From Pomacea canaliculata (Eukaryota): 64,000 bases of DNA. A program made the translations under genes and the position numbers. This document shows, one piece after another, positions 1 through 64,000 of the stretch; within the stretch, counting starts at the first letter, position 1, and every line of letters starts with the position of its first letter. Where the stretch lies: NCBI RefSeq assembly GCF_003073045.1, contig NC_037593.1, positions 29,393,367 to 29,457,366 on the forward strand, read 5' to 3'. The notes beneath the pieces are model-generated. The model was not told the origin of the DNA, ran no database searches, and saw nothing but the letters and a program-made list of their open reading frames with translations.

Positions 1-374
1 GTTAGACCCGATTGTCCATTAGTCATCACGGCGCCACCTTACGGGTCACTCAAGCAACTGACATCACGTGACATTGCTTCACAGCATTCACCACATTTTT
101 TATAACATATAGTTAAAGACATACAATAACTTTGGAAAGTCTTAGACTTTTGTTACCTTTCTGTTTGTAAACAAGAACTTTATTGACAATTATGACTCGT
201 CCATTTTATTAAAGACGATATTTATTAAAATCGAAAAGTTCTAATATATGGAAGAGTATATAGAATATACGAAGAGTATAGGGCATGTAATCAAGCTGAG
301 CCGAATCTTTGTTCGGCCAATTTTTTCATAGTCTGACAAAATGTCAGCAGTAAGTGTTGAGACAGGTGTGCCTT

Positions 375-484
375 TCACAGGTACTGTATGACATAAGGCA
401 GGTCTTTCAACTCTTTCTCCACAACCGCATCCATCTGCTCGCTCATGGCCACAGTAAGATAGTTCTTCCAGTCGCCCACCTCTC
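375..484 (-). CDS. Sulfotransferase terminal coding exon (includes the TGA stop at 375..377)
   Basis: Acceptor catgtttcag|GA in a frame different from the listed ORF 241..552. Translation (G)EVGDWKNYLTVAMSEQMDAVVEKELKDLPYVIQYL* carries the conserved SULT GDWKN motif. Total CDS is 903 nt, 300 aa. Confidence 0.75.
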
Positions 485-624
485 CTGAAACATGAACATA
501 TAAGGTTCATCACATTAGGCAGAAAACACATCAAACACGATGTTTTCTTCATTTTGAATGATGCGTTGGCAAGTCTTCAACAGAATGTGATACCATTGGC
601 AAGTAACACAATATCCATAATTAC

Positions 625-811
625 CTTTTCTGTACATATTCAGCTTTGGATGTGGAATATTTTTCTGTTTGGTAAATTCTATAACGGCTTTGTTCACATC
701 CTGTTTCTTCATATTCTGGAAGCTGCAGGCCTCTGCGATTTCTTCACACAGTTGCTGTGATGCTGGAACTTCCAAAAACTCAGCAATCTGCTTTATTTTA
801 TCTGAGGGACT
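625..811 (-). CDS. Sulfotransferase coding exon 4
   Basis: Acceptor ttgtttttcag|AGT. Translation SPSDKIKQIAEFLEVPASQQLCEEIAEACSFQNMKKQDVNKAVIEFTKQKNIPHPKLNMYRK(G) aligns with the SULT block NPKREIQKILEFVG...FMRKG. Donor AAAG|GTAATT, phase 1. Confidence 0.75.
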
Positions 812-1015
812 CTGAAAAACAAGTTTCATGCAAGTATCTGAGATCAGGTTACTTCTTTTTAGATATGGTTTTGGACATGTTTGGCTAAATCAAGGAGTGG
901 AATCAGTAAGCAATTTTATAAAATGTTTTAAACAAAGATTGATTGTCACTGGCAAGAATGGGATTTTATAATCAATAGCAGTGAAAGGTATAGTTTCTAT
1001 AAGTCAATTAAATCT

Positions 1016-1372
1016 GTGACTCACAGAGAGATGTATTTGAGTTTAGATGTTAATAGTTTCATCAGAAATGCATTAGTGAGAATTCGAGTTGGTATTTCAG
1101 ATATAATGACACACACTTTAAGATATTCTGACAATAATATAAGTAAAATATGCCCTATGCGTCAAATTGATGAAGAGGATGAGTTCCATTTTATACTATG
1201 TTGTCCATGCCTGAAAGATCTGAGAAAAAATTTCATTCCGACAATGTCCTACACTAGACCAAATAATTCCAAACTGCAGATGCTTATGTCAACAAGTAAT
1301 GAAACAATACTGTCCAATCTTGCCAAGTTTTTATATTTAGCGGCAAAGAAAAGAGATGCTATTCTACGCTAA
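1016..1372 (+). mobile_element. Fragment of a retrotransposon ORF2 C-terminus (zf-RVT-like Cys/His tail), lying in SULT intron 3
   Basis: ORF ...ICPMRQIDEEDEFHFILCCPCLKDLRK has the C..C...E-E-H....C pattern typical of the zinc-binding tail of non-LTR reverse transcriptases. It has no host-gene context. Confidence 0.45.
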
Positions 1373-1653
1373 TAACACTCTGTATCTATTGTGACATGTT
1401 GCATGACAATCCTTTTGAATGGGCCCAAAGGCCTAACAAAATAAACTATTCGTATCCGTATTCGTATTCGTAAGTTTCATGCAAATATAGACAGAATTCA
1501 AATACTAATTCTATGTTTGACAACAAACTTGAAAGAGATGTAGACCTAATAAATTCAAATCTCTAAAATATCGCAGAACCAGATAATACTGATGCCTTTC
1601 GTGAAGATGAAATTGTGTACATTGTATCAGAGATTTGCAGTGGCCTTACAAAC

Positions 1654-1757
1654 CCGTTTCATGTCTTCATAGGAGATGGATAATGCAGGAATGTTCGGGT
1701 TTTCTTGGGTAAAATCGTGAAACTGCCGCAAGTAGCTGAACTGAGAGCCATAGTTGA
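1654..1757 (-). CDS. Sulfotransferase coding exon 3
   Basis: Acceptor tgtgtttcag|TC. Translation INYGSQFSYLRQFHDFTQENPNIPALSISYEDMKR aligns with the SULT block VSYGSWYQHV...LYLFYEDMKE. Donor CGG|GTTTGT, phase 0. The alternative donor GTAAGG one codon later would create a stop at the next acceptor. Confidence 0.65.
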
Positions 1758-1928
1758 CTGAAACACAACGGAATGCGCAATCCCTTTTATCTTCGTCATC
1801 AAATGAAACAAAGGACAGAGAGGAGGAGAGGAAGTAGATGCAATAGAGAGCAAAATGAACTTGCAGTACACATCTGCTCGTCCTCATCACTATTTTATCT
1901 AAAATATTGATAAAACAGATTTTCTCAC

Positions 1929-2258
1929 TTTTGCCGTTTAAGTATCGTTCAAAAAAGTCTGGAAACTCCAAGAGTACATTTCTGCGGGCTTTGATAAACT
2001 CCTTCATCATGAAGTAGAAGGACACAGCAGTGTCCTTGGGATTGCGATAAACGTGAAAGACCTTGATACTCTTGTCCCTGATTTGTTGCCATGGCAACAT
2101 TGAAAACGGAAGATGCGTATTGAGGATGCGCGGAGACGCCATGGCCTCTATCAGGTCGACGTCGACAAAGTCGACCATCAGCTGTTCCTGGCGACGAGTC
2201 TCGTACTCGGCCTTGCCTTGGACCAACATGGAGGTCACCTCCCACAGCCAGTGAGTTC
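1929..2258 (-). CDS. Sulfotransferase coding exon 2
   Basis: Acceptor tggtcag|GA. The translation (G)THWLWEV...PRILNTHLPFSMLP...KVFHVYRNPKDTAVSFYFM matches the SULT RxxKTHLP and RNPKD motifs. Donor AAAA|GTGAGA, phase 1. Confidence 0.75.
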
Positions 2259-2941
2259 CTGACCAACAGATATCACCGAACCCAGTGAGTTCAATGGCAA
2301 AGGTCACCGCAAAATAAAGAGCATGAGTATCGCACAGTCCTGTCTATAACAGTGTGGTCTGGGTCAACTCGAATGAAACAGGTCAAAAATGCTTCTTGCC
2401 TCCGCAACAAAAGTTTCTTTTGATCACTGAAGATTAACATCGCACATAACCTCAGACCTATCTCTGTGCAGTGTGGAAAGGGAACATTGTTTATGTATGA
2501 AAAGTGAGTTTTTAATTACTTTGTAGGGTTCAGTAGTTCTTAGCCATATTTTGGAGGTTAACTTCTTACTTAGAGAAAATATTTAAAGATGATGCTTGCG
2601 CCTGTGTGTATGTGTGCCTGCCTGGCTAGTAATGAGAGAAAATTACAGCTATTATATCGTGCACTCTAGCCTCTCTGAACTTTCCGTCTGCTCCATGTTT
2701 TACATTTTTATCTTTTGACGGGATGTTTTCATGACCTATCACCCTTCCCTTGACACTGATCTTTCTGCCTCGTTTTCAAAATAATGCTCGTCGTGAGATA
2801 ATTACTCCAATTAACTACTACAGTCAGGCATTGCCGTTTATTCTTCTTTCTGTCTCTTGTGTGTGTGTGTGTGTGCATATTTAGGCCCTCGTTAAACTTT
2901 GAATCGAGAATCGAGCGTGTGTTTAAATAAGTTCTATGTGA

Positions 2942-3235
2942 GTGTTCACCAGCAACCATCCGAGTGAAGATGACAAAGATGTGAGGCGAGTGTTAGTGTT
3001 ACAGTCAGTAAGTGTTCAAGTTGTCCAACAAATCTGTTCAACAGGATCGTGGGCAATAAAAATAAACTTCAGCCTCCTTCTCACCACAATTAAACGTCTC
3101 TCACCTCATTCTGATGTTTGTCAGAAACTTTACAGAAATTTGTCTTCTGTCTTACTTAAATGTCCTCATTGCAATTGTGAAGAAACTGAGTTGCATTTCG
3201 TGTTCATGTGCTCAAAATACAAAAATCTACATTAG
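2942..3235 (+). mobile_element. Second retrotransposon RT-tail fragment, lying in SULT intron 1
   Basis: ORF ...CQKLYRNLSSVLLKCPHCNCEETELHFVFMCSKY has the same zf-RVT-like motif (C..C..EE.E.H....C) as 1016-1372. Confidence 0.4.
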
Positions 3236-3723
3236 TTGTACATTCCTGAACAAATGTTTTCAGAATCTTTCACTATTTCGTTTTGTAAATTTTATTTACC
3301 AGTAGCTAGAAAATAAATCCAGAATGTTGTATTTTTTTCTTTATGAAGCATTAAAGGTTAGAGAGAGTTTATAATTTTCAAATGTTTGTGCTTAATCTGT
3401 TAATAACAAAATTTACTTTGGCAGTTTCGGTGCACCTTGTAATTTAATTACCTTTTAGTATTAGGCTATTTTTGCCTTTACAATTGTATTTTAAACCAAC
3501 TTTTGATCCCTCCCCCGTCCTTCCTTCCCCAAAATCGGTTATGGGCACGAGCCTACTGAAATAAAGCCATTGTTATTATCATTGATGTTTATTTCCTCAC
3601 ACCTCAAACTGATCCGTTTTGCTCAATCTGACGACTCTCCACAATTTGATACCTCTATTTTTGACTCCTTCTTGACTCCTACAGATTGTCAGACGCCTCT
3701 CACCTCAGAGTCGGACATCTTAC

Positions 3724-3895
3724 CTGATTTAGGATAGGTACACAGCAGGATGTCATCGTGTCGAAGCTCCATGTTGCGCAGGTCAGTGATGTGTTTCTGC
3801 CACTCTTCCGTGGTAGGTCGGAAAATAGGCAGAGGAAGACCTTCTACCAGACAGAAATTTGGGTCAGGCTGCAAGCCTTCATCGTTTTCCGACAT
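3724..3895 (-). CDS. Cytosolic sulfotransferase (SULT family), coding exon 1. ATG at 3895..3893; an alternative in-frame ATG lies at 3928.
   Basis: Translation MSENDEGLQPDPNFCLVEGLPLPIFRPTTEEWQKHITDLRNMELRHDDILLCTYPKS ends in the PAPS 5'-PSB motif TYPKSG. Donor TCAG|GTAAGA, phase 1. This exon joins exon 2 to complete the Gly of YPKSG-THW. Confidence 0.7.
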
Positions 3896-6750
3896 TTTGA
3901 AAGTACTGTCATGCTCCTGGCTTGTCATTCCACCTGAAGATATACTTCCGATCGCTCTCCGGTAGAGATTGAAATAATACAGTGTCGAGCTTACTTTTAA
4001 ATTCCGTTTATTTACAGTTTGCTGCTGGAAGATCTTTTTTAAAAACTTCCTTTCAGCCGCTGTCGGTAGTGGGTCTCTTGTGTCTGATGTACGGTGTGCG
4101 ACAAGCATCCACTGTTATAGATGTCTGGTGATAGGAAGTGTGATCACGTGACATCAATTTGTTGCTTTGTTTGTTGTTGTTTTTCTCTCTCTCTCGTAGT
4201 TTTGTTAACTAATCTCCCACTTCTCACCACAAGTCAACAAGTACTGTCCTGGGTCTACCTCTTTAATCTTGTGCCGGCTGCTGGTTCTGACAAGGGCGAA
4301 ACATCTACTGTACAGTCTTACACCAGGCTACTCAATGGGATGCAGTTTCTGCCTCTAATCTCTCTCTCTCTGACAGTTTAAAATCTCGTTTCCACACCAC
4401 TGTGGCCCCCCAACCGTCTCCATCTCTCCACACAAGCCACAGGGCACACGTTCGCTGGACATCCGATACCTTTCCCAGTCTGTGCTGCACCTGTGTACCA
4501 CTCACGTATACCCTCTAGCACATACTCTTGTTTGCGCTTGTTTGTAAATCCGTTAGTACAGACCTTGACTGTCCTAGGCAAGTGGTCTACCTGTATGAGC
4601 GTTGATATCATTCATACATACTCAATATACATATTTAAATTATTTAATTTCACGTAAGTTTACTTATTCCCATTTCCCATCTTTCACAGGCAAGAAGATC
4701 AATTGTGGTTCATACACAGATCATATATTCATATAAATCTATGTAGGTATAGTGTAGGTGGTGAACCTTTTATCTTCCAAGGGCTATAGTCTAATATGTT
4801 TAACATCATTTGCAGTACAAAAATTATCTGTTTAAAACTTAGTCTGCTCTGTTTGGTCGAGCTGCAGTTTGCAATGTGTACAATCCTAGCCTGCCTCTGT
4901 TGTCCTCTGTAACCACTATCTGCTTTTTTTTAGATTAGGTGAGCGAAAATTATGCTTTGCCACTATGAAAAACGTCGCAAAACAACTGTTTGGAGTCTGT
5001 AAAATATTTGTTTATAATTAGAAAAGTCCTAGAGGAGCCAGAGTATATAGTAATAAAGCCTTTTTCTCCTAATGCACATGCACCAATAAACTCATAAAAC
5101 CAAATAAAATTTTACCAGCCAAAGTTTTTTTCATTTTCTCATCCTTTGGAGTTCCATAAAAGGATAATGTTGAACTAAGTCCACAGCAATGTCGACGGTG
5201 CTTTTTTTTATTATTATTATTGTTTTATGAACCCATGGTAGAAGATCGCTGATTGAGCCGGTATCCAACCGGAAGTGGCCTAGCCTCGGTTTAGGGTGAA
5301 GACCATCCACACAGGCTGCAGACAGCTAACGAGAAAAATATTATAGGTGTCTTTACCATCTTGTACTTGTATGTGTCCTGTCTATCCTGTAGTACGCGTC
5401 CCTTGCTTGTGCCTTTAAATGCATATTAGTAGTCACTTAATGTACATTTCTGTTGCCATAGTCTGCTCTGCCTTGCCTTGAAGCAACATTGATGTCACCT
5501 CCCAGCCTGCAAGTACTCTTGGGTCCCTCATGGGACCTCTTCGGGAAGAAAGTTGGGTCCCTCTCGGGTTTTGGAGGCGGGACCCTAAGGGGACCTCGTA
5601 CATATGTGTTTAAGTTCGGGTTGTTCTGCTGGGGTGTAAATTTTATATATAACTGGTTAAGTTTGGCTTAGTTGAAAATGATATTCACATCGTTTGCTTT
5701 GACCAACTGCTACACTGACCCTAAATAAGAAATCCCTCCCTAATGTCGGGTCACTATCTAATTGGATTGCTTATGTAATATCGTCGATTTTCTTTACTGC
5801 ATTTATGCTGGAAAAACTGTAGGAAAAATATTTCATTCAGATTGTTTCTTTTTAAGCTTTTTCTTCTTGTTCGTTTAACTGTAGAAGGTTAATTTAGGCG
5901 TTCACCTAAGTTTGAATTTAACATTGTTCTAAGCGAGATCACTTATGAATCTCTTTTTTAAAACGTGTGAGTGTTGGGGGGGGGGGGATTGTGACAAAAT
6001 TTGTGCAGCAAGAAATATATAATATTATCATAAATGTAAAGAGCACCAGAAAGTATAGCTCACTGATATAAGACTGTGCCACATTCAATGCATGCTGCAT
6101 GACCCTGTTCCCTTTTCTTTATTTTAACCTCCCAACACTAGATGCAATGTTTTCTTGAAAGCCCATTCCCCCTCCCACAAAACACCTCCTCCTATTTGAC
6201 TTATTTGATAAACACAAACATTCTTATTTTACGGTTTTCTAGTCTCTCGTATGTGTGTGTGTGTGCGCGCGCGCGCGAGTCTATGTATACTGCGTTCGCC
6301 TCTGCATACCTCGGTCGTAATTACTTTTGCAAGCGCTGATAAGTGTGTGCAAGGGTTCATAATAGCACTCAATGAAAGTGAGAAAGATTCTAGGTGTATG
6401 AGCGATCGTGTGCATACATTCATGCGCGTAAAGGTTCGATCGTGATTTCCAAAAAATATATTTGTCAAACCATTGTATAGTGCCAGTAGAGGACAGAAAT
6501 AAACAACAGCTTCCTAAATCTCAACACAGATAAATAAATCTCACTTCACTGTCATCTCGTTCTATAATATGTGCCTCACATCAGTCTGAGGTCTCTCGTC
6601 TCAACCTGACGCCTGTCTGTTGTCACTTAGAGGTTTGATAACTATTTTCCAGGGAAGTAAATGATTAAATACAAACAGCGCTGTTGATAACTAGTTGGCT
6701 CCCTTTAATTGCTCGACTCCCGAGCCATAATTTGTCCCACACCATAAAAT

Positions 6751-7734
6751 ATGGCGGACGTGTGGCAAGAACTCGAGGCCGTGATCAGTGAAAATCGTCG
6801 AGAACTGTCACTCATTGGGCAAGACGTAAGCAAACGAATTGAAAAAGCGGGACTAGACCCACATATTTTCCAGCTGGTCAATCTCAATCTTCTTGACATC
6901 TCACGTACGCAGCTTGATCGAGTACCAGACGATTTGGGGAACCTGATTAACTTGACAAACCTAACTCTGCAAAATAACGCTTTGGTATCACTCCCTTCGA
7001 CTGTCGGTAATCTTGTAAAGTTAAAGTTTCTAGACCTTTCTCACAACAAAATAGAAAGGCTTCCGGATGAACTGTCAAAGCTGAAAGAATTGCAGACATT
7101 AAAAGTCAACGTGAATCAGCTGACCGACTTCCCAGATGTTTCAACGCTTACGAGTCTTCACATCTTGAACATCTCCCATAACAAGCTTTCAGCTTTGCCT
7201 GATGGTATATGCAGTGAACATCTCGTTCATCTAAGTCAGATCAATGCAAGTAATAACCAGATTACCAGTCTACCGTCAGAACTTTCGTCGTTGCCACATC
7301 TTAATTCGCTTCATTTAGCTAACAACCAACTGCAGGAACTTCCAAATGAACTCAGCGAATGCACAAAACTGAAGGAACTGGTCGTAAATGGAAACAAAAT
7401 CAAGGACAGAAAACTTTTAAAGTTTACAGAACAGAATTCTTTAAAACAGATAATGACATTTCTGGCAACTGCAATGGAAAAAGAGGCAGCAACAGGAGAT
7501 AAGAAAGACAAGAAAGCGAAGCAAAAGAAGAAAAAGAAGGGGCCACAAAATGATAATGTTGAGGATCTGGCCAGAAATATAATATCAGTTCTTCATTTTG
7601 CTCCTGATGTGGGTGTGGTGGTGAAAGTAGAAGCCAAAGTATCAGATGTCAGGCCATACGTGGTTTGTTGTGTGCTTCGTGAATTAAACTTTAAAAAGTC
7701 ACTCAACATGTTCAAGAGGTTTATTACTTTGCAG
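6751..7734 (+). CDS. LRRC47: LRRC47 (leucine-rich repeat-containing protein 47) orthologue, coding exon 1 (ATG 6751)
   Basis: N-terminal LRR array (LxxLxLxxNxL repeats). Translation ...ELSECTKLKELVVNGNKIKDRKLLKF...VRPYVVCCVLRELNFKKSLNMFKRFITLQ aligns with human LRRC47 [26 protein letters not shown]...VRPYIVGAVV...LKRFLTSQ. Donor GCAG|GTAAAT, phase 0. Confidence 0.85.
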
Positions 7735-8185
7735 GTAAATATTTCTTATAAAAAAGTGTCATGCTTTCAAGCATAAGTTAAACCTTATGTTTCTGGATAA
7801 TATTTGTAACCAAGAAATCCCAATACTAGCACAACAGTAAAAGGAGTAAAAAGGAAAAATGATGACTAGTTGCCATATGAAAGATGTTTGTCCTCATTAA
7901 TGTAATGTTTTTATAAGCCAGCCTACATTTTTATTATATGAACTGATATACGAGCTTGGCTTGTATTTTACTTTCCTTACTTTGTTTCTGTCATTCTGGA
8001 ATGATGATCTTGTGTAAATGCAGAATACCTGCTGTACTTTTGTGGGGATAAGTAAAACAAAAATCTTTTTCATAAAATAATAAAAATAAAGAAGAGAAAA
8101 TATATTCAGAATTAATATTAGAAGGGTTTTTTTCTTTTTTGCTTATTCAAGGATGTCATTTTACTTTTTTACTTTCTTGTTTCAG

Positions 8186-8302
8186 ACTCGTCTTCATGAT
8201 ACAGTCTGTCAGAAAAGACAAGCAGCAACTATTGCGACACATGATTTGTCTTTTGTGAAGGCTCCACTCTTGTATACTGCAAGGCCTTCAGATAGTATTA
8301 TG
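8186..8302 (+). CDS. LRRC47: LRRC47 exon 2
   Basis: Acceptor tcttgtttcag|ACT. Translation TRLHDTVCQKRQAATIATHDLSFVKAPLLYTARPSDSIM aligns with human [39 protein letters not shown]. Donor ATG|GTGATA, chosen because it gives a gap-free alignment and phase 0. Confidence 0.65.
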
Positions 8303-8736
8303 GTGATATACTGTTTGTTTTGTAAATGTCTCAGTCTTTAAATAATTGAGGGGTGGTTTGGTTGGAGGTTTTTTTCCTATGCTTTCATTTTTTTTAAAAC
8401 ACAAAGCTACAATATCGTTTGAACAAACTGAATTGTATTTGCCTTTTACATTTATTTACTTTTGTTGTCGTGGTACTTTTCTCTTTTGTGAAGCTTGACA
8501 GAGGGGATAAATCTACAAATTTGAAGACCATTTCTTTGGTATTTTTAATGTTTAAATTTTAACTAATATAATAACATATATTTAGTTTGATTTTAACCAG
8601 GTAATTCAGTCCTCCATGTTTTTAAGTTCGTATTTCCTTCCCTAACTAGAATCTTTCTTTACAGAAAGTGTTTTTGAGAAATATCTCAAGCAGATTTCAA
8701 CTATACAGAAGATTATGATTCATCTTACTGTTTCAG

Positions 8737-8855
8737 ATTACCCCTTTGTTCAAGACCAAAGAGGTGTCTGCTGGCAAACTTCTTACTAATCTTCAGCAGG
8801 AGGCTGATGCATTAAGAAGAGAGAAGAAACGCAGTACAGTGAGCGGTATTCACAA
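8737..8855 (+). CDS. LRRC47: LRRC47 exon 3
   Basis: Acceptor cttactgtttcag|ATT. Translation ITPLFKTKEVSAGKLLTNLQQEADALRREKKRSTVSGIH(K) aligns with human [39 protein letters not shown]. Donor CACAA|GTATGC, phase 2. Confidence 0.7.
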
Positions 8856-9114
8856 GTATGCTTTACTAGTAATATTTTTCCTTTCTTTGCTCTTTTTAAG
8901 GACTCATAACTTTTTTCATACTTTTTATACTATTTATAAATGAATAGACTTTTTTTAAGCACAGTTTATCTTATAAATAAAGCAGAAGAGTTTCAGTGTG
9001 TGTGTGAGTGAGAGAAAGAGTGAGTACTATCAAGGACGTGTATAGGTCTGCCAAGACCAACGCTTAGCCTCTTGCGAAGTGATCTGTTGTTAGTCTCAGC
9101 AAGCCATAACAAAG

Positions 9115-9228
9115 AATGTGACTAAACCAGAAGCTTTCTTGTATCATGCCTCGTTTTAGTTGTTAATCTGAAATGTGACTAAACCAAAAGCTTTCTTGTA
9201 TCATGCTTCGTTTTAGCAGTTAACTGGA
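9115..9228. repeat. Tandem repeat, 2 copies of a roughly 57-bp unit (aatgtgactaaaccagaagctttcttgtatcatgc...), lying in LRRC47 intron 3
   Basis: Two adjacent near-identical copies seen directly in the sequence. Confidence 0.8.
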
Positions 9229-10225
9229 AAAAATCATCTGCCAGCAGTCCAGGGATATTAGTTCGTGGTGCTATGTAAATCCAAGCCAGTTGCCTGATCC
9301 TAATCAAAATTTCTGGGAGCACACCATTTGACTAGAGAAAGATTGTGAACTATGTTTGGTTTATGCATTTTGCTCTGAAACATTGTATTTTAATGTTTCT
9401 AAGATGTTATAAGTTATATTTACACATCACTGACATTGGCATAAATTCATTGATACCATATAAGAGAGATAAACACACATACATACACTGAACCAGAGCT
9501 TCGCCAATTTCATTCTCGGAACAGGTACCTCATTGCACTGATGCCACACACAGTTTTACATGTATTAATATATGTAATTCATAAAACAATGTCTATACAT
9601 CAGAGAACAAGCTCATGATCATTAATGTGTCCTTTTTGTGACTGGATCTTGAATCAAATCAGTAATTTTAACTGAGTGTCTGAAAACTGAAAGTTTTACC
9701 TGAAGTTCTGAAAACCCCTTGCAATTTATGGATGGGAAACACGGGTCAGAAATAGCTCCTGAGAAGAGAGCCTAGCCATTGACAAAGCAAAAATTACCAG
9801 GTGGCCTGCTAGTTTAAATGTACATAAAAATATTGGCTGTTTTATTGAATGCAACCTTAAATGGGAAATTTTCAAAGAACTGGTTTAATTTATTACAAGA
9901 TGCTATTTTCCAGATTTTTTTTTACAAACAATAACAGTTCTATCTTCTCTTCAAATGACAGCAGTTTAGTGCTTAATTAGCTTTGGGTAGCATTTTCACT
10001 TTTTTTTTAGTAGATACTTCATAGAAATGGAAGTGCCTATAGCACAGACCTTTTAAAAGATAAGGGAAACTTAACCAGGTAATTTATAATACCTTTTTTC
10101 TCACAATTTAAATCCAAGTTGTTGAAGTCACGAGTTAAAAAGATTATTGAAAGACAGTGCTTGTATATGTAAGCAAATACTTTTGCTTTTTCTTTACCAA
10201 TAACGTTTTGTTTTTTGTTCTGTGA

Positions 10226-10393
<168 letters not shown>

Positions 10394-10987
10394 TGAATCC
10401 AACAAATTTAAACAGTGCACATTCAAAGCAGAGTAAATAGCAATTATAGCATAAATGAGGGATGGGGTTTCTTAACAATCATATCCAAAGAGGTTTCAAA
10501 AGTATTAGAGCTGCCAAATGCAGAAACATTTTAACATGTAAATTATAATCTTGTGAAAATGAATTAAAACCGATGAATGCTTATTTCCTGAGAAATTTAG
10601 ATGTTTTGATGTATAGTGACATCCAAGCTTTTTAAGACTTGAAAAAGAACATCAGAGAAATGACAGAATTTAAAATCAGGGGGAAAAAACCTCAGTTTAA
10701 CCAGAGGTATTCTGGGTGAAGACAAGTCGTCTTTAAGACTAACTTCACAAAAGCTTGTAACTAGCTGTACTCTCTATTCAATTTTGATGCTCAGAAATGT
10801 TAATTTTATGAGGGCTTTCTGAGCAACAACTTGTTTTGCGGTTATTTTAAATATTTTTTGCTCAAGAACTAATCTAGGCCAGTAACTCCTGAATTTGAAA
10901 GTTAAAAATTAAATTTTATTTCTTATATGGTGCCACAGTTATGTAAAACTAGTTGGTATGTTATGTCAAAAAAAATTTTTTTAACAG

Positions 10988-11198
10988 ATCTCCAAGGATA
11001 CACAAAGTCTCCTAGTAGAGGTAACCAGTTCTGTCAGTCTAGATGTCTGCAAAAAGGTCATGGACACCTTGCTGAAGGAAACCCTTCAGATGGGAGTAGG
11101 TGTTGGATCTGGTGGTGGTACTGACATTGCTGCAGACAGCACCGATGATAAGCCAGAGGAGCAGGAAGATGTAGTTGCAGGCGGAGAGCAAACTGAAG
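10988..11198 (+). CDS. LRRC47: LRRC47 exon 5
   Basis: Acceptor ttttttttaacag|ATC. Translation ISKDTQSLLVEVTSSVSLDVCKKVMDTLLKETLQMGVG... aligns with human [35 protein letters not shown]. Donor GAAG|GTAATT, phase 1. Confidence 0.75.
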
Positions 11199-11375
11199 GT
11201 AATTTTCTTAAAGCACTGTGACAGAGGGCTTCACATTAGTTGTGATGATTTCTAATGAAGAACTGTCTTCAGTTATCAAAGTCAAGGTTTGTCCAGATTT
11301 GATTATTCAGCAGTTTCTATGTAATACTGCCATGTGATAGAAAGTGATTTTTTTTTTCCTTTGTTCTTGTTTCAG

Positions 11376-11521
11376 GTATAAAGCATGCTAATCTACGCCT
11401 TGTTGTTGAACAAGTCAAAATTGTAGACGAAGAAGGGGGACTGAAGGTTTTGTACCCATCACGCACAGATCTTCATGAGGATGGATTTGATGTTATCAGA
11501 AACTGGAATCAGGATGGATAA
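11376..11521 (+). CDS. LRRC47: LRRC47 terminal exon (stop TAA 11519..11521)
   Basis: Acceptor ttgttcttgtttcag|GT. Translation (G)IKHANLRLVVEQVKIVDEEGGLKVLYPSRTDLHEDGFDVIRNWNQDG* aligns with human [26 protein letters not shown]. Total CDS 1680 nt, 559 aa. Confidence 0.75.
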
Positions 11522-14500
11522 TATTTCATTGTACTGTCACAAATTAGCAACGTAGACATTGTCTTTGACTACTTCACCTGAACAGCAATGTTACAAATTT
11601 GGCAGTTAAGGTTATTTTTGTGAACTGCCCTTTTTCAGAGGTGCCCTTATTTGGGGATGTTTAATTTTCTTAGCTAATCAAAAGACCATAAGCTCACTGT
11701 CCAAGCAATGCTACCTGTTTTTTTTTACATTAGGCTTTGATCTTGTCATCAGCATCAGCCTTCTTAGTTTTTTATTATTATTATTATTATTAAGGCAAGT
11801 TATAAGGGCTTATCATTGAGATGAAGTTGCTGTCCATGGTTAAATGCAAAGAAAGAGACATAGTAATGGCATAAATAAAATATAGACGATATGTGCTTTA
11901 CTATCACAAATTAATCTGTAGAGTTTTTGAAAAGGTGGAATCACAGAAGGTGTTCTTTTTGAAGAAATTTTGATAACAGTTTTTATAAGCCTTTTACTAT
12001 TATAAGAACAGTCGAAAGCGAGGCAAAGGATGTCAGAACCACATAGGCCAACTGAAGGGGGCTGCCCAAACCTGGTCCGCTCACAAGGTGTTGCGGCCCC
12101 ATGCTCCTCGAGGAGTAACAAGGACTAAACTAAACTTTATTGTTATAAGGAAGTAGTTCCTTTCACTTTTCAAACGTCCGTAAGTGATATTAAGATTCTG
12201 TTCAATATTGATTTCAACCTGTGGGGATAGTGTACAACATAAGATGATAAAATCTTCTACATTCTTCAGCAGCATTCTTCCTAACACTCAAACGTACTTG
12301 CAAATACTTACATGATGGTATGATGCGCAGGTATATTGAGTGTTGTCCACTGCAGTTCACTCCACAATGGACCAGCAGTCAGTGATTTCAGCTCTTGAAA
12401 GAGATACTGCCATTTCTGCTTGCATGGAAAATAATTTGTCTGATGTGACCAAGATAAAAAATCTATAATTTTTGAGAATAATTTGATGGAATTTTTGCAG
12501 TTTTATGTTTAGGTTCCTTGATTTAAAGGAATGATGATGTTCCAGTTGATGTCATTGTAAAACTGGACATTATGCCTTAGTTTTGAATTTTTTTTTTATA
12601 CAATTTTATTCTATGCCTAGATAAGAAGTTTGGTTACTGCATTGGGTTATGAAAAAAATTATGGCATCTATTGGTTCAAGCTACCTTGGTAGTACTAAAT
12701 ATCAGGGAGAACAACTGTCAAAAGCACAGGCCACAAAAGTCTTCATAAATTATAAATTATTCAATTTAGACTATAACCAGATTTATAAGAGTATAGCAGT
12801 ATATCAAGAATCTTAAATTTGCAACCAAACAACATTTAAACCTACAAACCCATCTTTTTTGGGCAAGATTTCCCAAAAACTTACATTTTATTTTGCAGCT
12901 TGCCAAAAAAAAAGCTTTGATTGGTTCAGATTTTTCTCTAGTTTTAGTTGTGGTTTGAAAAAAAAGTTCAGTTTTTCTTTTTTTATGTGTGAATGGGGAG
13001 TGAGGTAAGGGTGGGTAGTGTTATAATGAATAGGAAAAGTGATGCAATAATTGCGATAAAATTTGCTGAAGATCAGTTAGCCTTTAACTATACCTTAATT
13101 CAACATTCAGCTTATACTTCATAAGCTTTCAGAACACCAGAGTTTAACAATACAAAATATTTTTTTAGTTGTAAATTTAAAATGTAATACTATGATTGAA
13201 TTTTGCTCAATAGATTTCTAAGTGGAGAAGTTTCATGAGGCATTCAGTAGTATGAGCTTCTTATAGTATACTCCTGAAATTTGTATTTGTACTTTTAAGA
13301 TATTTGAGATGCAATACAAAAAAAAAAAAATCCTATTATGCTATATTGCTATTAATATTATTATGTGATTCATTCTATTGGCTTCTATTGTGGTGGTATT
13401 TAAAAGATAAAGAACCTGATGACTGTACTCTTTTCTGTTTTATTCATAAGCATGATAGCATCTGAATCTTAATTTACAAAGTAGTGTAAGTGCTGCAATT
13501 ATGTTGGTTTTTTTTTTTTTAAATGGCTTGAAATCCTTCTGTGAAACCACTAAAACCAATCTGTCATGTAATCACTCGTGCCTCTCATTTAATTTTGTAT
13601 TCTTTATTCGATGCATAAAACCATGAGCATATATTTATATATAGCATGGTCTCAACCAAGATTGTCAGTCTTTCAGATTTAGAAAGACAAAATTTTGCAA
13701 GCACTGAAGCAGAAACTGCTGTACTGCTCTCATTAGTCTGAATCACCAGTAAAATTGAACCAAAAGTCAGACATGCAATTAAGTTTGAAATTGCTTTCAC
13801 ATAGGGCAGTCATCGGCCTGTAGCAAAGCTAAAGAGTGATTCTTTTTTTAATTGTATACGTTGACCTATTGATTGGATTGATCTCAATTCTTACTTCTGA
13901 TGTCACTCAGAACTTTGAGATACTAATGAGACCTTGTTCAGTTGGTAAGCATGCATGTGATATTGCAGGAAATTAGGTCTTGATCTCTTTCCTAATCTTA
14001 GGTGAGAACAGGAATGTTAAAGACATGTTTGTAATGAAGGGAAACAGCGTTTTTGCTCAGATTTTATAAATTAGCATCTTGTAATGAATTAAACCAACTC
14101 ATTTCAAAATAAGTGCGCACTGTTGAGCCCGTCTATCTTCATTGTTTCGTGACAAACCTTTCTTTAAAATGGCTTTTACTGAGCACTTTCCATTGTATTT
14201 TGCATGCTTGGAGTAATGTATCTCACAGTAATGGAACATTAACAAGTTTTTTCCTTTAGTTGCATTTACAATTTATTCTTCAATCCACAGTTTGAACATG
14301 TGCCAACTTATAGTTTCACTGATTTCTGAAGTCAGAAAATATTTCTGTTTATGGCTAGTTTTTGTTTTAAATTTTTAAGGCAGAATATTTTTAACTACAA
14401 AATTATGTTCAAGTTTTACTGGTGTGCATTTTAAAAATAAAGAACTGCAGTCCCCATCATTTCTTTCTTTGAAATTATTAAAATTTATGAAAACAAATTA

Positions 14501-15198
14501 TCATACACAAATGACATTTAAAGTATTCCGTTTGTACTGTGTTCAGCAGAGGACAAATAGTGAGAGAGAACCCTGTCAGCTGCTTCTCTTTTGTACACGA
14601 CCTTTACTTACACTTCAGACATAAAAATATCATTATGCAAGATATTTATATGTTGATAATTCTATTATATTAAATGTATATGTTAGTCACGTCTATGAAA
14701 ATTTCCCTCTCCACCCATCAGAGAAGGTAAAGCCTAAAGGCATCAAAATGGTTAACCACATGCCCCTGCCAGCTGTCTTTATTTTTACAAGTTCAGTCAG
14801 TTTTTAATTTCAAATGTCTATACCTCAACAGTAGTTGTGACAAAAATTATGAGCTTCCCCTTCCTTTTCTCCACTGCCGAATATAACTCGATCTGAGATT
14901 CAGATTAGTTGGTTATTTAGTAGGAAAGTGTTTCCACTTCGTGGTTTCGCACTATGGTGAGAGATACCCGGAGAAAACCCTCGACGCCCAACCCAGCGGA
15001 AAGGTGTCAGATACAGAGAGTGTCCGGAGACGAAATATGAACCCTAAGTGTTTCATTCCAGTGGTGACAACCGTGTGCCCAGAGTTTCAGATCAGCGATT
15101 TCGCGAATTTTATGTAAGGCTTAACTCCCTTGAAAGGCTCTTTCGTAAACACGGTAAATTTGTTACACTCGTGCTTCTGTTAGCCGTTGGAAGACAGC

Positions 15199-15392
15199 AT
15201 GGGAAGATACGCGAGAAAGAAACAACACAAGGGGGACAAACCTTTGAAAGAAAAGTACAGACTTAAACGAAAAACAAAAGATCTGGATCAAATTCAAAAA
15301 GATATGGTTTCCGAGAATGCGAATCGTCTGATGAACCAAGATGTTGATCTCGACAAACCCGGAGGAGCGCAGCATTATTGCCTTCACTGCGC
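15199..15392 (+). CDS. ZNF593: ZNF593 (zinc finger protein 593) orthologue, exon 1. The real ATG is at 15199; the listed ORF start at 15187 is a TTG.
   Basis: Translation MGRYARKKQHKGDKPLKEKYRLKRKTKDLDQIQKDM...DLDKPGGAQHYCLHCA aligns with human ZNF593 MGRSRRTGAHRAH...DPDLPGGGLHRCLACA. Donor CTGCGC|GTATGT, phase 2. Confidence 0.8.
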
Positions 15393-16050
15393 GTATGTGT
15401 TGACTTACTAATTTTGTATTCATCGTCTGTCTTATATATTGCTACTTTTTATATTACTTGGTAAAAAGTCGCTGGGTTTAGGTGAAGCAGTGTAGTAAAG
15501 AAATCGCATTCCCTTTTAAGTTTAAGTAGCCTGTCTTTGCTTACCCTTCGAACGCAACTTAAAGTGCCTAGGTCAGTGTTATTGAACAGAGGGGAGGAGG
15601 TTCGGTTACAGTCCATTGTTCTGTTAATGAACTAGCTTTAAGTGTTATTAGTTGTTATTTGAAGTGCTATTAGTGTTAGTCGTGAGTTATTATGTAGCAG
15701 GGTTGTCCTACCAAACTAGTTAACCTAACCAGTTAACTCCCGACTCGTTGTACTGGTTAACTCTCCACCCGAACGTTATTTTTCCCAGAATTCCTTCCCT
15801 TGCGTCATTTTATATCGTCATAAAATGACGCAACCATATTCTGATGACCATATTCTGTAATTCTGACGAGAATTACACCAACTATAGTACAATTATTTGT
15901 TTGTGATCATGGATGGCTTGAATGATGCAGCTTAATTAAATTAATAAGTTTCGTAGAATATCAGCACAAAGTACCGTTATAAATTGTCTTCTTAGTCATT
16001 TTTATGACTTTTTCTACACGTTGTCAATTGCCAGTTTATCTTTTTTGCAG

Positions 16051-16113
16051 TAAATACTTTGTCAGCAACGAAGCAATCAAAAAACATTTTCAAGGAAAAC
16101 CTCACAAAAGAAG
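16051..16113 (+). CDS. ZNF593: ZNF593 exon 2 (C2H2 zinc-finger completion)
   Basis: Acceptor tatcttttttgcag|T. Translation (A)KYFVSNEAIKKHFQGKPHKR aligns with human [21 protein letters not shown]. Donor AGAAG|GTACAT, phase 2. Confidence 0.8.
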
Positions 16114-16428
16114 GTACATTTTCTAACATATATAGAGACCATCATTCTACATAATGTAACTGTACAATATTGTACACAACCATCCACTTATTATCAATAC
16201 AAAAAATTTTTTAATGACACAGTCAGCATATATCGTATGCATAAAAGTTTTTTCTATGTAAATTACATCCCTGTAAGGATCCACTACAAAATTTTCTTGC
16301 AAGTTTAAGAGGGATTCATGCCTTTATTTTTATACAGTCCTAAGACTCATGCTGCTTATCACAGTGAACACATAGAAAAAAGGTTGTTGGTTGTCACATT
16401 TAACATTGTAAAACCCCACCTTTTACAG

Positions 16429-16594
16429 AATGAAGGCCTTAGAGACAGAAGCTTACACACAAGAAGAGGCAGAACGAGCTGCTGGAATGGGATCTTACAG
16501 GGCACCCAAAAACTTGGGTAAAGTGTGCACACAGTCTGTGAAAGAAGACATGGATGTCATAAGTGACAATGGAACTGCATGTTCCAATGGCTAA
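16429..16594 (+). CDS. ZNF593: ZNF593 terminal exon (stop TAA 16592..16594)
   Basis: Acceptor cccaccttttacag|A. Translation (R)[28 protein letters not shown]... aligns with human [26 protein letters not shown]. Total CDS 423 nt, 140 aa. Confidence 0.8.
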
Positions 16595-17329
16595 GCAAAT
16601 CTTTGCACCTCCTTTTAGGCCTTTATATTAAATCTGATAATAGGAGTACATTGTTAACAGGTATCTGAATAATATCAACACCTGAAATGCCTGTTATTGT
16701 TCACACCTCGCTCATCTAATGATGGGAGTTGACAGGTGCCAGAGTGTAGTATCACCATCTGTAATACTTATTTTTGCTGTGCACCTAAGAGAGATGTTAC
16801 AGTTTGTTTGCACACACAATATCAAGTTTGTTTTTACATCTTTTTGCACAAACTGCTGCAAAATAAATTTCTTTGATGCAAGTTTTACTATTGGTCAGTT
16901 AATTAAAATGTGCATCATAATCAGTTTAGTATAACAATCCCATGCTCATGTGAAATACATAAGCATGCAATGGATATTAAATAATAACAAGCATAGAGAC
17001 ACCCTGATTGCAAAAGTGATTACATTTAATGTTTTAATCTCAAACCATTCATCACAAGCATATTTTCAATAAAGCATTTAGGTTAGTCTTTACAGCTGTT
17101 GAGTTTAATATCTTTGGGTTTATGGAGTAGTATAAAAGGTAGTGAATCTCTTGATTAAAAAATAGAGCTATGCAGAAAAGTTGATTAAACAATGAAGGCA
17201 TTTGTCAAGACCATAAAATTTAAAGGAAAAGATATAAACTATTAAGAATTTGATGTAGTTTGTAGCTTCTGAGCTTGTACAACACTAGTAATGAATTGTT
17301 AGAGAATTTTATAGGCGAAAAATGTCGCT

Positions 17330-17660
17330 TATCACTTGAGAGGAAATAGAACAGCGATTCTCAAAGAATTTCAGACTGCAGAGCACTTAACTGAAGTAAA
17401 AAATATGGCACACCACCAAGGCTTAAATCAATCTAAACCGTGAATTTTTAATTTCAGTTGCTGCATTAGTTTACAATTCACAACTAAATGTACTTTTGTG
17501 ACATAAAATTACATACTTTGCAAAGTTCTTTATTAATTAAAATGATAATGTAATGAACATGGTTTTTTTGGATGAGATATTAAGATGATAAACATCACTT
17601 TGCTGACGTGATGACTGTCAGCCGCTGAGCACACTTTGAGAATGACTGAAATAGAACACA
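17330..17660 (+). repeat. Dispersed or segmental repeat, copy 1. It is related to 18850-19340.
   Basis: Shared blocks include ...aatgtacttttgtgacataaaattacatactttg... and ...aacatcactttgctgacgtgatgactgtcagc.... Both copies are in direct orientation. Confidence 0.5.
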
Positions 17661-18849
17661 GAGCAGTAACACAAGTACTAAAAGTTACATCAGATATGTT
17701 TAACTTGTAGAAATCTAAAGCATTTTAAACTCTTTTTTCAGATAAATGAATAAATGAATTTAATGTGAAAACGTTGCATGATATAAAATCAATAAATAAA
17801 CATCACTGCCATGCACACATTAAGACCAATGCACAGTGGTAAAACCTTTTATTAGATACTGCAGACTGCCATGAACAACAAAATTCATACAATTTTTTGT
17901 TGTTGTTACTAAGAATAAACATGGTGATACACTTCTTTGAGCAATAATCTTTGCATCACTGACTGCTGAACAGAAAAGCCAAGGCATGGAACAATATTTG
18001 CATAATGTTTTTTCATCACAAAAGCATTTGAATCTTCAAGATTTGCAAGACAAGTATGCACCTTCAGCAAAGCAAAATTTACAGGCACGCAGACAAATTT
18101 GTAGGCAAAAAAATCACTCAAATGCAGGGGAATATCTTAAGTTACTTTGAAACAGGCACATGTGCCAAAAAATAAGACCAGCCTTCAAAAGCTCTTCCGT
18201 AGGCTTGAGCTTTAAAGCTAGCCAGGTAACCCGATTTCAATTTAATTACTAATACTAACTCATCCAGCTGTGACGTTATTGTCAATCTTATATCTACTGC
18301 TTTGTTTGAGTCATGCTTATTCATGCATGATGTGCTCTAGATGTCCTTTCCCAAGGCTGACAGGTTCACAGCTCCTGTTTGGCATTGGGGTCATGAAATT
18401 TCAAGTGAAGTGAGAGATACATTTTCCATGATGACAATTGCCTATCGACTATCTTTCTCTCAGTGCCATCTCAAACTTCAAAAGTGTAAAAATTTGTTCT
18501 ACGTAGCAGAGCTCCATCAGTGTCTTCTGTGTAGTTTTTTTTTTTTTCGTTTGGAGCCACCAGTAACATCTTACAATACAGTATGTGTTAAAAGTAAATA
18601 GGCTCTGAAGTTATATACACTTACAATTGGGCTGTAATCAAAAGGAATATTCCTGCTAAATTTTGTGGCCATCAGACAAAGGGTTAAGGATTTTATTAAT
18701 TTAATCCACTTCCTATCTCACGCAAGGCTGTTTATTTGTAAGATCCTATTGGCAAGCTCAAAAGGACTTGTGTCAGAATTGTCATCATCTTTTTCTTAAA
18801 CTTCTGAAAATTTAATATTTTTATTTTATGTATGTGTGTATATATATAT

Positions 18850-19340
18850 TGCAGTATGTTACATCAGTGGTTCTTAAAGTATTTTGGACCGTGGACCACT
18901 TTACTAAAGTAAAAAAATACAGTGAACCATCAAGTCCTAAAATCACTCCGTACCATGAATTTCAATTGCCGCATTTGTTTTTATTGCAATTCAAAACTTA
19001 ATGTACTTTGTGACAATATTATAGTAATAAGTTAACATAAAATTACATACTTCGTAAACTACACATAAAGTTAAAAAATAAGGAAGCCCACTGCATTACT
19101 AAGGTAATGGATGACATTAAGTGACTAAATGCTCGCGCTGAGACATAGAGACTTAGTTGGTAAACGAGTGTTTTATTCGAACGAGCAGGTCGGCATCAAT
19201 AAAATTAAAACTTGTGTGAAATCAATATTGGACTAATTAGCATATCTGGCGATTCAAACATCACTTTGCTGACATGTGATAACTGTCAGCTGTGTACCAC
19301 CTGACTTGTGCATGCGGACCACCGTTACATTTATAGAAAA
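18850..19340 (+). repeat. Dispersed or segmental repeat, copy 2, carrying an internal insertion of about 190 bp
   Basis: Contains ...aatgtactttgtgacaatatt...cataaaattacatacttcg... and ...aacatcactttgctgacatgtgataactgtcagc..., homologous to 17330-17660. Confidence 0.5.
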
Positions 19341-21049
19341 TGCAAATGAACAGTATGTTGTTTGAAATGCATTAGAATGGAAACAGGTGAAGCATGACCA
19401 CTAGGGTAGCTGGTACCTCATGTTTTTCCTCTGTTCCTCCAGGTTAAGCCATTTTTTCCCTCCCAAAGTAGAAGTTCAGAATTTAAGGCTTTTGTTTCGT
19501 TTGTGGGTAGTATGGAATTGGTGTGGATCAGTTATTTTGCCATTGTTGCTGGCAATAATACAAACACTGCCCAACCAGTCAACCTGGATAAGTGAGCAAA
19601 CACAAAGTGCATCCTGTCCAATCATGTGGACAGATAATAGCTTCCTGTCAATGTAGCACTTATACTACTAATATGGCAGTTTTGTGTGAGTGGCGTACAC
19701 CTGCTTGGTCGTCAATAAAAAACATGGTATTCTTAAAAATAGTAGGTGTTTAAGCTCTTGCTTCATCCATAATTATTTTGTAAAGTCCCCAAGATAGTGC
19801 ATACAGAACAAAGAAAGGCATACAATTTTTATTTGTGTTATTGTAAACTTTGTATTCTTCCATTTTAGCAGCTGAGTATTTTCTGTCTTCTGTTAATGAA
19901 CAAAATAAAATCATTCTTCTTTTCATGCTAGCTACTTAAGCATGTATAAATTTTAGTTTGTACTGAAAAAAAAAAAATAAAGCCAATATTAACATTTACA
20001 TATAAAAGGGGGGAAAACACAAAATTTAAATACTTTCCTAACTATAAAAGGAAAAAAGTACTGGGACGCAAAATGTAATCAACACAACCTGAAGTCAATG
20101 GAGGTGGCATAGATGGGAAATAACCATTTCCAGATATCATATGGAACAGCTCATTATCTTATACTGGACCTTGGCTATTGCATTTGTACATTCCATAAAA
20201 CTCTGACAACCAAACATCAAGCATGTTAAATTATAATATGTGCTACATTATGTGGATGGATATTTTATCTAGGCATGGAATTGAATCAACCATGCATCAA
20301 AACATAAGTACAAAATGAGACCATTGTTAAATTTTTCTTATATTTTAAGTTTTAAAATTGCTGGTCTAATAAAAGCGATCTACACAGTACCACAATCCTA
20401 CACATCTGTGCCAACATGATGTTCTCGCACCAGAGCAAACTTGGCCACAACACCTACAATCACTATCTTGGTACTTTTCCAAGCACCTCTATTCTTCAAA
20501 ATGAAAATGGTAAGGGTGGTTAAAAGAAAACACAAGCCTAAAACTAGATAAAGATTAAGGGAGTGGCTTAATACTGGAGAAGGCAAGGAGAAACCAATTT
20601 TAAGGTTTAAAGCCTGCTGTCCACTCTCTAATACAGATAGGTGTTCTTGAACCACAATGAGGAGATGACTCAAAATAATTCAGTATGATCCTGCACAAGT
20701 GAAATATGCATTAATATAAGACATTTAAATGCAATAAGTGGTTTCTGACTAGCACCTGCTGTTGGTTATGGACAAGGAACCTTTTCATTTTTTAAGAAAT
20801 TGGGTACTACTAAAATTATAGTACAAAATGTTCAGCTTTCAAGTTTTCATTTTCCTGAAATCCAGAGATGTGGCGCACCTTTACATGCTGTACAAGCAAA
20901 GGTTTCTGAAGGAATGATGGAAGATGTTGAAATCTTAACACAGCATACTTGCATGTAAGCATAGGGACAAACATCATCCACAACGGATCAACAAACTAAG
21001 GGGAGCATCATTGGTTACACCCAGACAAAGAATCTGATATACAGTCTTA

Positions 21050-22000
21050 GCATTGAAAATCAGAAAACATCAACATCAACCAAACTGGTGAACAACCAAA
21101 TAGGAACTTACTTTCATACCACAGTAGGCATACACTCGCTCTATCACCGGTGCTGTTTAATATCTTCTTGGAGAACATGCTCCAAGCTTTCCACAACCAT
21201 CATACTTCCATTTCTACACTTCACAGACGACATAGATCTGTTAACAGGCACTAACAACTGCAAGACTTCACCACCAGATTGACAGAGAGTTCAAATAAAT
21301 ATGGAATAGAGACCAGCACTGAAAAGAGCAAAGTTATGATCAATGATAGCGGCAAAGCAGAGATTTAAATGAACAGGGTACAGCTCGAAGAGGTAAACAC
21401 CTTCAAATACTTGGAAGCCACTCTCTCCAAGGATGGCAGCTCCACGCCAGATATTCACATCAGGACTGCAACAGCAATAGCGGCAATGGCTGGGCCAGAT
21501 AGGATCAAAGATAAGGTTCACTACCAAGTACAAGCTGTACAAATGCCTGGTAGTGCTGATCCTGCTCTACAGATGTGACATGGACTCAGTTTACCAAAAC
21601 AAGAAGGAGAATACAGGCTTTTAAGAACAAGTTCCTGAGGAGGTTGCTCTGGATCTCATACAAAGAACACAAAACAGCTTTGTGCGAAACATGATGGCCA
21701 CACTCATTAGACACCAGAAACCCCTACTTTCAACAGTTGCGACATAAAATGGTCTTTGGCCATGTGACCCAACATGACACCCTGTTGAAGACTATCCTCC
21801 AAGGCACCTTTGGGTAGCTCATAGCAGATGCTGCAGTGGCCAAAGAAAGAACTGGCTTACGAACATCAAATACTAGACTAGTCGTCCTGTACAGAACCTG
21901 CTGACTATCCTCCTCAACAGGCAAGAATGGCGGGTCCGGTCAGCTGCCATGTCTATCCATGTATCACCGAAGACAGGTGGCAGTCAGGGGATGACTGACT
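21050..22000 (+). mobile_element. Decayed non-LTR retrotransposon (LINE, CR1/L2/RTE-like) reverse-transcriptase 3' fragment
   Basis: Translations carry the RT hallmarks LALSPVLFNIFLE and FTDDIDLL (FADD box). Further on come ...NRVQLEEVNTFKYLEATLSKDGSSTPDIHIRTATAIAAMAG.DRI... and ...NMMATLIRHQKPLLSTVAT*NGLWPCDPT*HPVEDYPPRHLWVAHSRCCSGQRKNWLTNIKY*TSRPVQNLLTILLNRQEWRVRSAAM, the typical LINE ORF2 C-terminal domain. Frameshifts and stops indicate a dead copy. Confidence 0.7.
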
Positions 22001-22848
22001 TACTCTCCCTGACTTACTCATATTCACTAACAACAGAAATTTTATGTACATGGACATGTATTATAAAATAAACTATCTTTATAAAATTCTTTGATATGAC
22101 CAGTTTTGGTCATAGGAAATAGGCATTTATTTCAGCCATAATGTTCTTTCATATCTGGCATAAGGCTTCATGTCAGCAATTATTATCAAATTCTAAACAT
22201 GAGGCAAAACCTTCACAAAAAAACAGAAATATGAACAACCACCATAAAAGTAAATATACGGCCATGATCACAACACACATTACCTCTACAGTAATATTCT
22301 TTAAACTGCTGTTCCTGATTTAGTTTATGAAAAGAATATGTGACTGTAAGTCTCAAAGTGCATAAAATGATTGTGCTGGTAATGCCACTTACACATAAGT
22401 AGCATTTAAATTCTTATTCAGTCTTGATTATATATAATAACAGTGTGTGAGCCAGGTTACAGATTACACATTAATAAAATATATTTGTTCCAAGATATAC
22501 TAAAGAACCTAGGTGAACTTTTAAAAAGATAAGAGTCTGGGAGAGTCACAAACACAGCACAATCTGTTTCCTTTTACATCTGATTAGTAATATGACGTGT
22601 TATACAAAGAATTTTTATACAGTTTTCTAAAACAGTATTTTTGAAAAGTAGGTGGTGATGGAAAGTAAACAGGCTTTTTATGAACTTGTACCTGTCAAAA
22701 CACTACAAATGAAAAGCTGAAAAAAATCTGTAAGTATAAGCATTCAAAACCCCTATCCCACCAACACACACTCACTTGACCACATTCAATGTTTTCCACC
22801 ATGACAAATGCCCCTACTGCAGCATGTCAATCCTTTCTTGCTACTTAA

Positions 22849-23131
22849 TCAAGGCTTTATATTTAGCATTCTTTCAAAACTAGCAAAGGTATCATAATTA
22901 ACATTCTGTGGCACAAAAAATGCATGGTGGTTGAAATTGGAGGCTTTGTACAAGTTGTCCATCTCATCATCTAGCAAAAGTATTTCTTTTGATTTTATCA
23001 TTATGCCATATTTTGCATACAGTTCATTGACAACAGATGTAATATGAGGCTCTTTACAAAGGAAATGCAGAGATTCTTGTTGATCTTCCGAGTCTGATGG
23101 GGTACTCTGGACAATTACTTTTGTAGCTATT
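22849..23131 (-). CDS. HAD-superfamily phosphatase exon 2 (stop TGA 22851..22849)
   Basis: Acceptor tttgatttttttgttaacag|A. Translation (K)IATKVIVQSTPSDSEDQQ...KYGIMIKSKEILLLDDEMDNLYKASNFNHHAFFVPQNVNYDTFASFERMLNIKP* carries HAD motifs III and IV (K...LLLDDE). It resembles the MDP1 C-terminus FFDDERRNI...G. Total CDS 579 nt, 192 aa. Confidence 0.6.
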
Positions 23132-23544
23132 CTGTTAACAAAAAAATCAAAATAGCAAATGAAGCTGATTGTTTTTATGTTTATAGGATGAACATGATCT
23201 ATTCAGCAGTGTCTAATCATAAAATTTGAACAATAAAACATCTCAAATATTGACACTGTTATTATAAGTGCTATCACTATGTGAATATTCTTTGGAAAAA
23301 ATGGGTTGTCATCAATGCCTTACAAACGTGTTAACATTTTCAAATGACTCTCATCTGTGTTATACATTAGATTCAGGTATTGTTTGCTCTCTGCTATATT
23401 TTGCATAACAATGAAGTTACGTAAAACTTTTGAACAAACTTCAAAACGCTTAACATACTTGATGTATTTCTGTGGACATTGTGTGTACAGTCTTAAATCG
23501 AATTCTTTTATTGACACAATAGAGTTAACTGTATTGACCCTCAC

Positions 23545-23840
23545 TTTTTGGGCAAAACTTTCTGAAGCAACTCGCGGATCATCCAGGCTTGTCTACTGAA
23601 AGTCACAATGCAGACATGTATGCCTTTACGATGTGCATGCTCTACGAGATCGCGCATACAAGGTCGCACATGCACTGTCAGTTTGTCTGTGCCTTCTTTC
23701 CAGCTACCTCCCGTATGAATGTCCACCAATGTTTTATCGAAATCCACCGCCAGCAATTTTATACCTTTCTTCGTCAGAGTGCTTACGAAAGATTCTAATG
23801 TTGGATCAATTTCTGATGCTTTGTTACCAATGCAGGCCAT
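23545..23840 (-). CDS. HAD-superfamily small phosphatase (MDP1-like), exon 1 (ATG 23840..23838)
   Basis: Translation MACIGNKASEIDPTLESFVSTLTKKGIKLLAVDFDKTLVDIHTGG...IHVCIVTFSRQAWMIRELLQKVLPK carries HAD motif I (DxDxT: VDFDKT) and motif II (IVTFS). Donor CCCAAAAA|GTGAGG, phase 2. Confidence 0.6.
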
Positions 23841-25790
23841 ATTCGGACACTGCCAATATCTTTATATGAATGTTTCGTTGTGCACTCTTTGAAGATGCTG
23901 CTGGCAATTGCAAAAAAACATTGATAACACCAGCATCTGCGACGCATTTCTCTTAGAAAAGCAAACTAGAATTACTTCCCCTGTTTAAAGATGCCGGTCG
24001 CAACGGCAAACGTTCGTCGCTGTGTTGGTACACGAGCTGTAAAAGCATTTCAGGTTAAAAATTAAAACAAAATAGGAATTATAGTAGTGTTTGAAATATA
24101 TCCGCCCTTACTTATGTCAAACAGAATGCAAAGTTGGAGATAATTGATAATTATTCCTACCATAGTGTTATTTCTTGACTGCGTAGTTGTGTGGGTGTGG
24201 TATTTTGGAGGACTGCATGCATGGCTGCATCTGCTAGACTCAAGATTAAAGAACAGCAGTTGTTCTCCCTCTATCTCTCCCACTTAATAACTTTCAACAT
24301 TGTGTCGTCTAGTCTGTCAGCGTTTGAAACATGATTCATTACAATCTTTTACTCGAAAAAGCAAACCATTCGATAAAGGGGATATAAGTTAATTCGTGAT
24401 TCGATCTTCGTTTTAGTCAACGTGTACATTTGTCGTCTGCTACCCCGTTTCGTGTTTCGTGTTATTTCCCTCATCAGAAAACAAAGGTTATGAGCAGTAT
24501 TAAACTTGAACTATTTCAATGCAGAATGAAAGGCCATTTCACGAACCAGTTTTGAGTATACATGCTGTGTTGAGAACATGCAGAACGAATTAAAATGCTC
24601 ACTCGATCTCCACATGCCACGTAATATATATATGCATGTCGCTATACATATATAAACTAATTTAAAACAGTGCAAATAATTATATCCGAAGGATCGAGAA
24701 GGAAGATATATGAAACATCCGAAACATTTCGAAAATATCCAAATGACTTTACGATTGAAAAATTCGTGATTGTGAAAACCATAGAAATAAATTAAAAGAT
24801 TCGACATACGAATATATATTTATTAATTCTTCCTATCTAGGGGAGTTAAAAAACGATATGTCGGAAAAAAATCATGAATTTGTTTCATTCCGAACGTGAT
24901 AAGACGGGCTATAGATGTTAGCGATTGGGCGAAGAGTTTTCCTGGCCAGACACTGCGTGTTGCGAAATCACCTGCTCTACAAGCACACATTCGTGGTGCA
25001 ATACTTGCCGACCGCACCTCCTCGATCAGTAAGTAGTGTCGTGTTCTTGTTGATTTTGTTGTCGTTTTGTAACATAAATGTATAAACAGTTGGACATTTC
25101 AATTATTTAGGTGTCATTTTCACTTAAGCTGCCGAAAATTAAAAACTTTAAAGAATGCGCATGTACAGTAAAGCCCCGATAATTATAGCCAAGTTTATTA
25201 GAAAGCCGGAAGAAGATCCATAGGTGCAAGTGCACTGAAACAACTGAAAAAATACGATACAATAAATATGTGATTTATTTAGTTACTCTATTCGTGTGTG
25301 TGCTCGTCTGTATTCTTTCGCCGGTCGCTCTATCTATTGGTTTTATATATATAGATGCATATACTGTATAAATTCCTGCCGATAAGAATTTATATTGGTT
25401 TGGGGTGGGGGGATAAGATGTGCACATACGGTACATTGATTTTTTTGTCCCCTTGATCAAGATTTTTTTATTGTTTATATTGTTCAGTGTGATGGTTTTA
25501 TTAGAGGATCGTAACATTAATTGACTTTTGCGTTGATAATTATAAGGGTGCATTTTTTAAAAGTTCAATCTTTTAAAGATCACCGAATCATCTTACATAT
25601 CTTACTCATTGCACATGTTTATACATTTGAATTTAAACTTATTGTTTGTATTACTGAGACTATAAAGGTCAAAACGTAAGATTATCTTACCAAGTGAAAT
25701 GTAAACCCAAAAAGTAAGTTTCTTTTTTCAGTAGTTTTTTTTTTTTTTTTTAATATCGAGCAGTATGAGGTAGGATTATGCATTATATAC

Positions 25791-26144
25791 CAGTGGCGTA
25801 GGAACCAGGGGGGCAGCAGGGGCAGCCGCCCCTCCAAGGAAAAAACAGGGGGGGCAGGAATATCCTTTTGCCCCCCCCCCCCCAATATTTGAGACGTAAT
25901 TCCTCACAAAGAGCAAAGAACTGAAGAAAGGTAGGGGAACGTAGAGAGGAGACGGTCATCACCGTCACAAAAGCGGGCCCTGAGGCAAGTGGAGGCTCTA
26001 ACACCTCTGACGATCAGATCGTGCGTGCGTGCAGTACCCCCCCCCCCCCATCCATCCTTTTTTACGAAATGTGCGAGTGCGAACGCCGTTCACTGTCAGC
26101 AGGGAGTTTGCCCCCCCAACGCCGAACATCTTCCTACGCCACTG
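25791..26144. mobile_element. MITE-like non-autonomous DNA transposon, 354 bp, with perfect 14-bp terminal inverted repeats CAGTGGCGTAGGAA and a putative 5-bp TSD TATAC
   Basis: Left end 25791-25804 is cagtggcgtaggaa and right end 26131-26144 is ttcctacgccactg, its exact reverse complement. The flanks 25786-25790 and 26145-26149 are both tatac. The interior is G- and C-homopolymer rich and non-coding. Confidence 0.7.
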
Positions 26145-27294
26145 TATACATAAACTCAGGTATTGTTTGTTCTGTACCAGAGTACTGTGCATAATAAACT
26201 TTGACTTATAAACTACGATCTATATAACCCTTCATGTCTGAATACATGCATGTCATGACTATGAGCTTTACCCTTGTGGGAAGTGTAGTGTACGATATCT
26301 GAAACTGGAGCGAGGTCGTGTGGGCGTGTCGATCCGGTTCGTTGCTGTTAGTAACGTAAACAGTTTTGCTGACACCACGAAATTGTATACACATCCATGC
26401 TGACACGGATGAAATTTACTTAATTTGTTTTGAAATATTTACACAGTGCGTAGTCTTGCCAAATCAAATTTACTTGGAAGCCCTTGCTCAAGTGCTTAAT
26501 ACGTCACTTCCGGTAGGTTGAACGGGGACGGGGGTCGGGGGGGGCAGTTTCTAGGTCCACTGAACAGACGATGTCTTTATAGTCATCTAGCTACATTTAG
26601 TTACACCGAGGACGGATATTATAGTTCGTGGTTACATACTATTGACACTTACATTTTTCTTTGTAGAAGATCTTCTCACTGCCATTATTTCCTCTTCCTT
26701 CTTCTCCTCTTCGTCTGTCGTCGTCGATCGTTGTCTCAAATATTTCTTTGATCGTCGTCGATCAATCAGTTATACTGGATTATTGATCTCCACATTATAT
26801 ACATATAAATTATTATTATCTAGGTTATAATGCACAATCTAATTTGCTAAACTCGTAGACAGACTGGTTACATGACGAAAGTTTAGAGAGCACTTGTTTA
26901 GATCGCATCAATCAACACGACTGCGTGACACGTTCCCACATGTTTTCACGAAATAAATGTTGGCCACGTCTGTGTGGATTCATGTTGACTTTATTTTTAT
27001 TTGAAATGGTTAACTTAAGATATAATTATTAGCTTAGTTTTAGGTTATAACATAAAGGCAAACATTGCACAACCTTCAGAAATGTACCGGCGTAGGGTTC
27101 TATTAACACTGCCATTGACTCACACGTACGGCTCTGCCTTGCGCAAGATCAATAGAAAAAGCTGTTTCGGTACTTGCGAACGAGATATGCTGTGGTTAAC
27201 CACTCACATGACCTGGTTAGATGCCTTAAAAGTGCAATAGTTGGGTTTAAAAAGATTCCAAGGTGGTATATGAGGCAAGATTCACACGTCGAGG

Positions 27295-27372
27295 TCTTAT
27301 ATACCCGGAGTAATTTAAACGTACAGATCTAGGAAGTCCAGAAAACGACTATAACATGTACTAGAATCGGTG
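27295..27372 (+). promoter_or_regulatory. MVP: Candidate MVP core promoter and non-coding first exon (TATA-like ttatataccc followed by a GTGAGT donor)
   Basis: cttatatacccggag... lies about 1.1 kb upstream of the MVP ATG and is followed by ...aatcg|gtgagtta. An acceptor-like gtttgcag sits at 28358-28365 just upstream of the ATG exon. This is inference only. Confidence 0.3.
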
Positions 27373-28412
27373 AGTTATTAATTTTCCACATACTGTCGCT
27401 TACGTTATAAATTTTATAATTATTCGTTCAAATGTATTGTATGTTTTCTTGAAATACAGATTCTTATGTAAGCTGTTTCGATCATAATTATAATTTTTAG
27501 TTACTCGAATAAAGACTTGTATCATTATCAGGACTAACCTGGATATTTTAGGTGCTTTATAAGATGCAAAGTCATATCCTAAAACGAAAGATTGATTGCT
27601 ATTTATTCAACTTAAAAAAAAGAATTTTAATAAAAGAATTTGCATATTTAGAATTTCCCAATCTTCATCAGTTTACTACTTGTAAATAATGTAATGTGGG
27701 AAAGATTTCATTATTTATAGCTCCATATTCTGATACACATTAAAGAAGTGTGCATGCAAAGTACAAATCTAGTCTGGTGTTTATGCAAGCTGAGTCTGAT
27801 TCAGTGGACATGAGAATAATTAATTGCTGCCTTTAAACTGGATACGGGTGTATTTTATATATTGACATCACAATGAACATATTACTAATGGTGACACAAT
27901 TTCAACTGACACAAATCCTTATAAGAAATCATCATCTATTGATTCAGAGAGGATAAGGAAGTGTCACTTCCCAAAATGTAATTCGACATAATACAGTTCA
28001 ACAATCTATGACAAATTAATATGTATGATTTTCATTTAAAAGATTCACAAGTATCATGCCAAAGTTGACTTGAACAGTTCATACTGCATCATTAAAAGCT
28101 ATATACTAATGCTATATACGAGATTTAAAAGCAGTTTCAGCTGAAGAACCGCGCGGTTTGAATCTTAATTCAGCTATACTCAGAAAAAGCTTGATATATG
28201 TTCTTGATGGTGGGTGATGGGAACAAAGATTGACTAAATGCTCACTCTCACTGGTTGTATAGAGCTGGTCATGTATATTTTGACAATGTGCTTGCAAGCA
28301 TCTGTTATTAAGACACTATTTTAAAGCAATAAGCATAAAATTTATATCTAATGTTTGTTATGTTTGCAGAAAGTAAAGATTCCATTTTGAGCAACCCATT
28401 AGACTAGTAACC

Positions 28413-28558
28413 ATGGCGCAACGTGGAGGTCAGGCCCAGGGTCAGGATAACATCTTCAGGATTGCACCGTACTACTTCATTCATGTTCTTGATCAAAATA
28501 CCAATGTTACAAAGATTGAGATTGGGCCACAGACCTACATCCGCCAAGACAATGAAAG
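28413..28558 (+). CDS. MVP: Major vault protein (MVP) coding exon 1 (ATG 28413)
   Basis: Translation [48 protein letters not shown] aligns with human [39 protein letters not shown]. Donor GAAAG|GTTAGC, phase 2. Confidence 0.9.
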
Positions 28559-28943
28559 GTTAGCCACTATTACTGATTTTGGTTTTGGGTATTTGGAACG
28601 TATAGAAGTAACATCAACAATGAAATCTGAACCCCATTATATAAATTTACAGGTGTAAAATTCTGTTTATAATTTTAAAAAAAGGGCTTGATGCCAAATG
28701 ACAAATATATTTTTTTACTATTTTAGCACCGTTTGGATACCTCTCTGTGTGAACCAGCATTTTTGTAAAGCTTGACTGGTTTAATTATTACTAGATTTGG
28801 AATTTTTTTATTTCTGTTCTTCCTCAGTATAGTGCATGTCAATTTTTTATGATTAACCAAACTGTTTAAAGAAAAAAATGTTGTCTGCTTTAATCGCTTT
28901 TTTAATTGCCTAAATTATTGAATTGTTAATTTTCATTTTCAAG

Positions 28944-29139
28944 GGTTGTCTTTGGACCAGAGAAGATGACAGTAGTGCCACCACGGCATTACTGTGTGGT
29001 TGAGAACCCTGTTTTACGAGACAAAGATGGAAAAGTTGTTGTTGACAAGTCTGGGCAGGTTAAGCTGCAACATGCAGATCTTGAAATCCGCTTGGCACAA
29101 GATCCCTTTCCTCTCTACCCTGGGGAGGTTCTCAAGCAG
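28944..29139 (+). CDS. MVP: MVP exon 2
   Basis: Acceptor ttttcattttcaag|G. Translation (R)[65 protein letters not shown] matches human VLFAPMRMVTVPPRHYC...[25 protein letters not shown]. Donor CAG|GTTAGC, phase 0. Confidence 0.9.
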
Positions 29140-29458
29140 GTTAGCCTTGTTACCCATCTCACAGACCATTATGAGTATGGTCATGCTTTCATATCCGCAT
29201 TTTCAGCTATCCAAAAAAAAAAAAAAAAAAACAGAAAAAAAGAAAGAAAATGAAAGAAACAGTTCGCAAGTGCTAAAAAGTACAAGGTAAAAATGTGCCA
29301 TAATATGGAAAAATCCAGAAAGTTCTTTAAGCTTCGCTGGAATAGTAGGTACAACTTGTGTCAAAGGTAAAAGTAAATCAGACCACAAAATTTCAAAATT
29401 ATTAAAAAGATAACCATCTTTCATCTTTCATTTTTCCTGTTTGGTTTTGAAATTCCAG

Positions 29459-29582
29459 CCTGTTACACCTCTTAAAATAGTTCCAGCCAATTCTGCCTTA
29501 CGACTAAGAGCTGTTTTGGATTATGAGGATGAGTCAGGAGAAAAACGAACAGCTGGAGATGAGTGGCTTTTTGAAGGCCCAG
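29459..29582 (+). CDS. MVP: MVP exon 3
   Basis: Acceptor ttttgaaattccag|CCT. Translation [41 protein letters not shown](G) aligns with human [39 protein letters not shown]. Donor CCAG|GTGAGT, phase 1. Confidence 0.9.
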
Positions 29583-29725
29583 GTGAGTGCAGATTATTTT
29601 TTATGAACAAACATTTGATTTTTGTTATTTATGTTATTTTTTAATAATTTTTAATAATTTTTAAGTAAAGTGTTTAATGTGTACATGTACTAGATGTTAT
29701 CTGTGTCTTTGCTTATTTTTTTCAG

Positions 29726-29952
29726 GAACCTACATACCTCGGAAAGAAGTTGTTGTGGATGAAACAATCCGAGCAACTGTTGTTCGCCCCAATCAGGCCA
29801 TTCGCTTGCGTGCTCGTAAGGAATGCAATGATCGGGAAGGTACTGATAGGGTGACTGGGGAAGAGTGGCTGATGAAGAAAACTGGTGCCTACCTACCAGG
29901 GGCTTATGAGGAGGTGGTCGACATTGTAAATGCCTATGTCTTGACTGACAAG
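29726..29952 (+). CDS. MVP: MVP exon 4
   Basis: Acceptor gcttatttttttcag|GA. Translation (G)[75 protein letters not shown] matches the human vault repeat. Donor AAG|GTAATA, phase 0. Confidence 0.9.
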
Positions 29953-30414
29953 GTAATATTTCTTTAAATATTTCAGCTGACTTTTGACATAGTCTAGCTT
30001 TTTAAAGTAATAAAATGAAATAATAATAAAATGATTTTCATTTCACCAATCAAGATCAGCCTGCAACAAGGTTTCCAGATAGTATATTTATGTCTTAATT
30101 AATCCCATCTGTTCATGATTTGAGAATCTTCTTAAAATAGGTTTAAAACCTTAGTATTAGCTTTGAATTTGCATTGGTTTTTGTTTTTTTGTTCTAATTT
30201 TTTGGGTAGTCACTTTTTTCAATATGATGGCAGATTGTTGTAGTAGCTTCATAAAATATTTGTTGCTTGGAAAGCCAGATTATTTTTAGTTTGCTGATAC
30301 CAGTGAGCTTCTGTGATAAATACTTCTGTGTTGTTAAGTATCCTTTGACTTATTGTGGCAAGAAGAGTGTTTATTAACACCAACATCAATCTTAAGTCAC
30401 AATAATATTTTCAG

Positions 30415-30540
30415 AAAGCACTTCACATGAGAGCTTTGAGAACATTCAAAGATGACTTTGGTGTGACTCGCAAGAATGGTGAAGAGTGGCTAATTACACT
30501 GAAAGACACAGAGACACATATTCCCAATGTGTATGAGGAG
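30415..30540 (+). CDS. MVP: MVP exon 5
   Basis: Acceptor aataatattttcag|AAA. Translation KALHMRALRTFKDDFGVTRKNGEEWLITLKDTETHIPNVYEE aligns with human [42 protein letters not shown]. Donor GAG|GTACAT, phase 0. Confidence 0.88.
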
Positions 30541-30589
30541 GTACATGCTTCTGTGATTTATACATTTATCGTGGCTATTACTTACTTAC

Positions 30590-30990
30590 TGCCCATTATG
30601 CCGGTCGGCACGTAGGGCAGCGACAAAGGTCCTCCACTTTTGTCCTGGGCTAGCTTCCCCACAGTACCCCAGCTGTGATTTAGGGTCTTCATTTCTGTCT
30701 CCTTGTGATACCTCTGGAAGCCCATCGCACACATTGGTGGTGGTTTTCTTCGTCGCTGTTTCCGTAACAAGAGTGTTTTTTACGGGACAGGGTTAATGTT
30801 AGCCCTGTGCCCAACCCCCAACCTGGAGGGCCAGGGATCATGTTTCGTCTGGTATCTATCCTTTGACCTGCCCGGCTTGGGTGACCCTGCCCGGTATAGC
30901 TCTCAGGGTCATCGACACACACAAGCCCCCCGACCTCGACAAGGTAATGATCCTCCGGGGGGGATCATGGCTATAAACGAAATGAAAAAT
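30590..30990. repeat. GC-rich insertion in the otherwise AT-rich MVP intron 5, possibly a SINE or other TE-derived segment. It shows a weak resemblance to 5222-5330.
   Basis: There is a sharp compositional jump here (e.g. ...ctgcccggcttgggtgaccctgcccggtatagctctcagggtcatcgacacac...). A partly similar string gccggtatccaaccggaagtggcctagcctcggtttagggtgaagaccatccacac occurs at 5240-5300. Confidence 0.3.
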
Positions 30991-31272
30991 ATTCATAAGT
31001 TGCACTGAAACATTGGAAGATGCTCTTCCACTGTAGATCTATTTTTATTTTGATATTGATGAGTTTAAAAAAAAAATCAAATCATTATGGATAATTTGAC
31101 ATCTTCATTAGGGCTGTAATGTAAGGTACAGATATTTGAGGAAACAAGGAAAAGATACTTATTTTTCCTCGGTTGATTTTTGAATTAAATTAAATGTTCT
31201 AATGGCTGAGTTTTTGTTGTTGTTGTTGTTGTTTTTTTTAGTTTGTTATAATGACTGTTTCCTGGTAAATAG

Positions 31273-31383
31273 GTTGTTGGAGTGGTAAACATAACTACCC
31301 TGAACAACCGACAGTATTGTGTTATTCTGGATCCTTGTGATGACTTAGGCCGTCCTCAGCTTGGACAGAAGAAATTGATCAAG
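31273..31383 (+). CDS. MVP: MVP exon 6
   Basis: Acceptor ctggtaaatag|GTT. Translation [37 protein letters not shown] aligns with human [37 protein letters not shown]. Donor AAG|GTGAGG, phase 0. Confidence 0.9.
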
Positions 31384-32202
31384 GTGAGGCTTTACCCATT
31401 TTTTTTTCCCCCACTTTTCCTTTTTTTTTTTTTTTTGGAATTCTTGACTGGTACAATAAACCTACCTTTACCTTTACAGTTCCTTTCAAACTCTTATTCT
31501 TTTTAATGGTTCAGGGTTACAGTAATAAGAAATCAGAAAAGGGAGCAAAATTATATTTTAGTTCTCATTAAATCTCAACATTTATTATGTATAAGGAAAT
31601 CAAAGATATTTGAACCCTAGAACACTAATAGTTGCACAGAAGTACAATTGTGTTCAAATATATCCTCCTATAAACCTGCAGTAAAGACAGCTATAATTGA
31701 CACCACATTATACAATATTTCTTACATATTTAATTAATGTAATTTGCAAAAAACATATTTCTGTGTAGTCTTGTGTTAAAAAAAATTAAAGATGTCAACT
31801 ATATAATTATATATAAATTGCCATGAAATTAGGTTATAAGGCAAAAAATTGCCAAATAATTAACTTATTAGAATTCAAATATTACTTATCATTATATTGC
31901 CTCTTCGATTTTGTAGTACAAATCCATTTCAAAGTTAGTAGCCAATAGTTGTCTTTATTTGGCTTGATCTTTCAAATGTAACAAAATATCTAATTGCTCA
32001 AGGGAAACAATTCATAGTAAAATAGTCCTTAAAGGAGCAAATAGTTTCTTCCCATATTTATTCATTTGGTTTTGTACATTGCAATGCTTTAGGACTCCGC
32101 ACAGTTTATATTATACAGTGTTCCTATGAAGCAATCACTGTGCTTGTCAAGACGTTTGCATCCATGTTTTTTTTGTTTGTTTGCTTTTTTTTTTACTTAC
32201 AG

Positions 32203-32322
32203 GGAGAGCGATCATTCTTCCTCCTTCCTGGTGAGCAGCTTGAGAAAGGAATTCAGAATGTATACATTCTTGGTGAAGACGAGGGTCTCATTCTTCGAGC
32301 TAATGAAGCCTTTAAGGATGGG
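32203..32322 (+). CDS. MVP: MVP exon 7
   Basis: Acceptor ttttttttttacttacag|GGA. Translation [40 protein letters not shown] aligns with human [35 protein letters not shown]. Donor GGG|GTAAAT, phase 0. Confidence 0.9.
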
Positions 32323-32617
32323 GTAAATACTTAGACTCACACATGCAAAAGAAAAAACAGTGTCATAAACCTTATGTTTTGAAGTTAAAGTCATTAAATT
32401 TCTTTCTTTACTGGCTGTCTCCCTCTCAGTAAGGGATTCAGTTGAAAAGGAAAAAAGTGTAACAATTCAGTTTTCTTAAGTAAGACAAAAGACTAAATGC
32501 TCAGCTGGTCAGCTTTATATGAATTGGTTTCTTCTTCCCATTAACTGTTTTTGAGATTATTTCTATCTGTGATAGTAAATGGAGGCAATGATTTTTTTAT
32601 TTATTTTGCATCCTCAG

Positions 32618-32767
32618 TCGGTTGAGCGCAAACCAGGTGATCGGTGGATGATCAGGGGACCAGTTGAATATGTTCCCCCTGTTGAAGTGGATGTTTTGAT
32701 GAAGCGACAGACTATCCCTCTGGATGAGAATGAAGGAATTTATGTTCGGGATGTCAAGACTGGCAAG
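32618..32767 (+). CDS. MVP: MVP exon 8
   Basis: Acceptor ttattttgcatcctcag|TCG. Translation [50 protein letters not shown] aligns with human [45 protein letters not shown]. Donor AAG|GTTTGC, phase 0. Confidence 0.85.
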
Positions 32768-33978
32768 GTTTGCATTGAGCTATCCTTTGCCATTATCTGT
32801 ACACTTAAGACATGGAATATTAGCAAATATGAAAGAGTGAAGTAGGGAGAAAGGAGGCATTACAATACAACTTAATTAATCCACAAGGGCAATTCCAGAT
32901 AGTGTTTATACTACTAATATATAGATATATACATGTTGAAGTAACCTCTCTCTGTCTCTCATACACACACATTCCCAGCAACAGCAGATACAGTTGGTGA
33001 CTTTAGATCCTTTCAGCCCAGTACAAGATCATCAGTAGAGTTAAATGTAATCAAGTAAATGGCATGTGGAATGAAGGAATTTTGGTGACAATTGGTTCTG
33101 CATATAGGCATCGCATACCTGCAGCCATACTGCAAATGTGAAAACTCACATGCCAACGCATGGTCAGAAATAGGATGCCGGATGTCTTCCTAAGGATTGG
33201 CTGATGAGTAAAGTCCCTCTGCCTGATTCCTGTGATCTTGGAATAGATTTTAACAAGGGAGACAAGAATATCCATTTTCTTTAGGGAGAGGCTGTGGAAC
33301 AAAGAGATAAAAGAGAGGAGATGAGACTTTCATTGAAGGACTGATAGAACTGAGTGAGGATGACAGAGCTGACAGAGAAAGTTTGAGTTTCCATAGGAGG
33401 TACAGGCGTTGTTGGCTTTTACGGAGGATCATATCAGTGATAATGTCCCATTTAAGCTTATTATCAAAGATAGTCACTAGTATTTTATGCCGACTACCAT
33501 GATGGCATCATCATGGGATAGTACTGATGACTGCCTCAGGCTTGTTCATTAGAAAGTCAAAGATCATTTGCTTAGTCTTTGATGCATTTCGAATAAGAAA
33601 GTGTTTGTCACACCAGCATACAACATGTTTGTTATCATACAAAAGTGACAGCAAGGCAGAGTAATCAAAAAATTTTATAAGAAAGCTCCTATCCATAGTG
33701 CTTGTACAACCGTTAGATTATAGTATGAACAGTAGTGAAGACAAGCTTGCAGCAGCCCTGAGGGGAACCTGTACAAGTGACATAACATGATCTGCTGAAG
33801 AAGGGAAAGTTTGAAAATAATAATATCTTGACCTTTATTTATAAATGCTGTAATAACTGCAGAAGGTTGTAGTCATATGTCATGTCTACTACAGTCTGAA
33901 AATTGTCTCCATTTTCTGGTAAAGAATGGTTTATGAAAATGTAATGATTATTGCTGAATTGTGGATCCAATTTTACAG

Positions 33979-34220
33979 GTGAGAGCCATCACAGGTGCAA
34001 CATATATGCTGAACCAAGATGAGGAGCTGTGGGAAAAACAACTCCCCCCAGTTGTTGAACAGCTTTTGGCAGGTGGAAAAGATCCTTTGGCAGACCGCGC
34101 TGACCGTGGTGGTGATGCCACTCGCTCTACCAAACCTCGTGACAGGACTCACGTAGTATCCTTTCGTGTTCCTCATAATGCTGCTGTGCAGATCTATGAC
34201 TACAAGGAAAAGAAAGCAAG
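33979..34220 (+). CDS. MVP: MVP exon 9
   Basis: Acceptor atccaattttacag|GTG. Translation [40 protein letters not shown]...[25 protein letters not shown] aligns with human [30 protein letters not shown]...[23 protein letters not shown]. Donor GCAAG|GTAAAT, phase 2. Confidence 0.9.
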
Positions 34221-34729
34221 GTAAATATAATTCAAGGAAAAGATACCTTTGAAATTAGTAATTTAATGTAGACAATTTTGAAAAATAATTTTATGTAATT
34301 TGGATAGAGTGAAGTTTTATTTTTTTTTTAACTAAGCTGTCATCAGAATATTATTATGATATTAATATCTCTATTTGACTAGTTTGTAATGAATTAAATA
34401 TTATTTAAAAATAAATTTCCTTCATCAGCCAGTTTTTGACGAGTCATTGTTGTAAGGGAGATAACTTGAATTCTACATGCCAACAACAAAAATTACGTTA
34501 ATATGAGGATAAAATGTGAGACATATGTTATCCATGTTTTAACAGAGTTTAGCTTTATCACATTTGTTTTTTAACTAACAGAATAATTCTATAACCTAGT
34601 TCCAGATAAATTCTTTAAATCTAAAGTGATTTATAATATAGGTAGATTCTAAACATGACAGAATATCTGTTCATTACGGAAATTTATTCTCAAAGATTCA
34701 ATCACCATGATTGTTATTCTTGTTTTCAG

Positions 34730-34927
34730 AGTGGTCTTTGGGCCTGAACTGGTGATGCTAGGCCCTGATGAGCAGTTTACACAGCTTAGTCTCTCAGGAG
34801 GCAAACCCAAGAAACCCAATCAGATCAAATCTCTCTGCCTGCTACTGGGACCAGATTTCTGCACTGATATAATCACTGTAGAAACTGCAGACCATGCCCG
34901 CCTGTCACTGCAGTTATCATACAACTG
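34730..34927 (+). CDS. MVP: MVP exon 10
   Basis: Acceptor ttattcttgttttcag|A. Translation (R)[65 protein letters not shown] matches human [30 protein letters not shown]...[31 protein letters not shown]. Donor AACTG|GTGAGC, phase 2. Confidence 0.9.
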
Positions 34928-35427
34928 GTGAGCAATTTTTTAAATGTCAGTATTATGCTCCTGCTGCTTAACTTCTGTTACCTTTTTGGTCAGGACAGCA
35001 AACTCTACAGACTCGAAGTTGAAGAGATCTCTGAGTGACTAGATGCCCTGGCCATTTTTAAACAAGGTTGACAGTCTAATGCACTTAGTCTGATATACGC
35101 ACTTTACTGATCTGTCTGTAAACTTAGTATTTCGACAAGACAGCACTTCAAATTGATTTGTCCATGCTTAAGGAGGACTTTACACTTGAATGGACCATGG
35201 TTAATGCATTCAGCCCTGGTTTTTTATGATACAGATTGTTAAGGCTTTTGAAATGCATTTTATCAGTCTTTTAATCAGACTGTCAAAAGAGCCTACAGTA
35301 TATTTATCAAGAATTTAAGAAGAATTGCTAAAAATCTTCGTGATTTGCATTTGCATGAAATAAAAAATTATTGCTTTGTTTGTGGTTTGAACTGATGGTA
35401 ATGTCTTCATAATCTATTGTTTTGCAG

Positions 35428-35569
35428 GCATTTTGAAACAGGTAGTAAAACACCCGAGGATGCAGCAAAGCTCTTCTCTGTCCCAGATTTCACAGGCGAT
35501 GCATGCAAAGCAATTGCCTCTCGCATTCGTGGTGCTGTGGCCCAAGTGCAGTTTGATGACTTTCACAAG
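35428..35569 (+). CDS. MVP: MVP exon 11
   Basis: Acceptor ctattgttttgcag|G. Translation (W)[47 protein letters not shown] aligns with human [49 protein letters not shown]. Donor AAG|GTAATT, phase 0. Confidence 0.9.
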
Positions 35570-35803
35570 GTAATTGCTCAGTGGAGAAAATTAAAAACTG
35601 GTTGCAAGATCTCCACAAAATGTATATACACACAGACAGAGAGAAGAAAAGGATAACCATAAAAAGCAACATGGCTGGTACATTCCTTATCAGATGTTTA
35701 CCTTTTGGGATTGCTTCTTAAAAATCACTGCACTTCAGTGTTTCACGTCTGCCAAGTTTACTTCCGTACTTTATTTCTGATACATTTGTGGAATTTGTTT
35801 CAG

Positions 35804-36015
35804 AACTCAGCCAAGATCATTCGTTCCTCTGTCTTTGGTTTTGATGCTAACAGCAAAGTGAGGGAGAAGTTCACCTTTCCCCAGAACAACCTCGTCATAA
35901 CTAGCATAGACATCCAGTCTGTGGAGCCTGTGGACCAGCGTACACGCGATGCTCTACAAAAATCTGTGCAGCTGGCTATTGAGATCACAACAAACTCTCA
36001 AGAAGCTGCTGCTCG
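35804..36015 (+). CDS. MVP: MVP exon 12
   Basis: Acceptor ggaatttgtttcag|AAC. Translation [70 protein letters not shown] is nearly identical to human ...[33 protein letters not shown]. Donor CTCG|GTGTGT, phase 2. Confidence 0.9.
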
Positions 36016-36313
36016 GTGTGTATAAAAAGCTCTTAGAATAAACCGGGGACCTATTGTGTGTGTGTGGGAAGAGGGGCTTGTGCACGTGTGTGCTACAGGT
36101 TAGCATCAGTGTGTTGGGCAATTATTAGGATATGCATAGTTTGTCATTTATTATTTTGAAGCTAAACATTTTAACACTCTAAACATTCTCATCTTGTTTC
36201 TTTAACTCATGATATTGAAAGAAAAGATGTGAAATGGCAAACATCTTCCAGTTTTGGTATTTGTGAAGATATGTTGTCTGCATCTTTTTAATCCATTGTA
36301 ACCTCTACATTAG

Positions 36314-36557
36314 GCATGAGGCTGAGAGACTTGAGCAAGAAGCAAAAGGAAGACTGGAGCGACAAAAGATTGTTGATGAGGCTGAGGCAGAAAAGTCCCG
36401 TCGCCATCTACTGGAGCTTCAAGCTCAGAGTGCAGCTGTTGAAAGCACAGGTCAGGCAAAGGCAGAGGCCCAGAGTCGTGCAGAATCAGCCCGCATTGAG
36501 GGAGAGGCTGCAGTGGAGCAAGCAAAGCTAAAGGCCCAGGCCATGAAGATTGAAGCT
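36314..36557 (+). CDS. MVP: MVP exon 13 (start of the coiled-coil cap-helix region)
   Basis: Acceptor aacctctacattag|G. Translation (R)[81 protein letters not shown] aligns with human [84 protein letters not shown]. Donor GCT|GTGAGC, phase 0. Confidence 0.9.
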
Positions 36558-37229
36558 GTGAGCATTTGACATTTGATCTTGTTGAACTTTTACCATCAAA
36601 CTTCTGTAAATCGAAATTCTCCCTAACTCGAATTTGAAACATCAGTTGGTTGGCTTCCCATTAAAGCAATGCATATTCAACTTCCATAGCTCGAGTCCAT
36701 CTAGCCAAAAACTTCCACAACTTAAATAACTTTAAGCCAGTCAGCATGTTGAAACCAGTTGAAAATACTTCAGAAAGTGTAAAATTGTGTACTCCTCCCC
36801 CATTGACCCTGCTCTCCCATATTCTCCTTTCTATGTAGGAAACACATGCAATAAAAGTGACTGTCTCCACAGAGTGCCAAAGTGTCTTTAAAAGATTAAC
36901 AAGAAATGAACATTTGATTAAAATTAAACATCCGCAAATGTTCTTTTTTTGACGAACTTAACTCGAACCTTCCATAACTCGATTTTCTTTTTGGTCCCTT
37001 GAAGCTTCAACTTATAGAAGTTCGAGTGTTTATATGCATTTATTTGAGTATTTGAACAGAGATGTGATCAAGCTTGCCCTTTTTAAATTTTTTTTACTTC
37101 TCATCTAGAACCTCTAATTTGGGTGATAATGAAAAAGGGTGTTTGCCTCATAACTGAGAAGGCTTAATTGTTATTAGCAAATAATGTTTGAGTTTCACGT
37201 TTCATGATTTTTAAAAATTTCGTTCTCAG

Positions 37230-37418
37230 GAATCCGAGCTGGAACGTCTGACAAGTGCTCGTGAAGCAGAGCTCAAATATGTTTCTGAGCAAAATGATCT
37301 AGAACTAAACAAATCCAAGGAACTTGCCGCCATTGAATCTACTAAGTTCAGAAGTATGGTTGAGGCCATTGGAGCATCAACTCTTGCTACTATGGCCAGT
37401 GCTGGAACTGAGACGCAG
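37230..37418 (+). CDS. MVP: MVP exon 14
   Basis: Acceptor aaatttcgttctcag|GAA. Translation ESELERLTSAREAELKYVSEQNDLELNKSKELAAIESTKFRSMVEAIGASTLATMASAGTETQ aligns with human ...[26 protein letters not shown]. Donor CAG|GTATGT, phase 0. Confidence 0.9.
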
Positions 37419-37800
37419 GTATGTACTGTCATTCGTTGGTGTCTTATTTTCTACATATTATCCTTTACAAAACACTGTTCTTTGGGGTTTTCGTTAAAGG
37501 GGTTGAGTTGTCCTCGATGTTAATGAATGTTTATAAGACATATTTACAGACATATATACTTTCTGCTTAGGATGGCTATATAAGATTAGAGTTTTGAAGG
37601 TAAAAAATATCCTTCAGCATTGAAAATTAAGCAGATATTTTGACTCTCAGTCATGTTCTAGGTGTCCTGTAGTCATCAACACATTGTATAATACTGACCA
37701 TACTGTGTATACTGTGTCAACAGACAAAGGTGAGGTTGCTTGTCAGCAATAGTTGACAAAATAAACATGTCAAAGCCAAGGCATTTTTGTGTCTGTGCAG

Positions 37801-37956
37801 GTGAAGATGCTACAGGCATTGGGACTCAAATCCACACTCATCACCGATGGCACTTCACCCATCAACCTCTTCACCACAGCTTCAGGACTTATTGGTGGAA
37901 TGGCGCTCAGCAAACGTCGCCGCTTGTCTGATGATGAGGACAACGATGATGTTTGA
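37801..37956 (+). CDS. MVP: MVP terminal exon 15 (stop TGA 37954..37956)
   Basis: Acceptor tttttgtgtctgtgcag|GTG. Translation [51 protein letters not shown] aligns with human [34 protein letters not shown]. Total CDS 2583 nt, 860 aa. Confidence 0.9.
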
Positions 37957-39899
37957 GGAGATCTTGATTTTTAAAGTTGTTGATGTTTTTCTTCAAAAAA
38001 GCTGCTGATTCTGTGGCAGTGACTTATGCATTGTGGTTATGAAGTAATGTTTTGTTCCAAGTGACCAGAAGTAAAAATCAGGCAGTTTTTGTGGTTATAA
38101 AGTTTTTTGTGCAGAGAAGACCAGAAATAAAATTCCATCAGCATAGTTATTAATATTTTCAAAATAAAAAAATGTTGTTACATTTATCCTTATCAACAAT
38201 ATTTGTCAAAAAAAAGTTTCAGAATCTTAGCAATATTGTTGAGAAGCTCAGCAACTGTTTCAGAAAAAGCTGAGGGAGAAAGGAGGAGCTTGTGTATGAA
38301 AATATTTTTCAAGGTTTTGAGATATTCTCAGCTTTACTAACAACTTTATTAACAAAGCAAATTTTGATAAAGGCTTTTTGCGGTATTTAGTAATCAAGTA
38401 GAAAACAAATATTGTTGGATTACATTTTTATGAATCACCCTTTTGTAAAGTGAATTGTTGACATTTTCACAAAGAAGAATGCTGTGATTATTCTTGGTTT
38501 TATATTGAAAATTTTTCTTGATATTTTGTGATGTCTGTATGATGTATAAAATGCTTAATATAAGCACTTTCTTTAATTATATTTTAAGATACATTTTGTT
38601 GTAGCTGGGGTTTATTTGGACATAACTGCCTGCCTTAAAACTGCCTCACTTTTTTCAGGATCACATATGAAGGCTTTGTTATGGTCCCTCATCTGCTGCA
38701 CAGCATTGTGCCTGTTTCTGCAGAATAACAGTTTGTGTGTCTATGTGTGTGATCTGAGACCCCATCAGGTTTGGATAAAATGGTGACCATTTTATTTTCA
38801 GTTATTTAGTTACTTCATGGAGATTGGCACAAAGAGCCTTACTACATGCAGTGAAAATAGCATTTTGAATTAGCGTGTACTTTAAGATATTTATATGAGC
38901 ACTTTGTCTAGATGGATCTGCAAGAGGCACAACAATTTGATGGTTTACTTATGGAAAGGTGTATGTATTGAAGTTTTTTAAAACTGTTTTGTTAGATGAT
39001 GGCAATATTCTATCACTCTTGTTGAGAGAATTTTCATTTTTTCATGCACAGCTAGATAAATAAAGTGTTTGCTAAATGAGTGCTTAGTATCATAAATAAA
39101 AACGCTGAAACACAAGTTGTGTGGGCTTTCATTATTGTCATCACAGTAATATATACTCTTATTAAATCTTTTGATCTCTAGGTCTAAAAATCGTTATTGT
39201 CTAAAACAATAACCATTGAAAGGTGGCATTTCAAAGGAACTCTGACTTTTATTACTTGTTCTGTACAAGCTTTTTTTTTTTTTTTTTTTTTGGCTTGTTC
39301 TGAGATATGTGAGAAAAACTGTGTGTGTGATTGGTTTAGTGTCTAAGACATTATTTCCAAACCATCAGAAATAAGAGGCCTATGCGTAGCTGACTGCATG
39401 GGTTCAAAAAGTAAAGAAAAACCAAATTTTATAATGCAATGTATAATTCTAACTGTACTATTTTTAAAATATGAAACCACAGAGCAAGCAAATTCTTGGG
39501 CATAATAATTATTATAATGCTAAACTGCACTTTAGACACCGTCGAGTTTTGTCAGTTTCGGGCATCAACGAACACGGAAAACTTTCATCAACGACACGAA
39601 GACGCCTGCACTTCGGTCATTGCCCCGCAAATGATTAAACACTAGCTCACACACACACACAAAGAACATCAGTGTATATCTGAACCAGAGACCGATGAAT
39701 TCAAGCGAGAGAGCGAGGGCACGTACAGATGCACTAGACCATGACGGTCTACCATCAGCACTATATACTCTCGGTGTCGCAATCCTTTATCCAAAAAACA
39801 GCAATTTATCTTTCGAAATCTCGTGACGATGCACTTTATTTAGCTTGGACAAGTGCGGCATTGTGAGCGAGTGACTCCCATTGTTCTCCGTGTCAGCAG

Positions 39900-39965
39900 C
39901 AGACGAGAAATATTAATTAATGACAAGCTGTTGACGTCACGGTAGCCAGCAGGAAGTGGAGGAAA
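39900..39965 (+). promoter_or_regulatory. Putative promoter for the RNF34/RFFL-like gene. It has a palindromic CRE TGACGTCA at 39932-39939 and an ETS core AGGAAGTG at 39951-39958, immediately 5' of an ATG at 39966.
   Basis: The motifs were read directly. It is not confirmed that this promoter belongs to the downstream RING gene. Confidence 0.35.
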
Positions 39966-40016
39966 ATGAGCGATCGTCCAGAGAAACAGTTTCGAAAGAC
40001 TTGGTTTTCTGGAAAG
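39966..40016 (+). CDS. Candidate short first coding exon (MSDRPEKQFRKTWFSGK) with donor GGAAAG|GTAAAT, phase 0. It may be exon 1 of the RNF34/RFFL-like gene, joining an acceptor at 42230/42231, or it may be an upstream ORF.
   Basis: An ATG in good context sits just downstream of the CRE/ETS motifs. The strong GTAAAT donor is phase-compatible with the in-frame acceptor tttttttaaag|TCA at 42231, but the peptide that join would add is not conserved. Confidence 0.3.
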
Positions 40017-40194
40017 GTAAATCCATTTTAATCCGTGAAAATTGAGGTTTAGAGTAGAGCCACTGTTTTACGCTTTATCATGACTGTGAGTGTCGTTGAA
40101 CTACATTTTCGTGGGATACAGCAAGATATGATGAGAGCGAATGCAGTGCAGTTACAGTTTTGCGAGAGGATTTTTTTTAATGTTGATAACCGAA

Positions 40195-41330
40195 GTAAGA
40201 ATCTCTCATATGCCGAAAATGTGTTATCAGAGTATGCTAAATACTATCTAAACGCTGATCCCGCTCGTATTTATCATAATTATCGTTGCTGACATAGAGG
40301 TTAAGCTTATCGTTACTGCGCGTGAACATCAGGGCTGCTTGTGAATATTTGTTTACTTTGTCGTACATCGATCGTTATACAGTCTATCAAAGACATGTAA
40401 AGCATTTATAATAGTCATAATAATCATTAGTACTAGATTTCAACATCTCTGTTTTTTTCCATGATTAATAAAAGGCTAATTAAACTGCATAAACAATTCG
40501 TCTACTGACCTAGTTAATGCTCTGGCCTTAGCAGCATCATATTGTGCAATCGCCACCATCTGGTTAATAAAAACACACATCGATTGAAAACAAGTTTGGA
40601 TCAGTTATTCATCATATAAATCTGAATATCTGTATGCAGTCGTGTACTGGCGAATTCAACAGTCATATAATAATGTGTAGTAGTTTCAGGATCGCAATGA
40701 ATGTTATACTTTACTCTTGTAGCATAATGTAGATTACCGAAGTAGGAACTATAATACACTGAAAGTGTGTTATCAGAGTATTCCAATACAATCTAAACAC
40801 TGATCCCGCTCACACTTATCACAATTATCGTTACTAAATTTGAGGTTAAGCTTATCGTTACAAAATTTGAGGTTAAGCTTATCGTTACTCCATGTGAACA
40901 TGATATGAGGGCTGCTTGTGAAAAGAGTATTTGTTTATTGTTTAATTATGTTGTGCATAGTCATATAGTCTATCAGAGACATGTAAAGCATTTATAATAG
41001 AATCATTAGAGTACTAGATTTCAGCACCTCTGGTTTTTTTGGGTTTTTTTTGCAAGATTTTAAAAAAGGCTAATTAAACAGCTTAAACAATTCGTCTACT
41101 GACTTAGTTAATACTCTGGCGTTATCAGCATTATATTGTGTGATTGATACCATCTGGTTAATAAAAAGTCGCATTGATTGAGAAAACGTTTGGATTATAA
41201 ATCTGAATTTCTATATGCAGTCGTGTACTGGCGAATTTAATAGTCATATAATAATTTGTAGTAGTTTCAGGATCGCAATGAATGTTATGCTTTACTCTTG
41301 CAGCATAATGTAACCATTCCATATTTTATT
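40195..41330. repeat. Tandem duplication, two copies of a roughly 565-bp unit, in the first intron or intergenic space upstream of the RING gene
   Basis: Unit 1 at about 40195-40760 and unit 2 at about 40760-41330 share long blocks (...gtgttatcagagtat.ccaa.aca.tctaaacactgatcccgctc...gaggttaagcttatcgttac...catttataata...ctaattaaac.gc.taaacaattcgtctactgac.tagttaat.ctctgg...cagtcgtgtactggcgaatt.aa.agtcatataataat.tgtagtagtttcaggatcgcaatgaatgttat.ctttactcttg.agcataatgta). Confidence 0.8.
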
Positions 41331-42347
41331 AGGCAAGAGAGCATTGATATATAACTTTACAATTATATTGTGGCTTATTTTTTGTATTGGTTAGTATTGA
41401 AGCTCATTCCTGCATGTTCATGTTTGCATGTGCAAGCACACACATTTTCCCTGCAGCCTAATACAATGATATCTAGGCAAGTTAAGAGGAAACTATACTG
41501 ATGGTGTATAGGAGCAACTTGATAATTCTAGACCATCATGTTGCTGGGTTGCTGCCCCAACTAAGAGCAGCTTCACAATTCTGGTCGTGTTGAGTTGACT
41601 GAAAGGGTGAAACAAACATCTTGATTTTGGTTACTCATATCCTATAACAAAATCTCTTCGGCTCACAGTTTATTTGTTTAATTTATGATTGTTTTTATTT
41701 TTCAGATTACTCATTCATTTAACACCACAAGACAGCCTGAACTGGTTTCAGCTGCTCAGTATCTGAGTGTTTCTGGTCTTCACAGTGGTGGTAGCCAGGT
41801 CATCAGAGGGAGATAAACACTCTTAATCCTGTTGACAAGATGGAAATAGTTTTAGAGTAATCTCTTCCACTGGCATGATTAATAAACACTTAGTTGATTT
41901 AGATTTTTTTGTCCATATTTAATTATGGAAGTGATTCAGTACTAAGGCATGGAAAGTATTGTAAGACATCACATGAAATACCTGTATATTTAATTGTGGA
42001 AGTGAGGCAGAGCTAATGCATGAAAAGTATTGTAAGACATCACATGACAGTGCCTGTATCATTATTGGTCTGTAATATCTTGGAATTCTCCATAAGGTTT
42101 TTGATCAAACTACTTTTGATATTATCCACAGTGTTTGACTTGTTAAACATCATTTAATAACAAGAGCAAACTTCATGTGAAGAATATTTCATCAGCAAAC
42201 TTCTGTTTGGACTTAAGCATTTTTTTAAAGTCAAAACAGACATTAATAATAAAAACTTTTATCCTGAAAAGATATATCACAGTCAACATTATCAAATTTT
42301 CCACCAAAACAAGGAATTTTTATAGCAGTATATTCTTTGGCTGCCTT

Positions 42348-42578
42348 ATGGGCGCAGGGGCAGTGACCGGACATAGTCAGTTTCGTGGCAGTCGAGTTTT
42401 TCCCTCACCAGCCCCTGCAGGGAACTCAGCCACAACCTCATCAGACACCTCTTTTACTAGAACTGCACCTAAGGAGAAATCAGATTTACAAGGACAACCT
42501 GGTATCAAAGCAACCATGTCTAACAAGCCATTATCTTGTGAGACCTGTGATGTGGTCTTTAATCTGTTTAAGAGGCGG
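42348..42578 (+). CDS. RNF34/RFFL: RNF34/RFFL-family E3 ubiquitin ligase (FYVE-like plus RING), first clearly conserved coding exon. The 5' boundary is unresolved.
   Basis: Translation MGAGAVTGHSQFRGSRVFPSPAPAG...KPLSCETCDVVFNLFKRR aligns with human RNF34 MGTGAVRGQQSAFAG...IVCKACGLSFSVFRKK. Donor CGG|GTGAGT, phase 0. In-frame acceptors lie upstream at 42325/42326 and 42230/42231. Confidence 0.7.
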
Positions 42579-43018
42579 GTGAGTTGGAACACCTGCTAAT
42601 TATATATGTATGTGTGTGTCTGCGCGCATGTGTGCATGCTTGTGCATGTTTTGATTGCCTTTTAATGGTAAATAGTGTGTGATGTATGGATGTGTGCATC
42701 CATGGTGCATGGTTGGTGACATTTAATGCCATGATTTAGACTATACAGTGCCATGCTAGTCTAGACCTGTAAATAATTGTCACTGCAGCTGGCATTTCTT
42801 ACTTTTGATGTTCTTTTGTGATAAGTATTTACTGTTATCAATATTATATGTAATGTACATGCATAACATATACATAATATATGCATTGCATGCAACATTT
42901 GTACTTCTGAGTGCATTTTCCTCTTTTTGTGGGTGTAGGAATAAAGAGTTGCTTAATCTGTTCAGTCAAAGCCTAAAGATATCAAATGCATACTTCTCTT
43001 TCTACAACTACTTTACAG

Positions 43019-43327
43019 AAATTCTGCAAAGACTGTCGCCGCTGCTTCTGTTCCACCTGCCTACCCAAACCAAGCAATAATAATGGAAGAAATGGTCGTC
43101 AATGTTCCAAGTGTATCATTCTAACATCTGGCAAATTTACTAGACAGATGTTGCAGGCATGGAAAATCAAAGACATGCGATGTTTTTTAGATGCCCGAAG
43201 CATTTCAACATCATCATGTAAAGAAAAACATGATTTGATAGATCTTCTCTTGCTTCATTTCTGCTTGGAGTCTAATTCTACACATGTGGAACAGGCAGAG
43301 CATGATCGGCTAGTTGATGAACTTGCT
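43019..43327 (+). CDS. RNF34/RFFL: RNF34/RFFL-like exon: FYVE-like zinc finger and helical region
   Basis: Acceptor ctacaactactttacag|AAA. Translation KFCKDCRRCFCSTCLPK...RQCSKC...KIKDMRCFLDARSISTSSCKEKHDLIDLLL aligns with human RNF34 HVCCDCKKDFCSVCSV...RRCSTC...KVKDLRQYLILRNIPIDTCREKEDLVDLVL. Donor GCT|GTAAGT, phase 0. Confidence 0.75.
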
Positions 43328-44215
43328 GTAAGTTTTAGGATAAAGTTGTCTTAATCCATTAATCATTTCCTACAAGCAGAGAGGGCCTGTGATCAAAGTC
43401 TTAAATTTCTAGCATCAGACAGCTGTTTTGGCTGGAGAAATGATCTCTTCTGGGATAAGTACTGTTTTGCACTGTTCTAATCATTAATCATTGATGCATT
43501 ACTCATTGCACAAGGGGCTACCTTAAGCTGATTGAGCACACAAAATTAAAAATGATATTTAACAGATACATTGTGAATAGTGCTGATCGTTGGCATGAAG
43601 CTCATTGGTCCTGCCATTAACCAGTGAGGTGTTATAATAATTACAGAGCAGAATGCAGTCTAGCAGCTTTTGCAGTTTCACACCTTTGCCCAGTCAGGTG
43701 TCTATGGCAGAACATTTCTCCAATTCTGCTATAAGTGAAGCTACAGGTGAGGGAAGCTTCTTATCCCTTTTGTGAAGTGTGGCTCATGTAGTCAACCACA
43801 TTTTCTACATCCTCTATTATGTGGTGGTCTGTTATGTTTGCTATGGTCAAGTTTTGTAAAGGGGGAACACCAGCATCTTGTGGCTTTTAGACCCAATGTG
43901 TTCCTCTTGTTCTCTCATTAATGATTTCATTGATGGAAATAATTTTGTTTTTGTGTGTTTTCATGAGTCTGTGTCTTCTTTAATTTACCAAAATTATTTA
44001 GTTTAAAATTGCAGCAGTAAAATGATATGAATGTGAAGCAGTGTTTTCTATAGGAAACTAATCAGATTAGAAAAATTTATAACAATCCTCCCCTACCCTA
44101 CCTAAAATGGGGATGAAAACATGCTCACATCTTCTCAGTCTTCTTTACTCTCTGTTTCTATTTCTATTTAGCGTTAGTCTAGATTTTCCTGTTTGTTGCA
44201 GACTCATCATATCAG

Positions 44216-44401
44216 GAACAACAGGAACAGTCATCTTCTGTACAAAGCACTGGCAATAACAGTAGCAATAGAGGACTACAAAATGTCACAGAAGACACTG
44301 AACGGGGTAATGATGAAAGTGATGGTGGTGATAGAAACCTTCGAGAGAGACAAGAGCAAGAGACTCTTAGGAGATATCAGGAGGAACTGAGGCATGAGGA
44401 G
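44216..44401 (+). CDS. RNF34/RFFL: RNF34/RFFL-like exon: Ser/Glu-rich acidic linker
   Basis: Only the acceptor at catcatatcag|GAA (44215/44216) keeps the frame from the previous exon. The earlier AG at 44200/44201 would need phase 1. Translation EQQEQSSSVQSTGNNSSNRGLQNVTEDTERGNDESDGGDRNLRERQEQETLRRYQEELRHEE. Donor GAG|GTTGGT is weak, so the 3' end is uncertain. Confidence 0.5.
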
Positions 44402-44836
44402 GTTGGTTTTGCATGGAATTCATACAGGTTTCATACAGAGATTAGTGAGTGCTGTGAAATGCCAAATGTTTTGCTGTAGGTTTTTTCTTTTTTTTTCACT
44501 TTTTAAAATTATTTTCACAATTACTCCCGTCGGAGGTGTTTTTTTTGGGTTATTTACATGGACTGTATGTGTTTGTGTGAGATGATAGTTTGAGTGGAAT
44601 TTAGTTGTTATTAAGTTTTTATTATAAGCCAGTTGTTTTACCACATCTTGTAATTTCTCCGCGTGAGATAATAAAGTTAAATTGAATTGAATTTTAAAGA
44701 AGCAAGATGGTTGTGCATAAGGTAAAATAGCTCTATATTTTTGCTTTGTTCATTATTAAGATTCACATTCTTTACAAACGCATGCAAGAATCCAGAGGAA
44801 GGGTTTTTTATTTTGGTTTTTTTTTTCCTTCTTCAG

Positions 44837-45035
44837 CCTGAAACTAGACCAGGAATTAAACGTGCCACTCTGGAGGATGTCAAGTGTGAGTCAGATGTGG
44901 ATAGCTTGACGGTGCGGCAGCTGAAAGAGATTCTTGTGAACAATTTTGTGGACTACCGTGGTTGTTGTGAAAAACGAGAGCTGAGAGACCATGCTAAGAG
45001 GCTCTGGAAAGAAGACCAAGCAAACAAGCAGAGAG
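44837..45035 (+). CDS. RNF34/RFFL: RNF34/RFFL-like exon: conserved pre-RING helical segment
   Basis: Acceptor ttttttttccttcttcag|CCT. Translation [66 protein letters not shown] aligns with human RNF34 ...[49 protein letters not shown]. Donor AGAG|GTTTGT, phase 1. Confidence 0.8.
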
Positions 45036-46168
45036 GTTTGTGACCTCTAGTCTTCAGTCATAGGATAGATATTAAAACTACATAATAGAGAAAGTGAATG
45101 ACTGGGATGACGACATCTTTTTTTTTAATGCCATTACACATGACTGCCAGTTTGAGTAATTTTCCCCCCTTAATTAAAAAAAATTTTGTAATCAGTGGTT
45201 TGATGAACTCTTATAAATAATTGTTTTCTCTGTAGTGGTGAAGAAGTTTTTTTAATCTGGCAATCCTTTTACCATGAATCGTTTGAGAAGACCTGGATTT
45301 GATGAATTTGATAAACCTCTAAGTTTACCCGGTAACCCTGCTAGAATTCAAGATTACTCTTCCTCATAAGGTGCAGCCAAAATTGGTTGCCAGATTTAGA
45401 ACAGTATTTAAAAAAATAAAAGAAACTGTTCAGTGCAAGTGATGACTCAGGGGAGACATTCCAAACTTTTAGGGCCCATGCTTCAGTCTTGGAAATGTCC
45501 TTTCAATCAGTATGATTTAAGATATAGGGTAAATTGTGGAAGATTTTGTTTTGCATTAACTTTTATTTATGTATAACCCCATTTCTTAAACACTATTAAG
45601 AATAATAGTAAATTTAATTTATTGGGTGCGTGATCCCTCCATCAAAGGTTAGCTCAAAGCACTTGACAAAAAAAAATAGACAAAATAACAACACATACAC
45701 GGACACATACAACAAAAGGTGTGTTATGTCTGTAGAATACCACAAGGCAGAATGAAGAAAGATACATCTATATTTGCTCCTGGCTTTCTCAGTCCAGTTG
45801 AATTGTGAGGCTGCAAAATGCTCCTGTCCACATGACAGTTATTCAGCAAAGTAAAAGTTAGCTTGTATAGCTCCCTGTCCATGCCTGTCTGGCAAGCTTA
45901 AGGCATTTGATATAACCAGTCAAATGAACTATGTCAATTGTGACGTCTCCATGTTGAAATAGAATCAAAGCCATAGACGTGGATTGAAGGAGCACCACAA
46001 TCCAAACGAATGATGGCAGGCACATTAAAAGCACACACCAACACGAAAAAGACATCAGATAATATAATACCACAGAACACAACACCCACCAGCCAGTTAG
46101 AAGGGACATCAATCTTGTCAAATTGCTAAATCCTTTTTCATCTCTAACAATTTTGTGTGTGTACACAG

Positions 46169-46371
46169 CAACAGCGGCACATGAGAAATCAAAAGCAGCC
46201 GATGCTAGTTGTGGGAAGATTTTTGCAATGCCTTGGGTACTACTTGACCCTAAGCACAACATGTGTAAGATCTGCATGGATGCTAGCATTGATTGCATCT
46301 TGTTAGAGTATGGTCACATGTGCAAAATGTGGGAAGCGTCTGGCAGACAGTACATCACTCTTGTCAAATGA
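46169..46371 (+). pseudogene. Decayed tandem duplicate of the terminal RING exon (pseudo-exon)
   Basis: It is near-identical to 46620-46861 and includes the acceptor tgtacacag|CA. A roughly 10-bp deletion (ttgacatgta) and a roughly 18-bp deletion (tgtcccatctgcagacag) remove the last RING Cys ligands. The translation ends ...[35 protein letters not shown]. Confidence 0.65.
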
Positions 46372-46619
46372 ACTGTGTTGATTAAGATGTCTCCATGTTG
46401 AAGTAGAATCGAAGCCATAGACATGGATTGAAGGAGCACCACAATCCAAACGAATGATGGCAGGCACATCAAAAGCACACACCAACACGAAAAAGACATC
46501 CATCAGATAAGACAAAAATACAACAGAACATAGCACCCACCAGCCAATTAGAAGGGACATCACTCTTGTCAAATTGCTAAATCCTTTCTCATCTCTAACA
46601 ATTTTTTTTTTGTACACAG

Positions 46620-46861
46620 CAACAGCGGCACATGAGGAATCAAAAGCACCCAATGCTAGTTCTGGGAAGACTTCTGCAATGCCTGGAGTACCACTTGACC
46701 TGGAGTATGACATCTGTAAGATTTGCATGGATGCTAGCATTGATTGCATCTTGTTAGAGTGTGGTCACATGTTGACATGTACAAAATGTGGGAAGCGTCT
46801 GGCAGACTGTCCCATCTGCAGACAGTATATCACTCGTGTCGTCCATATATTCCGATCCTGA
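46620..46861 (+). CDS. RNF34/RFFL: RNF34/RFFL-like terminal exon encoding the C3HC4 RING finger (stop TGA 46859..46861)
   Basis: Acceptor tttttttttgtacacag|CA. Translation (A)[79 protein letters not shown] matches human RNF34 [49 protein letters not shown] almost residue for residue. Total CDS 1167 nt, 388 aa. Confidence 0.85.
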
Positions 46862-47920
46862 TAATAAAGTGTACATGGATTTTTAAATATTTTTTTCATT
46901 CCCTTTTGTGCTAAGAATAATTTAGCAGAGAGTTTGTTAATTTGTATGACAGGTGGCTGATTGTGATGTGATGACTAGAGTGGTTTAGTGAAAGAACCTT
47001 AATTTCTTTTTCGATTAATAGGTTGCTAAAATTTTTTAAGTGCTTGCCACAATAAATGATGAATTACCAGACAAGGGAGCAGTTTAAAAGAATACAAAGG
47101 ATACAATGAACTTAAAAATGACATAGTTCCAGATCCTAATGTTATTGTAAGGAGTTATGTTTTGTAAACTTCATTTCATTAAGAATGCCCAGCTTTATAT
47201 TTTTTTGACATGTACTTCTTTCCTTGAAGTTTTATATTTTAAAATATGTTGATGATATTTTTATTTGTATATTTGATGAAAATATCTGACTTGCAAAGAT
47301 GAAAATGCAGCATTTTGTACCAGACATCACAAAATCCTACTTAAACAAAAAGCCTTATTGAATGAGAATTTTTTTTTTTTTCAACGCTGATTGCTTCTAA
47401 GACTTGACACATTGTACTCACATTTTTGTTAATCTCATATTATCAGGAAGGTGTGCACATTTATGGATTGTTCCTTTATCAGTATTATTTCCAGGTACAG
47501 ATGCTACTAGGTTTTGTTTCCATTAATTTAAGTTTTTGAGATTAACTTTTACAATTAATTTTGTGAAAGCAGAATTATAGCAACTTTGAACTAACCAGAT
47601 CTTAATGATTCTGCTGAGGGGTTATTAGGATCTTCACATGCTGTATGCAGCTTTTCACCAACCACGATGGTTATGAAATGTCCATTTCCTTATTTTAGAA
47701 TAAGATAGGCAGACATCAGTTGGGATACCCAATAAGAAATAAATTTCATCGTAACTCCAAAGGGAATTCATTCCTGTTTTAAATACGACAGTTCCTTCCC
47801 TAGAATATTAGATAGTTCTTGAACATTTTAATAATTAAGTCTAGCAGTTTGTCAGCTGCAAATGCTGAGGCCAAACTGATGTTATTTTTTAGTTTCATAA
47901 CATTTCTTCATATCCTCAAG

Positions 47921-48135
47921 AGTACTCTTCCCAGTATTCTCCTGTCACTAACCTTATTCTTTAGAAGCATTACCATTAAGTCTACAGTGATCATTCTTTA
48001 CTGCCAGAATGCAGCAAGTTCTCCCAGTGTACTTTGTTTCTACATCTGCTACTTTTTTGTTAACTTGTTCTACATCTTTTGTTACTATTTTGTGATCTTG
48101 TTTTACATCTGTTATTTTTTCATCTTATTCAGTGC
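47921..48135 (+). repeat. Short interspersed repeat (SINE/MITE-like family), copy A
   Basis: It shares ...gtattc.c.agtatt...ttaccattaa.tc...tttactgcc...ttctacatct...ttttgttaacttgttctacatctttgtta...ttttacatct... with 56031-56250. Confidence 0.55.
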
Positions 48136-50623
48136 AATGAGTTTGCCTTTGGCTGAGATATTATGCTTTATAAATTCCCACTCAATAATGATAAGTGCAT
48201 CAGGATTAAACTGATAATTCAGCCAAGTAAAATGTAGCAGTATTGTACAGGTGGGAGACAAACATTTATAATTATAGTTGACCCTGCAGTCTACATTACC
48301 ATCAAGTACAGTTGCTCACAGACATCAGTTTTATTTGAAATACAATGATGATATTCAGTGTTTAACTTTATTTGAACCTAAACATCTATTTTTTTCATAT
48401 CTTCTATTTGTCATATTGTTTTAGATTCTAAATCTTTGTCTCAGAGCTTAAGTAGACTTATGGATGCTAGTGCACCAAACGTAACCAAGCTGCCTCAGTA
48501 TTCCCAGCACTCCATGATAGCTGTCTTGCCAACTGTTACTGCTTCAGAAAAGCATTTCAGACAAAAGTAATTTCAGTTAATATGATGTTAATTACTCATA
48601 TAGTTCATATCAAAGGCCTTTTTAATCATGCTATAAAATTTGATGTTTTGGATTAGACTGTGTTCACGAGTGGAGTTTATGGCTCTTAATATAGAGCATT
48701 TTTTTCTACTGAATTTGTACTAATGGTGACATTCCCAAATAGAACTCATCTGCAAATGCATAATTATGCACTAATTTTTGTTTATAAGAGAACCAATCAC
48801 CTCTATTTTATTTTTGTGTGTGTTCTTTTATTTAGACAATCAACATAAACTTCAGGTTACAAGCATACATAAAAATGTTGATCTCTGTATCTTTACTCAC
48901 TCTATGCACATACATAGTTTCTCTTTTACAAGCCTTTCAAAGATGCAAAAGAAGAAAACAAGGAGAGTGCACCTAATATATTTTTTTGTGATATGTGAAA
49001 ATGTGTGTGTAGAAGAATCATAAGTATTCATTGCATGTATATTCTGATTTTTATTGGTTTTTATTTTGGAAGAATATAACCATGGAGAGATGAAAATAAC
49101 ATTATTTTTAGTCTCAAGAAAAAACTGAAAAATAAGACAATTTCACTTTGTGACGATTTCTTTCGGTATTTTCAGCCGTCATCTATTTTTGGGAGCATTA
49201 GTTTTTAGTTTATTCCTTATTACTCCTTGAGGAGCATAGGGCTGCCTTGGGAGCATTTTGTTAAATAATAGGTTTTCTTGATCTCAACAGCCTTTGCTCT
49301 GGCATCTTTGGTAAGAGCCGACAGCTTTAAGGCTACATTTCAGCAATCAATATGGAAATGTTCACTCCAATGTGAGTGCTCACAGAAATTTAGTTTCTTG
49401 CCAGTCATACTGTAAAGTTCAGTCACCTGACTGCCACTTGGGTCAATTACACTAGCAGCAGTTACCATTGGTGCTATCTAATCTTATTGTGTTACCAGGA
49501 AATTGTCAGTGCCTTTAGTATCAAACAGTTCAGTTTTGTTAATTTATTTTTCTTCAGGGATGAAAATTATTGGTAATTAATAACTGGAAAGATTATTTTC
49601 AACATATCAAATACAGAAATTGCTTACACAATAAAACACTGGGAGTTTGGTCAATAGGTGTAAATCTTCAGGTACAGGAATACCTTCTGGTTTGATAATC
49701 TGTACATAATAAAGTGGGATGCAGTTGGTTTGCAGTGTTTGGGTATTTTTCTTGAAAAAGCCTAAAATGAAAGCAGAATCTGCTTCTACATCTGTTTCGC
49801 AATTGTGTTCACCTATGCTTGAATGTGTATTGCACATTTTGTGTACAAGTAATGTGAATGTTATTGGTGTTGCATTCATAATCTTATGTACGCTCATAGT
49901 GTGGTCATGTTAATAATAATTTAGGATTATGACTATATCTTTTTTGCCTGCATGACCTTCACAGATAGCAGTACTGAAAAAGAAAGTCATCTTGGACGAG
50001 TGAATGTGTCACTAAAGTGTATCAAGCGATCAACTTCTTTAACATGTCAAAGTCCTGGAGAAAAACTTGAATGACTGTAAGATTTCAATAACACACACAA
50101 TGGCTTAACTTGCAGCCTCTATAGAAGTCTTGCTGCAACGTAAACAAAAAGTTCCCAGCCATCTTACTGTATGTTTTTTCATGTTAACGTTTTATAGTTT
50201 TCTCACATTTCTTAACAAAATCTCAAGTCTCCTGCGCCTACCAAAAATGAAGACACACAGAACAGTAGTTTTTTGAGTTTTAATGTACCAGAAGCTATAT
50301 TTATGAAGTAAATTAATCACCCGGCAGCAGAATGGGGAACTTAAAAAAAAACTTTGTCTCTGTTGTTAAGATTTTGAAACCCAGGTCTTTGGCAGATGGC
50401 TTCTGCCAACCTATAGGTAGTTAAAATTCTGTACTGGTTAAAGTATCTTATACTGAATAATCTAAAGAAAATTGACTTTCTTAAAATGAATGAAGGTTCT
50501 CATACATAAATATTTTATTGCTATGCAGAATTTTTAAGAGTACTATAAAATGACGGAAGACCAAAAGGTCATATACCTTAAGGAAGACATTAAAAATTGT
50601 GATAAACCCAAAACTTTATAAAA

Positions 50624-51070
50624 TTACTTTTGTATATGGCTGGAAATTTTCTTCCTTCGCCACTCACAGATATTTCCATATTCACACATGCCACACTTCC
50701 ATGCCTCTTCTACTTCTACTCCTTCACATTCTCTCTGTCCATGCCAAAACTCTAAGGAATGCAGAACTGTCTGCCACATCCAATCTTCCTCTTCCTTGAC
50801 TTCCACATGACCAATCAAATCATGTGTGTCTTGGTGAACGTATTCAATAGACATAGAGCCAATACAAACCAGACTCTGAGCAGTGGAGAGCAACAGAGAA
50901 AAAAGGTTTCTAAGAGAGACTGTTGACATTGGCAACTGGTCCATGTGCTTTATAATTTCATCACTGAGAGGCAAGTCAGCTGAATCTTCAAGGCAAAGCT
51001 TCTTCAAGAAGAAATCTGCTGACATATTCCCCTTAACTAAGTTGTCCCACAATCTCTTGTAGATTTGCAC
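50624..51070 (-). CDS. EXO5: EXO5 terminal exon carrying the C-x2-C-x5-C Fe-S cluster motif (stop 50624..50626)
   Basis: Acceptor gtgcttttaaaatttcag|GTG. Translation VQIYKRLWDNLVKGN...IGSMSIEYVHQDTHDLIGHVEVKEEEDWMWQTVLHSLEFWHGQRECEGVEVEEAWKCGMCEYGNICEWRRKK aligns with human QVSLYKYIFDAMVQGK...[29 protein letters not shown]...[36 protein letters not shown]. Total CDS 1164 nt, 387 aa. Confidence 0.85.
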   Translation of the reverse strand: MQIYKRLWDNLVKGNMSADFFLKKLCLEDSADLPLSDEIIKHMDQLPMSTVSLRNLFSLLLSTAQSLVCIGSMSIEYVHQDTHDLIGHVEVKEEEDWMWQTVLHSLEFWHGQRECEGVEVEEAWKCGMCEYGNICEWRRKKISSHIQK

Positions 51071-51680
51071 CTGAAATTTTAAAAGCACTCAAAGCAGAAT
51101 CAAAAACAAACATAATGTACAAAAATTAACATAAACATGCATGTTTCTAGAAACTATATTTGTTAACCAGAATAATTTAACAAGGGCATCTCTTGAATGC
51201 AAAAGGATGCCCAGAGCAGGGTCCAATGGTGTGGTGTAGTTGCCGCCCTATGCTTCACTGGGGGGTGATTAGGAACAAGAAGAATCTCTTGAATACACAC
51301 ATGAATAATAATGATATTTATTTATAGCTCACTTTCCCCACCCTTACATGAAGACGCATGGGCACACACTATCAAAGGATTCAAATGTATCTTACAATAT
51401 CATTGTCCAAATATAACTCTCTCACAAAATATACACAAGGGAACAGGAGAAGACCACCAACAGTCCAATAAAATCTCTCACGCTGAGAAAGGAACATGTC
51501 AGTTCTAAAATACAAACCGAGACCTGAATCTCAACAGCAATGTCAAGGTGACAGGCATTTTAGCCACTGCACTACCAACTGTTTCAGATGCATTTGTACA
51601 TATGCTACTAACTCCACCTGACACATGAGCTGATAAACATTTCTTGAGTTTAAGAATGTTAGTTCATTTTTACTACTGAC

Positions 51681-51967
51681 CTGGAGTGCATTTTGTTTCG
51701 CTTGAGCCACCCCTGGAAGTCTTGTGCTTTTCCTTGTCTTCAATTCTAGCAGATGAAGACTGTAGGTTTTTTCATCAAAGTGGAGCTCATCAATAATTCC
51801 AAACAGCATGTCGCCGGTGCCAAGGTCCCCAAAGATTGGGACTTCTCTAGCTTTAGCAATTCCAGAAAAAAATCCTCTCATGGCCACCAGCAAATTTAGA
51901 ATGTTCAAGGCCCATTTGTCAGTGTTTGATGAAATTTTGACATCCACAACATCGTGAGTTTCTAGTT
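51681..51967 (-). CDS. EXO5: EXO5 exon 4 (nuclease core, DELH motif)
   Basis: Acceptor gctgttattgcag|AA. Translation (E)LETHDVVDVKISSNTDKWALNILNLLVAMRGFFSGIAKAREVPIFGDLGTGDMLFGIIDELHFDEKTYSLHLLELKTRKSTRLPGVAQAKQNALQ aligns with human [31 protein letters not shown]...[53 protein letters not shown]. Donor CAG|GTCAGT, phase 0. Confidence 0.8.
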
Positions 51968-52743
51968 CTGCAATAACAGCATAAAACTAATACAACAGTC
52001 ACACCATAAACTAAATTGTTTCATCATTTAACTTAAACAGAAAATCAGTGCTTCATGATATTGCTAACACACTGGAAATGTCGGGAACAAATCACACCAT
52101 TACATGGGAGAGTTACAGGGCTGAGAAACAGGCAATATGCAAGAAACAGCCAAATTAAAAATAAAATAAAATGGTTCTTTATCCAATGCCTTAGTTTTTG
52201 CTTTTGTCGTAATGTCATGTTTGCTGATACTTATGTTTCCTGTATGGTTGACTGTCAGATTGTAGACTTTTGTGTGCAGTTCCCCGAGTCTCATCCACAA
52301 GGGGAAATGTGCTTTACAAATTCAATTATAATGGAATTGGTGTTTCACACCAAGGCAGTAACTAAAGTTACATCACATCAAAGCAGCCAACCCTGTAAAC
52401 AGGTGCCACTTGCAACAAAAGAAAAGTATGTTGTAGATGACATCTGAACCCAGGACAGCTATTCCTCATTGTATTGATGACAAGTGCTAACTGTTGCACC
52501 AGGGTGCCGCTGTGAGTTATGTGGGAGCCAAGACTGGTGTGTGTGTGTGCCCCCAGATCTTTAGTACATTGATTTATGTGTACAATGACTATTAACACAT
52601 TAAAACAAAAATACATAAATTCTTTGAACCACACCACCTCTCATACCTTCAGGCAAAAGATCCCAATTGGATGCTAAGACATACAAATGCACATATTTTG
52701 TAACATTTTCATTCAAACCATGAAACACTTTCAACAAACCAAC

Positions 52744-53011
52744 CTCTAGCATAATGAAGTGACTTTCCTTTTTTGACTTCCTCTTTATCTTTAACAGACA
52801 AAGGCACGTCCCCAGCCTCAATCTCCTGCATATCTGTCAACCCTGGCTCAACCCCCATCATTCTATACTGCAGTTGCTGCTCACACCATAGCTGTTGTGT
52901 GATGTCTGTTACACAGAGGTAGCGAGACCTGCAGAACTGTATCAAAGGAGGTGGTGCCTGCTTACACACACCTCTTTTAGTGCTTAAGATTTTAGTTGAT
53001 GAGCCATTTAC
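52744..53011 (-). CDS. EXO5: EXO5 exon 3 (N-terminal Fe-S cysteine, conserved YVTD...WCE block)
   Basis: Acceptor ttatattattttattattag|GTA. Translation VNGSSTKILSTKRGVCKQAPPPLIQFCRSRYLCVTDITQQLWCEQQLQY...SLHYAR aligns with human EXO5 ...[40 protein letters not shown]...SIHLAR. Donor AGAG|GTTGGT, phase 1. Confidence 0.8.
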
Positions 53012-53474
53012 CTAATAATAAAAATAATATAAAACCATCATCTAAATAAAAAAGGATCAGTTCGTGATTCTGCTGCAATAACTTCCAACAGTGAAGTTTC
53101 TACAAAAGCTTAATAATGTTGCCTATACAAAAGTACATTCATTCATACTTTCATAAGGTGCTGTTGTATTTGAAGGAAGAAAAAAAAACCTTCAGAAATG
53201 AGTCTAATTACTGTTATCCATATCTGTTATCTTAAAAGAGTTTGTCTCCATGGCAAACTCATAAATAAATGGTCTTGTTTACTTTTATAAAACACACATG
53301 GATATAAAAACCTTTGAGTAACATAATACAATAAGTTAATAACATTGCCACATATACTATAAATACACACACATCAATCTAAAAATATTAACTCAGATGT
53401 ACATACAGAGTCCATGCACTAACAAAAGAAAGGGCAAGGGAGATTGCATTAAAGCCAATTACAAAATTTAAGAC

Positions 53475-53557
53475 CTGCTGCTCAGACTTCTGAAAATCTT
53501 TGTTGCTTTTATTATTTTTAAGTTCTAGTCCACTTGTTTCATCATGCTCGTCAATAC
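53475..53557 (-). CDS. EXO5: EXO5 exon 2. An alternative donor would put the 3' end at 53463.
   Basis: Acceptor gattactttttcag|GT. Translation (G)IDEHDETSGLELKNNKSNKDFQKSEQQ. Donor CAG|GTCTTA is phase 0; the alternative TTT|GTAATT lies 12 nt further on. Confidence 0.5.
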
Positions 53558-54156
53558 CTGAAAAAGTAATCAACAAACAAATGAAAAAATGCAAATGAAG
53601 ACAAGGTCTACAAATCTTTGAAGTTCAGACATGTGGCATCTGAAAAAGTATTCATTCGTGTTGCTGACGTGGATTTCTTCATTTCAAATGTAAAAAAAAC
53701 TATTTTGTTCAAAACGTCCTAACTGCCATTGTTAATTCCTAATTAGCGTTAATTCGTAATCAGCAATAGAAATCGGTAGCTGCTGAGTACCGTTCGCTAA
53801 AGAAGCCAGACTTGAGAAAAAGAGATTCACTGCTATTGTGCTAACAACTGCAGCACGAACAGCTAACACACGCATTATTACCCATCACACAACATCAACG
53901 AGACAAACATGCAATCAAACTTATCACGCATGCATTCAGAAGCTGTACAAGCTATAATAACGAAGTAGTGACACTCCTATTAATCCAGACTTAAACAAAA
54001 CCCGGCAAAGAAAGCCAACAGAACTTTCGTGACACCACGAACTATATATACACACATGTATACGCCCATAGTGATACGACTTTCAGCATCAAGGAAACGA
54101 CTACACGATTGTGCAAAAAAATACATGTACTTATTAAACAACTGATATATTCTCAC

Positions 54157-54235
54157 CTCCATCTATCTTTATCATGGATGATTCATCTAAATCACTCCAG
54201 TCTTCTTCGTCAGCAATGTTTGTCCGTGCTGACAT
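54157..54235 (-). CDS. EXO5: EXO5 (exonuclease V) orthologue, coding exon 1 (ATG 54235..54233)
   Basis: Translation MSARTNIADEEDWSDLDESSMIKIDG. Donor GGAG|GTGAGA, phase 1. An ETS-like CCGGAAGT lies at 54263-54270 just upstream. Confidence 0.6.
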
Positions 54236-54641
54236 TTTAAATATCTCTAACCTCGCGCTTGACCGGAAGTGCAACAAGTTAGGCTCTCGTTGCCACTTGG
54301 TAACATATTAATACGCACATTTCAAAGTTTTCTTCAATAAACGCAACATTTAAACTAATTCTATGGTATATTGATACAAATTTTATAAGATAATGAGTAT
54401 CAGATAATATGTAACTTTATTTGATTGTCTACAATTTAGATTTTTATAAGTTATCATGACCTATATTGTAGCCGAAAGCGTCATCGTGTGTGTAAGTCGG
54501 CTGCGTAGGGCAGGCATGCAGTAGCTGCTCACAAGGAAGGGCAGCAGGGACACAAATGGCATTTGGGTGAGGATTTCCATCTTCTGCCTTCTGAGATTGT
54601 TTTACCTGCATGGTGGGAGATGTTTCTAAGTGAGATACTTC
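54236..54641. promoter_or_regulatory. Head-to-head (bidirectional) promoter region between EXO5 (minus strand) and the downstream plus-strand gene
   Basis: About 400 bp separate the two divergent start codons (54235 on the minus strand; 54642 or 54666 on the plus strand). An ETS-like ccggaagt sits at 54263-54270. No TATA box is obvious. Confidence 0.5.
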
Positions 54642-54665
54642 ATGCTGTCTTTGTATACGAATGAC

Positions 54666-54870
54666 ATGGAAACAAAACTCAGTTATCGAGCATCGAAGAA
54701 GGGTGCCAACGGTGCTTCAACCACGGCTTCAGTCAAGAAAGTAAAGCGGAAAAAGAATAAAGTTAAACAGACTGTGAAAGGCAGAGAATCAAAAGAAAGT
54801 GGAATTCACAGTCCAGATTTCGACATCGAGACCCGGTTGGAGGGAGATGGAACCTTAACTGATGTAACAG
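54666..54870 (+). CDS. Exon 1 of an unidentified gene encoding a Lys-rich basic N-terminus. ATG is at 54666; an alternative ATG lies at 54642.
   Basis: ATG in good Kozak context (aatgacATGG). Translation METKLSYRASKKGANGASTTASVKKVKRKKNKVKQTVKGRESKESGIHSPDFDIETRLEGDGTLTDVT. Donor ACAG|GTAAAA, phase 1. Confidence 0.5.
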
Positions 54871-56030
54871 GTAAAAACCGATCCGTCACTGCGCGAACAA
54901 TTAGATCGAGGTTTTGGGGAGGGGGAGATGAATGTATGCGCATATGTATGTTTTTCAAAGCTGCTCAATGACGTATTAGTATGAACAGAATTTCTAGTCT
55001 CAATGCGTATATATCTACCAGTGAATGGAGTTATGGATACTTGTATGCGTATCCTGCAAATTTATCTATAGCTATTGGTTAATCAGTAGATATATATATA
55101 TAGTACTGAGCACATTTGAGCTTTAAAAAAAAAGAAACATTTATACAGTCTGAGAGACACTAAAAGCAGATGTTGACAGAGGAAGAAAATCAATGAGAAA
55201 AGGTCAAGGTAGGAAGAAAGGTCTGAAAGGGATAGCACAATGGTCTTGTGAGACATATATTACACAAGTTAGTGGTTGTTCTGTGAGACATTACACAGTT
55301 TAGTGGTTGTTCCTGCATTCAAGTACATTCAAAGTGATTTCTTTATGCACTTGGATTTGAATCCTGGAATCTTCTTCTATTTAGGAAGCAGCATCCTTTA
55401 TAGAAATGGTATCTGATCCAAGATTTCTGATATTTCTAGACAATGGATGACCTACACCAAGTTAAAACTTAATGACGAAAAAACAGAAGCTTTATTTATT
55501 TTATTTTTTTTTTCAAAGAGGAGAGCCAGAGTTTAGCCTTCACTGTATGTCCCTGTTTGGGTAGGTGATCCAATGTTCCTTTTGTTACTTCAACACAACT
55601 TAGGTGACATGTCTCTTGATAGCATGTTTCTCACATCTGTCGTTCTGCATGCTATGAGCTCTGGAAAATCAGCTTAATTTGCCATACTCTTTCCATCTCA
55701 ACCACCAAAATTCTCATCTGCTCATTTAACAGGCTGGGGGGGATTGGCTCTCCTTGATTTGGTTTGTGTTTTGTGGTCATGCTTCAATTTGGATGAAAGT
55801 GTTGGACCTTCATGTTTACATGTGCTTCTGCTGCGTTTTTCTTCCTCTTCTAGTTTGCAACAGGACTGTATATAATGTTATTTGAAATGCGAACTGTTTG
55901 GATCTATTAGCTGAATTCCAGTCTACCATGTTTCACTCGCTTCAGCAGCGACCTTGAGCTACATTGAATAAACTGAAGTGATGGTCACCCGTTTGCAGTT
56001 TCATATGATATTTTTTCATATTCTGAAAAT

Positions 56031-56250
56031 TACTCAGTATTCCCAGTATTTGCCTTATGTTACTAATCTTATTTTGTGGAGTTGTTACCATTAAATCCAA
56101 AGTTTACTGCCGAAACACATTGAGTCTTTGCATTGTTCTTCGTTCTACATCTTTGTTACTCTTTTGTTAACTTGTTCTACATCTTTGTTACCATTTTGGG
56201 ATCTCATTTTACATCTTTATTATTATTTTGTTAACTTTTTGAAATCAGAC
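56031..56250 (+). repeat. Short interspersed repeat (SINE/MITE-like family), copy B
   Basis: Homologous to 47921-48135, with an internal short tandem motif ttctacatctttgttac. Confidence 0.55.
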
Positions 56251-58965
56251 ATTATTTTCTCATATCAGTGATGACAGAATTCTTATGATATGGCTGGCAT
56301 ACATAAATGACAATCAGCATTTTTAACCAGTACTTTGAGAATATGGATGCTGTCATTGAAACTTTCTTTCAGTGTGTCTTGTTATAGTCTTTATCATTTA
56401 TAGCTCCTTGCTATTTCTGATTATCATTTCTTTGTGTGCACTGTGGCACTGCCCTTCAATTCTGTCTTTTTTGCTTTTTTTCTTGCCTTTATCTTCCTCC
56501 TGATTTTGGCAAAGCTGTCTTCTTATTGATACAAGGTTGCTGCCTTTCTTGTTCATTAAGATTCTCCTTCTTTCACAGAGATCAAAGATTTTGTTCCTGA
56601 TTCATGGTTGCTGTTTATTCTTTCCCTACCTTCCCTGATCTTTCATTATCATTGAATTGTCATTGTCATTTCTATAAATATGTAGCCGAATCCGATGTCA
56701 GAAGTCCAGAAGTAGTCACAGCACAGCAATAAGTTTGTTTTCTTCAGTTTTTTAAAAACATTAGATTTAATATTTTTTATTGATCTGAGACTCTTTCTCT
56801 TTTTCTTCATTTGTGTCTCTGGTTGTGCATCCCCTTTCCTCCTGAAACCTTGATTAATTTTTGTTCTCAAAGATGTCAAAGGGGAAGCACAGTCTATCGA
56901 GACAACAGACAGGCAAATGTTATGATCAGAGAGGCTTTATCATTACTTTAATTTATGAAACTGTGAACTGTTCATTTTTTTGGTGTTTTGTATGCAACTG
57001 GATTGTAGAAAGGTAATAAGCAATGGTCATTCTCACACATATTTTTTGTCCATTTCATTATCATTAGGTTTGTTGTGTAGTCATCTGGCCTGGGTTTGGG
57101 ATATTTTGGGGTTTGGGCTGAGAATTTTGAGACCAGCCCGCAAAAAGAAAACTCTGTGCACCCCTGTGTTAAAGATCATTTTTCTCAGTGTCATCTTTTT
57201 GTGAGGGTGGTTCCCATCTCCTCTTCCTCTCACTGTTTTACCTTTCCTCAATCTTCTATGAATTGAGGTTTCCATCTGGGTCAATGGAGGAAGTTCGCTG
57301 AACCACATGGGTATCAGATGAATGTACCTTTGGGTGCTGAAGCCAGTCCTCTAAACACTGGACTAGATGCTTCGAATCCCCTACTGGGTTGAACCTAAAT
57401 TTACTCTGGTGTTAGGAATGTTTTGTCAAGCCTAAAATTTAATGCAAATTTCTGTGTTTTTATCTTTGGGGTATTAATCATTAGATGTGAGTAGTTTCAC
57501 TTCAGACCAAGGAAAATGCATGTTTACAGAAGTTTGTTAAGTTTTTGTACACAGGCAGGTGTCAGCATATAAGGAAGAGTATGTTATATTATTCTGCCAA
57601 CATTGTGTCTATCAGAGAAGACAGAATGACTTTTTTTGACTTACTGATAAGGCTAGTAATCTGGCTCCACAGCATGCATATGGGACAAGGTCCACAGTTG
57701 TTACAAGTTAATTAATTTCTTGCACCACACACCGATCACTCACTCATTATCACTAAAAGAAAGAACTTACATGTGCACATGATCACATGCATGTGCACAG
57801 ACTCATACTCATGTACACACACACACTCTCTCAACTGCTAGATAACTTATGCTGCAATAAAATCCTGCCTCAACAAGGTGGCCACCAACAGATCACAAGC
57901 ACCAATAAAATACTCTGAGATTCTTTTGTTAGAATGCCTCACATTCAGGTGTCAGACCATCGAGATTTCCACTGTAGGTCAATGTTTATTCAGCCATTGC
58001 TCACCTTTATCAATTACAATTGTTTTGAGTATATAAAAAAATGGCTGTTGTCTATTCTCCTTGATTAAAATGGAAATGAAGTCCGATGCACGAAAAACTG
58101 GCAAATATGACAGCGCATGTATCAGAGATTCTGAAATCCTAATCATATATGACAGGATAATAGGCTAATTAGGCTAAGCCAAAGAGTAGATTACAAAGCT
58201 TTAACCTAAATCAGGGTCAGTCCTTCATATAATATCATATCACTTTATACATACTATCATATAAAAATCTTATGTTGAAATGTTTTTCATAAATCATACA
58301 AAATAAAAATCTGTTTAGAATAATGTTTAAAACACTAAGGTTCAACTTACTGATCAAACTGTTGAAGGCTTCTAAGCTATGTCACTGCTATATTTTGTTC
58401 AGCATCTTGGATGGAGGTTTTATTAGTGTATTTGGACTATTCCATTTTTCTCTGAGCCATGGAGTCCTTTTTCAACATTTTTATAATTGTGTATGCTTAC
58501 CCTTATTTTGATGCCATGAAGGTTCTCTTTCTTACCCAATTTCATCTTAAAAATGCTGACTTTGAAGTACACAGAGTACAGAAAATTTTGTTGCTCATTC
58601 TGGGATTTATATTTTTATGAGTGTGGAGTTTTGGTGAAAAAAAAACATTGCCAAGAAATTTAAACACCATGATTTACGGAAGTAGCAAAGCAGCAGGTCT
58701 GGAAGTGGATGGTTCATTGATCAGACCAGAGACTATTTGGAAGTGCCAGCTATTGTTTAAATAAGATTTTAACCATTGATTTTTGCGAAAATCCTATCAT
58801 TGTAGCAAAGTGTTTCTTTCTTAAAGTGGGTTGTTTCTTTTGCATTAAGGACTTAACTGCAACTCTGTTCTCTGTCTGTATAATCAATTTAAAGAGAAGT
58901 AGTGTGAGCGAGTGACTCCTAGCTATTTAGCAAAGTTAGTGCAAACAAAAACATTCTGATACACA

Positions 58966-58997
58966 CACACACACACACACACGCGCGCGCGCTCTCT
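58966..58997. repeat. (CA)n-(GC)n compound microsatellite
   Basis: The run cacacacacacacacacacacgcgcgcgcgc is directly visible. Similar simple repeats occur at 2858-2877 (TG)n, 6249-6277 (GT)n(GC)n, 11778-11800 (ATT)n, 31216-31236 (TTG)n, and there are poly-G, poly-C and poly-T runs at 5985-5996, 25864-25876, 26037-26048 and 13508-13522. Confidence 0.9.
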
Positions 58998-61691
58998 ATC
59001 TTTCAACACACACTGCATATGTCTACTCTCTATCACTCACACATACATCAACACACAAATTGACACACAGAAACACAGCATTGGAATGCTTCATCTAGGC
59101 TTTTGAAAGTCCTGCACATAGTGCATGCATTTATACACCTAGTGAAATTGAATATAATATTGTAGTCTGCAGAGGTGTTAAATTGTGTGCTTAGAATGCT
59201 TAATAACATGTCTGACATGGCAACAAAAGGCACATCAATATCAGGATGAATTCAAAGCCTAGGCACGTTGCATTGGAGAGATACAGATATTGATCAGTCT
59301 TGTAAGATTTTCACAGGATTTAACTCTTTGTGGCTTATACTGCTCTTGTTGCTAAGGGGCCTTAGCCAAGCTTTCGTTGTTCTTTTTGTTCCAGGTCTTC
59401 ATTTACATTTTCTTTTCTTGATTTCTCCCTCCTCTAACCCAGCAGCTTTCTAGTATTTTGTACTTTTGAATTGATTTCCTATGATGAAAATGCATACTAA
59501 ACCAAGGAAGTAATGAAGCAAGATCTCTGTAAAAAGTGGAAAAATCATTTTTTTTAGTATGAAGAAATTTTTTTCCCTTGACCTTCACTGTGTCAAAAAT
59601 GCAAGTACTTGTTCTTGTATATAGTAACTCACATATACATATACACACATATAGTGTACATATTTAAATTGTGTATAATGTCCATTTCTCCATACCCCTC
59701 AAGGGATGAATGAATAAAATAATAATAATATGTTTATTTGTTTAGCACTTTCTTTCCCACCATTAAAGGTGGGCTCAAAGCACTTTACTAAAAAGAAAAG
59801 AAAAAATGCCTACAACTTGAGATTTTATAAATTTGTAATGTGAACTGTTACAAAATCAGTATCAGGGTGTATCTATATATATATATAGAGATATCATGTT
59901 TTGTGAACATCTGTGAAGATACAGGTAAATATGTACATTCTAGCCAAATTAAAGTAAAGTGTAAAGATCATTTTGGGTGGAATTGCTTTTCGAATAGCTG
60001 GGTAAAGATCAGTGCAAATACAGTTTCCCCAAACAGGAATGAACACCCTCACCCTGTGCCAAAGTATTGTCAAAGTACACACCAACAAACCACCATGAGG
60101 AGATAAAAGGATCAGCAGCACAGACCTCAGGATTGTGCAAGAATACATTAACGTTGTGAAGAATACAGCAGATGGGAGAGCATGGACATAATGTTAATTT
60201 GGTGTTTGTGGACAAACATCACATCATTACTCTGACCTCATTCTGTACATGGTGATATTTGTAGGCAGGCATGTTTCAGAATGGAAGGGTTTGGGGAAAG
60301 TAGTATCTTGCACTGTGCTTTACGCAGCAGAAAATATCACACCCCACTAGACCCATAAGAAATATAGTATTTCCATCTAGTACCCTTACGATGGATTTTC
60401 CCTCCTCTGGAGTATGTCACAGTATGTCACAGTGTGTGCTGCATGAAACTAAGAATCTTCCAGCATCCCTCGCCCACCATGCACTCCTGCTAAACTTTTT
60501 TCAAACTGAAAACCTATAAATAAATCTAATTAGATTCACTCATGGCTATCCGTCACTCAGCTTTGCTGTCAGAGTAAACAGTTGCTCAGTCCCTCCCAGC
60601 ATTTACACTCTTAATCCACCCTCTGTTCACCAAAAACCGTCAGCCTTTCTGTAGTAAGCCCTCCGCCACCTGATAACGTTGTCTAGTGGCGATGACACTC
60701 AACCCCCTCAGGTATACCTTTAATTCCTATCATTGGTGATCCTTGTGTAGCGTCAGTGTGAGGCCGACCTGCAATGGCCTAGTCAGTGGCATATGTATAA
60801 GTGTGGATTAACTGTATGTGAGACAACAATGGGTTGAGCTAGAATGTTCAACTCTACTGCCTTGCAAACCCACATCGGCTTGGTTGGGGGCTGGGGTAGG
60901 GGAGGTCATAAAGGTGTGTTTCTATAGAATGGTTTTAAGTGGCTTATGCCTGAATGGATCTTCCTGATGTGTCAACCAAATGGGTGTTAGCAGAAAATAA
61001 AGCACGTCTTTCTTTAGGGGGTAGGTCCTGTAGGCGCATGCCCTAAGTGTTCTAGAATCAGAATTATTTACCTAGAGTTTTTAAAATAATTACAATAACC
61101 AAAGCATTCTAGATTTAGCATTTATATACGTGTGTACTATTTTGTAAACATCTACCCTAAGGTGCTAGAATTGTGCTCAAGAACAAAAATTAGGGTGATC
61201 CACATACGATGTTTAGATAAACATGAATTGAGTCAGTATAGAAAGAAACTTCAGCTCTTCAGTCTCCACTCTACAGGTAGACATTGCATGGATTGTGACA
61301 CTTTGAAAAGATGAATTAACTAATTACACACAGGGGAGGGGAGGGATTCCTGCAGTTTAGTTTGGCTATAGTGTGCACAGTTATGCAGAAGTGGTGGTAT
61401 TTATTTATTCTCCACTGGTGACATAAATAGAATCACCTTTGTGTTCTTGGGAAAAGTGGGTCAGCTACAACACAAACGATATACTGTAATTATTTAAGAC
61501 ATTTGATGGATGACATCTTGACAAGATATATATAGATATGTTGTATTTAATACACTGTATTTTGTTTATACAATGTATATTTTAATTAGTGTATCACATA
61601 AGATAGTACATTAGTCCTTTACACAGACGTTTTCTTCAGTGGCCTGTAATATGTTATTTAATTTCTTGCCTTTCCCGTTACTTTTTTGCAG

Positions 61692-62341
61692 ACAGCGAGT
61701 TGTCTCCCGCCAGGAAGGTGACAAGGCTACCTCTCCTTGACTCCAAGATGTCCCTCACCACTCGGCCTTCCGACCAGGCCTGCTACAAGCTGAAAACGTC
61801 ACTATCGATGTCACCACCGCAGACGCTGCCGCTGTCGACGATCCCCGCAAGCGAGAAAACGTCCGTCGACGAGGTCACTACCCGCGTAGCCACCATGGCA
61901 GTCAAAAAGCCTCAGGCGAAGTCTCGCATCAGAAGCCACATCGGAAAGTCGACCCAAGCGATCAAGTCGTCCCGAAACAGACCAAAGCAGGGCGATGCAG
62001 CACGGCAGCAGCAGCAGCGCCAGCAGCAGCACGAGCCGGAGGAAGCATCAGCCACGTTCAACGAGACGCTGCGGTGGGAGTACGTGGTGGAGAACACGGA
62101 GGAGGAGCGCGAGCGGGTGGCGGCCTACAAAGTCAACCGACGCCAGCGCTACCTGGCGGCGGCGCGGGCCAAGGGACTGCAGTGGGCGGTGGAGCAGGCC
62201 GCCCCGTCCCCACAGTCCGAGGACTCCGGAGTGGAGACTGCTTGCGCTTCGCCGGGGAGCTTTGCTGTCTACAGAACTATGCCGAGAATGCGAGTTGTTC
62301 AGAAGCAGAAAGCCTTGGCAGAGACTCTTGTGAAGTGTTAG
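61692..62341 (+). CDS. GC-rich terminal coding exon of an unidentified protein. It is tentatively joined to exon 54666-54870 (phase-compatible, giving 285 codons).
   Basis: Acceptor cttttttgcag|AC, entered in phase 1. A 216-codon open frame ...SPARKVTRLPLLDS...AARQQQQRQQQHEPEEASATFNETLRWEYVVENTEEERERVAAYKVNRRQRYLAAARAKGLQWAVEQAAPSPQSEDSG...AVYRTMPRMRVVQKQKALAETLVKC* ends at a TAG. GC content here is much higher than the surrounding AT-rich DNA. I did not recognise a family. Confidence 0.45.
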
Positions 62342-64000
62342 CTTCGCCATCTCCACGTTCTCGGGTGGTTTTTTTTTTTTTTGTTTTTTTTTTAATTCTC
62401 ATACTCTCCCCCACCCACTCCGCCCTACCTTCTCTCTCCCACGTAGCCCACCCGGCGTTACTTCCCTTTACCCTTCGTCCCTTGTGTGATTTTTCTTGGA
62501 GACGTCTTAGGTCAATTCTGTTACTTTTAGAGGCCTTTTAAGTATATAGAATGGTTAAATATGGAAATCAGTTATATTTCAAAATTCCGAGGAATAAACT
62601 TGGGCCAGGATATTTCTTTTCATCAACGGTTGTGATCTCGCTCAACGAACAAAATATACTCTGAGTACATGTTCGGGTATCTTACCTGTGATAGGTACAC
62701 ACATCGAATGTGGGTAAAGGGATGGCATTTTATTATAATCACCGGTATCACGTTAAAATAAAGGTTTCTACCTGATGTGAGCTGTAAATTTTTTATAACA
62801 AATATTTTATATTTGTGAGTGAGTGTTACGTCGTCTTCCTCAAATGTATTCTGCTGACTGTGATATATTTTAATGCTCTGATTACAGCATTACACCTTTG
62901 TGCTGTATAATATTAACTTTGAGAGGAGAAGGTGATAATGTCCTTAATATTGCTCATTGGTTCTGAACACGAAGTTAATGCACTCAGGTCACGTGATCTA
63001 GCAAGTCGAAGTTCTGGCGCGAGACCAGCGTCTCTTTGTTTTCTGCATGTAGTACTGCTCGTCTGCCCAACGTCCGTCCAATTCGATCTTTTTTTTTTAA
63101 TTAAACAGCTTTTTACAAATTTCTCTTGAAGACAAAATGTTTATTGAACGCTATAACTCCATGTATGCCTAATAAACAGATGTGACGTTGGCCTAGGGTC
63201 AGTCACGACCTATCTGGGACTTCCGACAAAAAAAGAGAACAATCCTCCTTACTCCTATAAACACAAATATATAAAAGATAGCGACACTTGTTCGCAGGTG
63301 ACGCAGACACTAGGAGGGCGCCCTACTCCTGCGTTCATTAGAGAGTTTGTTAATTTCATGTGTAAAAATTATAAAACATGAACTAATCTTCATTTTTATG
63401 CCTGTCACATTTTCTGTGGCATGATATAATGAAATCAGCAAGGTCTGGATTTAAAATATTAGAAGATAAAGAAAGTCCAGGAGGTTTCTGATGTATAATT
63501 GTGAAATAATATTTGTGCACTCATCTCTTCTTGAGTTGCCTCCGGAAAGGTTGATATTGACTACCATTTATGATAGAGTTGGTGTTTGTGGAAATTGCAC
63601 AAAGATTATAATTAGACTTTTAAGAACATGGTACCAAGGATGGTAACATTGTCTAATCGCGGAACAAAGCAGACAGAGACACACACAACGGATTGTTGGA
63701 ATGAGGGTGGTACTATCAGAATTCAGACATAACCTGATTTACCTTGGAGTTGAGTGACTTAGAGAATAGCACTGACGAGAGAATTTATTTGTGTGAATTT
63801 CACATTTACGGAAGTTGTTTTTGTTGAAGAATAAGGATCTCAATGATTTCTTATTTAATTTTAAAAGAATGTCATATACCTGTAATGTCCAATATCCAAT
63901 GGTTTCTTTTATGCATGATTATGTACACGTGATTTCCGCTGAAATCAACTTCATTAAATTATTTTTTTTTAATTTCCTAGCACACTTACATTAATTCACA

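Follow-up and report, generated by a model that had tools for sequence, protein, structure and literature searches.

Positions 25791–26144 of the window (the whole stretch of 64,000 nucleotides of Pomacea canaliculata DNA that was analysed) are best explained, with high confidence, as one copy of a non-autonomous class II transposon, that is, a cut-and-paste element with terminal inverted repeats (TIRs), in the genome of this apple snail. The insertion is polymorphic: some sequenced snails carry it, and another has a clean site without it.

Structure and coding capacity of the element

Direct reading of the sequence gave an element of 354 bp at 25791–26144, with a TIR that is perfect over 14 bp and a TATAC target-site duplication (TSD), which confirms what a sequence-only reading of the same DNA had described. 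The parts of the element are as follows.

25786–25790, no strand: left copy of the TSD, TATAC (read from the sequence; the empty allele in contig L005 has a single TATAC here).
25791–25804, plus strand: left TIR, CAGTGGCGTAGGAA (from the sequence and a repeat search; this terminus recurs at 47 metagenome loci).
25805–25832, plus strand: left subterminal module, consisting of CCA, a G6 run and CAGCAGGGGCAGCCGCCCC (from alignment).
25848–25883, plus strand: second subterminal hairpin module, G7-CA ... TG-C13 (from alignment).
25884–26106, no strand: non-coding interior that is specific to the 354-bp variant, with a second C13 run at 26037–26049.
26107–26130, plus strand: right subterminal module, consisting of TTTGCCCCCCC, 7 nt (AACGCCG) and AACATC (from alignment).
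26131–26144, minus strand: right TIR, TTCCTACGCCACTG (from the sequence; the right junction was seen independently in contig L057 of run SRR30938148).
26145–26149, no strand: right copy of the TSD, TATAC (from the sequence and the comparison with the empty site).

The right TIR is the exact reverse complement of the left TIR, and in the repeat search the pairing of the two arms ended at 14 bp. The GC content of the element was 57.9%, versus about 36–37% for the surrounding window, and its homopolymer runs comprised G6, G7, C13, C13 and C7. When aligned with related sequences, the left subterminal module was also found in the short family described below, with W replacing A/T, and its 19-nt block at 25814–25832 was identical in an ENA metagenome scaffold (L059). 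L040 and L059 had the hairpin module at the corresponding place, and the 147-bp form lacked it. The right subterminal module was homologous to the right ends of the short family and of L020 and, read inward, mirrored the G-run of the left end. Both arms carry GGGGGGCW when read inward from each end; this pair resembles the inverted subterminal repeats often bound by transposases, and may have such a binding role here. Folded as single-stranded DNA, the element paired its TIRs and the hairpin at 25848–25883, the latter in the minimum free energy (MFE) and centroid structures alike, with an MFE of -59.4 kcal/mol (z = -2.4 versus shuffles). The element is single copy within the window, and similarity around a TIR match with two mismatches at 50652 stopped at the TIR. 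A TSD of 8 bp was considered and rejected: the corresponding flanks, TTATATAC and TATACATA, differ, and no copy of the family supports a length other than 5.

The open reading frames (ORFs) within the element are of 46–73 aa, with zero Pfam matches and no true homologues in protein searches, in line with the earlier view of the interior as non-coding and of these ORFs as spurious. By exact sequence look-up, none of five small ORFs in or beside the element was on record. A 593-aa composite of the stop-free six-frame segments of the element drew 8000 word-sharing candidates, none of them significant; its word matches were probably swamped by poly-P and poly-G words. An exhaustive phmmer search with the 73-aa internal ORF matched two proteins, P0010 and P0011, and no further copy of the 354-bp type. 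The first was rejected as a spurious tandem-repeat protein, and the second is an ORF called across L059, a related element.

Genomic context

The window consists of animal DNA in which genes are split into exons and introns, with zero Rfam families and zero tRNAs. A 341-aa LRR ORF and a 99-aa exon clustered with XP_025091238.1 (LRRC47-like) and XP_025092511.1 (LOC112563034) of Pomacea canaliculata, with tblastn identities of 99–100%. The loci on either side of the element are as follows.

23840–23544 and 23133–22852, minus strand: coding exons of LOC112563034 (by tblastn; an mRNA contig starts at 23878).
28413, plus strand: start of the major vault protein (downstream ORFs on contig L056 carry Vault domains).

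The element is intergenic, between these divergently oriented genes, 1.95 kb upstream of the start codon of LOC112563034 and 2.27 kb upstream of that of the major vault protein. Neither transcript, as assembled, includes it, so the insertion gives no reason to expect an effect on the host.

Several further features were observed elsewhere in the window. Just upstream of the LRRC47-like gene there is a structural polymorphism, in which window positions 5505–5684 (180 bp) correspond to positions 144–909 (766 bp) of L001, a Logan contig of SRR30938148, with both flanks matching; the difference is possibly another mobile-element insertion or a deletion. At 22433–23266, a perfect 14-bp inverted repeat (TATAATAACAGTGT and ACACTGTTATTATA, 834 bp apart, without matching 5-bp flanks) spans coding exon 2 of LOC112563034 (22852–23133). 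This pair is probably due to chance, because simulations expect roughly one of its kind per window. Two adjacent ORFs on the minus strand (45858–46298, 146 aa, and 46303–46749, 148 aa) are very similar to each other, as if a gene fragment had been duplicated in tandem or a repeat lay here. Finally, an ORF on the plus strand at 1016–1372 ends in a Cys/His-rich tail, EFHFILCCPCLKDLRKNFIP, which we take, by eye, to resemble the C-terminus of a non-LTR retrotransposon ORF2.

Empty and filled sites

The protein-indexed collection included Logan assemblies from several runs on this taxon, and the nearby 99-aa exon was used to retrieve one such contig, L005 (SRR34434949, 4930 bp). It aligned to window positions 28541–26145 and 25790–23299 with a 5-nt overlap, and exactly 25791–26144 was absent from it. 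The empty site in L005 reads GCATTATATAC / ATAAACTC (in the longer reading, GGATTATGCATTATATAC / ATAAACTCAGG), with one TATAC and zero footprint; the filled site in the window reads GCATTATATAC, then the 354 bp, then TATACATAAACTCAGG. At closer range, the filled junctions are CATTATATAC / CAGTGG on the left and CCACTG / TATACATAA on the right, and the empty junction is CATTATATAC / ATAAACTC (in SRR34434949, CATTATATACATAAACTC). A second contig, L057 (SRR30938148), starts inside the element and has the right junction CCGAACATCTTCCTACGCCACTG / TATACATAAACTC. An empty-site paralogue or allele with a single TATAC is what the sequence-only reading had proposed to look for.

Cut-and-paste excision normally leaves a footprint, so we interpret the clean site in L005 as the locus before the insertion. 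Over about 5 kb of flanking sequence, substitutions relative to the window amounted to 1.7% in L005 (empty) and 0.45% in L057 (filled). The insertion is absent from the more diverged haplotype and present on the reference-like one, and therefore arose after these haplotypes split. The source of L005 could be the same species, a sister taxon or very close relative, or a hybrid; even if it comes from a sister taxon or a hybrid, it is an orthologous empty site.

Related copies and variant interiors

A scan of metagenome contigs found the 22-nt terminus in 47 loci, almost all of them from the WGS sets VSKX and VSKW. Because the terminus-bearing contigs encode animal genes (dynein heavy chain, phosphofructokinase and topoisomerase II, for example), they represent snail host DNA within a metagenome. 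The consensus of the short family is 147 bp. Perfect 5-bp flanking repeats were present at 17 of its 29 non-redundant complete copies, and other lengths fitted none; a looser right-end search added L029, with the TSD TTTTC, and gave TAAAG beside a decayed right end in L053. The tally of TSDs and targets used below comprises 18 family copies and the window copy, 19 sites altogether. Divergence from the 147-bp consensus had a median of 2.1%, with several copies at 0%, and this MITE family of about 147 bp is young. With the empty site and these other copies, the description of the element as a recently inserted, MITE-like, non-autonomous TIR DNA transposon with a 5-bp TSD has been upheld.

At two loci, L019 (38–183) and L050 (2464–2609), the short MITE has a shared left flank, TGGGTGCGTTTT, and different right flanks, with a matching TSD (GTTTT) only in L050. 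This discrepancy could reflect a chimeric assembly across the repeat, or an allele that has been rearranged.

The window copy shares with the family only its left nt 1–42 and about 45 nt on the right, the latter stretch consisting of TTTGCCCCCC, a short spacer (7 nt in the window copy), AACATC and the TIR. The modules of the ends are ordered from the TIR to the G-run to CWGCAGGGGCWGC.GCCCC, and are followed in the window copy, L040 and L059 by the second hairpin, G7CA...TGC7+. The interior at 25884–26106 had no match in the 267 kb of snail DNA compared. The other copies that the sequence-only reading had anticipated were therefore found in part: the terminus recurs, in the form of about 147 bp, while neither those 267 kb nor the called ORFs yielded the 354-bp variant a second time. 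As the ends are common and the interior is unmatched, the 354-bp copy is placed as a longer sister variant of the 147-bp family. Its interior could be a one-off acquisition and not a subfamily.

Two other arrangements of these modules were observed. Contig L040 (1–1768, read on the minus strand from 1768) holds a third variant. It shares the 22-nt terminus and has a pair of G-run/C-run hairpins, after which the sequence is unrelated for over 1.2 kb; a clean right end is lacking, and the closest candidate for one has 3 mismatches and lies 1234 bp in. In that unrelated sequence, on the opposite strand, there is what we take, by eye, to be a Crypton-like tyrosine-recombinase C-terminal fragment (HSLRVTAATRLFDAQIDEQLI...RTGHSS). 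In L059 (250–356, minus strand), a scaffold of the ENA metagenome assembly ERZ23491123 found through the ORF called across it, the subterminal layout is that of the window copy. Its 19-nt block is identical (CAGCAGGGGCAGCCGCCCC) and is accompanied by a G-run-CA...TG-C-run hairpin, but the terminus ahead of them is a different one, CCGGGGCGGCGGATTC.

Alternative explanations and superfamily assignment

A perfect 14-bp inverted repeat is by itself expected about once per window, and the flanks of the element are AT-rich, which would suit a coincidental pairing of an inverted repeat with a repeated 5-mer in unique sequence. Perfect 14-bp inverted repeats within 2 kb number 4 in the real window, versus a mean of 1.06 in simulated first-order Markov windows. 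Because such repeats alone are not rare, the signal lay in the combination of TIR and TSD and not in the TIR alone: identical 5-mers at the spacing of the element had P = 0.0013, and inverted repeat and TSD occurred together in 0 of 300 simulations. Against a chance origin, moreover, an exact empty site exists, the same terminus is present in 47 other loci, and 18 other copies have perfect 5-bp TSDs of their own. The exact empty site and the 5-bp TSDs of the other family copies settle that this is an insertion; the chance reading is already refuted, and its probability is vanishingly small. That the insertion is instead the solo LTR of a retrotransposon, with 4–6-bp TSDs and short inverted termini, is extremely unlikely. 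The 5-bp TSD and the sizes of 147–354 bp fall within what LTRs allow, but LTR termini are TG...CA, the opposite of the CA...TG found here. The inverted repeat is also a perfect 14 bp, and 0 of the 47 loci had two direct copies around an internal region, the ends pairing instead as short inverted units.

For a TIR transposon, the superfamily that we consider reasonably probable is the hAT5 lineage of hAT. Because no autonomous partner was found, we infer this membership only from the sequence of the ends, the lengths of TIR and TSD, the composition of the targets and a taxonomic prior. hAT5 is a lineage of hAT with 5-bp TSDs (PMC12730594, citing Kapitonov & Jurka 2007, Repbase Reports 7:1188), has invertebrate and fish hosts, and is 'unusual in having 5 bp TSDs' (PMC9004415). 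The terminus of the element, CAGTG, fits the hAT terminal motif YARNG (PMC3014272), and its third base is G; the legend of Fig. S7 of PMC1131882 describes this base of hAT termini as 'always G', the counterpart in Transib and the RSS heptamer being C. Of the DDE superfamilies in molluscs, hAT is one of the richest and most ubiquitous, and a single Transib element was present across all surveyed mollusc genomes (PMC10294476). No transposase was found beside a family terminus in the terminus-bearing metagenome contigs, and no ORF with the DDE/RNase-H-like core and the hAT dimerisation domain of a hAT transposase was found beside one in the fetched contigs. Left ends without a nearby right end were considered as autonomous partners and rejected as contig-end truncations or decayed copies, with the exception of L040. 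The terminus and the variant-specific right end had 0 matches in viral and prokaryotic genome collections, and a full-text literature search for the TIR sequence returned 0 papers.

The 5-bp TSD had previously been taken to favour Transib-like or other 5-bp-TSD superfamilies over hAT. Such TSDs are a property of hAT5 and Transib alike, and a 5-bp TSD should not by itself be taken as Transib, because hAT5 must be considered too. A non-autonomous element of Transib type, whose ends would be recognised by a RAG1-like transposase that makes the 5-bp TSD, would agree with TSDs of this length in the window copy and across the family, and with 5'-CA...TG-3' termini, which are those of the CACTA/Mirage/Chapaev/Transib clade (PMC12730594). 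It would be expected, however, to begin with CAC, perfectly conserved at positions 1–3 across all Transib families, to have a TIR close to the 38-bp consensus of heptamer, 12/23-bp spacer and A-rich nonamer (AAAAAAATC), and to lie in strongly GC-rich targets, as Transib does even in AT-rich genomes (PMC1131882). In the snail element the heptamer position is CAGTGGC, with CAG in place of the invariant CAC. The TIR is of 14 bp, and the sequences at positions 20–28 and 31–39 from the end, GGGGCAGCA and GGCAGCCGC, do not provide an A-rich nonamer after a 12- or 23-bp spacer. Nor are the targets GC-rich: across the 19 sites, GC was 34% in the TSDs, 36% in 15-bp sites and 38% in 35-bp sites, with a background of 37–42%. 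Given in addition that surveyed mollusc genomes hold only that one Transib element, we regard a Transib origin as very unlikely, and the earlier lead towards this superfamily was not sustained. A MITE of some other or undescribed superfamily that makes 5-bp TSDs, with ends that are hAT-like by coincidence, is somewhat unlikely. It would accord with the negative outcome of the search for a transposase linked to these ends, with the nature of YARNG as a degenerate motif of just 5 nt, and with conserved G-run/C-run hairpin modules that are not tied to any described hAT family. Yet Transib and hAT5 are the only lineages with regular 5-bp TSDs in the literature consulted (PMC12730594, PMC1131882, PMC9004415), and the end motif, the short TIR and the targets that are not GC-rich are all as expected for hAT; both points speak against this alternative.

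Discussion

The comparison of alleles shows that the 354 bp entered at one TATAC, whose duplication produced the 5-bp TSD. We propose that the element depends for its mobility on a DDE transposase supplied in trans from a gene elsewhere, one that probably belongs to the hAT5 lineage of hAT and not to Transib. This transposase would recognise the 14-bp TIR together with the inverted subterminal GGGGGGCW motifs and excise the element; insertion would take place at a 5-bp staggered cut in the target, the repair of which would create the TSD. By analogy with the Ds-type derivatives of one autonomous element, the 354-bp copy may be a sister variant that combines the same ends with a different interior.

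Low divergence, intact TSDs and the presence/absence polymorphism together suggest recent transposition activity. It would be a further step, and one that we consider quite improbable, to regard the element and its 147-bp relatives as a currently active, undescribed system with 5-bp TSDs (within hAT5 or in a new lineage), in which the hairpin modules function in transposition. If this were true, the modules could be shared across taxa or could have moved between them by horizontal transfer (compare L059).

The element is an ordinary, well-documented kind of mobile element, and has little importance beyond annotation. For annotation, 25791–26144 should be masked as a DNA-transposon copy, and ORFs called across it disregarded. 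The locus is also a clean presence/absence marker between Pomacea haplotypes and could serve population genetics. More broadly, the youth of the family (copies 0–2% from the consensus, with intact TSDs) suggests that DNA transposons are, or recently were, active in an invasive snail.

In comparison with known systems, the element is like hAT5 in its 5-bp TSDs, its CAGTG terminal motif and its short, 14-bp TIR. It is also like hAT5 in having an invertebrate host, from a phylum in which hAT is ubiquitous, and in its form, a non-autonomous derivative whose ends are conserved while its interior varies; it differs in that no hAT transposase gene with these ends was found and in that its TIR-adjacent G-run/C-run hairpins were matched to no described hAT5 family. 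The non-autonomous Transib elements TransibN1-3_AG (PMC1131882) have in common with it 5-bp TSDs, 5'-CA...TG-3' termini, a TIR and the want of autonomy, but in the snail element the third base is G and not C, the 38-bp TIR of heptamer, spacer and nonamer is lacking, and the targets are not GC-rich. The hAT MITEs of Ds1 type and others (for example, Mar in Drosophila, PMC3517528, and the Ds elements in maize, PMC3260210) are likewise short, non-coding and mobilised in trans, and have TIRs and subterminal sequence in common with their relatives while their interiors differ; their TSDs, however, are of 8 bp, in contrast to the 5 bp of the snail element.

Follow-up and report, generated by a model that had tools for sequence, protein, structure and literature searches.

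An intact, expressed major vault protein gene in the golden apple snail Pomacea canaliculata

Vaults have been lost from fungi, insects and probably plants (PMC3762200), and a preliminary description of this locus, which also named insects, fungi and plants among the lineages without them, proposed that it holds an intact gene for the major vault protein (MVP) from an invertebrate that has vaults. The locus raises the question of whether this gene is complete and in use, how far its transcript extends beyond the coding exons, and how its exons and introns relate to those of MVP genes in other animals. We analysed a 64-kb stretch of DNA, here called the window. At a probability of about 95%, the region is an intact, expressed MVP gene of the golden apple snail Pomacea canaliculata. 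Pfam matches, PDB matches and a deposited gastropod protein all agree with that description.

Gene structure and transcript

Fifteen coding exons on the + strand (28413-37956), assembled from sequence anchors, and 14 GT-AG introns produce an open reading frame of exactly 2583 nt that encodes 860 amino acids followed by a TGA stop, with phases that agree at all 14 introns (Table 1). The same 15 exons come out of a second program, an exact spliced mapper from protein to DNA, when the deposited protein (P0001) is the query. The GT-AG junctions, consistent phases and 2583-nt CDS that had been described from the letters are thus borne out by the assembly and by an independent mapping. The start ATG at 28413 has a strong context, with A at -3 and G at +4, and an in-frame TAA is found upstream of it at 28374-28376.

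The transcript is an assembled Logan contig, L001, from the Pomacea sample SRR23441711. It carries the 2583-nt CDS unbroken, and each of the 14 predicted coding junctions is matched by a 40-nt junction word from it with 0-2 mismatches. Different exon boundaries or premature stops in spliced transcripts had been put forward as evidence that would count against the model; the spliced contig has identical boundaries and no premature stop. The contig and the window differ at 4 amino acids across the 2583 nt (98.5-100% nucleotide identity), which indicates that L001 comes from another individual or from a sister species.

The contig also extends the gene on both sides. The MVP gene has 16 exons, 15 of them coding plus a non-coding leader, and its transcript, on the + strand, covers no less than 26567-39113. 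The preliminary description of a complete 15-exon locus therefore stands for the coding exons, but the whole gene has 16 exons and exceeds 28413-37956. At the 3' end, L001 nt 3264-4582 matches the last exon at 99.6% identity, and a 3' UTR of about 1.16 kb ends near 39113, 13 nt past an AATAAA at 39095.

Table 1. Exons of the Pomacea canaliculata MVP gene and its 5'-UTR intron, in window positions, with the parts of the protein that they encode.
Feature	Position	Strand	Content
Exon 1, non-coding 5' leader	26567..27369	+	L001 nt 1-797, 98.3% identity; 5' limit is the contig end only
5'-UTR intron	27370..28369	+	1000 nt, GT-AG
Exon 2 / coding exon 1	28370..28558 (coding 28413-28558)	+	43 nt 5' UTR; aa 1-48 and two bases of codon 49; R1
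Coding exon 2	28944..29139	+	aa 49-114; whole R2 (Pfam Vault_2, 57-114)
Coding exon 3	29459..29582	+	aa 115-155; 86% of R3
Coding exon 4	29726..29952	+	aa 156-231; R3 tail, whole R4, R5 head
Coding exon 5	30415..30540	+	aa 232-273; 86% of R5
Coding exon 6	31273..31383	+	aa 274-310; first 65% of R6
Coding exon 7	32203..32322	+	aa 311-350; R6 end and first half of R7
Coding exon 8	32618..32767	+	aa 351-400; second half of R7 and R8 start
Coding exon 9	33979..34220	+	aa 401-480; remaining R8 with disordered loop, R9 start
Coding exon 10	34730..34927	+	aa 481-546; remaining R9, shoulder domain start
Coding exon 11	35428..35569	+	aa 547-594; shoulder domain
Coding exon 12	35804..36015	+	aa 595-664; shoulder end, cap-helix start
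Coding exon 13	36314..36557	+	aa 665-746; cap-helix
Coding exon 14	37230..37418	+	aa 747-809; cap-helix end
Last exon	37801..39113	+	aa 810-860, TGA 37954-37956; cap-ring region and acidic tail; 3' UTR of about 1157 nt

The gene is already known, as its 860-aa product is 100% identical over the full length to the P. canaliculata entry PVD32862.1 ("hypothetical protein C0Q70_08309"). The same 860-aa protein is deposited as XP_025092503.1 and XP_025092504.1, "major vault protein-like", and it is named "Major vault protein" in UniRef (A0A2T7PHH2). The wide occurrence of MVP among molluscs and among other invertebrates outside the arthropods is known. Compared with the deposited P. canaliculata entry, the protein is the same, and what is added here are the transcript-based UTR exons and the junction-by-junction check; the useful outcome is a validated, transcript-supported 16-exon model with UTRs.

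The leader junction, with donor CG/GTGAGT at 27369/27370 and acceptor AG at 28368-28369, can be resolved canonically as GT-AG in one way only, 27369 to 28370, where 1 of 40 nt is mismatched. An alternative is that the gene has 15 exons starting near 28413, and that the 803-nt upstream block arose as an artefact of assembly or reflects an upstream start that is minor or alternative, not the normal first exon. In an abundant housekeeping mRNA, a leader as long as about 840 nt and with 13 upstream ATGs is unusual, and the 5' end of the block is a contig end adjoining a G-run (26525-26546). In addition, a TATA-like TATATAC about 70 nt upstream of the leader donor (about 27298-27304) means that exon 1 could be much shorter. 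Against this, the junction is seen in the transcript with a canonical GTGAGT...CAG pair, so that 28370 is joined by splicing to some exon whose last base is 27369, and a polypyrimidine-AG acceptor sits 44 nt upstream of the ATG. That NCBI has two XP accessions for one protein would agree with transcript variants whose only difference lies in the UTR, and exon counts in mammals likewise imply one non-coding exon (see below). We consider a gene without a normal upstream exon very unlikely. With the 16-exon gene, a leader of this length, with its 13 upstream ATGs and a first exon that is non-coding, may be a genuine part of the snail MVP mRNA. In human MVP, splice variants of the 5' UTR include an inhibitory upstream ORF. 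Should the snail leader be genuine, leader-based translational control of vault abundance could be ancient and conserved.

Domain content, exons and the vault particle

All five Pfam families of the MVP architecture exceed their curated cut-offs: Vault (E-value 3.5e-70, in four stretches), MVP_shoulder (9.6e-54), Vault_2 (1.4e-38), Vault_3 (1.7e-37) and Vault_4 (6.3e-20). In the array of nine repeats, R1-R9, Vault corresponds to R3, R4, R5 and R7, Vault_2 to R2 and R6, Vault_4 to R8, and Vault_3 to R9. R1 is without a Pfam model of its own and has a weak Vault_3-like match at 22-48; it aligns to human R1 with identical waist residues. The shoulder follows directly after R9 (PF11978 MVP_shoulder, aa 521-638) and covers the whole profile (1-118/118). 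Beyond it, snail residues 638-841 align without gaps to human 647-850, the cap-helix and cap-ring region. The vault repeats, shoulder and cap-helix described from the sequence are therefore all present, according to the Pfam matches and the alignment to human MVP. A phmmer search of the PDB finds human and rat MVP chains as the best matches, at 1242-1258 bits in a single stretch (query 12-841), where a best match outside the MVP family had been named as a result that would count against the description. The proposed end-to-end conservation with human MVP is likewise confirmed: the alignment is collinear over the same stretch, with 66% identity over 846 aligned positions. A Pfam B3_4 match at aa 203-269 scores 17 bits for a cut-off of 29.3, and we dismissed it as noise. 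The shoulder (aa 521-638) shares its fold class with the SPFH/band-7 family, which includes stomatin, prohibitin and flotillin as well as HflK/C (PMC13347060). That relation is confined to the shoulder; with its nine vault repeats and its cap-helix, the snail protein is an MVP and not a membrane SPFH protein.

The preliminary description assigned roughly one repeat to each of exons 2-12. Taking the limits of R2-R9 and of the shoulder as Pfam match limits on overlapping fragments, we find that this holds for exons 1-5, which track R1-R5 at 86-100% each, and fails for exons 6-12. Over exons 6-10, R6-R9 are split at about the middle, the shoulder domain is encoded by exons 10-12, and the snail protein has nine repeats only. 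The match of exon boundaries to repeats ends after the first third of the protein, which argues against a simple array origin with one exon per repeat.

In human MVP, the waist contacts that join the two half-vaults are Asn22, Ile36, Gln38, Asp39, Asn40 and Arg42, as seen by cryo-EM (PMC13347060). All six residues are identical in the snail (N29, I43, Q45, D46, N47 and R49, within LDQN and YIRQDNER). If the snail protein behaves like its rat and human homologues, 78 copies would self-assemble into a barrel-shaped vault particle made of two 39-mer halves, with R1 contacts joining them at the waist and a cap-helix bundle lending stability. Assembly in the snail, and any cellular role there, would follow from the same homology. 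TEP1, PARP4 and vault RNA are not in the 64-kb window, and an Rfam scan of all 64 kb at the gathering threshold returns nothing, hence no vault RNA or other known RNA beside MVP.

A true MVP orthologue might in principle no longer build vault particles in the snail lineage, and serve for example as a soluble scaffold. Our search of the literature library for MVP together with Pomacea found no paper, and thus no report of the protein or of vault particles in P. canaliculata, and the function of vaults in general is described as unsettled in PMC13347060. However, high identity is kept in all parts relevant to assembly, namely the waist residues of R1, the shoulder and the cap-helix, and the simplest explanation for conservation from end to end between sponge and mammal is that the particle imposes constraint. 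We regard the loss of particle assembly as extremely improbable.

Intron positions across phyla and comparison with known MVP genes

We compared the snail introns with those of five species from five other lineages: a limpet, an acorn worm, a mammal, a sea anemone and a sponge. The mammal, standing in for the human genomic locus, is the bat Myotis brandtii; its MVP and the human protein are 93% identical. The comparison is without cephalochordates, as the exact-protein look-up gave no gene record for Branchiostoma floridae (P0118) or B. lanceolatum (P0090); the same look-up gave none for the product of the window (P0001) or for Myotis davidii (P0152). Xenopus tropicalis was left out of the intron mapping, being represented by an intron-less transcript contig only (L006). 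Pairwise MVP identity among the invertebrates is 75-81%.

Introns common to the snail in both position and phase number 11 of 14 in the mammal, the acorn worm and the limpet alike, as expected of an orthologue, and 10/14 in the sea anemone and 9/14 in the sponge. Five intron positions are common to all six species. Most MVP introns thus predate the sponge-bilaterian split. The intron after aa 114 is found, among the six, only in snail, limpet and mammal. In sponge and anemone, intron 1 follows an AAG Lys codon in phase 0; in all four bilaterians it lies in phase 2 inside an AG/R Arg codon, and this Arg codon is that of the waist salt-bridge arginine (human Arg42). A joint reading, in which the long leader carries a possible ancient translational control and intron 1 moved by a clean 1-nt slide, is speculative, and we think it rather unlikely.

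That the locus is a non-functional or decaying MVP copy, with the functional gene elsewhere, has a negligible chance of being right: some gastropods do have two MVP-like genes (as in Physella acuta, P0026 and P0080), with nothing positive for such a reading at the snail locus, but the 860-codon ORF is intact with every splice site canonical, a spliced transcript exists and differs from the window as little as reported above, and the protein aligns free of frameshifts to human MVP and to other molluscan MVPs, the latter at 81-87% identity. Conserved introns and molluscan nearest relatives lead us to reject pseudogene, contaminant and horizontal-transfer readings alike.

The intact snail gene can be set beside known MVP genes. 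The limpet Lottia gigantea (LOTGIDRAFT_214098) has 13 coding exons; the introns that follow aa 310 and 809 in the snail are missing from it. Myotis brandtii has 14 coding exons; the snail introns after aa 273, 350 and 594 are absent from it, and mammalian introns at the snail equivalents of aa 202 and 704 are absent from the snail. The human MVP gene at 16p11.2 is reported to have 15 exons (PMC7916137). Set against the 14 coding exons of the bat, this count suggests that the mammalian gene has a non-coding first exon, in which case snail and mammal would have this feature in common. The human 15 would then include the non-coding exon, whereas the 15 of the snail are coding exons only, so that the equal number is a coincidence of counting. 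At the protein level, human and rat MVP (PDB 11dr, 4HL8, 4V60 and 7PKR) have the same domain order as the snail protein. Insertions that the mammalian protein has in R7 and in the shoulder loop are absent from the snail protein, which ends in a short acidic tail where the human C-terminus is longer and rich in Pro and Gly.

Coding model and identity of the protein

Using sequence anchors on stop-free segments in the three forward frames between 28000 and 38400, we assembled 15 MVP coding exons that total exactly 2583 nts, that is, 860 amino acids and a TGA with no internal stop, running from the ATG at 28413 to the end of the stop codon at 37956. All 14 introns are GT-AG, with a pyrimidine-rich tract before most acceptors, and the exon phases are mutually consistent. 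The same 15 exons are returned from the deposited protein by an independent exact protein-to-genome spliced mapper; the coding exons, junctions, phases, coding length and coordinates of the preliminary description are all reproduced. The start codon is secure because of an in-frame TAA at 28374-28376 upstream of it.

In the 860-aa protein, Pfam identifies four Vault stretches, two Vault_2, one Vault_3, one Vault_4 and MVP_shoulder, far over the curated cut-offs. When all PDB chains are searched, nine of nine matches are major vault protein, the best scoring 1242-1258 bits over one collinear stretch (snail 12-841, human 5-850), and BLASTP gives 559/846 identical residues (66%) between snail and human MVP. 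The top match in a collection of 5.8 billion proteins is Pomacea canaliculata PVD32862.1 (100% identity over 100% of the length), labeled “hypothetical protein C0Q70_08309”, which assigns the window to this caenogastropod mollusc, the golden apple snail. Further records of the identical protein are XP_025092503.1 and XP_025092504.1 (“major vault protein-like”) and UniRef A0A2T7PHH2 (“Major vault protein”); the snail gene is already deposited and named, an annotated orthologue of a well-known gene. Gastropod and bivalve MVPs come next in the ranking (81-87% identity to snail), then those of brachiopods, annelids, nemerteans, echinoderms, hemichordates, cnidarians and sponges (73-80%). With MVP as the best match in both collections, the proposed family membership holds.

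By homology, the snail protein would form a 78-subunit vault shell, built of two 39-mer halves that would join at R1, the first of the nine vault repeats, and the cap-helix bundle would stabilise the assembly (PMC13347060, PMC2752026). The waist residues seen by human cryo-EM (Asn22, Ile36, Gln38, Asp39, Asn40 and Arg42; PMC13347060) are, in the alignment, all six identical in snail, which supports a retained vault assembly. That MVP is conserved but particle formation has been lost is an unparsimonious reading. We infer the vault assembly, its partners (TEP1, PARP4 and vault RNA) and the cellular role in the snail. No Rfam families, including vault RNA, are detected in the whole 64-kb window.

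Transcript support and extent of the gene

L001, a Logan contig of 4582 nts assembled from run SRR23441711, encodes P0123, a co-member of the 90% cluster with four amino-acid differences from the window protein. We take L001 to be an assembled mRNA because its 2583-nt CDS runs uninterrupted. It aligns to the window in 16 blocks with 98.3-100% identity, and the 40-nt words spanning the predicted junctions are present for 14/14 of them with 0-2 mismatches, which confirms the coding junctions at the RNA level, as the preliminary description had called for. The L001 alignment also includes a non-coding leader exon, joined to the acceptor TTTGCAG at 28369/28370, 43 nts upstream of the ATG. At the other end, the 3’ UTR in L001 finishes at about 39113, with an AATAAA at 39095, 13 nts before. 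This makes 16 exons over at least 12.5 kb for the MVP gene, and the “complete 15-exon locus” of the preliminary description missed the leader exon and the 3’ UTR.

A 15-exon gene without the leader exon is contradicted by the canonical 27369/28370 junction in L001; an uninterrupted ORF, a spliced transcript and high conservation contradict a pseudogene. Pfam, PDB, BLASTP and the transcript agree on an intact MVP gene, an interpretation that is supported with two corrections, one to the exon count and one to the match of exons with repeats.

As assembled in L001, the leader exon is 803 nts long and has 13 upstream ATGs, whose longest ORFs cover 52 and 30 codons, and its 5’ limit at 26567 is only the contig end. 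Directly upstream of it we find an ETS-like ACTTCCGG (26506-26513) and, between the two, a G-run (26525-26546). The MVP start site is uncertain because a TATA-like TATATAC, at about 27300, is only ~70 nts upstream of the leader donor; a shorter exon 1 starting nearer that element is possible. The HAD-like gene and MVP are transcribed in opposite directions, away from each other, so a bidirectional promoter region near 26500 is possibly shared.

Insertions in the introns and neighbouring genes

The GC-rich insertion in intron 5 opens with a (TTAC)n-like run. Read on the minus strand, it presumably resembles an ORF 3’ end from a non-LTR retrotransposon ('...QKWRTFVAALRADRHNGQ*') with a (GTAA)n tail behind it, and no further copy of the insertion is found within the window. 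The degraded fragment in intron 8 ('KLKWDIITDMILRKSQQRLYLLWKLK...') has stops and frameshifts, and we take it to resemble the C-terminal tail of the reverse-transcriptase-bearing retroelements common in aquatic animals. The A-run in intron 2 could represent the poly(A) tail left by an ancient retroposed insertion, or be a plain simple repeat.

Features of the window and Pfam domain limits in the snail MVP protein
Feature	Position	Strand	Evidence or remark
Cytosolic sulfotransferase (Sulfotransfer_1)	1627-4108	-	Pfam
Leucine-rich-repeat protein, 341 aa, single ORF	6751-7776	+	Pfam
Weakly HAD-like hydrolase, first coding exon	23541-23840	-	Pfam
MVP non-coding leader exon	26567-27369	+	L001 alignment; consensus donor CG/GTGAGT
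Run of 19 A, then A/G-rich sequence	29213-29231		MVP intron 2
GC-rich insertion, ~400 nts	30560-30965		MVP intron 5, otherwise AT-rich
Degraded ORF fragment	33100-33480	-	MVP intron 8
Two tandem units, ~590 bp, 76% identical to one another	40178-41312		Between MVP and RNF34-like gene
RNF34/RFFL-like E3 ubiquitin ligase gene	42986-46861	+	Pfam; downstream of MVP
Dispersed repeat pair, ~230 bp, 73% identity	47891-48119, 55997-56224		
Exonuclease V (Exo5) gene	50624-51947	-	Pfam
GC-richer stretch, 41-43% GC (about 36% elsewhere)	61700-62541		Long overlapping ORFs, both strands
R2	aa 57-114		Pfam
R3	aa 121-161		Pfam
R4	aa 173-214		Pfam
R5	aa 226-268		Pfam
R6	aa 280-327		Pfam
R7	aa 331-371		Pfam
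R8	aa 383-440		Pfam
R9	aa 459-520		Pfam
Shoulder	aa 521-638		Pfam

In the RNF34/RFFL-like gene, separate exons encode a SAP_RNF34_RFFL domain, a third domain that is RNF34L-like and a C3HC4 RING finger. A tandem copy of the terminal RING exon region (46363-46810) lies at 45919-46351 (87.5% identity); this copy is a pseudo-exon since its RING is frameshifted and has a Cys-to-Tyr change. Long minus-strand ORFs at 45858-46749 are simply the antisense of the two RING exon copies. In the GC-richer stretch, a 213-aa plus-strand ORF rich in Ser, Gln and Arg has no Pfam match; possibly it is a coding exon, of low complexity, belonging to a gene not yet annotated.

Exons, vault repeats and intron positions across animals

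Rat and human MVP consist of nine repeats (1-519), a shoulder (520-646), a cap-helix (647-~814) and a cap-ring (PMC3595041, PMC13347060). The snail repeat limits are those of the Pfam matches obtained by scanning overlapping protein fragments. Coding exons 1-5 carry one repeat apiece (R1-R5, 86-100% of each), exon 4 including also the R3 tail and the R5 head. R6, R7, R8 and R9 are split about in half by exons 6-10, the shoulder corresponds to exons 10-12, the cap-helix to exons 12-14, and the cap-ring region and tail to exon 15. The earlier claim that exons 2-12 encode roughly one repeat each stands for R1-R5, but not for exons 6-10 nor for the shoulder exons 10-12. Three of the nine repeat-array introns (after aa 48, 114 and 273) are at or between Pfam repeat limits.

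We compared the annotated MVP loci of Lottia gigantea, Nematostella vectensis, the sponge Halichondria panicea, Saccoglossus kowalevskii and the bat Myotis brandtii (93% identity between its MVP and the human one). All exons were mapped exactly, the introns of the six species were set on a single MAFFT alignment, and, with the 14 coding introns of the snail as reference, an intron counts as shared if it has the same alignment column and the same phase. Lottia and Saccoglossus each have 11 introns in common with the snail (own total 12 in both), Nematostella 10 (own total 16) and Halichondria 9 (own total 13). In the comparison with vertebrate MVP that had been suggested, 11/14 snail introns have the same position and phase in Myotis (own total 13). 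Common to all six species are the introns at snail aa 155/156 (phase 1), between 231 and 232, at 546/547 (phase 2), at 664/665 (phase 2), and between 746 and 747. Snail intron 7 (between 350 and 351, phase 0) falls at an indel, and is probably the same intron as the phase-0 introns found 4-5 columns off in four other species. If it is counted as shared, each snail intron is matched in at least one other lineage, and none is snail-specific. Conserved intron positions are generally expected among slowly evolving metazoan genomes. Among all junctions mapped in the six species, the one exception to GT-AG is the GC donor of the fourth coding intron in Myotis.

The first coding intron (28558/28559 in the snail; the 5’-UTR intron is counted apart) is in phase 2 within an AG/R arginine codon in snail, limpet, acorn worm and bat, whereas in sea anemone and sponge it lies one nucleotide further on, in phase 0, behind an AAG lysine codon. 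These junctions are without exception canonical GT-AG, and the difference is a clean 1-nt shift between non-bilaterians and bilaterians. The codon concerned encodes the arginine of the waist salt bridge (human Arg42).

The Myotis brandtii gene has 14 coding exons and the human gene is reported to have 15 exons (PMC7916137), which implies one non-coding exon in mammalian MVP; the snail gene is alike in this.

Follow-up and report, generated by a model that had tools for sequence, protein, structure and literature searches.

What has become of the upstream copy of a last exon that is present twice in direct tandem, in an RNF34-like gene of the snail Pomacea canaliculata: does it end the transcript, is it spliced in, or is it silent? 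The gene lies in a 64-kb window, the whole stretch of DNA that was analysed, to which all positions refer. By its predicted domains, the product is an RNF34/RFFL-family putative E3 ligase. PF23632 (SAP_RNF34_RFFL) and PF22968 (the RNF34L-like third domain) are matched at 35.4 and 55.5 bits (cut-off 27), while the FYVE-like finger PF01363 reaches 24.4 bits, slightly below its cut-off of 27.8, with the cysteine pattern CETC…CKDC…CSTC…CSKC visible. The snail gene resembles RNF34 (CARP1) and RFFL (CARP2) in its SAP domain, third domain and C-terminal C3HC4 RING, next to the sub-cut-off FYVE-like finger, and the best named relatives of its product are mollusc and vertebrate RNF34/rififylin. The first five coding exons, joined to 46620-46861, translate exactly to RefSeq XP_025092507.1 (isoform X2).

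The RING encoded by the downstream exon, 5b, possesses all eight zinc ligands in the spacing C-X2-C-X11-C-X-H-X3-C-X2-C-X6-C-X2-C, and its PF13920 (zf-C3HC4_3) scores, 48.5 bits for X2 and 48.4 bits for X1, exceed the cut-off of 27. It is nearly identical to the RING of other caenogastropod RNF34 proteins. An earlier reading of this locus, made from the letters only (hereafter the sequence-only reading), had rightly recognised the intact C3HC4 RING of this copy, as both the ligand spacing and the 48-bit match attest, but described it as almost identical to human RNF34/RFFL; the identity to human RNF34 is only about 71%. A polyadenylation signal (AATAAA, 46863-46868) follows exon 5b.

The duplication is readily delineated. 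Tandem Repeats Finder reports a single array at 45919-46772 (period 451, 1.9 copies, 88% matches, score 1372), by a wide margin the strongest tandem array of the window. In a gapped alignment the two copies share 393 matches, with 40 mismatches and 15 gap columns; they are about 9% diverged and differ by five indels. The duplicated segment, about 450-470 bp, starts 257 bp before the last acceptor and ends 23 nt short of the stop codon, so that the 3'UTR and the polyadenylation signal were left uncopied; in each copy, branch site and acceptor are followed by RING-coding sequence of the last exon. The sequence-only reading had proposed a direct tandem duplication of about 450 bp including the acceptor and the RING exon, and both the repeat search and the gapped alignment bear it out: the self-similarity is present, 45919-46362 against 46363-46838. 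The start that it gave, 45890, lies about 30 nt too far to the left, as the repeat begins at 45919. The coordinates of the features are collected in the table.

Features of the duplicated last-exon region of the RNF34-like gene (positions in the 64-kb window)
Feature	Position	Strand	Description	Basis
First five coding exons	42348-42578, 43019-43327, 43647-43746, 44202-44401, 44837-45035	+	RNF34-like gene; the fifth ends in phase 1	
Copy 1 (upstream)	45919..46362	+	250 nt intron, 96 nt linker coding, 98 nt RING remnant	Tandem Repeats Finder, gapped alignment, blastn
Copy 1 3' splice signals	46144..46168	+	CTAAC branch motif 46144-46148, weakened polypyrimidine tract TTTTGTGTGTGT, ACACAG acceptor	sequence read
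Cassette exon 5a	46169..46264	+	96 nt, in-frame, phase 1-1, encodes (A)TAAHEKSKAADASCGKIFAMPWVLLDPKHNM	RefSeq isoform X1 only
5a donor GTAAGA	46265..46270	+	TGT-AAG (Cys-Lys) codons of RING zinc ligand 1	
RING remnant	46265..46362	+	98 nt, now the 5' part of the new intron	alignment, sequence read
New intron	46265..46619	+	355 nt; former RING-coding part of copy 1 and inherited intronic part of copy 2	mapping of X1
Duplication junction and junction-made stop	46352..46371	+	join 46362|46363, microhomology GTC; TGA 46369-46371	sequence read
Copy 2 (downstream)	46363..46838	+	257 nt intron, first 219 nt of the intact last exon	Tandem Repeats Finder, gapped alignment, blastn
Copy 2 3' splice signals	46595-46619	+	equivalents of the copy 1 set, tract TTTTTTTTTTGT	sequence read
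Functional last coding exon 5b	46620..46861	+	linker, intact C3HC4 RING, stop 46859-46861	translation, Pfam
Alternative last exon of PVD32863.1	48425..48570	+	reached from the latent donor in 5b (46715|46716); RING-less protein	mapping

The two copies meet in an 18-mer, ACATCACTCTTGTCAAAT (46352-46369), which is identical to the intronic site 46557-46574 and occurs at these two places only in the window. The junction was probably built by template switching. It also generates a stop codon, read with the intronic sequence of copy 2 (GTC|AAATGA). Several other origins and contents of the unit were considered. An origin as a dispersed repeat or transposable element is ruled out, blastn finding only two occurrences of the unit within the window. 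The 250-nt intronic half is not an older decayed copy of the exon, its Smith-Waterman scores being at shuffle level (reached by 72/500 and 287/500 shuffles). No Rfam match at E <=1 was found in the unit, and its antisense ORFs of 146 and 148 amino acids lack a Pfam match and shift frame between copies, which speaks against a minus-strand gene.

The RefSeq annotation indicates how the upstream copy would be used. Protein XP_025092505.1 (X1, 458 aa) is reproduced residue for residue only when 46169-46264 is added as an internal exon, whose donor TGT|GTAAGA joins the normal last exon at 46620. As this segment is spliced in as an in-frame internal exon, X1 keeps an intact RING and gains a repeat of the 32-aa linker; the duplicated 96 nt are the sole difference between the two RefSeq isoforms. 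The use of the upstream copy as a terminal exon, implied by the RING-truncated isoform of the sequence-only reading, is therefore not what RefSeq X1 displays. X1 is a computational RefSeq model derived from the same assembly as the window, and no paper naming these accessions was found in the literature. Gnomon is not known to make alternative isoforms from anything but transcript alignments, and this practice suggests that X1 is made in vivo.

The splice signals are compatible with such a use. Both acceptors read ACACAG|CAA, with exon starts at 46169 and 46620 as anticipated from the letters, and both are preceded by CTAAC and a polypyrimidine tract. The donor of 5a agrees with the consensus at 5 of 9 positions, compared with 6 to 8 of 9 for the constitutive donors of the same gene, and shares its GTAAG core with the donor of exon 2; the equivalent latent donor persists inside the intact exon at 46716-46721. 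Given the weaker pyrimidine tract and a donor devoid of the exonic AG, inclusion of 5a may be low. In the X1 model, formerly exonic sequence of copy 1 supplies the donor of the new intron, and copy 2 supplies the inherited acceptor; the GC content of this intron is 0.40, versus 0.46 in the flanking exons.

The sequence following the 5a donor is a decaying RING. Its third zinc ligand is changed from Cys to Tyr (TGT to TAT, 46309-46311), an 8-nt deletion has occurred inside an ACATGT repeat at about 46316-46321, and a 16-nt deletion beside GCAGAC (46343-46348) has removed the CPIC ligand pair. Ligand 3 is thus a tyrosine, ligands 5 and 6 are frameshifted, and ligands 7 and 8 are deleted; no Pfam RING match is obtained in the read-through product of the upstream copy. 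Since 8 and 16 nt add up to 24 nt, the frame is restored past the second deletion. On closer alignment the upstream copy is hence broken, by the substitution of ligand 3 and the two deletions, yet the earlier description needs amending. Two small deletions removing the last ligands are indeed there, but their frameshift does not persist beyond the second one; the first half of the RING was said to be kept, while ligand 3 is lost as well; and the new stop exists (TGA, 46369-46371), though it arose where the two copies join, out of intronic sequence belonging to copy 2. Likewise, the term pseudo-exonisation fits the 98-nt RING remnant and is unfit for the 96-nt part that is annotated as coding.

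Taken together, the probable explanation is that the duplicated RING exon has become a cassette exon, 5a, the RING remnant having been intronised and having then decayed neutrally. In the lineage of Pomacea, an error of replication or repair would have produced a tandem duplication of about 470 bp, by which the upstream copy would have inherited a full 3' splice set, comprising the CTAAC branch site, the pyrimidine tract and the CAG. At 96 nt past the acceptor, the Cys-Lys codons that open the RING would have offered the latent donor GTAAGA. With the second acceptor 355 nt downstream, the acceptor, the 96 nt and the donor would together constitute a frame-neutral internal exon, whose inclusion would yield X1, with its intact RING and doubled linker, and whose skipping would yield X2, of the ancestral type. 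Once intronised, the RING remnant would have been free to decay neutrally, losing one ligand by substitution and undergoing two deletions by slippage at 6-nt direct repeats.

Comparison with orthologous proteins would place the event within the Pomacea lineage. Other molluscs' orthologues possess one linker and one RING, and no doubled linker appears among the other RNF34/RFFL orthologues listed. The Pomacea-specific MDAS is common to both copies, which suggests that the duplication is lineage-specific. Both linker copies deviate from the ancestral DPE[HQ]DV motif adjoining the RING. In molluscs, the length and sequence of this linker are highly variable (28 to 42 aa in caenogastropods), and a 32-aa insertion in it is plausibly tolerated; the insertion would then be functionally near-neutral.

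The divergence between the copies differs among their parts. The RING remnant differs from its paralogue at 5/98 sites and the intron at 21/250, about half the intron value being expected for the remnant when one copy is constrained and the other free. Exon 5a differs from the paralogous linker at 16/96 sites, in excess of the co-duplicated intron with p about 0.03, a marginal value. All 13 changed codons of 5a are nonsynonymous, as occurs in 2.8% of simulations, whereas the Nei-Gojobori estimates (dN 0.21, dS 0.16, dN/dS about 1.3) are not significant. Positive selection on the cassette was therefore not retained: the dN/dS ratio is not significant and the excess over the intron is marginal (p = 0.03), a hint only. 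That the cassette and the linker diverge adaptively, or that intron retention gives a RING-dead dominant-negative isoform, so that the locus would serve regulated E3 diversity, is a reading to which we give little credence.

A more serious challenge to the cassette exon is that the whole upstream copy would be a dead relic, with 5a never or negligibly spliced, X1 an annotation artefact or rare splicing noise, and X2 the only isoform that matters. The cassette evolves at or above the neutral rate, devoid of signs of purifying selection; an open frame across its 32 codons is the chance expectation, obtained in 76% of simulations; its pyrimidine tract and its donor are the weaker ones described above; and the GenBank submitter's model leaves it out. 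Exact look-ups of five ORFs on and near the duplication, and a homology search with exon 4, 5a and the remnant, found the 5a and upstream-copy sequence in none of the independent ORFs and contigs of the public protein collection. However, RefSeq holds X1 as well as X2, presumably on transcript alignments in view of Gnomon's practice, the branch site, acceptor and GTAAG core of 5a have all stayed intact at about 9% divergence, and the exon is exactly frame-neutral. A silent relic is on balance unlikely. An assembly artefact is a further rival. If haplotypes had been mis-joined or a repeat mis-assembled, only one copy would be real, and the ORF look-ups indeed returned no independent contig spanning the junction, the Logan contigs of the gene stopping at 45668. 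Nevertheless, the copies are about 9% apart with five indels, a distance at odds with Logan allelic and population contigs of the locus, whose identity to the window is 98-100%; at the junction, the copies are cleanly joined through a microhomology in unique sequence, with no gap; and the X1 coding sequence holds both copy-specific linkers in series. An artefact is thus hardly credible.

The upstream copy might also be an alternative coding end. The protein produced would be 413 aa long, its RING broken, and it could behave as a dominant-negative E3. The frame is open from 46169 to the TGA at 46369-46371, and the product would keep the FYVE-like, SAP and third domains while the RING match is absent. 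An mRNA with no exon junction past its stop would be expected to escape nonsense-mediated decay, and with the new intron retained there would be no junction downstream of this stop. Against this, neither AATAAA nor ATTAAA occurs between 46265 and 46862, so that the upstream copy cannot end a transcript by itself: it possesses its own stop and lacks both its own polyadenylation signal and a usable RING, which argues against its use as a terminal or mutually exclusive exon. The RING-truncated isoform that the sequence-only reading expected from splicing would instead require retention of a 355-nt intron with good splice signals. Its C-terminus is absent from the annotated isoforms and from the public ORFs searched, and the lesions, two deletions of 8 and 16 nt and one Cys-to-Tyr substitution, resemble neutral decay rather than maintained sequence. 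Such an isoform appears very improbable, and birth of a cassette exon remains the preferred reading.

A further product of the gene is proposed in GenBank. The model PVD32863.1 reaches a more distal last exon and ends in a 47-aa tail, for which an exhaustive search of 1.84 billion representatives yielded no homologue except the model itself. A conserved RING-less isoform using the exon at 48425 is ruled out on this ground, and the exon probably lies outside the conserved gene. The locus has practical value for annotation: GenBank carries a model of the gene without the RING, and the RefSeq isoforms are set apart by the duplicated 96 nt only.

How does this case compare with known systems? According to Kondrashov & Koonin 2001 and Letunic, Copley & Bork 2002, tandem exon duplication reportedly leads to alternative splicing, mostly of mutually exclusive full-length homologous exons. 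The snail gene is similar in that its alternative isoforms stem from the tandem duplication of an exon, but only the 5' 96 nt of the copy are used, beside the paralogue instead of in its place, and the domain half is discarded. Closer to it is the model of Rogers (1989) and Gao & Lynch (2009), reviewed in PMC3443670, in which an internal tandem duplication provides a pair of splice sites. In its classic form, a duplicated exonic AGGT gives both sites and the coding sequence is unchanged; in the snail, the acceptor was pre-existing and real, and the coding sequence gains 96 nt. The same review terms 'imprecise' those intron gains that draw on latent splice sites within the duplicate and that lengthen the coding sequence, and the snail case is of this variant.

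The nearest parallel is the potato RdRp gene (PMC4974935). In both, the tandem duplicate comprises the 3' end of an intron together with the 5' part of the exon that follows; the new intron owes its branch site, pyrimidine tract and CAG to the parental intron; a cryptic GTAAG donor is recruited from formerly exonic sequence; and a duplicated coding stretch is added to the mRNA. They differ in that the snail duplicated its last coding exon, with the RING, and intronised about 98 nt that had encoded part of a domain, compared with 10 nt intronised in potato. The snail copies are also much older, with 9% divergence and indels as compared to 10 differences, and inclusion is annotated as optional (X1 versus X2), unlike in potato. 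Splicing and phylogenetic polarity were verified for potato RdRp; in the snail, the splicing is that predicted by the RefSeq model. The snail gene is a new example of exon and intron gain by tandem duplication, a clean but ordinary one that followed a known route. Well-documented young cases of exon or intron birth by this route are few (PMC4974935). The case would bear on open questions of RNF34/RFFL function only if regulation were to be shown for the RING-dead read-through protein or for the isoform with the long linker. It is unusually easy to read: the two breakpoints can still be seen, as can the branch site and acceptor that were inherited, the latent donor falls on the Cys-Lys codons that open a RING finger, and half of a zinc-finger domain is turning into intron by slippage deletions.

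Searches with a gene model assembled by hand and with the peptide of the intact RING recover mollusc RNF34 proteins, the best match being Pomacea canaliculata C0Q70_08310 (PVD32863.1), whose exons match the window at 100% identity. Its 90% cluster also contains the RefSeq isoforms X1 (XP_025092505.1, 458 aa) and X2 (XP_025092507.1, 426 aa). Exons 42348-42578, 43019-43327, 43647-43746, 44202-44401, 44837-45035 and 46620-46861 reproduce X2 residue for residue. The SAP_RNF34_RFFL domain, the RNF34L-like third domain and the C3HC4 RING all score over the Pfam cut-offs, and the FYVE-like finger just under. These matches and domains identify the locus as the apple-snail RNF34-like gene, on the plus strand.

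A direct tandem duplication spans the last intron-exon boundary of this gene, as a sequence-only reading had proposed. Tandem Repeats Finder (TRF) reports one strong array at 45919-46772 (period 451, 1.9 copies, 88% matches, score 1372), by far the largest in the 64-kb window, and gapped alignment of the upstream copy (copy 1) with the downstream one (copy 2) yields 393 matches, 40 mismatches and 15 gap columns, far above chance. With the unit as blastn query, the whole window yields no copy beyond these two, and the unit is therefore not a dispersed repeat. The copies join at a GTC microhomology (...ATCACTCTT/GTCAAATGAAC...); the sequence is ...AACCA/GTCAAATGAAC... at the left boundary and ...ATCACTCGT/GTCGTCCAT... 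at the right one.

Features of the duplicated region and divergence between the two copies
Feature	Window positions	Differences, copy 1 vs copy 2	JC distance
Copy 1	45919-46362		
Copy 2	46363-46838		
Intronic part of the unit		21/250	0.089
Cassette exon 5a (96 nt, copy 1)	46169-46264	16/96	0.188
RING remnant (rest of copy 1)	46265-46362	5/98 and two deletions	0.053
New intron	46265-46619		
Intact last coding exon 5b	46620-46861		

Both copies retain a CTAAC branch motif, a pyrimidine tract and an ACACAG/CAA acceptor (46169 and 46620), the copy-1 tract being interrupted (TTTTGTGTGTGT versus TTTTTTTTTTGT in copy 2). Copy 2 encodes the linker followed by C-X2-C-X11-C-X-H-X3-C-X2-C-X6-C-X2-C, a RING nearly identical to those of other caenogastropods; the retention of both acceptors and, from this ligand pattern, the intactness of the downstream RING thus stand as first described. 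Copy 1 has no in-frame stop between the acceptor and a TGA at 46369-46371, but the half that encodes its RING carries lesions. The earlier description of this half as decaying, with two deletions, loss of the last ligands and a stop, needs amendment. Zinc ligand 3 is also lost (TGT to TAT). An 8-nt deletion between ACATGT direct repeats shifts the frame over ligands 5 and 6; a second deletion, of 16 nt and between direct repeats of GCAGAC, takes out the CPIC ligand pair and brings the sequence back into frame. The TGA is no decay product: it has been present since the birth of the duplication, which stopped 23 nt short of the true stop and joined intronic GTCAAATGA. A Pfam search with the read-through product gives no RING match.

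X1 is X2 plus 32 residues, and is reproduced exactly only when 5a is an internal exon whose donor, TGT/GTAAGA, is spliced to 46620. The GT of this donor is formed by bases 2 and 3 of the first RING cysteine codon, AAG (Lys) following. As 5a is 96 nt long and of phase 1-1, X1 keeps both the frame and the RING (PF13920, 48.4 bits). From the X1 mapping, the new intron (355 nt) joins the 98-nt RING remnant to 257 nt of intronic sequence from copy 2, and it takes over the branch site, pyrimidine tract and acceptor of the parental intron.

The sequence-only reading had suggested instead that the upstream copy yields a RING-truncated, possibly dominant-negative isoform. No AATAAA or ATTAAA occurs in 46265-46862, and the upstream copy therefore cannot end a transcript; the first AATAAA is that of the true 3' end, at 46863, with a second at 47051. 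The RING-dead protein, of 413 aa, would need retention of the new intron, and its C-terminus is absent from the annotated isoforms, from the protein-cluster members and from the matches to a dedicated query of exon 4, 5a and the remnant. The case for such an isoform is weak, and two defining features of alternative terminal or mutually exclusive exon systems, an own poly(A) signal and a usable domain, are absent here. Loss of the RING by another route is implied by the GenBank submitter's model: a latent GTAAGA also lies in the intact exon, at 46716, and PVD32863.1 leaves this exon at TCT/GTAAGA (46715/46716) for an exon at ~48425-48570. The resulting protein lacks the RING and ends in a 47-aa tail. 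If real, this splice would give a RING-less isoform; since no homologue of the tail came up elsewhere when 1.84 billion representatives were searched exhaustively with HMMER, the model is doubtful and probably a mis-model.

An assembly artefact behind the two copies is unlikely: they are 9% diverged with indels, and genomic contigs of the gene from other sequencing runs (Logan) are 0-2% off the window as far as 45668, where the long contigs end beside an A9 run, short of the duplication junction; look-ups of ORFs across this junction gave no match. Within the unit, no Rfam family and no protein family on the minus strand was matched. ATG-initiated antisense ORFs of 146 and 148 aa (45858-46298 and 46303-46749, minus strand) run through each copy including the intronic part; they are most likely non-coding, as they have no Pfam match and the copies are out of frame relative to each other at 4-nt and 3-nt indels.

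The likeliest reading, which we hold to be probable, is that a lineage-specific tandem duplication at the last intron-exon boundary would have given rise to a 96-nt cassette exon, optional and frame-neutral, and to a new intron, within which the RING remnant would then have decayed. Almost point for point, the architecture is that of the potato RdRp gene described by Ma, Lan and Niu, in which branch site, pyrimidine tract and CAG came with a tandem duplicate over an intron-exon boundary and a cryptic GTAAG donor was recruited from formerly exonic sequence (PMC4974935). It also fits the "imprecise" tandem-duplication route to intron gain (PMC3443670). In contrast to these, the snail event affects the last, RING-encoding exon, intronises half a domain, is older, and has its inclusion annotated as optional. 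It is a new example of exon and intron gain by tandem duplication, already implicit in the RefSeq isoforms yet, as far as found, undescribed; a literature search found no paper mentioning the accessions.

The remnant has diverged about half as much as the intronic part, as would be expected if copy 2 were constrained and copy 1 free. Divergence is highest in the cassette (p = 0.03 versus the intron, p = 0.01 versus the remnant), where every one of the 13 changed codons is nonsynonymous, an outcome seen in 2.8% of simulations. Nei-Gojobori counting between the copies gives dN 0.21 and dS 0.16 (ratio ~1.3, not significant) and detects no purifying selection on the cassette/linker; accelerated evolution is only hinted at. 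MDAS is Pomacea-specific and common to both copies, other orthologues having MDAA. The pre-RING motif, approximately DPE[HQ]DV in other caenogastropods, is LDPKHNM in 5a and LDLEYDI in 5b, and both copies have therefore changed after the split. Caenogastropod linkers range in length from 28 to 42 aa, and the 32-aa insertion is therefore plausibly tolerable.

The junction 18-mer ACATCACTCTTGTCAAAT (46352-46369) has an exact intronic match at 46557-46574 and no third exact occurrence in the window; a near-match lies at 46106-46123. Two positions distinguish the intact exon end (ATATCACTCGTGTC) from the intronic motif, and at both the copy-1 end carries the intronic bases (chance ~2e-4, a rough estimate), and the 3' half of the motif, GTCAAAT, is the unit start. 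With low to moderate confidence, the 18-mer may be a patch templated by serial template switching during formation of the duplicate, or the result of a short conversion at a later time. An alternative origin of the intronic half, as an older copy of the exon, was tested and rejected.

The stop region (46859-46868, TGATAATAAA) holds tandem stops, TGA TAA, directly followed by the AATAAA at 46863, so the shortest 3'UTR could be extremely short. At the other end of the gene, a 71-bp unit is repeated twice (86% matches) at 41915-42059, ~290 bp upstream of the start codon (42348) and possibly within the promoter or 5'UTR. Further upstream, 40240-41312 holds a second tandem duplication, its copies ~545-594 bp apart with 83-94% identity over three blocks, which TRF misses because its period exceeds 500; the Logan contigs have a secondary match at 40678-40731. 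Several of these contigs (L001, L002, L003 and L006), elsewhere ~98-99% identical to the window, lack 168 bp at 44526-44693, in the intron between 44202-44401 and 44837-45035, a pattern suggestive of an indel polymorphism or of a close-species difference.

Follow-up and report, generated by a model that had tools for sequence, protein, structure and literature searches.

The 64,000-nucleotide stretch of Pomacea canaliculata DNA analyzed here (the window) carries, on its minus strand at 50624-54235, a gene encoding exonuclease V (EXO5). Spliced assembly joins five exons into 1164 nt that specify 387 amino acids plus a stop codon, and it reproduces the five exons, four introns, protein length, and coordinates put forward in an earlier note on this DNA. 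On the opposite strand, head-to-head with EXO5, lies a LIAT1-family gene (C0Q70_08312, P0096). Its exon 1 (54666..54870, plus strand) and its exon 2 (61692..62341, plus strand), which encodes the PF27950 LIAT1 domain, were both placed by exact mapping. The two divergent start codons are separated by 430 bp (54236..54665), a putative shared (bidirectional) promoter region. Scans of the full window for Rfam families and tRNAs returned nothing. We are highly confident that the EXO5 locus harbors an intact gene of ancestral structure, that is, an ordinary orthologue.

The frame is open throughout EXO5, all four introns run from GT to AG, and three of the four acceptors possess a good pyrimidine tract. 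Coding exon 1 (54157..54235, 79 nt) starts at the first ATG of the ORF (54235..54233) and specifies amino acids 1-26 plus 1 nt, including an acidic N-terminal motif, WSDLDES, that also appears in the aligned Littorina and Babylonia proteins. Its donor, GAG|gtgagaat, opens intron 1 (53558..54156, 599 nt, phase 1). Coding exon 2 (53475..53557, 83 nt) encodes a variable region predicted to be disordered, and is followed by intron 2 (53012..53474, 463 nt, phase 0). Coding exon 3 (52744..53011, 268 nt) begins at a strong acceptor, tatattatttttattattag|GTA, contains the codon for C97 (52885..52883), and has its 3' end inside the conserved HxARELE motif. There, intron 3 (51968..52743, 776 nt, phase 1) interrupts LAR|ELE within its E codon. 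Coding exon 4 (51681..51967, 287 nt) specifies the PD-(D/E)XK core, with codons for D203/E204 at 51791..51786, E218 at 51746..51744, and K220 at 51740..51738. Intron 4 (51071..51680, 610 nt, phase 0) falls at LQ|V. Finally, coding exon 5 (50624..51070, 447 nt including the TAA stop at 50626..50624) carries the cysteine codons C365 (50695..50693), C368 (50686..50684), and C374 (50668..50666). Tandem repeats within these introns are trivial.

The N-terminal part of the model is its least secure portion. Specifically, the exon 2 donor at 53475, CAG|gtcttaaa, is weak and deviates from the consensus at +3 to +5, and three further phase-0 GT donors (53463, 53424, and 53403) all precede the first in-frame stop. 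The caution already voiced about this donor is thus well placed. From the sequence, use of the alternative donors would do no more than extend the disordered N-terminal region, and the intron count would stay the same. In addition, a poorer alternative acceptor, aagcag|GCACCA, lies 54 nt inside exon 3 and would shift intron 2 toward where the Littorina and Babylonia genes have it. Neither exon 2 nor the opening 18 codons of exon 3 can be aligned to relatives; both are predicted to be disordered, and the AlphaFold model assigns residues 1-49 a pLDDT below 50. The identity of the gene could therefore be right while the real mRNA departs N-terminally from the 387-residue model, via another exon 2 donor, the internal exon 3 acceptor, or skipping of exon 2. 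We consider such a departure a real but minority prospect: the best pyrimidine tracts belong to the acceptors chosen here, and the NCBI models for Littorina and Babylonia likewise possess a short exon 2 followed by a phase-0 intron.

The assignment to the EXO5 family is established by profile, sequence, and structure comparisons. The 387-residue product matches the Pfam Exo5 profile PF09810 with 158.4 bits (cut-off 25; E 4.8e-46), and among the 95 homologues retrieved almost all contain PF09810. The comparison with human EXO5 suggested in the earlier note likewise yields a strong match (phmmer against PDB 7LW7/7LWA, E about 1e-53, residues 66-378), with the same Fe-S and catalytic residues. 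The AlphaFold model has a pLDDT of 83.6, a pTM of 0.79, and a core above 90, and a Foldseek search of the PDB ranks the four human EXO5 structures first (E about 1e-22, target TM 0.86-0.91). The closest EXO5 sequences, at 46-52% identity, are from caenogastropods, the group to which Pomacea belongs; fungal matches reach just 26-29%. Specifically, the nearest are "Exonuclease V-like" proteins of Littorina saxatilis (P0001, 52%), Batillaria (P0002, 50%), and Babylonia areolata (P0003, 46%). A collection of 5.8 billion clusters contained no near-identical protein, the best match being 52% identical.

The residues expected of a working enzyme are present. The Fe-S cysteines and the DELH motif that the earlier note had reported as intact are indeed all there: C97 (in WCEQQ) and C365/C368/C374 (in CGMCEYGNIC) align with the human Fe-S cysteines (PMC12004521), and D203/E204 lie in IIDELH. 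Snail D203, E218, and K220 align with the human PD-(D/E)XK catalytic residues D182, E196, and K198 (PMC8710748). In an alignment of 11 species, C97, C365, C368, C374, D203, E204, K220, Q239, and Y243 are invariant, and E218 is kept except for a D in amphioxus. In a larger alignment of 52 sequences, D203 and K220 do not vary, and most of the key residues are invariant or reach at least 90% conservation. The product is thus predicted to be a PD-(D/E)XK nuclease in which the N-terminal cysteine and the C-terminal CX2CX5C would hold a [4Fe-4S] cluster.

Human EXO5 (Q9H790; 7LW7-7LWA) is a structurally solved relative. The two proteins belong to one family, fold alike, and are about 37% identical over the core; they also have in common all four Fe-S cysteines, the D/E...E-x-K catalytic residues, a QVxxY motif, and a disordered acidic N-terminus with a (W/F)SDxxxS motif. 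The snail protein differs by an insertion, about 15 residues long, that follows the WCEQQ helix (about residues 108-130, pLDDT about 62-66). Saccharomyces cerevisiae Exo5 (Dem1), the founding member of PF09810, belongs to the same Pfam family as the snail protein. Yeast Exo5 is an Fe-S-containing 5' single-stranded DNA exonuclease of the PD-(D/E)XK type; it is mitochondrial and is required for mtDNA maintenance. The snail protein has a strongly acidic N-terminus with no presequence-like segment, and a mitochondrial presequence was rejected on the basis of that acidity. A nuclear or cytosolic role like that of human EXO5 therefore appears more likely. More distantly, Cas4, the AddB-AdnB nuclease domains, and MGME1 have the core fold in common with snail EXO5 (Foldseek E 5e-6 to 1e-3), and in Cas4 and AddB an Fe-S cluster also staples the N- and C-terminal parts together. 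There is also a weak Pfam PDDEXK_1 match. However, Cas4, AdnAB, and MGME1 are just 11-15% identical to the snail protein, with TM about 0.5; they lie outside the Exo5 family and have other partners and biology. By analogy to the characterized enzymes, snail EXO5 would function as a nuclease. The notion is that, like human and yeast EXO5, it would load on free single-stranded DNA ends and, once loaded, would degrade single-stranded DNA in the 5'-to-3' direction during repair or the restart of stalled replication forks.

The earlier note drew attention to the four introns. Its premise, that the human EXO5 coding sequence resides in one exon, is correct: in all Ensembl transcripts the whole coding sequence lies in the final exon (PMC12004521), as opposed to five coding exons in the snail. 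To place the snail structure, EXO5 exon structures were compared in 11 other animals, 10 of them by exact spliced mapping on their own genomic loci and the marsupial by tblastn and blastn, and the mapped introns were projected on one alignment. Intron 3 falls at column 212 with an identical phase in Littorina, Babylonia, Mytilus, Nematostella, shark (horn shark), frog, caecilian, and turtle, and it is present in the marsupial too (HLAR|g-gtaagg). Intron 4 lies at column 313, again in matching phase, in Littorina, Babylonia, shark, frog, caecilian, and turtle, and, judged by HSP ends, exists in the marsupial as well; it is missing from the mapped Mytilus, Nematostella, amphioxus, and bat genes. 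Shark, frog, caecilian, and turtle possess five to six coding exons, and the marsupial at least six exon blocks. Mussel and sea anemone EXO5 have three exons each and no introns 3' of intron 3, amphioxus EXO5 has two exons and a single intron at a unique position, and bat EXO5 is one unbroken 1131-nt ORF, an exact translation without introns.

The two remaining introns are more restricted. A counterpart of intron 1, a phase-1 intron 14-15 residues past the W/F of the acidic motif, is present in all four mapped molluscs. A phase-0 second intron exists in only the three caenogastropods, whereas vertebrates have a phase-2 intron in that variable region; alone among the four, intron 2 looks caenogastropod-specific. 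Caenogastropods differ in the length of the N-terminal variable region, so a common residue for intron 2 cannot be assigned. Littorina otherwise has the same five-exon layout, with phases 1, 0, 1, 0, with introns 3 and 4 at identical positions, and with a divergent upstream LIAT1-family gene. Babylonia differs in that its last exon is interrupted by an additional phase-2 intron and in that its introns are much longer. An intronic tandem repeat in Babylonia EXO5 copies the start of the following exon.

Do common intron positions reflect shared descent? Both shared sites lie in AG|G exon contexts (GAG|g.. and CAG|GT.), so the introns could conceivably have been inserted independently at proto-splice sites, (A/C)AG|G. 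Moreover, because intron 4 is missing in mussel, sea anemone, and amphioxus, two gains are about as parsimonious as one gain followed by three or four losses. Nonetheless, we judge independent insertion to be an improbable account of the shared positions. Intron 3 falls in the identical codon and phase in a cnidarian, a bivalve, gastropods, and five vertebrate lineages, which would necessitate many independent hits. The mussel and sea anemone genes possess no intron downstream of intron 3, as 3'-biased, reverse-transcriptase-mediated loss would predict. Under random placement, both exact coincidences with shark or turtle would arise with P about 1e-4. Shared descent is thus the reading we adopt, and intron 3 is at least as old as the cnidarian-bilaterian ancestor. 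For intron 4 alone, whose position is a classical CAG|GT proto-splice site, separate gains by gastropods and by vertebrates are conceivable.

Since snail introns 3 and 4 are found in vertebrates, the interrupted gene is ancestral. The interrupted form is also the common state of EXO5, and the five-exon structure of the snail gene is no lineage peculiarity. The amphioxus intron loss is independent. The earlier note had described a functional-looking, intron-rich orthologue; the orthology, the four introns, and the intact residues stand, and the intron richness is not noteworthy. It had also supposed that the snail gene would help to date intron loss in vertebrate EXO5, and that vertebrate genes with the same intron positions would undo the idea. 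The sampled vertebrates have introns 3 and 4 at the identical column and phase, and the snail gene merely displays the ancestral state. Pomacea canaliculata, a caenogastropod mollusc, is no close outgroup of vertebrates. Dating comes instead from the vertebrates sampled, which place the loss later than the divergence of marsupials and eutherians. The uninterrupted human (PMC12004521) and bat coding sequences and the lone, uniquely placed amphioxus intron could be taken to mean that the snail gene is the unusual one, with single-exon EXO5 the general vertebrate state and the snail introns either lineage gains or the key datum for a vertebrate-wide loss. We give that idea almost no credence, because shark, frog, caecilian, turtle, and marsupial retain introns 3 and 4 at matching sites and phases and because intron 3 also exists in sea anemone and mussel.

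Genomic context points in the same direction as the introns. The exon 2 ORF of the LIAT1-family neighbor matches P. canaliculata P0096, with its precomputed Pfam PF27950 assignment, at 100% identity and 100% coverage; a Pfam search of the 213-aa ORF did not recognize the LIAT1 domain, and the identity comes from the homology search instead. Exon 1 of this neighbor shows 45-46% identity to the first exon of the EXO5-upstream gene in Littorina and in Babylonia. LIAT1 is head-to-head with EXO5 in this window, in Littorina, in Mytilus, and in shark, and probably in Babylonia. Searching the tetrapod and bat upstream flanks by tblastn with the shark, mussel, and snail upstream ORFs gave snail-to-snail matches only, since LIAT1 N-termini are too divergent and the flanks spanned just 2-3 kb. 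The LIAT1 neighbor is conserved, and the locus is therefore a positional orthologue, a conclusion supported by the head-to-head arrangement. Thus, both the positions and phases of introns 3 and 4 and the genomic neighborhood are held in common with other animal EXO5 genes. The divergent EXO5-LIAT1 pair would represent microsynteny of ancient origin, which hints at shared regulation. The weak exon 2 donor and the lack of a matching annotated protein in the collection searched could hint at a pseudogene or a non-functional paralogue with recognizable motifs left, a reading made very remote by the open frame through five exons with canonical splice sites, the retention of all catalytic and Fe-S residues invariant among the 52 homologues, the confident predicted core, and the conserved ancestral LIAT1 neighbor.

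Snail EXO5 is therefore an unremarkable orthologue of a DNA-repair nuclease that has been studied well, and its sole novelty is a protein model unmatched in the collection searched. The comparison yields mildly useful by-products. The LAR|ELE intron is older than the cnidarian-bilaterian split. Non-placental vertebrates retain an interrupted EXO5, so vertebrate EXO5 as a whole should not be taken for a single-exon gene. It is the single-exon EXO5 of placental mammals, rather than the snail gene, that is unusual. The intron-free coding sequence of placental mammals (human and bat) is derived and arose after the split from marsupials. Specifically, about five coding-sequence introns are all gone together in bat and human, the marsupial retains them, and, when the bat coding sequence is compared with the separate marsupial exons, the aligned blocks abut seamlessly.

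One tentative explanation, to which we assign somewhat less than an even chance, is that placental EXO5 is an "orphan" retrogene: a processed copy made after the marsupial split would have replaced the intron-bearing, LIAT1-linked ancestor. If so, the parent that was replaced would have been head-to-head with LIAT1 since before the divergence of molluscs and vertebrates. PMC3548309 lists 25 orphan retrogenes, and EXO5/DEM1 is not one of them. A literature search for EXO5 as an intronless gene, a single-exon gene, or a retrogene returned nothing relevant. We take human EXO5 to lie on chromosome 1p34. Human LIAT1 is C17orf97, a systematic name derived from chromosome 17 (PMC5581455), and in human the two genes would therefore not be neighbors. 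The comparison confines the origin of intron-free placental EXO5 to the period after the marsupial split and no later than the human-bat ancestor, and retroposition versus in situ loss is thus directly checkable in genome browsers.

EXO5, encoding exonuclease V, occupies 50624-54235 on the minus strand of the window, in eukaryotic sequence of about 36-37% G+C. Five open segments, spliced at canonical sites, yield an undisrupted 1164-nt coding sequence that specifies 387 amino acids, the same exon number and product length as proposed in the earlier note. Specifically, the exons lie at 54235..54157 (E1), 53557..53475 (E2), 53011..52744 (E3), 51967..51681 (E4), and 51070..50624 (E5, ending in TAA). 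All four introns are GT..AG: intron 1 (599 nt, phase 1, IDG/GID), intron 2 (463 nt, phase 0, EQQ/VNG), intron 3 (776 nt, phase 1, YAR/ELE), and intron 4 (610 nt, phase 0, ALQ/VQI). The exon-2 donor, CAG/gtcttaaa, is weak. Three more phase-0 GTs follow it ahead of the first in-frame stop (last exon bases 53463, 53424, and 53403), and a poor alternative acceptor lies 54 nt inside exon 3; the effect of these alternatives is confined to the N-terminal 70 residues.

The product scores 158 bits with the Pfam Exo5 profile (PF09810; cut-off 25 bits, E 4.8e-46), and the only PDB sequences that phmmer recovers are those of human Exonuclease V (7LW7-7LWA; E about 1e-53, residues 66-378). An AlphaFold2 model built from a 52-sequence alignment has mean pLDDT 83.6 and pTM 0.79, with a core mostly above 90 and residues 1-66 disordered. 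When this model is run against the PDB with Foldseek, human EXO5 takes the first four places (all four of its structures, with E about 1e-22 and target-normalised TM 0.86-0.91), and Cas4, AdnAB, and MGME1 come after it (E 5e-6 or weaker). In human EXO5, N- and C-terminal cysteines bridge the Fe-S cluster, and metal is bound by D182/E196 (PMC8710748, PMC12004521). As read earlier, the snail protein retains all four cysteines and the DELH motif: C97 (WCEQQ), C365/C368/C374 (CGMCEYGNIC), D203/E204 (IIDELH), K220 (LELKTRK), Q239, and Y243 are invariant across 11 aligned species, and E218 (LELKTRK) is conserved in 10 of the 11, being D in amphioxus. In the 52-sequence alignment, the Fe-S and catalytic residues are mostly invariant or at least 90% conserved. 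By homology, snail EXO5 would be a 5' exonuclease dependent on single-stranded DNA ends, acting in repair or fork restart. The acidity of its N-terminus speaks against a presequence for mitochondrial import. Within this otherwise unalignable, disordered region, upstream of the part resolved in human crystal structures, a short acidic motif, (W/F)SD(I/L)(D/S)(D/E)S.(L/F)L, is kept from snails to mammals (residues 13-22; window 54200-54175, minus strand) and may serve in docking or as a target of phosphorylation.

By homology search, the closest relatives are caenogastropods (Littorina saxatilis 52%, Batillaria 50%, Babylonia 46%, a Nucella fragment 58%). Identity drops to about 40% in other molluscs and to 35-39% in vertebrates. 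The 95 matches include crocodilians, turtles, a lizard, amphibians, and sharks and no bird or teleost, an absence that could reflect lineage loss or merely the word-seeding limit of the search. The protein collection searched contains no near-identical EXO5. Either P. canaliculata EXO5 is absent from the deposited annotation that supplied the LIAT1 protein described below, or its model is absent from the collection; the novelty of the snail gene is trivial, amounting to no matching protein model having been found.

The earlier note regarded an intron-rich EXO5 as noteworthy. Exon mapping across animals reverses this view: the interrupted gene is the ancestral and prevailing state. We compared the window with the genomic loci of 11 homologues, 10 of which were placed on their own DNA by an exact spliced mapper requiring identical translation and GT/GC..AG introns; the marsupial bilby (Macrotis), whose model is flagged low-quality, was mapped by tblastn. 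Pomacea, Littorina, and the turtle Emydura have five coding exons; Babylonia, horn shark (Heterodontus), fire-bellied toad (Bombina), and the caecilian Rhinatrema have six; Mytilus and Nematostella have three; and the amphioxus Branchiostoma lanceolatum has two, the first of 1111 nt (locus L004, 2001-3760). The bilby has at least six blocks (L011, 3001-19351). The vampire bat (Desmodus) has one, a 1131-nt ORF that translates exactly to its protein (L002, 3001-4131). Exon sizes of 105, 173, and 462-468 nt at the 3' end are common to the four non-mammalian vertebrates.

Projecting intron positions onto one MAFFT alignment reveals which introns are old. Intron 3, a phase-1 intron interrupting the E codon of LAR/ELE, occupies an identical column and phase in all aligned species apart from amphioxus and bat, and intron 4 (phase 0, LQ/V) does so in Littorina, Babylonia, shark, toad, caecilian, and turtle. 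Both are present in the marsupial (HLAR/g-gtaagg and RFQ/V, by tblastn/blastn). Vertebrates do share positions with the snail, the outcome that the earlier note had named as refuting its idea. If introns were placed at random, two exact matches to shark or turtle would have P of about 1e-4, and one to sea anemone or mussel about 8e-3. The 5' introns are less uniform. In each of the four molluscs, intron 1 (phase 1) falls 14-15 residues past the W/F of the acidic motif; a vertebrate phase-1 intron, 21-23 residues past it, may be the same intron, in a region that is not reliably alignable. Among sampled species, intron 2 (phase 0) is confined to caenogastropods; the variable stretch around it carries a phase-2 intron in vertebrates, which also possess a vertebrate-specific phase-1 intron at column 247. 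No intron lies 3' of intron 3 in mussel or sea anemone. Such 3'-biased absence is typical of reverse-transcriptase-mediated loss, a process that may have acted here. Amphioxus lost all ancestral introns independently; its sole intron, near the C-terminus, has a unique phase-1 position.

The window gene is an ordinary, apparently functional EXO5 orthologue with a largely ancestral exon–intron structure. The earlier proposal of a functional orthologue stands, as judged from frame and residues; the proposal that the snail gene helps to date intron loss in vertebrates does not. The vertebrate series itself supplies the date. The human coding sequence does reside in a single exon, the final one, in all Ensembl v111 transcripts (PMC12004521), and that of the bat is likewise uninterrupted. 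With the bilby standing for marsupials and bat and human for placentals, all coding introns were lost after the marsupial–eutherian split and before the bat–human ancestor. All that the snail adds, as an outgroup, is confirmation of the age of introns 3 and 4.

A 213-aa ORF at 61700-62341 is 100% identical, full length, to P. canaliculata hypothetical protein C0Q70_08312, which carries a LIAT1 domain (PF27950); this match assigns the window to P. canaliculata (Caenogastropoda, Ampullariidae). Exact mapping of C0Q70_08312 gives a 284-aa LIAT1-family gene with plus-strand exons at 54666-54870 and 61692-62341. The EXO5 (54235, minus) and LIAT1 (54666, plus) ATGs are divergent with 430 bp between them, possibly sharing a bidirectional promoter. 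Precomputed gene calls place a LIAT1-domain gene upstream of and divergent from EXO5 in Littorina, horn shark, and Mytilus (L001 1-2588, L003 1-1015, and L006 1-1639), and the gene upstream of Babylonia EXO5 has exon 1 in common with the window LIAT1 gene. This apparently very old divergent pair supports positional orthology of snail EXO5.

One reading, to which we lend slightly less than even credence, is that placental EXO5 is a retrogene that replaced its LIAT1-linked parent. At the DNA level, four blocks of the bat coding sequence correspond to four separate marsupial exons: 3235-3364 to 7399-7528, 3363-3470 to 9123-9230, 3484-3644 to 11191-11351, and 3643-3944 to 15750-16051. Two junctions abut exactly and one has a 13-nt unaligned gap, so the introns were removed precisely. 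Separate human locations of EXO5, which we take to be at 1p34, and LIAT1 would fit relocation by retroposition. Human LIAT1 is C17orf97 (PMC5581455). EXO5/DEM1 is not in a list of 25 human "orphan retrogenes" (PMC3548309), and no tie of EXO5 to retroposition or intron loss was found in the literature searched. LIAT1 was not seen within the 2-3 kb flanks of toad, caecilian, turtle, or marsupial EXO5, where similarity is unable to detect it; the linkage may thus have broken earlier than placentals.

Several minor features accompany these loci. The bilby last exon has an extra break (L011 16043-19165) where other vertebrates have a single 468-nt exon; given the LOW QUALITY PROTEIN record, it may reflect an insertion or else a fault in the assembly or the annotation. 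Babylonia intron 4 (L005, about 11390-12130) contains a tandem repeat copying the next exon's first codons, mostly at about 222-bp spacing. Tandem repeats in the window EXO5 introns are trivial. Whole-window scans detected no Rfam families or tRNAs. Elsewhere in the window lie a minus-strand sulfotransferase-domain ORF (1627-2307; PF00685, 2.9e-18) that seems to be a single exon from a larger gene, and a plus-strand 341-aa leucine-rich-repeat ORF (6751-7776; Pfam LRR_4/LRR_8). Finally, a tandem pair at 45858-46749 (minus strand; unit about 451 bp, 88% alike, TRF score 1372) carries in each copy a 146-148-aa ORF with hydrophobic stretches and no Pfam match.
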